50,001 nt of DNA from Macrostomum lignano (Eukaryota). The notes under the pieces are model-generated. The model worked only from the letters and a program-made list of their open reading frames with translations. It was not told the origin of the DNA and did no database searches. Shown here in pieces: positions 1-50,001 of this stretch (position 1 is its first letter; every line of letters starts with the position of its first letter). The position numbers and the translations under genes are program-made. The stretch covers positions 1 through 50,001 of the forward strand of contig NIVC01004336.1 of assembly GCA_002269645.1 (NCBI GenBank). The letters run 5' to 3'.

Positions 1-1500
1 CCAGCCCTATTGTTCTCAATGTTTGCTTGCGCAACACTTTCGCGACCACCCGCTGCGCCAATTATCCCCCCACCCCACCTCCGGATTGCGCAATTTCCGA
101 TTTCTCATGTTGCTATGCCGGTCTCATGCTTCTCATCATGACTCATTCTGACGTCAATCTGCCGGCAGCCAATCAGAGAGAGGGAGCCATGGTAACGACC
201 TTGAGGAGGCGGCTGTGAGGTCTATAAAAGGAAGCGATTTCGGCATGAGAATACTCAACTGAGTTTATCTCTGTTCCTCTCCTCGTCCTTCTTTGGACTT
301 GCTGTCAGATTGAGTTCTGACCATTCGTCTATAAGACGAATCCCTGCCGGCCCGCGGTCTGTTACCGCCAAGTTATCCTTAGCTCCCCAAGTGAGCTCGC
401 CTATCGGCCAGCGGTCTGATACCGCCCCGCATCATCAGCATTGCCTGATCTACATCAGCGCCTCGTCGCTCCAGCGCATCGCCGCTTCACCGTCTGCCTG
501 ACTGCAGCCTACAGCCGCCCTCGGTCACTCCGCCTCTCTCTCTCTCTGTGCAGCTGCCGGTAAGTTCCTACTACTAATTTGTGCTCTAATTGCCTTTGCT
601 TATCCGGGGTTTGCCTATTTCCCATTGTCTGATTAGAGAGCTGAGCCAATTGTGATACCGTAACTTTTTGCTGTATTTTACTCAATAGTGAAGCCGCCTA
701 ATTGCCTAATTATTCGCCTAAAGGCCTAATTACTAACTACTAACTAACTTCATCATTATTCAATCTTTCACTATCATTTAACTCATGGCTTGCTAAGCCT
801 TTCTCCCGGGTGGCAAAGCATAAGGAAGTTTGGGTAACCTAATGGCCTCTCCCCGTGCAAAGCCGCCTGTGAGTGCGTGCTGCGGGGCCGCGTGTGCGTG
901 CAGTGGAGGGTAATTAGCGAGTCTTGGCACAGAATGGCAGTAGGAAGGTTGCAACCCATGCTGACGCGTCCCTTCGCCCTGAGCAATCTAAACTGTAGAC
1001 AGTACATGTTCGCCTCATACTACTTTAGTAATCAAAGTCGCAAGTCAGCCTCGCTCACACAGCCACAAAGGATCCCCTGCTGAGAATCCTCCAGGATTGA
1101 GCCCAGAGTTCCCGATCATGCCCCAAGCAGAGTCCCTGTACTCGGCTGCATGCGTCTCCCCTGTTAGCCTAAATCCCCTGGTAACCAATCCAGGCGGGCT
1201 CTAGCCTCGAGAGGTCTGGTAGAAGAATCCAGGTGCGCCAGGTCACATAGAGTGGTGGCAGCCACTCGGTCATACATATGACTGAGTGACCAACTATTGC
1301 ACCTTGGCTACAGGTGGGGTCCATGTGGGTCCTTGGCCCTCTGGTCACGAAGCGCTACCAAAGCTACTAATCATGTGGGCGGGACAGTCTGGTGCTGGAG
1401 GTCCGTCAGGTCATTGCCCGGTCATAGGCAGCCTACGGTCATTGCCCCTCTAGTCATGCGTTCGTCTCTCTACGGAGCGGACAGGCGCAAGGGCGGTTAC
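1..1500 (+). mobile_element. Possible 3' portion of a long LTR / solo LTR (5' end outside the window)
   Basis: TATA-like CTATAAAAG at ~223-231, a GTAAGT splice donor at ~560, GC-rich non-coding sequence ending in GGGCGGTTACA at ~1490-1500 (LTR-type ...ACA end), then an abrupt switch to AT-rich DNA. No partner LTR or coding domain seen. Confidence 0.3.
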
Positions 1501-1516
1501 ATCATACTTTCATAAT

Positions 1517-2960
1517 CAGATAAAAACATTAGCGACTATATAATCTATTATATTTTTAATATATTGATACCTCAAAGTTACTGAATTGACAGAAAAAATG
1601 TTACGACCATAAGGCTGCCTTTTCTTTTGTATCTTTGTTGCCTTTGTGAGTTTATATATTCTAATAAAATAATATGATTTCTAAAGTTGTTCTTAGTCAA
1701 ATTTAAAAAATGTATTGCAAAATATCAAAAATGAAAAATGCTATAAGACTTTTATCTTTTAGTTTCTGTGTCAAAAATCTGTTGTTACAACCATAAGTGC
1801 CATTCAAGGTTTAATAGCATTTATACTAATGATGATATCTATATGAAACTATATAAATATATTCTTAACAAAATAATCCTTTATTCAAAATATTGGTTTA
1901 GTATATTCTATTACTAGATTTCATTTTATTACAACTTACAATATATTGTGTTTTTTGTATATATCAAGCATTTTTTAAATTAGGATTGGGATTTAGGACT
2001 GGCACACCTAGTGCACTTGTGCATTTTGCCTGGCATACCTGGTGCACACCTAAAAAAATTCAGGTGGTTTCCGGCTCACACATAGCATGATCCTGACTAT
2101 GGGATATAGGTTTGTCTAATAGCAGATGGCTATATCTAAAGCCTTGGTTGTGACTAATAAATAGAGATTTAAAAAGACTTGTCACTGAATTTGCTTGAAT
2201 TGTTGCCAAATTTCCATGCATCTTGACTGCAGGCTCATTCCATATAAGATGGACATATTTGGAAAATAGAAAAAAGTCAATATTTTTGCTTGCCATTGCC
2301 TAATTAGCCTATTTTTTTACCAAATGTTTATATTGTGCAATATATACAATCTAAGAATAAAGGAATGGTAAAATGTTGGATTAGTATGTTATCAATTGGC
2401 AAAAAGTCATTTTTGTAAAAAATTGGACATTTTTCGAAGCAAAAGACATCATTAAGATTTTGTACCTTTTAAAAACAAATAGAAAGCTTTTGAAGGTTGA
2501 AACAAACTATAGATAAAAGTATAGTACTTGCATCATCAGATAAAAGCATTATTGACCAAATAATCTATTATATTTTTAATGTATTAGTACCTCAAAGTTA
2601 CTGAATTGACAGAAAAAAATATGTTACGACCATAATGTTACAACCATAAGGCTGCCTTTTCTTTTGTATCTTTGTTGCCTTTTGAGTTTATATATTTTAA
2701 TAAAAGAGTATGATTTCTAAAGATGTTCTTAGTCAAATTTTAAAAATGTATTGCAAAATATCAAAAATGAAAAATGTTATAAGACTTTTACCTTTTAGTT
2801 TCTATATGTCAAAAATCCTGTCGTTACGACCATAAGTGTCATTTAAGGTTTAATAGCATCTATACTAATGATGATATCTATATGAAACTCTATAAATATA
2901 TTCTAGACAAAATAATCTTTCATTTAAAATATTGGTTTAGTATATTCTATTATTAGATTT
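1517..2960. repeat. Diverged direct duplication of a ~420-bp AT-rich block (1517-1930 vs 2537-2960) containing TGTTACGACCAT motifs
   Basis: The two blocks align by eye (CAGATAAAA...CTCAAAGTTACTGAATTGACAGAAAAAA..TGTTACGACCATAA...TATATTCTATTA.TAGATTTCATTTTAT), period about 1020 bp. Confidence 0.85.
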
Positions 2961-3424
2961 CATTTTATAAGTAAAAATAACCTGTCATGTTACGACCATG
3001 CTTATATGGAATGAGCCTGCAGCATTGAAATAATAATATTAAATTGAACATATAGGCTACATTTGTAAAGATATTAGCCAAATCTAATGTACACTTTCTG
3101 TCATTCTATAAATGACTATAAAGATTGTCAGTCATTTTTATTAGGCCTCATATAACAAAAGCCTCAAACCTTCATATGGACAATTGTAGGCAATCGCACA
3201 ATGAAAGAATGCCATACAACCAAAGTAAATTTGATAGGTTGTATAGAGATGATGGAGATAAAAGTAAAAATGACACACTGTAGATAAATGATAGACCTTA
3301 TTTTATACTATCAATAGCATAGGCCATAAATAATAGAGGTAAATTCTGAAAAAGGAACCCCAACTCTGGGCCCTATGGAGTCCAGAAAATGAAATGGGGA
3401 CACCTTAACTCCATATTAACTCAC

Positions 3425-3514
3425 CAGCTCTGCTTCCTTTGCTTCTTTTTCATTAGCTTTTCCATTCGCTTTCGCATTCTCTTGCTTCTCCGTTTTTTCG
3501 ACTTTTTCGGACAT
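3425..3514 (-). CDS. Probable first coding exon (MSEKVEKTEKQENAKANGKANEKEAKEAEL) of a gene continuing leftwards; weakly reminiscent of the PSMD2/Rpn1 N-terminus
   Basis: ATG at 3514, 30 open K/E-rich codons, then a canonical CTG|GTGAGT donor (phase 0). The product guess rests only on the terminal KEAEL resembling human PSMD2 KEQEL. Exon 2 not found in the window. Confidence 0.45.
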
Positions 3515-4922
3515 TCTCTAAAATTTACTAAGAATTAGAGCGTGATATTTCAATTGCACTTATTATTTAATACTTAATGCTAATCAATTTCGAATTTTAA
3601 TCTAAAAAACTGATGCAGATGATGACGTATACGAATTCAGTAAGAGGGATCTGCCCGCCACATGTTGAACGATAGTTTCATAGAATCGAATAAAATCTCT
3701 CCTGTCATGTAACTTATAACAAATAGTAGTTCTAGTTATTCTATAAAAAAAATTAAAACACACTATTTTCACTTATCAGTTAAAATAGGCCGTCTGTTCA
3801 ATATATGAATTAATTTTAAGAATTAATAATCTGAGGTTACGCCATTCCAGCGTTGCATATTGAAATTTTAATGCGGGTCTTCGATGGACTGTTCAGTTCA
3901 AGAAGCCTATCAAGTAACTTAAAATTAGAAAACTATCTTTCATACAGGAACGGAAAGCATAAAATTTTATATTTGTTGATTTGATATTTTTTTTTCTTCC
4001 ACAAAGTGCTACTTCTACCGGTAGTTGCTTGGATAAATGTGAATGCTCATGTGATATTTGTTGATAATCTTTGCAATTGCATGTGTTTGCTGGGCCGAGA
4101 TACATTCATGTCGAAGCAGAATTGTTCGCCATACAATCCGAAATAAATAATTAAAGGCTTTTAGGAGTTAGGACTCCTAAACCTAAAAAAGTTTTAAGTT
4201 AAAAAAGTTGTTTAGTTAAAATGCAAACATGTACTGTAACTTTACATATATATATGCAATAATAAATGCAGTGTTCAAAAATATTATGTACGCACACGCA
4301 TCGATACATACATAAATAAATTTACCTATGCCACACCTCCACTTATTTGCTGCATGTACATATTAAGCTTTACATTAACTATATGGAGTTCGATTTTTAA
4401 TGCGCGGTTTGTATACATGTAGGAATCACAAGTTGACTTTAATCTACATGTAGTGGCTGTATAAGTTATTGGTTCTTGCAAACTTACCAGTACCACCAAG
4501 GACTTCCTTGCTTGCCATTTATTATTTAATTCAAAAGACCATGGAAAGCTTAAAACAACACACATTACTCTATCATGTAGCTATATTTTTAATAAGATCG
4601 AATATATCTGCTCTGTAAATGAGCGCTCGTATTTATAATTGAATAAAATGATCGAATGTATTTTTAACTACTAAACGGACAGCTAGAAAAGCATCGAGGT
4701 TTGCTAAACTGGCTGTATGCATACATGTAGTTTTATATGTTTAGAATCCGGTAAATTTGTTTTCGAAAGATATGCGAGTTTAGTCAAAGCATCTGACTAT
4801 ATATAACAATCTAACAATTCAAATGTAAACAAATGTGTTTAGGAGTTCATAGCCAAGGTCAGGTTAATATAGTCTTCTGTGGATTTATAATTTTCAGGGT
4901 TAAGCTAAGCTATAGAAAAGCG

Positions 4923-5478
4923 TCAGTCAGAGGACGACGAAGCATCTAGAAAGTGATCCGACGCGTCAGACGAAGTCCGCCTACTCTCCGCCTCGTCCTC
5001 ATTCCGACCGTGCTGATCGTGGTGAAAGTATCTGAAGTAGGTCTCCGATTCGGTGTCCGTCGATTCCGAGTTCGACTCGAGCAGATCGTCTCGCTGCTGC
5101 TGGTCGCGCTCCGACAGGGTGGCCAGCAGCTCGCGAGCCTCTCCGCTATGCGGCTGGAAGGTGAGCAGCAGTCGGCAGTGACGAATCGCTCCGGACAGAT
5201 CGTTGTCAGCTAAACGTTCGAGCAGTTGCGCCGCCAACAGGTCCGCCGGCGCTCCGTCGACCTCGTCTGGCGACATCGACATGTCGGCGGCGAGTTTTGC
5301 GGCCGCCGGCCAAAGCCGGTCGATGGGCTCCGAGCTGGCCAGGCTGACACCGTCATCGTCGTCGTCATCGCCGTCGCTATCGCTTAACTTGTCGTCTGGA
5401 TAGGACGAATCGGCGGCGAAATAATAGCAGCCGTTTGATTTGACCTGGCGCAGTTCCAGAGACAGGCTGCTGACGTAT
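4923..5478 (-). CDS. ERICH2: Glutamate-rich protein 2 (ERICH2)-like, last exon
   Basis: DDKLSDSDGDDDDDD...APADLLAAQLLERLADNDLSGAIRHCRLLLTFQPHSGEARELLATL matches the ERICH2 pattern (DDKLSES..EDD...APLELMAEFLRAEM..YQLAKKLCQMILIYEPENPEAKEF), followed by an acidic tail. Putative acceptor CTCTCCAG at 5479-5486. 5' exon unresolved. Confidence 0.72.
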
Positions 5479-5594
5479 CTGGAGAGCGGTTGGATCGCAG
5501 CACGCAAAACTTATTCATAAATTCTAAGGCATATTTACCCTTTTGATTCACGTCAGCGCAACTTTTAAGATCATCGGCTATGTTCATCGCATCA

Positions 5595-5863
5595 GTAGGG
5601 TTAGCCTAGTGGTCAGAGCGTCGGACTCACGACTGTAAGGTCGGGGGTTCGATTCTCGACCCACTCGGAACTATCTGTGTCCTTCAGCAAGGCACATAAC
5701 TCTGCATCACTTCACTTCACCCAGCTGTAAAATGGGTGCCAGCATAGCTGGGGTAATTGAGGCTGTGTGACGACCCCCCCCCCCAGTCCTTGGACTGAAC
5801 AGCCGTACGCAGCCTTTAGATGCGCCGCGCAATAGCTGCGGCTGAGCTGTCGGTTGCACATCT
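5595..5863 (+). mobile_element. tRNA-derived SINE, family A, copy 1
   Basis: A box TAGCCTAGTGG (5602-5612), B box GGTTCGATTCT, body TGTGTCCTT.AGCAAGGCAC...CACCCAGCTGTAAAATGGGTGCCAGC; homologous to 28607-28892 and 30115-30395. Confidence 0.9.
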
Positions 5864-6039
5864 GGCCCAATTCGGGTAGTTGTAATTAATTGTGCACTGA
5901 ACTGATCGACAGTCTACCAAGCAGCTAGTCCTGACCAATGGCAGGCCTCACATGTGCAGGCGCGCAAGACCTTGACCTATTTTCTAGCGTGAGCCGCACA
6001 ATTTGTATACCAACCCAATCGGTCCTGAAGCTCGAGCAA

Positions 6040-6140
6040 TTTACGCCCATGAGGGCCAACAAAAAGGCCTAGAGAGTGTACAGTCATTGACCATGAGAAA
6101 GTCCGGGCGCTGTACACACAGTGAGAACGTGTGCCTGCTT
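6040..6140 (+). repeat. Dispersed repeat family B (3' module), copy 1
   Basis: Shares ACGCCCATGAGGGCC...GAAAGTC.GGGCGCTGTACAC with 10855-10934 and partly with 14341-14385. Confidence 0.65.
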
Positions 6141-8394
6141 AATTCAATTATTTTGTCCTTTGTGTAGCCGATCTGCTAACAGTTGAAAAAACAAGTCTCG
6201 AGTTGCTACTGCTTGCTAAAGTAGACAGTTGGACATGTTTTATTGACCTTTGATTTGTTCTTGAGTAGTAGTGTTTTTATTTTTCAAGTGAACGCTTTTT
6301 TCGTCGAATCAAGAAACTTCACGGGACAAGAACTTTAATTGTGCGCTTTAACAAAAAAACTTGAATAAGGGCATAACCTTCTGGATTATTTTTTTAGGAT
6401 CGAAGCGCGTCAACTTAACGGTGGAAAATAGGCAGAGTTGCATGTACATGCAAATTTCCAACTAACTTCTTAGCGTCTGTTCACCTGCGACAGATTTGAA
6501 CGCAGCTGGTTGAGTTGAGAGGAATCTAGCACAGAACTGGATAAAGTACGCATAAAAATGAACCCAAATGAGTAGACAGGTGCAAATCCTAACTAGCATG
6601 CCATAAATACTTTTCCCGTTCATTTTGCTGCTAATGGAACATCTATGGATTTTCTTGAGGGAGAATTTTCGACACGCTGACCCGTTCGATCCGGAATTCG
6701 ATCTTTTCTAAGAACAGAGCATGTCAGGTGGCTGGCATGAGGGATGAGCATCTGATAATTCTGAGATGGCATAGGGCGACTGAAGATGAGCACGCCATCC
6801 CAGTGCATAGGAAGTTGGCTAATAAAATTCATTAGTTCTCCAAGCAGCATCTCATTGTGAAGTTTTTTCAGCTCAATTAGGACTCAATTAAGCATGAACT
6901 TATTGCTGAAATAGCACCGCAAGGAGGTGCAATCACTTCACGCAATCTTTTAAGAGCATCGGAGCATAAAACTAGTATGCGCGCTCTTGAAAATCAGTGT
7001 TTGAACAGTGTCTTGAGCACACAAGCAACCCCCAGCTTAGACGCTTAGACTGGGCTGCTCAAAAATCAGGCACGGATTTGTACCAGGGATCGGGTCTTCC
7101 TGCCCGAGCAACCCCAGACCTGCGCCGCCGCCAGCCGTGATGGGATAATAGCTCAGGAAGGTGGGACACAGCGGTGGCGGCGGGGATTAAAGCGGGGCTC
7201 TGTGGCACGATTCCCTATACTGCTAGCCCCAGGAAATGCCCCCCTCCCCTAGCTCTCTCCCCTTTTTGGCCTCCCTCGCTCTTACTGTGTATAATAAGAT
7301 TTTGGGCCCGGCCTCTCAGCCAGCAGGCCCTATATGATGGAACAGTCTCAAGTCAGTAAAGCTGAAGAAGAATGAGAAGGGTTAGAGGTAAGAAGAGAGA
7401 AAGAATAGAAATTGAGAATTGAGCTCTTTTAGAGCCTTTAGAGCGGAGTTGAGCAACCGGACTAAAATTCAGGTCAGACCGAAGGGTCATTCAAGATGAG
7501 GCCTTTTAAGAGCGCAGTCCAGCCTCTAGATATAGTCCAAGTTCAAAAGTCGAGCAGCTTCAAGCGTATGACTTACAGAGGGGTGCCTGTTTCATATCAA
7601 GGAGCCTAGGATCTATCAGCTAACTTCTATTGGTTTAAGCTAGTAAGGATAACCTACTTCAACGACCACTAGAAGCAAACTCTTGGAAAATGTATTGCAA
7701 AGGTTCTCGAGGAAGCATTGCCAGAGTTTTATTTGTTTGATGCGTTGAATTATAAAGCTGAGCCATTAAAATGATAAAAATCTGACTGACAGTCATTTTT
7801 TAGATCTTGAATTAAATGCAAAAAGCCCTTTAAAACAAAGCCCGGGTGGATTTACAATGCACTCTGAGGCAAAAGTAATTGCAGTTCAGTTACAGCAAAA
7901 ATTTGAAAGCGTGCGCCGCGTCCTACTCAAGTCAGCGAATTCGAGCAAATCGTGACTAATCCTATAATAATTTGCCCTTTCTCAGCCGAGCTCTAACCCA
8001 GTAGTCAAAGAGTTTATTCGAACTTGAGAAGCCGAAAAAAATCCGCAGCGAAACTGAGCGACCCTCTGACTTTCTTGGTTTGTTCAGAACTCCACACAGT
8101 TTAGTCGCAGAGAAGGAGGAACTGGGGGCGCAGGGGGTTAGTCGAGGATTTTGACTTTGCAGATCACTCCAAAATCGAGGCGGAAGTCCAGTCGGGGGTG
8201 CGGTGGAGGCGCAGCGCTGCATAGCCATGAGCTTGGCCAGGCCCGACACCAAAGCGCTTGCCCTCCAACCAACTCTTCAGTCTAAGGCTTTTTTCTCGTC
8301 CAGACCGCTTTTCTCTCTGCCCGCAAGCGCCCCTCTCGTCGCCCCATCGTGCAGTGGAGAGAATTCGCATGCCGACTTCTGGGGTTCAACACCA

Positions 8395-11385
8395 TCAGAT
8401 AGGAGAGTCTGCTGCAGCAGTGGTTTGTTTGCAATCAAGACAAGCTTCCGTCCCCCAGCTTTGCTCTTTTTCTCTACTGGGGGGGGGGGTGGCGAAAATT
8501 CTAGTAGCCTTCTCCTTGAGTCTAGTGAGCTCCCTTTCTCTTGCCCTGTGGCGATTAATTGCCAACAGCATCCTCACCAGCTCAGATTGCGGCTTCTGCT
8601 CGTCTACTTTGCCTCCACTCCGGATGCACGAGATGTAAGAGAATTCGTGCGCGATGAACTTAGCAGTAGCAACTTTCAGACGGGTCAAGAGGTCAGAAAA
8701 CTGTGTGAGCGGGGTGTTCGTTGATAGTTGAGTGATTTGTACGCGACAAAACGTGTAATACGTGTAATAATATAGTCAGCACTCGTGCTTCACTGTGTCT
8801 TTACGCGCGTCACTTTATTCTCAAAATCTTGACGTAGCACCACCTCCGAATCTTGACGTAGCACCACCTCCGAATCTTGACGTAGCACCACCTCAGAATC
8901 TTGACGTAGCACCTCCGAATCTTGACATAGCACCACCGAATCTTGACGTAGCACCACCTCCGAAACTTGACGTAGCACCACCGAATCTTGACGTAGCACC
9001 ACCTCCGAATCTTGACGTAGCATCACCTCCGAATCTTGACGTAGCATCACCTCCGAATCTTGACGTAGCACCACCTCCGAATCTTGACGTAGCATCACCT
9101 CCGAATCTTGACATAGCATCACCTCCGAATCTTGACGTAGCACTACCTCCGAATCTTGACGTAGCATCACCGAATCTTGACGTAGCACCACCGAATCTTG
9201 ACGTAGCACCACCTCCGAATCTTGACGTAGCACCACCTCCGAATCTTGACGTAGCACTACCTCCGAATCTTGACGTAGCATCACCGAATCTTGACGTAGC
9301 ACCACCGAATCTTGACGTAGCACCACCGAATCTTGACGTAGCACCACCTCCGAATCTTGACGTAGCATCACCTCCGAATCTTGACGTAGCATCACCTCCG
9401 AATCTTGACGTAGCATCACCGAATCTTGACGTAGCACCACCGAATCTTGACGTAGCACCACCTCCGAATCTTGACGTAGCATCACCTCCGAATCTTGACG
9501 TAGCACCACCTCCGAATCTTGACGTAGCATCACCTCCGAATCTTGACGTAGCACCACCTCCGAATCTTGACGTAGCACTACCTCCGAATCTTGACGTAGC
9601 ATCACCGAATCTTGACGTAGCACCACCGAATCTTGACGTAGCACCACCGAATCTTGACGTAGCACCACCTCCGAATCTTGACGTAGCACCACCTCCGAAT
9701 CTCGACGTAGCACCACCTCCGAATCTTGACGTAGCACCACCTCCGAATCTTGACGTAGCACCATCTCCGAATTTTCTCGGTACACCTCCGAATCCCCACG
9801 AGGCTCCTCTTCCGGATCTTCATCACTGAATATATTGTCAGTTAACTGTAACTGAAGCTGTAAGCTGTGCTAATCGCTAAGAGTCTTAATCCTAAATCCC
9901 TGATGAGCAAGACCGAAAAAATAATTTCGGAAATGGAAGACAGGGATAGAAATACAGAGGTCGCAAAAAGTCACGAGGAAAATGACTCATAAATATGACG
10001 GAATTTGCTAAACCTGCGAGATAACTTTCCCACCGCCCCACAGCAGTATAGATATCAGAGATCCTCTCCGCTCGAGCGAGCTGATAACGTCCCAAATTGC
10101 CCAAATCACAGCTTCATCAAGTCTCGAGGAAATGAGTCAAGGAATATGCGGTAGAAAAATACTCAACAGCTACTAGAGCCGGAAGACTCAAGATATCACG
10201 TTCGAAAAAAGTTATAACTCGCTGAGCAGCCGGACTAAAGAAAGAAAGTAATATATTCGAGATATATCTGTGATATTCATTTTAAACTATTCCCCGTAGA
10301 TATGCAGTGCTGGAGAGAAGCACATTGGTTATCTATAACATAATGCCGGCCAAAGATGGGTTCAATTTAACTGCACTGAATTATTTGTCATCTTTTGATG
10401 GCGTTTGGCAATCAAATGCCACTGAGTTAGTAACAGAGCAGCTTCGGGAGACACGGCCTAAATCAGGGGTTGGAAAACTTTTTACCTAAAGGGCCAACTG
10501 CCGGCCAGAGGAAGAGAGAGAAGAGAGGGAACAGAGAAGAGAGATAGGAGAAAGAAGAGGCTAGAAATAAAGGAGATGAGAGGAGATAGGAAAATGCAGA
10601 TGAAATAGGAGGAGAAAGGAGAAGACAGAAGAGGAGAGGAGAGGAAAGGAGAGGAGAGGAGAGGGGAGAGAGGAGAAGAGAGGAGATAAGATGAGGTGAG
10701 GTTAGAGAAGACAGGCTTTGCGGGCCAGAGCTTGCCAACCCCTGGCGTAAATGATAGAGTTATAAGCGGTTAAAGTGCATGGGCAGAGCAGCCCTAGCGG
10801 TAAATCAAGGTACAATGGTTCGATTCGGTTAATTTGAGGCTTGTCTTGCACCTCACGCCCATGAGGGCCGACCCCTCACTCACACTCACTTACTACACTC
10901 TGCCTGGCGATTCGAAAGTCAGGGCGCTGTACACCCTGTGTGTGTTGAGTGCGGGTCTGCATATGTAAAGATGCGAAATGAGCGGGTAAAGGAATATCAT
11001 TCACCTGTAGATCGGGCCGCCATCACTGCTTCTCGAGTCCGAATGATGCAAGCCGCCGAGGCACATTCGTTGCCGCTTCTTGCGCTGACGCTCGCGCTGC
11101 GATTGTTGAGAATCTCGTCTAGAAAATTTGGTACGCACAAACCGTGTGGGCTCCTGGCAGTGCGGCTGCCGCTGCTGCTGCCGCTGCCGCTGGTGCTCGC
11201 GCAGGAACACCTCGTCGGAGTCGTCGTCAACTCCTTCGGCAGCTGCTGCCGATGCCGTAGCCGCCTTTTCCACCCCGGCTGCTGCTGCTGCCCGGGGATC
11301 GCGGGCACTCTTTTCTGGCGTGAATAGAGACAGGGCCAGTCGCCAATAGTTGCTGCAGGCATCGTGCAGCCATGGACAGAGGGTC
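8395..11385 (-). CDS. Partial spliced gene of unknown function; exons 11385-11005, 9825-8805 (or 8814) and 8700-8395; middle exon encodes ~40 RQDSEV(V/M)L-type repeats
   Basis: Exon 11385-11005: acceptor CCCTTCGCAG, open frame RTLCPWLHDACSNYWRLALSLF...DDDSDEVFLREHQ...GGPIY, donor AG|GTGAAT (phase 2). Next acceptor TATTCAG|T at 9825 (phase 2) gives S-DEDPEEEPRGDSEVYRENSEMVLRQDSEVVL. Donor CGC|GTAAAG or AAA|GTGACG (phase 0) joins acceptor CACACAG|TTT at 8700 (phase 0), giving FSDLLTRLKVATAKFIAHEF...; stop at 8395. Confidence 0.6.
8826..9790. repeat. Minisatellite, 24-bp unit GAATCTTGACGTAGCACCACCTCC with 21-bp variants, ~40 copies (probably coding on -)
   Basis: Directly visible tandem array; all length variants differ by 3 nt. 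Confidence 0.97.
10464..10744. mobile_element. hAT-type MITE with purine-rich interior (in intron)
   Basis: TIRs CAGGGGTTGGAAAAC / GCTTGCCAACCCCTG; 8-bp target-site duplication GCCTAAAT (10456-10463) / GCGTAAAT (10745-10752), 7/8 identical. Confidence 0.85.
10781..10955 (+). mobile_element. Family B repeat, copy 2, with tRNA-like head (probable second SINE family)
   Basis: GGGCAGAGCAG head, B-box GGTTCGATTC (10817-10826), then the ACGCCCATGAGGGCC...GAAAGTCAGGGCGCTGTACAC module. Confidence 0.6.
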
Positions 11386-11434
11386 CTGCGAAGGGAGGGA
11401 GAACGGTTTATAGGGTTTTACGGGTTGATAATCA

Positions 11435-11837
11435 GTGTTTGAGGGTGTTTGAGGGTATTTGAGGGTGTTTGAGGGTGTTTGAGGATGTTTGAGGGTGTTT
11501 TAGGGTGCTTGAGGGTGTTTGAGGGTGTTTGAGGGTGTTTGAGGGTGTTTGAGGATGTTTGAGGGTGTTTTAGGGTGCTTGAGGGTGTTTGAGGGTGTTT
11601 TAGGGTGCTTGAGGGTGTTTGAGGGTGTTTGAGGGTGTTTGAGGGTGTTTGAGGGTATTTGAGGGTGTTTGAGGGTGTTTGAGGGTGTTTGAGGGTGTTT
11701 GAGGGTATTTGAGGGTGTTTGAGGGTGTATGGGGGCGTTTGAGGGTGCTTGAGGGTGTTTGAGGGTGTTTGAGGGTATTTGAGGGTCTTTGAGGGTGTTT
11801 AAGGTTTTTTAGGATGTTTGAGGGTGTTTGAGGGTGC
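11435..11837. repeat. 10-bp tandem repeat (GAGGGTGTTT)n, ~40 copies
   Basis: Directly visible, with point variants. Confidence 0.97.
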
Positions 11838-12469
11838 TTTTCGCTGATGGTATTTGCATTATCGAGGTGTTTTGCGAATGGACTAGTTACCGCGACGGTA
11901 TATGAAATAACTGAAACAAGTATCAGTATATTTTATCATCATTCAATTGAAGACATGCAATAAGAGCGGGCATACCGGTCTTTCATTTTATTTTTGGAAA
12001 AGATCAAATGCTCCCATGCGGAGGAAGGAAATGCATTTCAACTCAACCCTTCTTTTAATCCATTGAATTTATATTTTCCAGGATATATTCATTGCTCTGA
12101 ATGAGCACAGGGCTACAGAGGGATAGTTGATCAAATACATTTTTTGAATGGCAATACGAGACATACCATTGGATTTTTATCATTGTTTCGTTGGTTATCG
12201 ATAAAGCAGTGTATAATATCTGCGAGGCTTGTAGCTTCCCAATAGCAGTGCATGGGATAGGCCCTATTTAGCAACTGTCTCCCTGCAATATCCTCGAGGT
12301 TGATCTAAGTCGCACATTTCCAAATAAATAGCATTCACATATGTCCTTTAAGATATTGCTTATCACATTTGAAGCTCTAAATTAAGTGCCTTTCTCAGAC
12401 TTTCCTGTGTAGCGAAATTGCAAGTTCTTTTAGTCCATGAAATCTGGAAATCGGTTGATTGGGCAACCA

Positions 12470-12660
12470 AATGTCACATCGTCACATCGGGAACGCACGA
12501 TGTCACATTGGAAACACACGATGTCACATTAAGCAACTCCCACAATGTCATATCAGGCTCATAATGTCACATTGGAAACACACGATGTCACATTAAGCAC
12601 TCCCACAATGTCATGTCAGAAACACAATGTCACACTAGACACACATAGTGTCTCATCACA
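12470..12660. repeat. Degenerate repeat built on (A)ATGTCACAT
   Basis: Multiple ATGTCACA motifs and a duplicated GTCACATTGGAAACACACGATGTCACATTAAGCA block. Confidence 0.75.
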
Positions 12661-14210
12661 CACAGGAGCCAGCTCGTAGCCCAGTCCGAATGCACATGTA
12701 CTAATACAAAGAACCAGAGAACTGTTTGCTACCCAAGCGTTTTTTGTCTTGCATCCACAGCGTCTTAGCAACACGCCCAGGCCAGGCCAGAGGATCTGGG
12801 CCGAGCAAGGATGCTTTATGATCCGTGCACAGTTGCAGGCCTAATCAAATTACCAAGCAAAAATGCCGCGTCCTTTTTGGTTGTTCCTCCCAAGTCCGTA
12901 GCCATCCTTGCTTCTTTCTATCTCAAACTCGTTTCATTTTCATCTACTCGTGTTGCAGCCTCTTCTTCACTCGGACATCTACATGTTGAGAAGGACTTGT
13001 ATTCTTTGCCATACAAATGCACGCCTCTTTTTCATTTCTGTATAGATACTATTCTAATTAGCTTATTAAAGTTACCTGCCCGGATGAATATGCCCACGCA
13101 GCATGTGCACAGTCTGCGCCCTGACTTTTCATCCCTACGCTAGTAAAACAGATATTTAGTAATAAATTTTGAAGTCCCAGGTGAAGCGATCTCACTAAAA
13201 ATAGCCCACGGCAGCTAGATGGAGGTGCTCAACACTTAGTCAGCTAAACCAGTAAGTATCATGAGCAGCGCTCATGCAAGACCCTAATTGACGCACTGGG
13301 CAGATGGACAGGCATGAACAGCCCAAAGGCAGAATAGATAATGAATGTCATTAAAGCAAAAGAGAGAGAGGAAGCAAGGTGCGGGACTACTTACATAATT
13401 AGCCAGGACTAAGCGATCTGCTAGGCGTAGGGCGGCTGAGGCTGCTGGGAACTCGGCTCCAATTTCTCCATTTACCTGTTCAACTCTTGCTGTCTCAGTC
13501 TCCCACTGGCCCACTGGCCCATTGAGGCTCAATAGTGAAGGCATACCAAAGGCCTATTAAAAATCTCCACGCATGCAGCTTCCTCTCTCCATCACTGGAT
13601 GCCGCTCCAGCCACTGGCTGAGGCTGCTGTGCAGCAGATCCCCCTTCCCTTCGGGCCAGAAAACTTCATCCTATCCAGGGCTTATTTTCCCAGCATCATG
13701 CCTCGCCTAGAATTTGTCCAATATGCTTTTTTGTCTGGATAATTGGCAAGCGCGATCAAGACCAAACATCATGTTGCTGCGCAGTTGTTTGCAGGCTGTC
13801 TTTTCTGTGTGCTCTTCTTCGTGGCAATATTTTGCGCAATTGGGAAATTCGCTTGTCAGTTATCTCTGCCTTGATGTTTTGTGTAACGTAAAAATTCTTG
13901 CTAATGATGCACAGAAAATGATCAGTTGATCTCCGAGGTGGCTGCTTTGCTTTGCTTTTGTTCAATAATTAGGAAAGGGTGTACACTGCCTGATGATGTG
14001 AAAGTTGAGGCCAATTTACACCTTTTACGCCTATTCTACCTTAAAAGTTCATAGCAAACATACGTACAATGTTTAAATGGGATGTCGAGTAAAAATTGAA
14101 GACACTGCTGGACTCAAAGGACTCAAAGGACTCAAAGCGACTCATCAAACTTGCACTTTTATTTTCAGAATTCGGTACTCCTGTAATAGCTACTAAATAA
14201 CGGATTTATA

Positions 14211-14412
14211 GGGCAGAGCAGCGCCACAGTGTTCCGGATTCGATTCCTGCTGCAACAATCCGACGTCTGCCGCTGTACACGAGCCGTTAATTGTGTCGAG
14301 TGCATCTCTTGTCCATCAGGACCAACTGCCAAGGCACAGAGAGTGTACTTGCTGGACGATTAGGAAGGTCAGGGCCCCTGTACACCCCGTGTGAGCGAGT
14401 TCCTGTCTGCAT
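14211..14412 (+). mobile_element. Family B repeat, copy 3 (diverged)
   Basis: GGGCAGAGCAG head, GGATTCGATTCC B-box-like motif, 3' GTGTAC...GGAAGGTCAGGGCCCCTGTACACCC. Confidence 0.5.
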
Positions 14413-14992
14413 GCCTATCCGTATACATGCTCGAGGGATCAGCGGGACTGGCCTGGCTGCTCGCCTCCTCACTACCTGTGGATCAACTGTCGCTTTGATT
14501 GGCGGCAGTTTCTGAATAACTATTTGTATTCCAACAGATAAAAGTTCGCGATCGAAAAAGGGTGGCTCAAAAAACGCAAAATCTTTTTCATCTACCTTCG
14601 AAGCCAGGCATCTGTGAGGACTGAGGGAGGTATAAAGAATGAATGAGGAAAAATCGATAATAAGTTTAGCTGAGCTGCCCAAACACCAAAAGATCGGTAG
14701 TCGCTAGTATACAGTCTGGCCATCGGATACAGGGCTCAGCCTAATAGTACAATGAAACTAAATCCTCCCCCGTAGGAAGAGCAGCTCAGCTCAGAGAATC
14801 GAGTGATGGTAAGAGAGTTCTAGAATTTCTACAGCCTCTCATATCTCTCTCTCTCTCTCTCTCTTCGAGTCTCTTCAGTTGAAGAAACAACCTAGGATAG
14901 TTTCTACTTAAGCTGAAGATATAAGCTGCTTAGCTTGTATGCTTTTGGTGGCCGCAGACTGGGTGCTGAGTTGCAGTGAAAGAATTTTGGTT

Positions 14993-15455
14993 TCAACCGC
15001 GCGGTCGGTGGGTGGCCCACGCCCGAGCCGCTGCACCTTGCTGTGTCAACAGAGCGTCCACCAAAGAGAGCTGGAGAGTGAGTGGCAGAGAAATAGTTTT
15101 AGCAAATGCAAACATGTCAGCCTTCCCCAGCTGAGAACTGATGTCGGATGCTTGAATTTTTTGCCCGTTGTGTGCGGCCAAAAATGATTCCAATTTTCTT
15201 CCTCTGGACTCTTCTGCAGACTGAGTTACCTCAGCTTCTTGTGGCTTGTTGGCAAGTTCCTCCTAGAGAAAGTTCCTCAGTAGCGCAAGGTTTTTTTAAT
15301 AATTTTTTTCAACAAGGCGTCTTACCTTCACTGAGCGACCGCTTCTTTGCGAAAATAGTACAATGGTCGTTGGCTTGGCACAATGGCTTGACGACACACT
15401 GCCGAAATGAGAGGGTTTGCAGGCAAGCAATCCACTCCAAACTTCAGTTGGCTAT
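14993..15455 (-). CDS. Candidate exons of an unidentified minus-strand gene (possibly upstream part of the 8.4-11.4 kb gene)
   Basis: Donor GTGAAG|GTAAGA at ~15325, acceptor TTTCTCTAG at ~15263, then the protein-like frame EELANKPQEAEVTQSAEESRGRKLESFLAAHNGQKIQASDISSQLGKADMFAFAKTISLPLTLQLSLVDALL. Linkage and phases not resolved. Confidence 0.35.
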
Positions 15456-15590
15456 AATTTGGGACGAGAAGAAATTCAACTGATTAAAGTTTTCTCCTGT
15501 TTAAGTCTGAGCATTCTCTTTATGTCTAAAATGAGGAGTACGAGCGCGTAGTACAATGATTTATAGACTGATCAAATAAAACGAAGGAAT

Positions 15591-15975
15591 CAAATGAGAG
15601 AGGACAGATACCAAATGAGAGAGGACAGATACCAAATGAGAGAGGACAGATACCAAATGAGAGAGGACAGATACCAAATGAGAGAGGACAGATACCAAAT
15701 GAGAGAGGACAGATACCAAATGAGAGAGGACAGATACCAAATGAGAGAGGACAGATACCAAATGAGAGAGGACAGATACCAAATGAGAGAGGACAGATAC
15801 CAAATGAGAGAGGACAGACATCAAATGAGAGAGGACAGATACCAAATGAGAGAGGACAGATACCAAATGAGAGAGGACGGATACCAAATGAGAGAGGACA
15901 GATACCAAATGAGAGAGGACAGACTTCAAACAAGAGAGGACAGGCACCAAGCGAGAGAAGACAGACATCCAATGA
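15591..15975. repeat. 21-bp tandem repeat CAAATGAGAGAGGACAGATAC, ~18 copies
   Basis: Directly visible; variants are non-synonymous in every open frame. Confidence 0.97.
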
Positions 15976-17169
15976 GGTAAGGCAGGCACCAGAGCAGACG
16001 GACATGAGAAACCTTACAGCTACATGTATAATGTAGTGATCATGGGAAAGTCAGCATGCATGTAAGCCTTCAGTTTAATAGAAGCTCTATAAAACAGCAG
16101 GAAGTCGCAGTATGAGGCAGATAAGGCCGCCCATGTGAAGAACATTGAGAGTTTCCGCTTGGCAGAGAAAATGCTCAGCAGCACGCGCACTCAGAGCTGG
16201 ATCTCCATGCATAGTATATACGAGCTATTTGCGTTGAAATGGGCTGCTCAAACAGAGTTTATTGCTCTTGATCACAGGCGCGGAGACTTGCGAGTGAATT
16301 CTACAGAGTCTTATTTTCGGTGGTTGCAAACATGAACCGTTTTTTTTTTGCATTTTTATATTAGCTCTACGCAAACGCATGGGTAGGTCAGGAACGAAGG
16401 CACTTTTCAAGTCTGTGTCTTGTTGGGACTGACCCAAAAATTACAAATTCAAAAGTTCAAATAAACACAACTTCGAATGAGAACGACGATATTTCCGTCT
16501 TGGTTGGTCTTAATCATAGATAATGGACTTCACGGATAACTAAAATACGAGTAGGACACTAGTTTCATTTAGAGTTGGTTTCCGCACCAAATTAAAACAT
16601 TTTTACAGAATGTGAGATTCAATTTAGACTACTGAGAAAAAGTAGTCGAATAAAGATTTGAATCGCAAAATCCCTCATACGAGCGTATAGGTTGGAGAAT
16701 GTCGCCAGAATAGAAATAACAGCACAAAATCAACGTCTGTACACACTGAGAGTGGGGGGACAGGACGGCAAGGGACTATTGCTGACTGACGAAATCCATG
16801 CACGACGTTCGATCCATACTTTTAGTGTGTCACACAGAACACAACTGCAGTACTTTTCTACTGTAACTACAGATCCAGATGGACCTCGAACAAAACAGAT
16901 AGTTGATTGAGATTGAAAAACTGACAACTAATGAAAGCTCGCTAGGTGCTTGGAAAGGTGACCACAGGACAGCATTCAGAAGACTAGCTTTGATGTGTCG
17001 TAAAGACCTAGACACCTGCACCAAGTTAATTTGTTCTCAAATCCTTCCGTACATTATGTACTTTATTCAAGCTGTACCTTTTTCACTTTGTCATCCTAAG
17101 TACTCATCTATCGTAGCCCAGTCCAAGGGGATGTTGCTGGGGATTCGAAGTGTACTGTAATGTCATGAT

Positions 17170-18232
17170 CTTCACTCATGGTCCACGAAATATTTTACAA
17201 CTAAGTGAAGTACTTTGGGTTTTCTCGGGGTGGCCTGGTAGGTCTTTGAATCCCACCGCTGCCACCAATGTTGTACCTGTGGTTGTCCTGCTGTACAGCG
17301 CAGTGACTTGGGCTCCGTCCTCTCACTCAGAAGCCTTCTTAACTCTTAGTAGCGTAGGTAGTGCTGCCACCAGTTCCTTCAGGTCTCGGCCTTTGATGAG
17401 GTGAGCTTCCCGTCGGAACGAAATAAACAAGTCAACGAACTCAGCACAGCGTGCAGATTTGCAGATTAATGAACAAGGCATCCTGATCAGCAGATCCCCG
17501 CCGGGCTCAGGGGTGGCTGGGAAGGCAGTGTTAGCCTCCCTTAGGCTTGGGCTTTAGTGGGGTCTCAGTCAGACCAGTACAAAAGGATTCAGTACGCAAA
17601 GGGCACTTAGTTAGACACTGACGCACACGGGATCTTAGTGAATTCTCCGCAGATAAGAAGCCACATCCTTGACGGAAACAAGGGGAGAGGGGTCCTATTT
17701 ATAGCCGGGAAACACCCACGCACAATACCTCGTGACTTGTTCTATTTTTAGAACTGACGTCACTTGAGGTCTCGAGGCAGGGTCTCAGTGCGCGCAAGAC
17801 CTCGTGACTCGTTCTATTTTTAGAACTGACGTCACTTGAGGTCTCCGGCCAGAGTACACGCGGCTGTGACTCAGTTGCTATTTTTAGCAACATGAGTCAC
17901 TCCTCTCCTTAGAGAAGGGAGGGGTCCGAAAGCACGTGATTCTCCCGGTAAACAGGGCCAACGAGTGCAGTAAACATATTTACTGCACTTTAGGACTCGA
18001 AGAACGCAGAGTCTGTCATGTGACTTGCTCACATGACAGAGGAAAACGGGACGGGAACGAAACAGAGACAGCCCACAGCAGAGAAGCTGAGGGCTGAGAA
18101 CAGAGACGCAGAAGGGCAGAACAGGCCAAGGGCAGCAACAGACGGGCCAAGGGGGGCGGGAAGCTGACCAGCGGCAGACAGCAACCCAGGGCGAGGGCGA
18201 GGGAGACTGCTGACAAAGTGGGACGCCTAACA
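17170..18232 (-). mobile_element. LTR-like element (5' end TGTTAGG at 18232 on -), with internal promoter and decayed downstream sequence
   Basis: TGTTAG terminus, enhancer-motif cluster followed by TATAAATAG on the minus strand at ~17696-17704. 3' boundary and TSD not found. Confidence 0.35.
17695..17938 (-). promoter_or_regulatory. TATA box plus cluster of MEF2, CRE, AP-1 and E-box consensus sites
   Basis: CTATTTATAG 17695-17704; CTATTTTTAG 17742-51, 17814-23, 17878-87; TGACGTCA 17755-62, 17827-34; TGACTCA 17867-73; TGAGTCA 17893-99; CACGTG 17933-38. Confidence 0.55.
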
Positions 18233-19255
18233 TCAACTAGCGGATCACTACATAAGCCATAAGAGTGCTTCCCCTACTCTGGCAGTTGACTAATATACAA
18301 AGGGGAGAAAGAATGGAAATAATTGTTCGCTTCGAACATTAATTTATCTTGGATTATTACTGAATTTTTCGAAGTAATCAAACCTATTGATTTATTTGAG
18401 TTGCCGATGCATTTACCTTTATTTATCTACTCTTGATCAAGCGAGCCACTTTACCTGAAACCTATTGATTTATATCAAAACGACAGCAAATCCCTGGGGG
18501 ACAATCGACAAATACTGATACATGATGTTCTTCTTCATAGTCTAGCACGCACGCACTCTGTGCCTCGGAGGTTAGGCTCCGCTTCTAAGCCTACCGGGAG
18601 GATAGCACCTGTCGGATTTCCATCCTCCAAATATTTGTACTTTCTATTACCTTGTACTTTTCAGTTAGCCGTCTCCCTTTGTCTACCATGCCTTTCATAC
18701 AGACTATCGTAACCGTTCATTTACCACAGACAATTTGGCTGGCCTGTTCATCATTGTTAGTATAAATACAACTTCAACCCGCGGCTTAGGCCCTTCACTT
18801 CTTTCCCCTCTCTTCCTTTCTGCACCACTTATATCTCGTTCTATTAGTTTATTGTCTATTCGACAGCACCGGTCTGATACTTCTATACGGGTACTAATGA
18901 GTAAGATGACAAATGGCTCAGCTCACCAGGACATTTCATAATACTTTCAAGGTCTACGAAACATTTTTATTTTTTGACTTAACAAATAGTTCTTTATATT
19001 GCGTTTCGTTATTGTCATCGGTAACGTATCCTACACGATTCATGTCGCGGTTAAAGGCTCACGTCGCATCTGACTTTGAGTTCCGACTCGCCCGCTTTTG
19101 GCTAATTACGATTTTTGCTCATGCGAGCCAACCACCAAGGCACCTGAGTGTGTACATGCACTTTTACAAGCCTACCTAACGTGTGTGAGTTTGTGTATAG
19201 GCCTGCTAACAATACGAGTACAGCGTGTGTGAAGCACTGAAGCACGCAAGCTGGC

Positions 19256-19510
19256 CTGCTGCGCGTCGCCTTCAAGATCGGCTACGAGCAAGTCACCAAT
19301 GCGGCACTCTATTGCCGCATCGCCCTGTCCCGTCCCAACGAACTGTTAAGCCGTTGGCGACTCCAGCTGGCAGGCCATATCATCCGAGCCGAGTCCTACT
19401 GTCTGGTGCAGGAGGTGCTGTTGCTGACGCTTGTGCTGACGCTGCAGAGCCGACAGTTGCCACCAACCGCGATGCCAGAGCGGTTTCGGTAGTATGCCGA
19501 GTCTGGGCAG
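19256..19510 (+). mobile_element. 5'-truncated RTE-clade LINE fragment (ORF C-terminus)
   Basis: Translates LLRVAFKIGYEQVTNAALYCRIALSRPNELLSRWRLQLAGHIIRAESYCLVQEVLLLT, the RRLxLAGHxxR motif typical of the post-RT C-terminal region of RTE elements; frameshifted downstream. Confidence 0.75.
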
Positions 19511-19582
19511 TGGCCGGCACGTGTTGTTGTTGCTGCTGCTGCTGTGTGTATGTGTGTGAGTGCGCCTAGCACCGAGCCACTA

Positions 19583-20068
19583 GTGACGTCCTTCCGGATG
19601 GATCTTCTTCCAGCATTTGACCGCGTTCCCTGGCCTCCTACTCAAGTCCCGTAACTCATGCAGGTCCAGCTTCTCCCTCAGGCTGCGCGTGGCGGGGCAT
19701 TCCATGACATGCTCAAGCGGCTCGGCCTCCATGCTCACCTCGTAAACCAACCCTCCTCTTGTCTACCAATACGCTTCCTGTACTCTGCAGGGTCCATAGA
19801 GTGGCCACTCCTGAAACGTCTGAAGTCAACCTCATCCTGCTTGCTCAGGCCCTTCGGCTGGGGCGCCACTCCCTGTTCTCCGTACGTTTCCCTGCTTCTC
19901 TTGTGGTTTCTGCCGTTGTCTCTGCCCAGCTTGCTCTGGATGTACTTCTTGTTGCTGCTGGCCGGAACTCTGATGCCGTCCTGGGCCCGAGTCGACGCCT
20001 CTTTCGCCGCTCGTTTCCTGCCAAGCTGCAGTGCGGGGGCACCCAGATCAAGTTCACCACCTTCTCTT
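19583..20068 (-). mobile_element. 3' fragment of an RNase H-bearing non-LTR retrotransposon (I/Ingi-like), decayed
   Basis: VNLIWVPPHCSLAGNE (RNase H WVPxHxGIxGNE motif), then GLSKQDEVDFRRFRSGHS...YRKRIG...EPLEHVMECP (RxRxGH...HxxxxCP zinc-knuckle region) across frameshifts. Confidence 0.75.
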
Positions 20069-21212
20069 CCTGCTGCTGTTGTTGTTGAAGCACATGAAAA
20101 CTAAACACGCCTATTGAGTAATAATTAAAATATATTCAAATTCCCACATTTGCCTACTTAGTAGTAGGAAAAAGTGAAGAGAACTCCATTTTTTGCGTAC
20201 ATTAGTAGTAATTAATTTGCGTTCTTCACTCATCTTGCAAAACAGTTAGGACAAATTTTGCTTGATAGAATCAATTTATATAAAAGTGCACGTTGATCTA
20301 GCATAAAAACGTTCAACGATCTAAAGGTACTGTGTACAAACGATAGAAAGTGTCTGTATTCTACATCTGATCCATCAGATCACTTCGTGCCGATGGCATG
20401 ACAACCGTTGCTATTTTCTTGCGCTCTAAAAGGTTGCATAATTTATAAATAGGTGGGCAGACACCGAACTGCTATTCGAACTGTGCACTGATGTAGCTTT
20501 CTTTTCCGTACTTTCTAAGGCCCAGCTGAGTTACCAATTTATACCAGGGGAAGGTCTACAATTCAGATACTTCTTGGATAGCAAACGTTCTTTGTATCAA
20601 TTTGTACCATTAGTGATATTTATAATTTAGTGTCATACGCGTAGACAGTACTTTTTGGCACAGGTTTATTATTATTTCGCCTAATCGTAAATAGAAATGT
20701 TTCGGTCTTGGCCAACATGGACGCTTGATTTTCACTACTACAAATGAAAGTAATAAAACTGATATGACACTGCTAAAAATAGCATCGCTACACCGTGTCC
20801 CGATAAGATAAGATAAGACTGATAGTTTGAGACAAAATCACAGACGTGTTGTTAGTTTACGAGCGGCACATTTAATGCCACAGACCACTCGGCCCTCTAC
20901 TATATTAGCACAGCTCAGGTCTTAATGGAGCCTTCGCCGTGAGTTTTAATATTATTAGCAATTATGGAAGTGTACCTTTTGATTTGATAATGCATCGGTA
21001 GGTTATCTGTGTTAAGATACGCAGTACTTGTGGACGTCACGCAAGGCCTGACGTAACTCTTATAGTAGATAATCTGATGATGAGCTAGTGAGCGCAAATA
21101 TGAGCTTTTTAAAAAAAGAAGCAAAAAGGCAGGCTCTCTGCAGCCAAAGTATATGCATTCCGATGCACTGCGGCAGGCTCGAAGGACGTCTTTTCGACCG
21201 ATTTTTTTCGAA

Positions 21213-21218
21213 TTTATT
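21213..21218 (-). terminator. Candidate polyadenylation signal (AATAAA on -) for the prohormone gene
   Basis: TTTATT on +, about 275 nt downstream of the stop at 21494. Confidence 0.4.
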
Positions 21219-21493
21219 AAACCGAAAATAGAATAATTTGCGGCAGCAATGAAGATGGGATTCGTTTGTAAGTGTCAAAGTTTTTGCAAGGACACCTTAA
21301 TTCAAAGTTCAAAACAGTGCACTGCTGAGCGCATTGAAATCAAAATCACTTGAGAAGATCAGCAGGCTTCAGTGGCTCCAATCTGAAATGAACCAAAGCA
21401 ACGCATTTACTATTCAGTGTCTGTTAAAAAAGCAAGTTTAAAAAATGCTGCGCTCTATAGCGCGTCGCAAAAGATCTTACCGATTCCTCAGGA

Positions 21494-24008
21494 TCAGCGC
21501 TTTGTCCTGATCCCGTCTCCGAGCCAACGTTTGGTCCTGATCCCGTCTCCGAGCCAACGTTTGGTCCTGATCCCGTCTCCGAGCCAGCGTTTGGTCCTGA
21601 TCCCATCTCCGAGCCAACGTTTGGTCCTGATCCCATCTCCAAGCCAGCGCTTCGTCCTGATCCCATCTCCGAGCCAACGTTTGGTCCTGATCCCGTCTCC
21701 AAGCCAGCGCTTCGTCCTGATCCCGTCTCCGAGCCAACGTTTGGTCCTGATCCCGTCTCCGAGCCAACGTTTGGTCCTGATCCCGTCTCCAAGCCAGCGC
21801 TTCGTCCTGATCCCGTCTCCGAGCCAACGTTTGGTCCTGATCCCGTCTCCGAGCCAGCGCTTCGTCCTGATCCCGTCTCCGAGCCAACGTTTGGTCCTGA
21901 TCCCGTCTCCGAGCCAACGTTTGGTCCTGATCCCGTCTCCGAGCCAACGTTTGGTCCTGATCCCGTCTCCGAGCCAACGTTTGGTCCTGATCCCGTCTCC
22001 AAGCCAGCGCTTGGTCCTGATCCCGTCTCCAAGCCAGCGCTTGGTCCTGATCCCGTCTCCAAGCCAGCGCTTGGTCCTGATCCCGTCTCCAAGCCAACGC
22101 TTCGTTCTGATCCCGTCTCCAAGCCAGCGCTTGGTCCTGATTCCATTTCCCAACCACTTCTTCTCTTTGGCTTCAATGTGATCAGCCTCATCTACAGGCG
22201 TTAGTTTGTCACCCGAAGGTTCATTTCTGCCAACCGAGTTCCAACCAAACGAATGGACCTGCAGTAAAAAACAAGTTGAGTCACTTGAGTCAATTGAACA
22301 TTCGTAATTTTCGTAATTTACAGGCACTCTTACGTCTGCTTTCTCCTCGGCTGAAGCGATCCCATTATCTGAAAGAGGATAAGCGAAGGAAGGGCTGTGA
22401 ATTCCGCATTTTTGGGTATATTCGCTAATTTTCGGACAGCATGTTTTTATTGCTGCCACCAGAACAATTCTTCATCCAAGTTATTGTTTAGCAATTTGAC
22501 GATCATTATTCACATTTTTAATGCATAACAATCCATTACTACAAACAATGCATTGTCTGTAGGATCGTCAAACAGAAAAACAATGCAAAGAATCAGCGGT
22601 CGCAGCACGTGACAACGATTTGTCTATGGCTCGCGCCTAGAAAACCTACCGGCGCTCGCCAGACAATCGTTGTCACGCACTGGGACCGCTGATTATTTAT
22701 CCATTGTATTATCATAGAAAAACCGAGCTTGAACTAATTTCTATGGCGTAGAGAATTTCTGAAGGGACATCAGTATGCAGTGTTTACTGCAGCACACAGT
22801 GTCTTTTTGAAGACGATGTAGCAATGAAACTTATTGTATCAAATACCGCTACTAGGACTCGATCGTGAGCAAATTTTGATACTACTCAGCCGCCTCATCC
22901 TCTTCCTCTTCCTCATTGAAACTCTGACGCATTCCGCAGCAACAAAATTTTGAGAAAGCACTATTCAATCTTTGCTTGAAAATGTGTTAAAAATTGTTTC
23001 TAAATGGCAGAGAAGGTGCGAAATGGAAGTAAAAAGATGGAGTTCAGGATGGCATCGTGGACGATCGTCAATAGCATTCTAAACAGAGAGACAGACAAAT
23101 CAGATTATCAACTGTGCGGGCGAACAAGTCTGCCTGAGAAGAACCTTTCTTGTACTCTTCATAATTCATAGTCTGACAGCTAGGGCAGGCCAACGTTGTA
23201 AAGAAGAATGTATTTGTCTCACTTAAGATTTTATCATGTCTTTTAGTGAGTTCTTTAACGAGCTGCTGGGGGACTGGCTGGCACGCTACAGCTGTCCCGA
23301 TTCGGTTTCTCGCTGCAATCGCTGAAGGAAGTTATTTTCTGTTTGACTGGGGAGTAGAAAATTTATTAACAAGCTGGCGATTGAGGGGCCATCAATTAAA
23401 ACAATCTAAAGAAATTGTCAATAGGATCGAGTGGATGCATCAATTATTATCGTGTGCAATTTAGCCCAGCCAAAATTGCAACGAAATCTTATTTTGTTGG
23501 GAGATAATGGATGAACAGATAAGTAGACTGTCGGATGATGGCATGCTTAGATGAATTAGGAAAGGAATTATACTTTAGTAAGCCTAATATTGCGCTGCTG
23601 ATACAAGCGGATAAACAAAGCATTACATGACTGGATAAATAGACCATTACATGACTAGATAAATAGCCATTACATTACTAGATGAGTAGACCATTACATG
23701 ACTAGATGAGCAGACCATTACATGACTAGATGAGCAGACCATTACATGACTAGATGAGCAGGCCATTACATGACTAGATGAGCAGACCATTACATGACTA
23801 GATGAGCAGGCCATTACCTGACTAGATTAGTAGACCATTACATGACTAGATGAGTAGACCATTACATGACTAGATGAGTAGACTATTAAATGACCAGATG
23901 AGCAGAACATGGCATCACAATATGACCAGATGAGTGATACTTACAGCTAGTGGCAGTCAAAGCCAGAGTCAGCAGCAATAGCACTTGAGGCCGCATATGA
24001 AGCAGCAT
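21494..24008 (-). CDS. Secreted neuropeptide/peptide-hormone precursor, 287 aa; exons 24008-23945, 22368-22334, 22258-21494; 22 KR-flanked WLG(D/N)GIRT peptides
   Basis: Exon 1 MLLHMRPQVLLLLTLALTATS + T|GTAAGT (phase 1). Exon 2 after CCTCTTTCAG: AT-NGIASAEEKAD|GTAAGA (phase 0). Exon 3 after TTTACTGCAG: VHSFGWNSVGRNEPSGDKLTPVDEADHIEAKEKK-WLGNGIRT-(KR-WLGDGIRT)x21-KR-stop. Total CDS 864 nt; repeat variants are all silent in this frame. Confidence 0.88.
22581..22707. other. ~125-bp imperfect palindrome (hairpin / small MITE) in prohormone intron 1
   Basis: AATCAGCGGTC..CGTGACAACGATT.TGTCT ... AGACAATCGTTGTCACG..GACCGCTGATT arms. Confidence 0.8.
23621..23905. repeat. 24-bp tandem repeat GACCATTACATGACTAGATGAGCA, ~12 copies (prohormone intron 1)
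   Basis: Directly visible. Confidence 0.95.
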
Positions 24009-24341
24009 TTCGGAAGCAACGGCAGAAAGTCACTTTTTTTAAACTAAGCAGCCCAGACTTGAAAGTTGCTTGAATTAAATTAAATTGTGGAGAGAATAAA
24101 CTTCTTTAAAAGAAATTGCTGCTGTTTATGGCTGCACGAGGTGCCAAGTGCAGTCGCAGACTGGGAATTGTGAGATCCTGCTCCTGCGCCAGGGAGTTGG
24201 CCCTATAATAGCTCGCTCAGCCAGCTCCCACATCTCACTGCTCACTGGCTGCCCACGCAGACCTTCGCTTCAATTCTTTTGCCACTCCCTCCGTGCCTTT
24301 TTCTGGACTGCTTCTCTCCTGCTGTGTCTGTATCTGTCTGC

Positions 24342-24907
24342 CTCTGTTTCACTCTGTTTCACTCTGTTTCACTCTGTTTCACTCTGTTTCACTCTGTTTC
24401 ACTCTGTTTCACTCTGTTTCACTCTGTTTCACTCTGTTTCACTCTGTTTCACTCTGTTTCACTCTGTTTCACTCTGTTTCACTCTGTTTCACTCTGTTTC
24501 ACTCTGTTTCACTCTGTTTCACTCTGTTTCACTCTGTTTCACTCTGTTTCACTCTGTTTCACTCTGTTTCACTCTGTTTCACTCTGTTTCACTCTGTTTC
24601 ACTCTGTTTCACTCTGTTTCACTCTGTTTCACTCTGTTTCACTCTGTTTCACTCTGTTTCACTCTGTTTCACTCTGTTTCACTCTGTTTCACTCTGTTTC
24701 ACTCTGTTTCACTCTGTTTCACTCTGTTTCACTCTGTTTCACTCTGTTTCACTCTGTTTCACTCTGTTTCACTCTGTTTCACTCTGTTTCACTCTGTTTC
24801 ACTCTGTTTCACTCTGTTTCACTCTGTTTCACTCTGTTTCACTCTGTTTCACTCTGTTTCACTCTGTTTCACTCTGTTTCACTCTGTTTCACTCTGTTTC
24901 ACTCTGT
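24342..24907. repeat. Perfect 10-bp tandem repeat (CTCTGTTTCA)n, ~56 copies
   Basis: Directly visible, no variants seen. Confidence 0.99.
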
Positions 24908-25493
24908 CCCTCTCCCTCTGTCCCCCTTCCTCTGTCCCTCTTTCTGTCCTAAACTTTTGTAAACCAGTAGTTTCTAATCTAGTATTACTCAAATAACATA
25001 TAATACAAAATAAAATCGGACAATTTTTGAGTCTAGACTCATATAGGTATATTATCGATTGAGGGTGTTGAAGTTCAATCTGCGGTGATAAAAAATGAAT
25101 TACGGCTACGGCTTTCTATCGCTACATTATAGCGATCTGTAATCGAAAATGGACCGCTTAGATAAAAATCTTTTTTACAACAAAATCAAACACCAACAAG
25201 TGAAGCAATGACATTGCCATTTATCAGCGTGAAAACTGTGCGACTCCTCTTTAGCAATTCTCATTGTCCAAAAATGATGCCATCAATTTGATTAGGTTTT
25301 ACTTATTTCTATTATATAATATTTTTACCACTTTTTCCCCGTAAAAGTTTTGCCTCTGTATTGAGCAGTACTGGCTTTCCGCTCTCTACTTTAATGATTG
25401 CCAACATCACGCGATCACCACGTTTAAACCTCCAGGTAATCGAATCAAGTTTTAGAGATGAAAATAAACAGATAGATAGAAAGATCTATAGAT

Positions 25494-26023
<530 letters not shown>

Positions 26024-26487
26024 CAGACAGTTAGACAGGCGCGGCAGGCAGGCGGAGGCGGGCAAACAGTCATGTGACGTGAGCAGAGCGGAAGCGAGGC
26101 TGGGGTGTCAACGGAAGCAGAGTTATAAAATACGACAACCCTGCCGCATCGCCCACATTTGGAAATGCTGGAAGTGCACGATCAGATAGATGATCCTGAA
26201 GCCAAATATAGCGAGACAAGTTCTCCAGGTAAAACTATCTAGCTCCTATTGTTCATAAACCTTCTATCTGGCAGCCCAGGTAGCCGGGGTAAAGTTAAAG
26301 GGAACAGCTTCTTTAGTCATTTGTTTGAATGAGCTTCATATCGCTTCATGCAAGGACTGTGAGTCAGTATAAAACGTGCGACTTGTTCTCTTGCTACATG
26401 TAACTACATTAGAAAGATATCAAAAATTGGCAATAGATAGATTTGACAATTGGGTAATAATTTTGATATTTTTGGATTGTAGATTAA

Positions 26488-26655
26488 ATGAGTCAGGTAG
26501 ATGAGATTGAATGAGTCAGATAGATGAGATTGGATGAGTCAGGTAGATGAGATTGGGTGAGTCAGGCAGATGAGACTGGATGAGTCAGGCAGGTGAGATT
26601 GGATGAGTCAGGTAGGTAAGATTTATGGATAATAATGGTGATCATATGAGTCAGG
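26488..26655. repeat. 23-bp tandem repeat with an AP-1 site (TGAGTCA) in each unit
   Basis: TGAGTCA at 26489, 26512, 26535, 26558, 26581, 26604 and 26647. Confidence 0.9.
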
Positions 26656-27479
26656 GGCATGAGATTGGCGAGACCAAATCAAGGCATCAAGGCATCAAGG
26701 CAAATGTGTACAAGCCGTAGGAAATATTGAGTAGTTACAGAATCGCAGAGCTTTTTAAAGTTAGATACTTGGCATGACAGCTGATTGACAGACAGATAAG
26801 TTTTGCAGCGAGCAGAGTTTACAGACTTGGACATTAAATAAACAACATAGAAGATGGCCTCTCTGTTATTCTGTTTGCTAGTCTGACACTCGCGCTGCTT
26901 CTGACTCGCGACACGAATAAGAAACGCCTGTTTAATAAAAAGGCTCAGAGTTAACCAATAGCGTGGTCTCAGAGTCCGAGAAATTAGTTTAGAGTCTTTG
27001 AGTAGGAAGGGAGCGAGCGTGCCTTATCAGAGCAGAGCACCTTGAAGTTCAGCTACTCAATAAATTTCTATGAATTGGTCAAGGGGAAAATTATAGCAAA
27101 TATTAACCACGAACTTCTAAGTCTTCTAGAACGGTGATTTGCTTGGCAACTGATGCAGAAAAAAGTTTGAACACAAAAATGCCTTCTTGACTTTAAGGAT
27201 TCGCAATTATGCAAAGTTCATTAGAAGACCCAATATCGCAGCAGAATGCATTAGCGAGGTGGCCATTTTTCCCATTCTTTTCAATTAGTTATCGACTCTG
27301 GTAAGTACTCAATTCACTCAGAGGCACTGCTTTTGTGATGCTTAAATATAGCTCATCGTTTGTTTATCGATTATTAAACGACGTTCCTTTTGGCGCGAAT
27401 TCAAATTGGATTTACTCCTAGTTTAACCAACGGCCCAGAGGTAAACTTACGCAAAAAATATCCGTAAGGATAGATAGAC

Positions 27480-27720
27480 CTGGGGGTCAGAAACCTTTTT
27501 TACCTCAAGGGCCAGATAGAGAACCTAGCGTATGAATGTGAGTGGGAGGATGGGAGAGCGGAGAGGGAATTGAGAAGAGAGGAGACGAGAGAAGAGGAGA
27601 GGAGAGAAAAGATAAGAGAGAGAGAGAGAGAGAGAGAGAGGAGATTAGAGAGAGAAGAGAGCTGCGAAGAGACACAAACAAGCCTTGAGCGGACCGGATT
27701 CCTATTTGGAAGCCAAAGCT
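27480..27720. mobile_element. Degenerate relative of the hAT MITE at 10464-10744
   Basis: CTGGGGGTCAGAAACCTTTTTTACCTCAAGGGCCAG resembles CAGGGGTTGGAAAACTTTTTACCTAAAGGGCCAA; similar GA-rich interior; right TIR unclear. Confidence 0.5.
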
Positions 27721-28606
27721 TGTGTTAGCATTCCGGATCTGCCACAACAGCACCACGATTCTGTCTGAATTCACTTTTGTTTAAAATTATCAACCCGTGT
27801 AAGCTTCGCGTCAGCAACAAGCGAGAATTTGCTCTGCTTTCGAAAAAAACAGAAAGAATAAAAGCCATCACTCTCAACCGTGACTCAAGGGGTGCCTGCG
27901 TCTATAGTCACTGAACATTTACACTTAGCAAGCATGTAGTTTGTTACTGCAGAAATGTGTATGCATAAAAAGCATCTACTCATATGTTCACTGTTGAAAT
28001 GCCTATGACTACATATTAATCAACATCGACATTCTTAAAAGAGAAATGCACCACAAAGTGAAAAAATCAATGTGAAGTTACACCGTTTTGCACCTGTATG
28101 AGAGCGTGCCTGTGTACATACAAATATCTAAATTTACTTACTTTACTTTACGCTAGCAGTAAACCAACAGTTGCCCAGATGATAGAAAGCTACTCATGAT
28201 AGAAAGCTGATGTTTTCCTTAAATAAAAGCAAACCTGGAAACAAAGGCATGAATTTAGTCAATTTAGCGAATTTTTATTGACTCGCAAAAATATCACTAT
28301 ACACTCTATACTTTCTACTGGTAAGTAGATGATGAGCTCTCGCATGCTCAATTATATTGGCAAGTGTTCATTGCGAGAAAATCAAGGAGCGGGAAGCTGC
28401 AAGCAGTCGGTCCCATTGGCCGTTGACCCCTGAGCACACACGTAATTTGATCTGGGGCAGTAAAGATTACCATTCTTTTAATTTAGCATGCACAGCATGT
28501 ATCAATCATGTTTGTAATTAAAATGTTGCCTGCAGGTAGTTTTAAGTCATTATTACAGGTATACATGTAAGTTCATGCTTATACATATTTATACGTATTA
28601 AATTGT

Positions 28607-28892
28607 TGTAGCCCAGTGGTTAGAGCGTTGGACTCATGACTGGAAAGTCGGGGGTTCGATTCTCGACCAACTCGGAACTATTTGTGTCCTTGAGCAAGAC
28701 ACAACTCGATCTGCATTGCTTCAGTTCACCCAGCTGTAAAATGGGTGCCAGCATTAGCTGGGGTAATTGAGGCTGTGTGTGGCGACCTCCCAGTCCTTGG
28801 ACTGAACAGCCGTACGCAGCCTTCAGCTGCGCCGCGCAATAGCTGCGGCTGAGCTGTCGGTTGCAATCAATTAATGTTATTATTATTATTAT
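28607..28892 (+). mobile_element. tRNA-derived SINE, family A, copy 2
   Basis: TAGCCCAGTGG A box, GGTTCGATTCT B box, same body as 5595-5863, (TAT)n tail. Confidence 0.9.
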
Positions 28893-30114
28893 TATACATG
28901 TTTACCAATATCATTTTTCATATTCCTGTTGACCTAGTGTTGGAAAGTTTCATGTATGAATTTTAAGCTTGATTGTTATAACAAACATATTTGATTCAAG
29001 AAGGAACAGAACAAAAAGATCAGCTAAAGCCACAATTGTGAGTATTTACAACTTTAGCTTTAGGCTTTGAAAATAATAAAAGTAACAGGATAACAGTACT
29101 GCCGAATGCGATCATTCATTTTGTGAGAAAAAATGATTTTTTCCTATTCCACTGCGCAGTGTATGTTTTCCAGGGAATTGGCCTCCCAAAACATCACCCG
29201 ATCTTTGACTTTTACTGTCCTGTTACTGCGAGTATACTATAGCGGTCCTTGCAGACGACTGTATACATGGCCCCTATGAGTCATGGCTCTTGTCACAATT
29301 TCTACTTAAAGTAGTCCGTGGTCACTTTCTGATAAGGGTAAAATTTTGTATCATTTATTAGTTGAAACGCGTTTGATATTGATCTCTTCTGCTATTTACT
29401 CGTATTATTGCATAAAAAACTTAATAAAGTAATAAAATACATCGTACTTTGTACTGAGCTCATACATTTTGACCAATTTGGCTGTATCTCGATCAGCTCC
29501 TTTGCATCTCTTAACGCCATGATACACTGTACGAGCGTAGTTATGCATACAACAGGCTCACAATTCTGAATAATCCAGAGTTTATAGCGATAAAGCAAAT
29601 ACTTGTGCAGAAAAAACAAATTCAACGCATCCAACGGAAAGTTTTACGCTACAGTTCGCAGTGTCAATCAACTAAAACTCTGCCTTAAAAAGCTTGCAGG
29701 CTTGCATGCTTTGTTGCAGCGAGTGCAAGCGTGACTGCCTAGGCATCGGGACACGCTGTGTGGAGTTTAGATACGAAATAAAGATACGAGGTATATCGCT
29801 GTTTATGCTTAGGAAGCATAAATACTTTCAACTAATGTAAGTGCGCGATAAATAAACTTTTAAGTTTTTCACTCTACGATATTGGCCACCTTGCTCTTAA
29901 AAGCAATCAGCATCACTCGTTAAAGAATTGACCAGCATTTCTCGAAAGGGGGTTCAATTGGCTAGTCAATTATACTAAACTTTAGATGCATCGAAGACAT
30001 CAAGCAGTTAATATATGCATACAATCGTTTAGGTTGCCTGTTGAGAGCTTTATATGCGCCTATATAGACCACGAGCTACTAATGATAAAGTACATGACGC
30101 ATTATAGTAACTAA

Positions 30115-30395
30115 TAATAATAATGATTACACCTGCCCGGGAAGATGTTCAACCGACAGCTCAGCTGCAGCTATTGCGCGGCACATCTAAAGGCTGCGTA
30201 CGGCTGCTCAGTCCAAGGACTGGGGGGTCGCCACACACCCTCAATAACCCCAGCTAATACTGGCACCCATTTTACAGCTGAGGTGAACTGCTTAAGTGTC
30301 TTGCTAAAGGATACAAATTTTCCTGTGGGACGGGAATCGAACTGCCGACCTTCAAGTCGTGAGTCCGACGCTCTAACCACAAGGCTACTATAGGC
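30115..30395 (-). mobile_element. tRNA-derived SINE, family A, copy 3, with TSD
   Basis: Reverse complement of family A; (TTA)n tail; 10-bp TSD TAGTAACTAA at 30105-30114 and 30396-30405. Confidence 0.92.
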
Positions 30396-31757
30396 TAGTA
30401 ACTAAGCTACTCTAAAGAAGCCTAAATTATCCATTTGTACAATCCAGAAAAAAATTATGAAACTGCTTTAGGTTAAGTGAGATTAGTTTATTGAAAAAAA
30501 CGTTTAAGAAGGCTCGTTGACACCGCCATTAAAAATGAGGCGAGTTTTTATAATGGTCTTGTACTAATAGTTAGTTACACGTAAGTAGTACCTGGAGTGG
30601 ACGCGCCATTCTGTGGAAGCTCTGTGAGTTTAACTATGGCGATATCCACCAATAATATACAACGTACTACGGGCTAGCTGTAGATGATGCAGTGTGATGC
30701 TCAGCATTTTACCCAATAAGAAATAAAGTTATGCGAAGTCAATGAACACTTTTCCTGTGCGTTAACATTCACTAGCTTAGTGTAAATTACAATTGTTATT
30801 CAACTTTATTGACACATTTCGATAGAAAGAAAACGCACACAAGAATTTCACGAACAGTTTCGTAGAGTAAGTTGAATCCACGCGCATGTTTCAAATCGCA
30901 TTAATAAAAATTAATAAAACTAGGTCATTTCTGATAGGCCGTTGACGTTACATATAGATTGAAAACACTAAGGTATGCTACTACAAATAGTTTAATACAG
31001 CTTGCGTTAATAGTAGAACTAAAAGTACGTCTTATATATGTTATAGCATATTATATGTATATATTTCTAAAATATGAAAAATTTGGGATACAAAAATATT
31101 TTAATTAACATTGGCGCCTAGACAAACACAATATTAGTCAGCTAATGCGCTCGTAGTATGAAAAAATCAATTTGACCACTTATCACTAATGGAGGGAGGT
31201 TTCAGTCTTGACAATATAAAAAGACATATTTAGCTCTTAGGCTGTTTGCTACACTCAACAATAAAATGCAATCAGCGGTGCTTAATCGCTACATAATTAT
31301 CATTTTATACATGCACTTTTATTTCTCTATTCCGATAAGCGGGCAAGAACGAAATAAAAATTTAATAAAATTTAAGCAGCATGCCTTTATTACTACTTTT
31401 TTTACTAACAGTAGTTTAGGCGCAAATATCAATAGTAATTATCGGAGAACGGAAAAGGGGCACAGATATTTTAACCACATGTACCTATATACAAAACAGA
31501 TTCGGTTGAGTGCAAGTACTTAATTTTACATTGTAGGCCTTTCGTGTTTAGAATACAACAAAATGTGCAATCAACTACAGAATTAATCACACAGACTGAT
31601 AATTGACCAAAAAATATTTGGAGCAGAGGCAGAAACACAAAATCTTCCCTAGAAGCAGGACTTGCTTATTCAATTCATTTCGAGAATCAACGCTTAATAG
31701 ATTCTTCATAGGGCAGCTACAATTATATCTGAAGCAGCCCAGCAACTTAAATTATTT

Positions 31758-32134
31758 CTGATCCCTACAATCTGATCCCTACAATCTGATCCCTACAATC
31801 TGATCCCTACAATCTGATCCCTACAATCTGATCCCTACAATCTGATCCCTACAATCTGATCCCTACAGTCTGATCCCCTACAATCTGATCCCTACAATCT
31901 GATCCCTACAATCTAATCCCTACAACCTTATCCCCCACAATCTGATCCCTACAATCTAATTCTTACAATCTGATCCCTACAATAAATAATTCCTACAATC
32001 TGATCCCTACACTCTGATCCCTACACTCTGATCCCTACAATTTAATTCCTACAATCTGATCCCTACACTCTGATCCCTACAATTTAATTCCTACAATCTG
32101 ATCCCTACAATCCGATCCCTACAATCTGATCCCT
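31758..32134. repeat. 14-bp tandem repeat CTGATCCCTACAAT, ~27 copies, just downstream of the TULP4 stop
   Basis: Directly visible. Confidence 0.97.
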
Positions 32135-32240
32135 GCCAAAAACCATACTAAGCATCTAGATGAAGTGAGGGCTATTATAGGCTCGCTGAAGCCAGAATGT
32201 CTACACTAAGGCCGATCAGATGAGTTAAAGCGCGCCGAGG

Positions 32241-34847
32241 TCACTTAAGCCGCTGGGTGAGATTAGCCAGAGCCAAACCGAAGGCTTGCACGGGCGAGAA
32301 TGGCGCCTGAAAGTCCAGCGAGAATCTGGAGTCGGACGTTTTACCAAACTGCAACACCTGCTGGCCGTCCAATTCCAATTGGAAATTCTTCGCCGACTGC
32401 AGACTGACCCGGCCGTGAAAGTCCAACTGATAGACGTGATTTGCTTCGTTCCAATTCGGCTCTTTGTTAGTCATAACAAAGACTCGCGGGCCGGGCGGAG
32501 CGGCCGACGCAGCGCCGGCGTTGCAATTCGCCAACTGGCCGGACGAGTCGCCGATTCGCCTTTGTCGAAGTCGACGCGTAGCCGTGGTTGCCGAAGCAGC
32601 CGGACGCGATGACGGAATCGAAGAGGTTGGCGGCTGAGCTGCGGCAGTGGCGGCAGCGGAGACAACCGCTGACGTGCCCGACGGTGTGCTCGGCGCCGAC
32701 TGTCGCATCATCGACGGGCCGCCGGCGGAGGAAGCAAGGACAGCGACGGCCGGAGAAATAGTTGCCTTGGCGGCCAAGGCAGCCGGCATTGACTGCTCGT
32801 CGGTTTCGTCTTCCGAGTCGATGTGCCGCAGGTCTGACAGGCTGCCACCGTTGCCGCCGCAGCCACGCGAGGTCAATGGCGGAGAATTGTCGCTGAACAC
32901 TCGTCCGTGCCGTCTAGGATTCACCTGCGGCAATGACGGGCCGATGTCGGAAGCTGCCGATGCCGCAGACGGATTTGCCGCGGTCGCAGAGGCAGAGGCG
33001 AACGAAGCGGCGGCAGCAGGCGAGGAGCCGAGCTCAACCAGACGCAGAGTGAGCCGCCTCGGCTCCATGTGCAGAAAGGAGGTCCGATAATCCACAGAGC
33101 CGGCGTCCCTGGGCAGGCAGGAGCGCAAGCCAACGAACCCGAATCGAGTGCCCCAGAGATTGGCCGACACGCGCAGCAGGCCTGGGCCCGGAGGCGGCTG
33201 CTGCTGTTGCGACTGTCGATGAGCTTTGCCGGCTGCGACAGCCGACGATGACAACAACGACGAAGGCGTCGACAATTGCTGACAACGCCGACGACGCCTC
33301 GATTTTGGCGAGGCGCAGCCAATGTCTACAGGGCCATCATCTTCTTCCTCTTCGAATGCCTCGACGATTTCATTGTTAACATTTGAATCATTGCTCGCCT
33401 GCTGCTGCTGCTCCAGCAGCTCCCTGCCGGTGTCGCAGTCGCAGTCAACGTCCGGAAAGTCTAAATAATCGTCGGCGAATTCCGGATCGAGTATAAGAAA
33501 GTCCGGTCTCAGTTTGCCGCACCGACGAGCGACTAATAGGCGAACTAAACCGCCCAGGTACTCGAGCTGCAGTACGTAGCGAAGTCCGGCCTCGTCCTGC
33601 GGCCGGCCGCACCGGCTCAGTGTGCAGTGCAGTCGGGTTGGCGCCGGTCTCGAGCAGAACTCTCGAAGCCCGTCAACGCTCAGCGGAGGCAGCACCCCGC
33701 GCAGAGTGTGCAGCCAGGCCGATTCAACCAGGCGTCGAAGCGGCGCCGGCGCATTCAGAGCGGCGAACTGCCTCGGACAGGCCCGGGCGCACAGGTCCGT
33801 TAGGGGAGCAACCTGGGCGCTGACTCGAATAGTGTAGAGTCGCCTACCGGCTGACACGAATAATCGCCTGTCCGAATGCGCCCAGGCCAGGCCGAACTGC
33901 GGATAGGGTGGACGAAAATTCGGAGAAAAGCCCGGCGCTTGACAGTACCGCTCGGCTAGTTGTCTGCCAGCCCGGTCGAACACCAGCACCTTGAGCCGGC
34001 TGGTGGGATCATAGTAGGACCAACCGGCCGCCGCCAGCCATTCCCCGCTGCAGCTCCACTGGATCCGCACGCCAACTAGACCGGTGAGAATGCACACTAC
34101 CGGGTCCGTTGAGTCCGACATTGGCCCGCCGTCGTACAATCGAATCCGGCCGTCCGACAGAGCCACGGCCAGGATGAAGCCGCGACAGTCGGCGTGTCGA
34201 TCTTCTTCAGCTACTACCGGCGGCCGGGACTGCCGGTGTCCAGCCATTGCGGCGGTGGCGGCTCTGGCCACTGTATTGGCCGGATTGCCGCCCTGCAGGT
34301 GGAGCTGAAACTTCGGACAGTTCCATTCTAGGCCGGTGACGGCCCCGCCGCAGGGGATGCGATGAAGCATGGGATGCTGGCCGGCGCTATTATAAGCCAT
34401 GATCTCGCCTGCTGCGGTGCCCACAAATACTGTGGAAGATTAGGGGGTGGGGGCGAGTGCGGTAGCAGTGCTTCTTTGAAAGAAATCGAAAACCTATAAA
34501 AGTATACTAAAAGAACTAATAGTAAAATACTAATATTTGCTGGAACAAAGACCTACATACCAGACTAGAACTACAAAGACCCTACTCATCTAAAACTATT
34601 GCACAAAGACTTACACATACGAAATCTAAAAACTAGAATTAAGAAGGTGAGCGCCATCATTTTTTATGCGACATGTTTCGCCTCGCGTCAGGCATCTTCA
34701 GGCTCTTAAAATTAGTAACGATTTATTTGTTCATTTATATTTAACAATTAAGAGTAAGAACGGGTCGATAAAAGTCAGAAATGTATATAAATTAACAGTA
34801 GATTGTACAGTCCGACGGAGCGCTCACAGAGTTTCAATGAGGGGAGA

Positions 34848-34901
<54 letters not shown>

Positions 34902-37900
34902 GTGAGTGAGAGTGAGATGAGCACAAGTGTACACCTAGAATACTCTAAGGAGGGCACTGGCACCGTGATTGGCAAGTTGCTTATTTAGGATTGGTTTACG
35001 CGATTTTATATACAGGGCTTCAAGCACTTTTAGTCTGTACTCATTTGAGCACGCATGGATGGTGGAAAAGTTATCTATTTGGCTGTCACAGCATTCTTTG
35101 CATATCATCAGGTGGTCGTGGACGGCCGACATCTTTTGCCTATGTTCTCTACTTCTCACGTACAGGTGTCGGGTAGTTTCACCTATGTAGGTGATACTCT
35201 GGTCGCCAGAGCATTGAAATTGGTAAACGACACCTGCCCGTAAGGAGCTGGGAACGCGGCATTTCAAATTCTTAACAAAACGACCGATTTTCTCGCAACG
35301 GAAAGTGACCATGAGCTTCACATTTAAATACTTATTAAACGCTCTGATGAGGTTCTTTTTAAAATGAACAGAAGCAGGCCCATAGAAAGGAATGGAGATA
35401 TGGGTGCAATCAATCCTCAGATCTTTCTGTTCTTCCTTATTCTGTCTATTGTTAGGATTCGCGACTTTACCATCAATGAATTTCCTAATGTGGTAATCGA
35501 GGAACCGTTTCGGGTAGTTGTTTTTGGAAAAATAGGTGCTAATCAAGCAAATTTCTTCGTGGAAACTAGTCCAGGTGCTACAGATTTCGAAAGCCCGGTG
35601 GAGCATACCACGCAGCAGGCCCACTTTCCACTGGGTTGGGCAGAGAGCATTGAAGTTTAGCAGAAGACCAGTGTAGGTGGCTTTACGATAAACTTTGGTG
35701 GACACACAATCGTTTTCAACATTAATCTGAATGTCTAAAAAAGGTATAGATTTCCCACCTCCTTCAGCAGTGAACTTTATGTTGGGATGAGTGCTGTTCA
35801 AAATGTCTAAGAATTGGCTATAGTCAGTCCCTTTGTTGAAAACCAAAAGAGTGTCATCAACATATCTCTTATAGAATTTGGGGGCCGCATCACTCTTCAT
35901 CCATTCCTCTTCCCAATGAGCCAGACAAAGATTGGCCAAGGTGGGGGCTAAAGGGCTCCCCATGGCACAGCCGTCAATCTGCCGGTAAAGCTTAGTTTGA
36001 AACATGAAGATTCCGTTAGTGGCAAAGATGAGGAGTTTGCGGAAAGTTTCTTTGTCCAAATCTGGTTTCGAATATTGGAACACAGTATCAGTGGCAAGGT
36101 TAATTTAAAGTTTACAAAAGTTCAAATCAACATAGATTATAATAAATTCTTTCTTCCGACGCGTTTCGGTCCAACAATGACCATCTTCAGGGTCTGGTGT
36201 ATTTTTAACTCACACAACAACTTTATAAGTGAACAAATGTTAACTGTACAGTCCAAAGGGCATGTCATGGGCAGAATTTTCCAAAAAATGTTAAGCATAG
36301 ATTGCAAGTACATTGTTCAGACTAGTGCCTCTACTTAGAATACCTTGAGCAAATGGCCCGCACCACTATGGGAGAGCTGAATATTCAGATTAGGTTTTTG
36401 GTCTTTAATGTACATGGATTCAAGTATGTTGAGCCTAAAATCAGTTCTACACCGATCAATAATTTTAAACTGCTGAGTTTGCTCAATTTCGCAACAACTG
36501 TTGCAACAGAGCAGGTGGTCTTGGATAGCCGACCTTTTCAACCAATGCTCTCTGACTAAAAGAAACTAAAAGGCACCTGTACACCAGAGTCAGAGACTTG
36601 AATCCATGTACATTAAAGACCAAAAACCTAATCTGAATATTCAGCTCTCCCATAGTGGTGCGGGCCATTTGCTCAAGGTATTCTAAGTAGAGGCACTAGT
36701 CTGAACAATGTACTTGCAATCTATGCATAACATTTTTTGGAAAATTCTGCCCATGACATGCCCTTTGGACTGTACAGTTAACATTTGTTCACTTATAAAG
36801 TTGTTGTGTGAGTTAAAAATACACCAGACCCTGAAGATGGTCATTGTTGGACCGAAACGCGTCGGAAGAAAGAATTTATTATAATCTATGTTGATTTTAA
36901 CTTTTGTATTTCTCTGCCTGCTAAAGCGTGCTACCTTACCTCAATTTAAAGTTTAGTTAATTTAATTTAATTTAGTTAATTTAATTTAGTTTTTTAGGTG
37001 AAATCTAAAAACTACAGACTTACACATTACCAAATCTAAAACTACAAAGACTTACACATACCCAAATCTAAAAACTACATAGACCTACACAAATCCAAAA
37101 CTACAAAGACTACAAAAACTAAAAATAGCAACAAAGACTGATTCGCAGCTCACCAGAGCAGTCGCCGGGTGACCAGCAGACAGCCGTAATCCGAGGCGGA
37201 TTAGGCTCGGCATCGCCAAGTTCAACTAGAAACGACCATAGCTGATGATCGGAGAAATTGCCGCACAATAGCAGGCCGTCCAAAGAGCCCATCAGAAAGT
37301 TGCTGCCGGAACGGGACCAGCGGAAGCAGACGCTGGCGCTAGGCCGGTCGTTAATTAGCTCCAGACTCCAGCGCTGGCCGTCTTCGGAGTTCAGCCAGAC
37401 GTGCATAACCCCGGCCGAGCAGCCAGTTACTAAACGGCGCTGCACTTCGTTCCATTCGACAACGCAGATGCCGCTGTCTGGCGACGGCTCGCGGCCGTAG
37501 TCGTATAAATTGAAGTTTAGCCGCTCGTTAGCTTCGCAATCTAGCGGCCACTGTAGTGTTCGGATGCGAATGCTTGTTTAAAATATTAACCCGTAGATAC
37601 TTTAGTAACTGTATAAGTCACACTCGCAATTCAAGCGGTGTAGAGCGTCTACTCTTTTTTTCAGTAGTTTGTCAGCGCAGCAATACTTAAATTTAATGTG
37701 GCAGGAAAATTTCCTGGTTTGTGGCCTCGCAGCATTTAGGGGTCCAGAATGAGCAGCAGGTATTTAACTTGATGTACACAAGTGAATGCAAGACCGACGA
37801 AACTCAGCCTAGGGGGCAGCCCCAATCTAGCTCAGTCAATCAGAGAGCAGTAAGGAGAGAGATCGAAGTTAGACGGACGAAACCCAGCCTATGGGACAGG

Positions 37901-38242
37901 CCCAATTTAGCTCAGCCAATCAGAGAACACAAGTGGGCAAGAGGAAAACCAAGTTACTGTTTATCGGCCTGGATGGAGGCTGAGGTGCCATCCCTACAGG
38001 GTGAGGATGCTAATTTAATTTTCATTTTACTGCTCTAACAATAATTTTGCTACTACAAAAAACAATCGAGTGCTCACCATTTCTTTAGCGCAAGTTTTAG
38101 TCACACTGACAACTCCATTGGCATTGCCGCAGGCCAGCCAGCCATCCTCGGGCCTGTCCAGGTCCCAGTGCGGCATCCAAGACAGGTCGAGCAGCTCCGA
38201 GTCGCTTTGGTGCAATCTGGCCGTCTCCTCTAGAAGGTGCAT
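32241..38242 (-). CDS. TULP4: Tubby-related protein 4 (WD40 - SOCS box - Tubby C-terminal), 916 aa; exons 38242-38078, 37550-37154, 34429-32241
   Basis: N-terminus SDSELLDLSW...GWLACGNANGVVSVT, WSLELINDR, LHCTLSR...YVLQLEYLGGLVRLLVARRCGKLRPDF and C-terminal FVMTNKEPNWNEANHVYQLDFHGRVSLQSAKNFQL...QAFGLALANLTQRLK match TULP4. Canonical GT-AG sites with compatible phases (0, 1); CDS 2751 nt. Confidence 0.95.
34636..36104 (-). mobile_element. 5'-truncated Penelope-like retroelement (family A): RT C-terminal part + GIY-YIG endonuclease, 3' UTR with (TC)n and hammerhead
   Basis: ORF to 34935: YRQIDGCAMGSPLAPTLAN, YKRYVDD (RT), GVVYQFQC..YIGETTRHLYVRSREH...LEALYI...LNKQ (GIY-YIG). The in-frame sequence starts at INLATDTVF (36104) and lacks the upstream RT motif A (FDVxSLFT). 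Confidence 0.93.
34668..34703 (-). ncRNA. Minimal type I hammerhead ribozyme (PLE family A)
   Basis: GC-CUGAAGA-U-GCCU(GACGCG)AGGC-GAAA-CAUG-UC^GC: intact core, 4-bp stem II, palindromic stem III. Confidence 0.85.
36113..36558 (-). mobile_element. Penelope pseudo-LTR of a different family (B), direct orientation
   Basis: Encodes a GIY-YIG C-terminus (KRSAIQDHLLCCNSCC...ILESMYIKDQKPNLNIQLSHSGAGHLLKVF), homologous to but clearly different from the family A end, plus 3' UTR and hammerhead. Confidence 0.85.
36156..36192 (-). ncRNA. Minimal type I hammerhead ribozyme (PLE family B, copy 1)
   Basis: CC-CUGAAGA-U-GGUC(AUUGUUG)GACC-GAAA-CGCG-UC^GG. Confidence 0.85.
36588..36908 (+). mobile_element. 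Inverted copy of the family B pseudo-LTR
   Basis: Near-perfect reverse complement of ~36113-36425, plus a short AGTCAGAGA match to 36550-36558 (internal deletion relative to copy 1). Confidence 0.9.
36829..36865 (+). ncRNA. Minimal type I hammerhead ribozyme (PLE family B, copy 2)
   Basis: CUGAAGA 36831-37, GGUC/GACC stem II, GAAA 36854-57, CGCG, UC 36862-63. Confidence 0.85.
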
Positions 38243-39539
38243 CCTTCCTCCCAGAGTATTTTTTTATTTTCTATTTAATATCTATACCTTCAGTTATAGA
38301 AACTAATTAGATAATAATCCAGGTATTATGTCCCACTTCAAGGCAAATGGATAAGAGAATTACAGTGTCCCAAGTCCGTCTGCCTTGGCTTTGGGGCTGC
38401 AATGTGTTAGAAGTAACATTTATTCACTAAATCCTTCACAATAATGTATTTTATTGCTTTCGTACCTAACATTAAGCAATACATTCTGCATGAGACAAAA
38501 ATCCTAAATAGGTAATACTTTAACAACCATTGAATTTGCCCCCCCCTCTAACTCATACATTACAAGATCAATTAATTTATAAAGGAAAAGTCACTTTTCA
38601 TAGATATAGTCTGGTAGGTCTATGCTTTAGGCATTTTAGCATAGTAACAAAGTCTAAAGAAAAGCACTATATAATAATTATGCATAATATAACTTTGCCA
38701 TATCTATAGCCAATGGTGTTAATGACCTCCTTTATTCTCTTCTATTCTGGTTTATTGTTTAGACAACATTCTGCTTTCACCCTCTGCAGAATTTGTATAA
38801 ACATTTTGTTATGCACACTTTTGGACTAACCTCACTAACTACATAAGAAATGCATGAAGAATGTATTGCAAACATTTTTATTGCTTATGTATAGCATTAC
38901 TTTTAAGGACCTATTTGACAGCTATTTTATTAATGTTCAATGTGACATTGCCAAAATATCCTTCTTAGCACTTGATTTATCTTAAACATTTTTTATGCAA
39001 TGTGACAGGGATTATCTAAGTTGCTTTATATTATATAGGGTCTTAATTATGTTTACCTGTAAAATATAGTTGCTAATCTAAATTTGCAGTGCATATGTAT
39101 TATATATTTACATTTATAAAATATTATATTTCTTTTTTGCTACTATATATCTATTGAATATTATGAGATATATCATCACAGAAAACAAAAACATGATTCA
39201 AGGTTACATTAAGAATGGCTAAAGGGGAATCAATTTTAGTCATAATATACACTATTATGCAAAAACATTTATTTAAGGTCTAGATGAAACAATTGCACCT
39301 TTTGTTAAAAGGTGTCCAAAACAAAAATTGCAAGAATGATTTATTTAGTCCTAGAAATTGAAATGTTATTGAATTTCAGATGGCTAAGCATTTTTAGAAA
39401 ACATACTTTTTGCCACATCTATATATCTTGTAGGCCTATTTCTAATATTATCTATACATCACTGAAACCAAGACCTTAATTGACATCTAGCACATTCAGT
39501 GTTAGGCAATTATGAGTAAAAGTAACAGTGCCATAATGC

Positions 39540-41270
39540 ACAAAGATGCTCACCTCATTGTCTGCCTCATCTGCATGCATAAAGGCAAGGAAATATGCCA
39601 GATAAATAAGCACATGCAGTCAGTCATCTCAGAGTTCAAGATGCATGGCTATAATACACAGGACGATTGGTTACCAAGTGCTCTGCGTACAAAGTACAGG
39701 ATGCTGCTAGAGTACAAGAAAGGCAACTTTTTGTCTCTGCTGCCCAACTTTGACCACTCTAAGATTGGAGCCCAGCCTCCTCAAACACAAAGCCAAGCAG
39801 CTACTCAATGCAACTATATTGTGTGCCAAGCTGCTAGAGAAAGCTCTGCAAACTTTGGTTATCTAGCAGTTAATTGGCGACCACAAGGAAGGCCAAGTGC
39901 TAACAGTCAAAGTAGGTTTGGTTGCAAGCTGCCTAGTACTGTGTCAAAAACTTGGTGCATACCAAGTCAGCATGAAACTCTATATGAAATGCCTGTCACA
40001 GCTAAATTGAGGAAAATCCCACGTCTCTACTCCTGCTACAAGGGCACATAATGCAGGAAGCTTTTACATGAAGTGGAACCAGCTCAGAGTACATCGAAGC
40101 AACCATAGCAACTGAGCTATGGTGGGCATTCAGCAAGATATGGGCCTCAGCACACATACGATGCTGAAGCTGGCTCACTATATCAGAGCAGCATCAGGTT
40201 CAAAAACAGCTGCAGAATTGCACCTCCAACAAAAGCTATCTGATATTCACCACTAGCTCAACAACTTTTTTGAACTATAACAGTTAGACTTCATCAACAT
40301 GGAGCAAGGAATTATGGCACAAGTAAAATCATGTCTAGCTGTTATTTGTGTGCATATTCAGTTGCTTCTCCAGCATATTATTGAAGAAAGACAACTGAAC
40401 CCATTGACCTATATGATCAAGGTTGGCATTGATGGAGGTGGTGGGTTCTTCAAGATCTGCCTGTCTGTGTTCGATTCTAGCTGGTATGTTGACTCCCCTG
40501 AGCCTTTACAGGCAGCCTGTAGCAACAACTCTTGCAGCAGTTGGCTAAAGCACTCCTGTGTTAAATTGATTCTTATTGTAGTCATTGCACTAGCCATTCA
40601 AGAAAATTACTGAAACCTGGAGTTGCTATGGAGGGCAGCTAGGCTGAGCAGTCTTAAAAGCAAATTTATTATCACTAGCAACTTGAAGCTGTGCAACATG
40701 CTAATAGGGCTCATGGCTCACAGTGCTACTTATCCTTGCTGCTAGTGTGATGCCTACAAGAATGAGCTGCTATAGAAGGGCGCAGATTGCACATTGAAGC
40801 TTCTCGAAGATATCCATGCAAACTTCTAGGCTTCTGGCTCCAAGCTTGCAGCTGCTAAAAACTTTGGAAATTTGGTATGTCCCTGTCTTCTAGAAAATTT
40901 CTTTGCCTACTAAAAATTATACCACTGCCCAAACTGCACCTGCTAACTGGAATGGTAAATAGGCCCTACCATTTACTGTGGTATGCAATCAGTATAGTCA
41001 GAGTATGACAAATGGTTGCATCACTGCCACATTGCTAGGGAGGCAATTCATGGAAGCAGCTTTACTAGCAATAGCTGCAAAGTACTGCAGAATGTTGAGG
41101 TTCTAGCATCAATGTACCCATTGTAGTGCTTGCCATATATTGCCACACTGCACTGCTTCAGGCTTATTGTGTCTGGCTGATTTAGCAATGAACTGGCCTC
41201 CAATTTCTAGCAGAACATTGCAAATTTTAAGGGGCATTTATGGACCTTGGGATTTTAGTGACCCCAATCA
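39540..41270 (+). pseudogene. Decayed DDE transposase of the RAG1/Transib/Chapaev-related type
   Basis: Across stops and frameshifts: N-terminal CLIC zinc-finger-like segment; KVGIDGGGGFFKICL; IQENY; SNLKLCNMLIGLMAHSATYPCCxCD; PKLHLLTG; KWLHHC...HGSSFTSNSCK. The spacing parallels RAG1 D600, D708-(x)n-CxxC and LH motifs. Confidence 0.7.
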
Positions 41271-42346
41271 ATTAATGACTGGAAGCCTATTTAGCAATGC
41301 AGTAAAAAACTATGCAATATATTTTAATAGGCCATTGAATTGAAATTAAGAATTTTTGTATAAGGACTCAGGGAGGACAATATAATATAACATTAACAAG
41401 CTTTTTGTTACATAAAAAAATAATTGGCTATTTTTAGCTTTGCTTTTATTTTTCTATCTAGGCCAATATTTTTTCTATATTAAAATGATTGCTATAGCTA
41501 TAAAAGCCCACTTGAAAAATAGATATATTTATTATAGATAGGCCTATTTTAAAAATAATACCATAATAGATTAAAAAGGTCTCAAAATGTATTTCTATAG
41601 AGATTTTTGAAAAAATGGCCACCTTAGATTTTTACTATCAATGTCATTAATTAATAGATCATATTTTTTCTAGAAGGAATACTACAAGAATAAAAAAATC
41701 TATCAAGTAATTGCTGAGAAACAAACTATTTTTCTATTTTTTCATGCTGTTTTATACATCTTTATTCTTTTCCTTAGATAGGCCTATAGGCTATTTGTCA
41801 TCTTTGCATTAACACTATATAGCATACTTTTATAAAATGCTAGACAATATAAGGCAAGTCGCAAGAAGCAGAGTTTATCATTTGCATAAATGAAGCATTC
41901 AATATTTCAATAAGATGACCATTGGCTAATGACATTAGTTTAAAAATATAATTTTATACTAGGGCCTATCATCATATAAAATTGGCAACCTATGCAGTAG
42001 ATGCTCTAGCTGGTTTACTAAAAATTTACTAAGAGTTTCAGATATATAAAAATTACTGGCTAGAGATAGTAGTTTATGGAGAAGTCTATCTTTCGTGCCA
42101 ATGCCAATATTAAATTGTATTTTTGTACCAATAATAGGTAGGCCTAATATTTATAGTGTAGGCCTATGCCTAGCTAGGGCGATGGGCCTAGCTAGGGGGC
42201 CTGCCTACCCTACTGTTTGTGCCAACTCAGCCCCAATGGCCCAACATTCAATGTTTTAAAGAAATCCTAGGCCTTACTTAAGTCGTTCTTGACAGAATGA
42301 CAGTGACACCGTGACTTTGTTTTATATCCTACTCAATACAAGATGA

Positions 42347-42508
42347 CAGTGGCGCAACCAGGGGGGGGGGGGGGTCGCCCCCCTTTAGGTGGAGACCAGA
42401 AAAAATCTAAGGGGACCAAGCGAATTTTCATTTAAAAACAGAGCCCCCCTCCCAGGTCTTTACCCTCCAGAATCCAACACCCTCAAAAAAATTCTGGTTG
42501 CGCTACTG
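42347..42508. mobile_element. 162-bp MITE
   Basis: TIRs CAGTGGCGCAACCAG / CTGGTTGCGCTACTG (14/15 match); no clear TSD. Confidence 0.8.
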
Positions 42509-43092
42509 TAAATCGACAATAGGCCTGATTTCATTTGAGCGATTTGCAACTCGCAGCTCATACTTTTGAAGTTTGAAATTTTAAATATTTGGTCGATAAT
42601 AATAGGACTAAGATAGGCCTAGGTCAATCTCTGCTCCAAGCCGTGCAGAAAGGAATATTGGATGGACGTCATTATAGAGAAAAGTCTACAATTTTTATAA
42701 TAGTATCAAAAAAATGAGGTTGAATAAATGAATTAAGTGAATTCCTCTAATTAATTTTACGACTTTCAAATAGGGGAGCAAGGGAGCAAGCTTGCGGCAT
42801 TGATAATATAGTAGTTAAACAAAAATATTTTATAGTAAACTCAAAAGCTTTTCTAAAGACAAACAGACAGGAACACATAAATTTTGTTTATATAATTAAA
42901 AATTTGCTGACATGACATGCCAATGGAAGTAGAATAATTCGCGAAAATTATTTTAAACTGCGACAGTTTTGTTGCAAAGCGCGCAATTTTCTACAAGGAA
43001 CTAAACTTACTGTATTACTGCTAGTTTTTTGTCGCATTTAGGAAGTATAGTTTTAAGTTCGTTAGTATAAAATTTATCCAATCGAATTCTTT

Positions 43093-43464
43093 TTATGTTC
43101 TTGGCGTATTTTTTGTTACTTTGTTCGAAATACTATACAAAAAGACTGTCTTCTTTTTGAAAAGTATCAATACAAATGCGCTGATCTTTATGTAATTTAT
43201 CCATGTATTTGCTTTTTCTTTACTGGAAAAAATGAAAAAATGTCTATTTATCTCTTCAAAGAAAAACTGATAAGAACTGCTGAAAATAAAATACTTTGGT
43301 TTAACAAGTTGTTTAACATTAGCACCCGATCTAGATTTAAAAGTATTTCTACTTGTGGTTCCTGGATGATACATGTCTACTTTTCCAATGTTTTTATTTT
43401 CGTAGTGAATCCTGATAAATTTTATTTGATAAACCCGGACTTGTCCAAACAGATTATATGACAT
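43093..43464 (-). CDS. AT-rich 123-aa ORF, possibly PH-fold-like
   Basis: ATG-initiated, 123 codons open in very AT-rich DNA; the FFIFSSKEKANTWINYIK segment resembles the PH-domain terminal helix with its conserved Trp. Confidence 0.35.
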   Translation of the reverse strand: MSYNLFGQVRVYQIKFIRIHYENKNIGKVDMYHPGTTSRNTFKSRSGANVKQLVKPKYFIFSSSYQFFFEEINRHFFIFSSKEKANTWINYIKISAFVLILFKKKTVFLYSISNKVTKNTPRT

Positions 43465-43780
43465 GCATGTCTATTCACTTTTCACGCTTTTAACTTCAAA
43501 ATTGACAAGTTGAAATTTTAATAGAATGCTTAGATTCAGCAGAATAGATCAGCATTTATATCGTTCATTCTGACTTATGGATGTGGGCCCAGTGAGAGCA
43601 AAATACTTTAGGTAAATTTTGCCTTAGTTAGTTAGTTAGTTAGTTAGTTTACTCCCTTTAGTTTAAATAGGCTTTTAGGTGTATTATACCAAAAAATGGC
43701 TGCAACTAGCACACATTTTAACAGTAAGCAGCTTTTACGAATATTTGCTTAGATTTTGATTTCATTCTTTCCAGTTTAAA

Positions 43781-44988
43781 ATGGATCTTAAAAAAATTAA
43801 AGAAAGATTTTCTGAACTGAAAGTCAAAGACCATTTGAAGCAACTGATTTTTGAGTCCGAATCGCCCTCAAAGTTTGTTAATGAAGCGAACCAACTGAAA
43901 ATGGAAAAGCGATGGGCTGAAGCTGGCGACACGTTCATCAAAGCAGCTAAGGGCTTTCTTGGTCAGGCTAAATGCGAGTTCGATGCTTCCGACTGTCTGA
44001 GCAAAGCTGCCACCAGCTATCTGCTGCAGCAAGACCTTCGCTGTGCCATTCTCAGTCTGCAGGCGGCTGCGCGGCTGTACGCTGAGCTCGGCCAGTTCAG
44101 CATAGCGGCCGGACAGCACGAGAGAATTGCTGAGCTGGCTGAGAAACTCGAAGAGCTCAGAGTTCGTCAAGGCGGCGGCAACAGGGACCTGATGGACTGG
44201 GAGTCTGTGGAGGGCCAAGTCTCTGACGAACGAGCCAGCGAGATAAAAAACTTATGAAACTTTACCGAGAGAAACGTCCTCCTGAAAATAGATTTTATAA
44301 GGAAATTGGAAATCGTATGATAAAATTCTTCAAATTGGACAACAGTTCAAAGACAGGAGGCAGCGATCTGCAGAATGACGATCTGCAGAATGACGATCTG
44401 CAAGCCAAGACGCTGCATTTCAAGACGCCCAACAACTATCAGGCCACCCCCCGCACTGAAGAATTGCAGCCTGAAATGACAGGTGCGACTTCCGAAGCCA
44501 CAGCTGTGACTGGGCAACAGCAACCGGTGCCCGGCACTACCACACCGCTTCAACTGGCCCTGAATCACCTGGAGAAGGCGGCCGACTTCTTCGAGTCCGA
44601 GCAGAGCCCGGCCAGCGCCGCCGCCTGTAGCGACAAGCGAGCCCGCATCGAGGCGGACGGCGGACAACTCGACCGAGCCGCTGACGGCTTCCTCAAACTG
44701 GCCGACTGGGCGGCGAGCGACTCAATGCTGAGCAGCTGCGTCACAGACTATGCGTTCAAAGCCTGCCTGTGCGAGCTGGCAGCCGCTAGCCGATCCGACA
44801 GGCTTCAGTCTGGACTGCGGCACCTCGGCCGGAGCGACGAGGCCGACCTCGTCAAGGCTTTGGCTGGAGCTACGAGCGTTGCCGCCTTCGACGAAGCGCT
44901 GATCGCCTTCCAGAGATTCAACAACGTCGACGACTGGTGCGAGAGACGCCTGAAGGAGGTCAAAGGTCGCCTACCCCCTTCGACTTGA
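43781..44988 (+). CDS. Divergent alpha-SNAP (NSF attachment protein)-like paralog 1; split into two frames (43781-44257, 44254-44988) by an insertion/intron or frameshift
   Basis: EANQLKMEKRWAEAGDTFIKAA...YAELGQFSIAAGQHERIAEL and ALNHLEKAADFFESEQSPASAAAC...DYAFKACLC...NVDDWCERRLKEVK align with alpha-SNAP ([54 protein letters not shown]; RLDQW). Confidence 0.8.
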
Positions 44989-45381
44989 AATCTTGAAATC
45001 TTGTGTAGTGCAAACTGTAGTGTGCTGTCGGCAGGTGTTCTGGGGTTTATACTCTATTATAACTTTCTACCTATGTTCACTTTTTCTGTGATTTAATCGC
45101 ATTCTTATTTTCTCTTCTCGACTCCCGTTTCGTACTATTTTTCACAGATCATTAATTGTTACGGATTTGTAAAACCAAACGGTGAATTTTGCAGGCAAAA
45201 CATGTGCCCTTAAAAGGGCCGTTTTAGCGTATTTCAAAAACGCAGATTTTTTTGCTGCTAAGTGACCTGCTCTGTGGTAAGTTATTCATCGTTGATTAAG
45301 ATGTCCTAGTAACTTTGAAAAATATTTTGAACTACAATGGTCAAGTAGCATCTTTTACAGCTGTGCATTTTTCTTTTAATT

Positions 45382-46377
45382 GCTAGATTAGCAATCCAGC
45401 AACAGGCCTTCATAACCAACAGCTAGATTAGCAATCCAGCAACAGGCCTTCATAACCAACAGCTAGATTAGCAATCCTACAACAGGCCTCCAAAACCAAC
45501 AGCTAGATTAGCAATCCAACAACAGGCCTTCATAACCAACAGCTAGATTAGCAATCAGAAACAGGCCTCCATAACCAACAGCTAGATTAGCAATCCAGAA
45601 ACAGGCCTCCATAACCAACAGCTAGATTAGCGATCCAACAACAGGCCTCCATAACCAACAGCTAGATTAGCAATCCAGCAACAGGCCTCCATAACCAACA
45701 GCTAGATTATCAATCCAACAACAGGCCTCCATAACCAACAGCTAGATTAGCAATCCAACAACAGGCCTCCATAATCAACAGCTAGATTAGCAATCCAACA
45801 ACAGGCCTCCATAACCAACAGCTAGATTAGCGATCCAACAACAGGCCTCCATAATCAACAGCTAGATTAGCAATCCAACAACAGGCCTCCATAACCAACA
45901 GCTAGATTAGCAATCCAACAACAGGCCTCCATAACCAACAGCTAGATTAGCAATCCAGCAACAGGCGTCCATAACCAACAGCTAGATTAACAATCCAGCA
46001 ACAGGCCTCCATAACCAACAGCTAGATTATCAATCCAACAACAGGCCTCCATAACCAACAGCTAGATTATCAATCCAGCAACAGGCCTTCATAACCAACA
46101 GCTAGATTAGCAATCCAGCAACAGGCCTTCATAACCAACAGCTAGATTAGCAATCCTACAACAGGCCTCCAAAACCAACAGCTAGATTAGCAATCCAACA
46201 ACAGGCCTCCATAACCAACAGCTAGATTAGCAATCCAACAACAGGCCTCCATAACCAACAGCTAGATTAGCAATCCAGCAACAGGCGTCCATAACCAACA
46301 GCTAGATTAACAATCCAACAACAGGCCTCCATAACCAACAGCTAGATTAGCAATCCAACAACAGGCCTCCAAAACCA
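45382..46377. repeat. 40-bp minisatellite AGCTAGATTAGCAATCCAACAACAGGCCTCCATAACCAAC, ~25 copies, between the two SNAP paralogs
   Basis: Directly visible. Confidence 0.97.
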
Positions 46378-46386
46378 CAGCCCCAC

Positions 46387-47325
46387 ATGTTCCTGTCTCG
46401 CAGGAGCCGCTGTCGCCAGCTGGTCCAAGAGGCCAATCGGCTGAAAGTGCAGAAGCGCTACCTGGATGCGGGGCACAAGTACTTCAGAGCCGCTCGGCTG
46501 TCAATGAAAAAGACAAGGAAGAAACAGAGAAGCTTCGATGCCGCCCATCACCTTACCGACGCAGCAAATTGCTACGCAAAACGCCAACCAGCATGCGCAG
46601 TGCTTTGCCTGCAATCGTCCGCGGCAATTTACGCCGAGCTCGGCCAATTCAGCCTTGCTGCCGGACAGCACGAGAAAATTGCTGAGCTGGCCGAGAAACT
46701 GCCGTCGAACTGCCGATCGGCAGAGTTAGAAGTGGACGAACAACTCTGTGGTAAGTTGATGCAACTGAAAAGTGCGGCTCTCTCTGGCAAGCCAATTCCT
46801 TCTGGCAATTGGAAGCTGATGTGTCTGGGAAAACAGCACCAAGAAGCTGGCGAGCTTTGGTTGAATCCTCGCGATCTGGCCCTGAATCACCTGGAGAAGG
46901 CGGCCGACTTCTTCGAGTCCGAGCAGAGCCCGGCCAGCGCCGCCGCCTGTCGCGACAAGCGAGCCCGCATCGAGGCGGACGGCGGACAACTCGACCGAGC
47001 CGCTGACGGCTTCCTCAAACTGGCCGACTGGGCGGCGAGCGACTCAATGCTGAGCAGCTGCGTCACAGACTATGCGTTCAAAGCCTGCCTGTGCGAGCTG
47101 GCAGCTGCTAGCCGATCCGACAGGCTTCAGTCTGGACTGCGGCACCTCGGCCGGAGCGACGAGGCCGACCTCGTCAAGGCTTTGGCTGGAGCTACGAGCG
47201 TTGCCGCCTTCGACGAAGCGCTGATCGCCTTCCAGAGATTCAACAACGTCGACGACTGGTGCGAGAGACGCCTGAAGGAGGTCAAATTGCGGATTGGGCA
47301 TTCAAAGAAGCATTCCTTGGTGTGA
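46387..47325 (+). CDS. Divergent alpha-SNAP-like paralog 2 (312-aa ORF; possible internal intron from GTAAGT at 46751)
   Basis: EANRLKVQKRYLDAGHKYFRAA...FDAAHHLTDAANCYAKRQP...YAELGQFSLAAGQHEKIAEL...ALNHLEKAADFFESEQ; 3' 411 nt nearly identical to paralog 1. Confidence 0.82.
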   Translation: MFLSRRSRCRQLVQEANRLKVQKRYLDAGHKYFRAARLSMKKTRKKQRSFDAAHHLTDAANCYAKRQPACAVLCLQSSAAIYAELGQFSLAAGQHEKIAELAEKLPSNCRSAELEVDEQLCGKLMQLKSAALSGKPIPSGNWKLMCLGKQHQEAGELWLNPRDLALNHLEKAADFFESEQSPASAAACRDKRARIEADGGQLDRAADGFLKLADWAASDSMLSSCVTDYAFKACLCELAAASRSDRLQSGLRHLGRSDEADLVKALAGATSVAAFDEALIAFQRFNNVDDWCERRLKEVKLRIGHSKKHSLV

Positions 47326-48580
47326 TTTGATGATGCGTTGCTGGGCAGCTTCTTTCTTCTTGTTATTTTTTTATTGCCAGTTTAAGAAGAAAACTTTGAA
47401 GCACACATTGTCTACTCATTATTATGAGTATGTAGTAGTATAGAGATCAGCTATAAAACTAAAACTTCTCGCTAAAACTGACTCAATAGCTGGGGGGATG
47501 ATTTTTACGGGGAAGAGTTGAGTCTTCTTCATAAGGAAATTTATGGTCTAGTTGACGTTACTGGCTGTACGTGTTCTACTCGTACTTGGCTGACGGGCTG
47601 TAGTAATCTTATCAGTCGAATATTAATAAATAAACTTAAATGTGTTGGCTCCTATTTTGAATCATATCATTGTAACAGTTTCATTAAAATATAACTGAAC
47701 TCAATACTATTTTCCCGTGTTTTTCTTGTTTCGTGTTTTCAGCATTCAAATCTGCTGTGCAAAATGCCTTATTGACTTTAATAGCTTGTACTGCAGCTTT
47801 TGTGCTTATTTAATTAGTGCTCTGACCTTTAAAGCGAGGTCAATAAAAACGAGGTCATCTGTATTTATACAGAACCGATGCTCATGGCTCCTGTTTGACG
47901 AGGATCGAATATCTTTATGAATTGTTCTAGTTATGAAAAGTCTAACAATATGAGCTGGCTTGCAGTGTTTCAGCTCTGTATTCACATGTGCACAGCAAAC
48001 TGCTGCAGTACACGGATAATTCTCGGCGCATTTATGCCGCTGTTATCTTAGATATGGCGACTCTCATATTCCATCTTCTACTTGCCACCCCTCTGCAAAT
48101 TTCATCTCTCTCTCTCCGCTCTACCCCTCGCCGACCTCACCCCACTGTTGCTAGGGCTACGCAAGCAATCTTCTTCTCTTTTCTCTCTCTCTCCTCTCCT
48201 CCGCTCAGCTCTTTAACTCTGACTCTGTCGCTTTGCGCTGGAAACAACATTTATATTTTCATTCCTAACTGCAACGACAACCCCCAGCCGCCAGCACACC
48301 ACCCCACCCTCCCCGCCTGTGCTCAGTGCGTTTTTGCTGGCTAAAGAGACGCAGCGGAGACAGGTTCAAGAGAGTTTTTCAACCCAACACATGCCGCTGT
48401 CTGCCAGACCCCCCCCCCCGCCGCCGCTCACAGTTGGGGGCCCGGGCAATCATTTAACTGTTGAACTGGCCGCACTCTCGGGCACTTGAAATAAGCAGTT
48501 TCAGACCCCCACGCTGGGTTAATAAATTGGCAGCATGGTTTATTAACAATTTGCCAAAGCACCGCAGCAGCAGTTGAGAA

Positions 48581-49879
48581 ATGCAGCAGCAGCAGCAGCA
48601 GCAGCTCAGGCACCTCGGCAGGCCCCGGGTGAGCACCAGCCTTCCAATCACCAGTCTGGGCCTCGAGTCGCAGCCGAACCAACCGGCGGGGCAGCTCCCG
48701 GTGCCGCTGCCGCCGACGCCGCCGGCCGCTGCTCGCTACTTCAGCGTCATCGGCGGACCCCGCTCGGAGTTCCGAGCCAGCCTCCTGCAGCAGCAGCAGC
48801 GCCAGCAGCGCAGTCTCCGTCATCAGGCAGGCGGCGGTCGCTACCAGAACGGCACTGCCTACTCCAACCACTATCAGTTGGCAGCGGCGGCTGCTGCTGC
48901 AGCGGCCATTGCGGCCACTTCGGCCAACTCCTCAGCCAACGGCAAGCCGCATCATCACCACCACCAGCGTCGTCGGTCGTCAAAGTCGCGATCGCATACA
49001 GCTTCCGGCGGGCGGAAGCATCATCACCATCAGCAGCATCAGCAGCAGCAGTACCGGCCCAGGTTCCCCGTCAGCTCCATGGCCGTCCAGGACGATGCTG
49101 ACAGATCGCGAATTCGCCTTCATTGTCGCAGACGATGCCGGCTCAGCAGCAGGCGCAGCCGGAGCTGCCGCACGACGAGACGGAGGCCCGCCTGCTGCTC
49201 ATCCGGGCGAAGCTCAATCAGCTCAGCGTCCAGCAGGAGCTGGCCGAGCAGGCCGAGGCGGAGCGGCAGCGTCGTCAACGCCAGCAGCCACGAAATCCAG
49301 CAACCTCAAAGACGACCGTCCGAGATCGACTCGTCCCGTCGCTGCGGCCGCCGGCGAAGCTGCAGCAGCGGCAGCAACAGCAGCGGCTCGAAGCCGCGCC
49401 GCCACAGTCTGGAAGTCGCAAAGCTGAGGAGGCGACAAGCGACGTTGACAGCAACGTCGTAGACGACGAAGATAACGATGGCGACGAAGAATGTGACGAC
49501 GACGATGAGGAAATCGACGATGGCATTGACGACAACGGTGACAACGATGGCAGCCTGTTGAACGGTCTTGAGGACGACCTTGAAGAGGACGACAACTCAA
49601 CAATGAGCATTGACACTGGCGGAGGCTCCTCGCTGCTGGCCTCCAGGCGACCCAGCGCTGCCGCCGGGGCAGCCGCCGTGGCCGGTCCCCGCCAGCCGGC
49701 CGTCATCGCGTCGCTGTTCCCGAACGTGCCCCCGGTGCTGCGGTTCTCGGCAGAGTCCGACCCGCCGCCCGAGCCGCTACCCTGGGCGCAGCGGAGGCAG
49801 CTGAAATGGCGGATGAGCTCCATCACGCCCGTGGTTGTCAAGCGGGCCATAGCGAGGAGCGGATTTCGCGTTGCTAAAA
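48581..49879 (+). CDS. TTLL4: Tubulin polyglutamylase TTLL4-like, 5' exon(s); gene continues beyond the window
   Basis: PAVIASLFPNVPPVLRF...LPWAQRRQLKWRMSSITPVVVKRAIARSGFRVAK matches TTLL4 (PALIYSLFPNVPPTIYF...LPWEQRKLLRWKMSTVTPNIVK); donor A|GTGAGT at 49880. The Q/H-rich N-terminal frame joins via a putative 35-nt intron (49070-49104) or an indel. Confidence 0.85.
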
Positions 49880-50001
49880 GTGAGTGGAGTCGAGTCGAGG
49901 ACCTTTGGACAGCTGAAAGAGAAGGACGCTTACACTAGGAGTTGTTAGAAATTGGTGTTACAAAAACTAAGAACTGAAGCGCGCCTTCTGCTTCAGGTGT
50001 C

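Follow-up and report, generated by a model that had tools for sequence, protein, structure and literature searches.

A putative secreted precursor of non-amidated WLGDGIRT peptides encoded by a 30-bp minisatellite in the flatworm Macrostomum lignano

Multi-copy prohormones such as the FMRFamide-like, pedal peptide/orcokinin-type and planarian npp/spp precursors are built from a signal peptide, an acidic spacer and identical peptides lying between dibasic sites, and they are processed by PC2/PC1 and carboxypeptidase E. Among the flatworm peptides known to date, most are amidated. Outside neurons, multi-copy precursors are exemplified by yeast alpha-factor and sea-urchin speract, which are cleaved at basic sites by Kex2/furin-type enzymes. 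The nearest analogue of the gene considered here is the WLD proneuropeptide of the annelid Platynereis dumerilii (GenBank JF811332; Conzelmann et al., 2011, 2013), whose precursor carries a signal peptide and about 20 copies of KK-WLDNSQF[KR]ED, is non-amidated and yields peptides that were seen by mass spectrometry (PMC3890597). These peptides influence ciliary beating, and the authors found no WLD orthologue outside Platynereis (PMC3890597).

The M. lignano gene lies on the minus strand of contig NIVC01004336.1, within a window of 50,001 nucleotides that corresponds to the whole stretch of DNA analyzed. Its predicted product shares the general layout of the multi-copy prohormones, but its peptide sequence matches none of them and, unlike most of the known flatworm peptides, it contains no amidation signal. 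With WLD, it shares tandem non-amidated copies that are flanked by KK or KR and start with Trp-Leu, an Asp nearby, and a basic residue that comes after an aromatic or aliphatic one (the WLD copies being 10-11-mers). However, the WLD peptides, WLD[NH]S[QH]F[KRN][DE]ED, are longer, have an acidic C-terminus and lack the G-D-G core, and the N- and C-terminal parts of the WLD precursor, which contain Cys, have no counterpart in the Cys-free M. lignano product. When both were compared by BLASTP, little was aligned past KKWL and the periodicity, and a gap was needed in every unit. The WLD motif W-L-D-[NH]-S-[QH]-F-x-[DE]-[DE] does not occur in the M. lignano units, whose resemblance to it is limited to K[KR]-W-L and an Asp close by. 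From these alignments, homology between the two groups of peptides is unproven, and a distant kinship would be the more speculative reading. The Wamide/myoinhibitory peptide family, defined by W-x6-7-W and an amidation signal (PMC3890597), was also considered and set aside, because each peptide has a single N-terminal Trp and because Thr, not Gly, precedes the KR pair. Besides, the strings KKWL, KRWL, DGFR and DGIR are absent from the planarian prohormone supplements of Collins 2010 (PMC2953531).

Three exons joined in silico give a coding sequence of 864 nt, i.e., 287 amino acids and a stop codon. The product consists of a hydrophobic leader, an acidic spacer, KK-WLGNGIRT, 21 copies of KR-WLGDGIRT and a last KR directly followed by the stop. 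Exon 1 (23945..24008, minus strand, 64 nt) begins with the ATG at 24008-24006, contains a second in-frame ATG at 23996 and is followed by the donor GTAAGT. It encodes MLLHMRPQVLLLLTLALTATS and the first base of a Tyr codon, corresponding to the n- and h-regions of a putative signal peptide. After intron 1 (22369..23944, minus strand, 1576 nt, GT..AG, GC 0.40), exon 2 (22334..22368, minus strand, 35 nt) finishes the Tyr codon and continues with NGIASA, the c-region with A-S-A at -3/-1, and EEKAD, the start of the propeptide. Its acceptor, CGCTTATCCTCTTTCAG, has a pyrimidine tract of 87% and is the sole acceptor in phase with exon 1, and its donor is GTAAGA. A putative intron 2 (22259..22333, minus strand, 75 nt, GTAAGA..CAG, GC 0.35) precedes exon 3 (21494..22258, minus strand; acceptor CTTGTTTTTTACTGCAG). 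Because intron 2 is in frame and free of stop codons, its splicing and its retention both keep the reading frame, retention leading to a 312-aa protein with unchanged ends. Exon 3 starts with the acidic spacer VHSFGWNSVGRNEPSGDKLTPVDEADHIEAKE (22163..22258, minus strand), so that the propeptide after the leader amounts to 37 residues, 10 of them acidic and 4 basic. The spacer is followed by a diverged first unit, KK-WLGNGIRT (22133..22162, minus strand), by a core array of 21 tandem 30-bp units each encoding KR-WLGDGIRT (21503..22132, minus strand) and by the terminal AAG CGC TGA (21494..21502, minus strand), which provides the last Lys-Arg cleavage site and the stop. TRF places the 30-bp array at 21504-22141, with 21.3 copies, 92% matches and no indels. 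A candidate polyadenylation signal, the consensus match AATAAA (21213..21218, minus strand), starts 276 nt past the stop. The GC content is 0.48-0.60 in the exons versus 0.35-0.40 in the introns and the 3' flank (0.385 in the latter). Intron 1 also houses a 24-bp non-coding minisatellite at 23621-23910. These exon coordinates, splice sites, phases and the protein sequence, once recomputed, are the same as those given in a first-pass annotation of this DNA, and the locus is very probably a genuine protein-coding gene with three exons, possibly two.

An upstream exon is needed because the open reading frame (ORF) of exons 2 and 3 has no in-frame ATG. Exon 1 sits 1.6 kb upstream on the same strand, is the sole ATG..GTRAG segment within 7.5 kb upstream, and its phase suits the strongest acceptor only. 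When the 54 ATG..GTRAG segments of both strands of the window were compared, exon 1 was the only one reaching a mean Kyte-Doolittle (KD) value of at least 3.0 over its core. As judged from the hydrophobic core, the basic n-region and the A-x-A motif only, the putative leader comprises a basic n-region (His4, Arg6) and an 11-residue core, VLLLLTLALTA (mean KD 3.12 over 9 aa), with a predicted cut after A-S-A that would make residues 1-28 the leader. The leader exon proposed at first pass is supported as the unique signal-peptide-like exon running from an ATG to a donor in the window and the only one that fits the acceptor phase.

The repeat array itself provides the main evidence of coding. Core units 2-22 vary at exactly six columns through seven distinct substitutions, and the resulting eleven nucleotide variants of the 30-bp unit all encode one peptide. 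Indeed, all seven substitutions fall at codon position 3 and are silent in the sense frame. Since about 23% of all single substitutions that the unit could undergo would be silent in this frame, the probability of observing seven out of seven is 3.8e-5, or about 2e-4 when corrected for six frames. In two control minisatellites of the window with periods divisible by 3, 13-44% of the substitutions are silent, whatever the frame; for one of them, located in intron 1, the range is 13-30% over all six frames. Besides, 8-9 of the 30 nucleotides of the first unit (27-30%) depart from the core units, yet 8 of the 10 residues are kept, with both the cleavage site and the charge class unaffected by the two replacements (K for R, N for D). 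Selection hence operates at the level of the peptide and of its cleavage sites, and not at that of the DNA. The first-pass annotation had listed the six varying positions with their codon pairs, all silent in the sense frame, and had deduced purifying selection on the peptide; the recomputed codon pairs are identical, and the constraint on the peptide is borne out by the neutral control arrays and the diverged first unit. It had also stated that the variants change residues in the other open frames, which is correct for the two other sense frames (0/7 and 1/7 silent) but fails for an open antisense frame reading VLIPSPSQR[LF] (ORF 21417-22181, plus strand), where five of the seven are silent as well because its third codon positions coincide with those of the sense frame. 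Hence, the silent-site statistic does not cleanly set the sense frame apart from this antisense frame.

A phmmer search run exhaustively over 1.84 billion representatives retrieved the motif, among the best 150 matches, in three proteins only, P0002 (A0A1I8IJ38), P0004 (A0A1I8FF56) and P0050 (A0A1I8FXQ2), all of them M. lignano entries of UniProt. These paralogues share tandem decapeptide units made of a basic pair and W-[LI]-[GS]-D-G-F-R-[SN], arranged in arrays of KK-W[IL]GDGFRS and KK-WLSDGFRN, and they have an acidic spacer and KK ahead of the first unit, as in the window gene. Their units are 59-63% identical to those of the window, from which they differ by F for I, S or N for T and KK for KR; W, D, G and R are invariant, as is the basic pair, and changes elsewhere are conservative only. 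In the database, they are modeled as long ORFs, either chimeric or frameshifted, in which no Pfam domain is present. Two bear the name “ANK_REP_REGION domain-containing protein” and the third that of “Secreted protein”; UniProt misnames them or leaves them unrecognized, none being identified as a peptide precursor. On the strength of these repeat units, the window gene would belong to a small paralogous family of the genome with the consensus W-[LI]-[GS]-[DN]-G-[IF]-R-[TSN] and dibasic flanks. The conservation seen is that between paralogues within one genome, which are known only as poor, partly frameshifted gene models.

The other 147 of the best 150 phmmer matches were unrelated proteins with a 10-residue period, with units such as KCWLLDSSIRT or KRNLGTGIRI (from anonymous ENA/NCBI contigs), and were not counted as family members, since the W-x-x-D-G-x-R motif with basic flanks is missing from them. 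No orthologue outside M. lignano was found among these 150 matches or in metagenome contigs, in which a degenerate nucleotide pattern encoding W-[LI]-x-D-G-[FI]-R-x-K-[KR]-W gave three isolated, chance-like single matches and no array. Neither the 287-aa product nor an alignment of the three types of paralogue unit gave a match in a word-index protein search, a result that is uninformative since this index is evidently blind to such repeats, having missed P0002 although P0002 contains the exact words of the query. Looking up the encoding contigs of the unspliced 321-aa ORF, a neighboring SNAP ORF, P0050 and P0002 gave none on record. The Pfam matches to DAB2_SBM (PF21792, whole-protein E 2e-22) and Spt5 CTD (PF12815, E 3e-9), with no single significant stretch, are artefacts of adding up the scores of 22 short repeat matches, and Rfam had no match in the window. 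The neighbor contig NIVC01005110.1 matches window positions 41768-30105 at 98.7% before diverging, and the peptide gene is absent from it. The exact 287-aa and 312-aa products are absent from a collection of 15 billion proteins, and none of the peptide variants, searched as strings, occurs in the literature covered. The first-pass annotation had placed the peptide in no known neuropeptide family. This stands for the peptide in the literature covered and for the exact product in the protein collections searched, but three M. lignano paralogues of the same design were already in UniProt, unrecognized. The WLGDGIRT family is probably undescribed, yet ordinary in architecture.

Across the 22 units, every junction reads RT-KR, the first unit is preceded by KK and the ORF ends with KR and the stop; together with the signal-peptide-like leader, the acidic spacer and the lack of a Gly for amidation, this upholds the precursor design initially proposed. 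The leader (residues 1-28) would direct entry into the endoplasmic reticulum and be removed after A-S-A. Subtilisin-like proprotein convertases, of the PC2/PC1 or furin type, would then cleave on the C-terminal side of every Lys-Arg and of the first Lys-Lys, the furin type being also considered because every junction is R-T-K-R. The basic residues would be trimmed by a carboxypeptidase E/D-type enzyme, giving one WLGNGIRT, 21 WLGDGIRT and the 37-aa acidic propeptide, and the peptides are predicted not to be amidated because no Gly stands ahead of the basic pair. Most likely, the freed octapeptide would act through a receptor as an extracellular signal, i.e., a neuropeptide or peptide hormone. 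M. lignano has a PC2 homologue, RNA815_2403.2, with expression in the nervous system (PMC4490696), and planarian PC2 has also been documented (PMC2953531). We give a probability of about 0.7 to the whole reading, that of a real gene for a 287-aa secreted polyprotein precursor, cleaved into an extracellular signal peptide and belonging to a small paralogous family. Within it, the secreted multi-copy peptide precursor is well supported, and its secretion and cleavage can be accepted with good confidence, whereas we infer the term “neuropeptide,” and a specifically neuronal or endocrine origin is an evenly balanced matter.

A non-neural origin is the alternative that survives best, although we consider it rather unlikely. 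The same gene, processed in the same way, would then supply a gland or reproductive-tract peptide (prostate or seminal fluid, adhesive or rhabdite glands, egg or sperm) serving as a pheromone or attractant, a mating factor or a defense factor. The leader and the R-x-K-R junctions would suit furin-type processing just as well in a secretory cell of any kind, and processing at such sites does not require the regulated neurosecretory pathway. Alpha-factor and speract come from other kingdoms or tissues and have no sequence similarity to this gene, but their precedent implies that the architecture alone is no proof of neuronal origin. In the searches made, the family also appeared restricted to M. 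lignano, as is usual for fast-evolving reproductive and secretory genes. Against this, a short, net-neutral peptide kept strictly over 21 copies and in the paralogues resembles a receptor ligand more than a structural or antimicrobial product, and the closest architectural match, WLD, is a proven neuropeptide precursor. An uncleaved secreted protein, in which the KR pairs would be part of a charged structural or matrix decapeptide repeat, is much less probable. Proteins with 10-residue repeats are plentiful, as the 147 unrelated matches illustrate, and cleavage is deduced from the sites; nevertheless, the basic pair is invariant in all units and paralogues, Arg occupies P4, and an ORF stopping right after the final KR, with an array opening by KK straight after an acidic spacer, bears the signature of a convertase substrate. 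Still less credible is a non-coding minisatellite with a fortuitous long ORF and upstream “exon.” About 30 tandem-repeat arrays are present in the window, several with long ORFs in more than one frame, and the 30-bp array is open in four of the six frames. However, chance would hardly produce the silent-only variation next to neutral control arrays, a first unit diverged in DNA with its peptide kept, paralogous arrays in the same frame, and a unique signal-peptide-like exon in the right phase. Finally, coding by the plus strand, as a Pro/Ser-rich VLIPSPSQR[LF] repeat protein, can practically be dismissed: its frame is open, nearly invariant and preceded 6.4 kb upstream by a phase-compatible ATG..GTGAGT segment (14939-15077), but this near-invariance follows automatically from the third positions common with the sense frame, two variants alter it (L/F), five of ten first-unit residues change non-conservatively (VLIPFPNHFF), no in-frame ATG exists, the sole upstream candidate exon has no signal-like core (KD 2.11), and it is in the sense frame that the paralogues show conservation.

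Returning to the secreted multi-copy precursor, this type is very common, and existing knowledge of how prohormones work is unchanged by the present locus. Because coding minisatellites are repeat-masked or merged into chimeric ORFs, such precursors, especially non-amidated ones, are systematically under-reported, and testing for silent-only variation against neighboring arrays is a cheap route to recover them. Should kinship with WLD prove true, WLD-type peptides would be an old spiralian family and not a Platynereis novelty. It is a coin-toss whether the window gene, together with two or more other M. lignano loci, forms an unrecognized, possibly macrostomid-specific, non-amidated “W-peptide” family with 10-22 copies per precursor and a neuropeptide or hormone function; if so, it would have been overlooked because amidation-based and repeat-masked searches are blind to it. 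As a transgenic flatworm, M. lignano serves as a model in research on regeneration, stem cells and reproduction, and its peptide signaling repertoire is poorly catalogued. This locus would give 22 peptide copies, with further paralogous loci in the genome, and, provided that the gene is genuine and expressed, it would offer a new, abundant and easily synthesized ligand family for receptor deorphanization and RNAi.

The gene at 24008-21494 on the minus strand is read as a secreted multi-copy peptide precursor, a reading that is supported with a probability of about 0.75-0.9. When the minus strand was read over 21300-24200 and the three exons proposed by the first-pass annotation were joined (24008-23945, donor GTAAGT; 22368-22334, acceptor CGCTTATCCTCTTTCAG, donor GTAAGA; 22258-21494, acceptor CTTGTTTTTTACTGCAG), a CDS of 864 nt was obtained, reproducing the three-exon structure and 287-aa ORF described there. 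The product consists, in order, of MLLHMRPQVLLLLTLALTATSYNGIASA, EEKADVHSFGWNSVGRNEPSGDKLTPVDEADHIEAKE, KK-WLGNGIRT, 21 x KR-WLGDGIRT and KR-stop. As the frame of exons 2 and 3 contains no in-frame ATG, it is translatable only with an upstream exon spliced on. When all open segments that start with ATG and run to a GTRAG donor were enumerated over 7.5 kb upstream, a single exon was left, in which either of two Met codons could serve as the start; at 1 mod 3, the length of this exon is compatible only with the acceptor at 22368, whose pyrimidine tract (87%) is also the best. Over both strands of the whole window, 54 such segments were counted, exon 1 alone showing a signal-peptide-like hydrophobic core (a Kyte-Doolittle mean of 3.0 or more across nine residues). 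The GC content of the exons is 0.48-0.60, against 0.40 in intron 1, 0.35 in intron 2 and 0.385 in the 3' flank, and an AATAAA starts 276 nt downstream of the stop codon. Intron 2 (75 nt) is stop-free and in frame, and its retention would lead to a 312-aa protein with leader and peptides unchanged; low GC and good splice sites make its splicing more likely than its retention. Upstream of the gene, a perfect 10-bp tandem repeat of CTCTGTTTCA (24342-24907, 56.6 copies, 100% matches) starts about 330 bp from the ATG, in the presumptive promoter region, and is followed by (AGAT)n (25470-26035, about 142 copies). Perfect identity over 566 bp suggests a very recent expansion of the 10-bp repeat or an assembly artefact.

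The leader has a basic n-region and a hydrophobic core of 11 residues, with A-S-A ahead of the predicted cut. An acidic propeptide of 37 aa (10 acidic, 4 basic residues) precedes 22 octapeptides with Lys-Arg between them and Lys-Lys before the first, and the ORF ends directly after the last Lys-Arg. Since Arg occupies P4 of every site, each R-T-K-R junction fits both a PC1/PC2 dibasic site and the furin consensus, as had been proposed; likewise, the absence of Gly before the basic pair implies no amidation, in agreement with the non-amidated WLGDGIRT predicted earlier. On the model of the established prohormone pathway, signal peptidase would remove the leader, a convertase would cut after each basic pair, and carboxypeptidase E/D would trim the fragments to one WLGNGIRT and 21 WLGDGIRT (calculated [M+H]+ of 917.4839 for the latter), to be secreted and then to act on a receptor. 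Arg7 is invariant in all paralogues, and its position at P4 of the cleavage motif may account for this as much as receptor binding does. The M. lignano PC2 homologue is expressed in the nervous system and its knock-down is lethal in juveniles (PMC4490696). That the peptide is specifically a neuropeptide is an even bet. The main alternative keeps the same gene and processing and assigns them to secretory cells outside the nervous system (prostate or seminal fluid, adhesive or other glands, gametes), the peptide being then a pheromone or mating factor. A repetitive secreted protein in which the R-T-K-R junctions stay uncleaved is unlikely.

This kind of gene, a multi-copy convertase-processed peptide precursor, is ordinary. 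Its peptide had not been recognised as that of any known neuropeptide family, and indeed neither full nor partial peptide strings were found in about 8.3 million full-text articles, while KKWL, KRWL, KKWI, KRWI, DGFR and DGIR are absent from the planarian prohormone census supplements (PMC2953531). A Wamide/MIP identity was rejected, the window peptide having neither a second Trp nor an amidation signal. By its layout, the closest analogue is the Platynereis WLD proneuropeptide, in which a signal peptide is followed by about 20 copies of KK-WLD[NH]S[QH]F[KRN][DE]ED; mass spectrometry detected the WLD peptides, which are non-amidated, act on ciliary beating and have no orthologues outside Platynereis according to their authors (PMC3890597). 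BLASTP of the two precursors recovered hardly anything except KKWL and the repeat period, every unit needing a gap, and the Cys-containing ends of the WLD precursor are lacking in the window one. The window precursor would work like WLD, whereas membership in the WLD family is not supported.

Exon 3 was compared with 1.84 billion representative proteins by exhaustive phmmer search, and most of the 361 matches were unrelated proteins with a 10-residue periodicity. In a motif scan, only three of the best 150 of these 361 contained the W-x-x-[DN]-G-x-R unit with basic flanks, all of them M. lignano UniProt entries: A0A1I8IJ38 (11 x KK-W[IL]GDGFRS), A0A1I8FF56 and A0A1I8FXQ2 (both KK-WLSDGFRN). 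Unit-to-unit alignment with the window peptide showed 59-63% identity; no change affects W, D, G, R or the basic pair, the other positions display conservative exchanges only (L/I, G/S, I/F, T/S/N, R/K), and each paralogue has an acidic spacer and KK ahead of its first unit. The database models are long, partly frameshifted ORFs without a Pfam domain, two named 'ANK_REP_REGION domain-containing protein' and one 'Secreted protein'; hence, the peptide family is in the databases yet unrecognised. The window product is absent, in its 287-aa or 312-aa form, from a 15-billion-protein collection. The protein collections searched, in which flatworm transcriptomes are scarce, yielded no orthologue outside M. 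lignano, and when metagenome contigs were scanned with a degenerate DNA pattern for the unit, only three isolated chance matches emerged. A word-indexed protein search returned no candidate even though exact 5-mers of the query recur in A0A1I8IJ38, A0A1I8FF56 and A0A1I8FXQ2; tandem-repeat proteins seem invisible to such an index, whose negatives would not amount to absence for repeat-encoded genes.

The array itself lies at 21504-22141 (Tandem Repeats Finder: period 30, 21.3 copies, 92% matches, no indels). Cut in register, its core unit has eleven nucleotide versions and one peptide. Six columns vary, with seven distinct substitutions, every one at codon position 3 and silent, and the variable codon pairs are exactly those of the first-pass annotation. 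In the proposed frame, roughly 23% of all single substitutions that the unit could undergo are silent, so that seven silent ones out of seven would arise with P = 3.8e-5; in the remaining sense frames, 0/7 and 1/7 are silent. The two other indel-free arrays of the window with a period divisible by three served as controls (15591-15976, 21 bp; 23621-23910, 24 bp, inside intron 1). Silent substitutions make up 13-44% in each of their six frames, which is neutral behaviour. Besides, the first unit differs from core units at 8-9 of 30 nucleotides and keeps 8 of 10 residues; its cleavage pair has Lys instead of Arg, and Asp is replaced by Asn. These results support the purifying selection claimed for the peptide. 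The accompanying statement that variants change amino acids in the other open frames holds for the sense frames but not for the open antisense frame (VLIPSPSQR[LF], ORF 21417-22181, plus strand), where 5/7 are silent, since third codon positions of the two readings fall on the same nucleotides. It is nevertheless unlikely that the plus strand is the coding one: two variants alter the antisense reading, the diverged first unit shows non-conservative replacements at 5 of its 10 residues (VLIPFPNHFF), the ORF has no ATG, and the sole phase-compatible upstream segment is 6.4 kb off and without a signal-like core.

Minisatellites are abundant in the window (38 Tandem Repeats Finder rows, about 30 distinct arrays), and several of them have long ORFs in two or more frames, the peptide array being open in four of six; therefore, an ORF alone is no evidence of coding here. 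At 8825-9772, a minisatellite of 24 bp (41 copies; higher-order unit of 114 bp) has ORFs of more than 330 codons on both strands (8790-9785, minus; 8795-9829, plus), long ORFs thus being common in this genome's repeats. Four independent lines, namely silent-only variation, the diverged first unit, the gene model and the paralogues, argue for coding of the peptide array, and a neutral minisatellite with a fortuitous ORF is unlikely.

Further along the window, a TULP4-like gene (32241-38276, minus; WD40 beta-propeller and C-terminal Tub domain) includes a 727-aa WD40/Tub ORF (32241-34424, minus) 100% identical to M. lignano BOX15_Mlig013252g1, a gene also found on contig NIVC01005110.1 of GCA_002269645.1; this identity marks the window as flatworm DNA. 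Contig NIVC01005110.1 matches window 41768-30105 at 98.7%, loses all similarity beyond 30105 and lacks the peptide gene. Just downstream of the TULP4-like gene, a 14-bp minisatellite covers 378 bp in the window (31757-32134) and about 1.6 kb in NIVC01005110.1 (about 9635-11270); apart from this, the two sequences share 98.7% identity over 10 kb before all similarity is lost. The discrepancy could be allelic, homeologous or assembly-derived. Within the gene span, a 382-aa ORF (34935-36083, minus) contains a fragment of reverse transcriptase (RVT_1; its E of 1e-6 falls just short of the Pfam cut-off) and, near its C-terminus, a GIY-YIG-like motif recognised by eye (VVYQFQC...YIGET...R..EH); both features suggest that an intron houses a Penelope-like retroelement. 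A 40-bp minisatellite (45382-46381, 25 copies) lies between two tandem gene copies of the SNAP family (soluble NSF attachment protein-like; 43781-44988 and 46387-47325, plus) that are near-identical in their C-terminal halves. The first copy consists of two ORFs that overlap (43781-44257 and 44254-44988), possible reasons being a frameshift, an intron or pseudogene status. In the GC-rich end (48400-50001, 0.61), long ORFs of the two strands overlap and are rich in runs of Gln, of Ala and of acidic residues; the stretch has no Pfam match and is probably a low-complexity protein exon continuing past the window.

The peptide gene is part of a small, unrecognised M. lignano family. Its mechanism is unsurprising; it is useful to flatworm peptide biology and as an annotation lesson.
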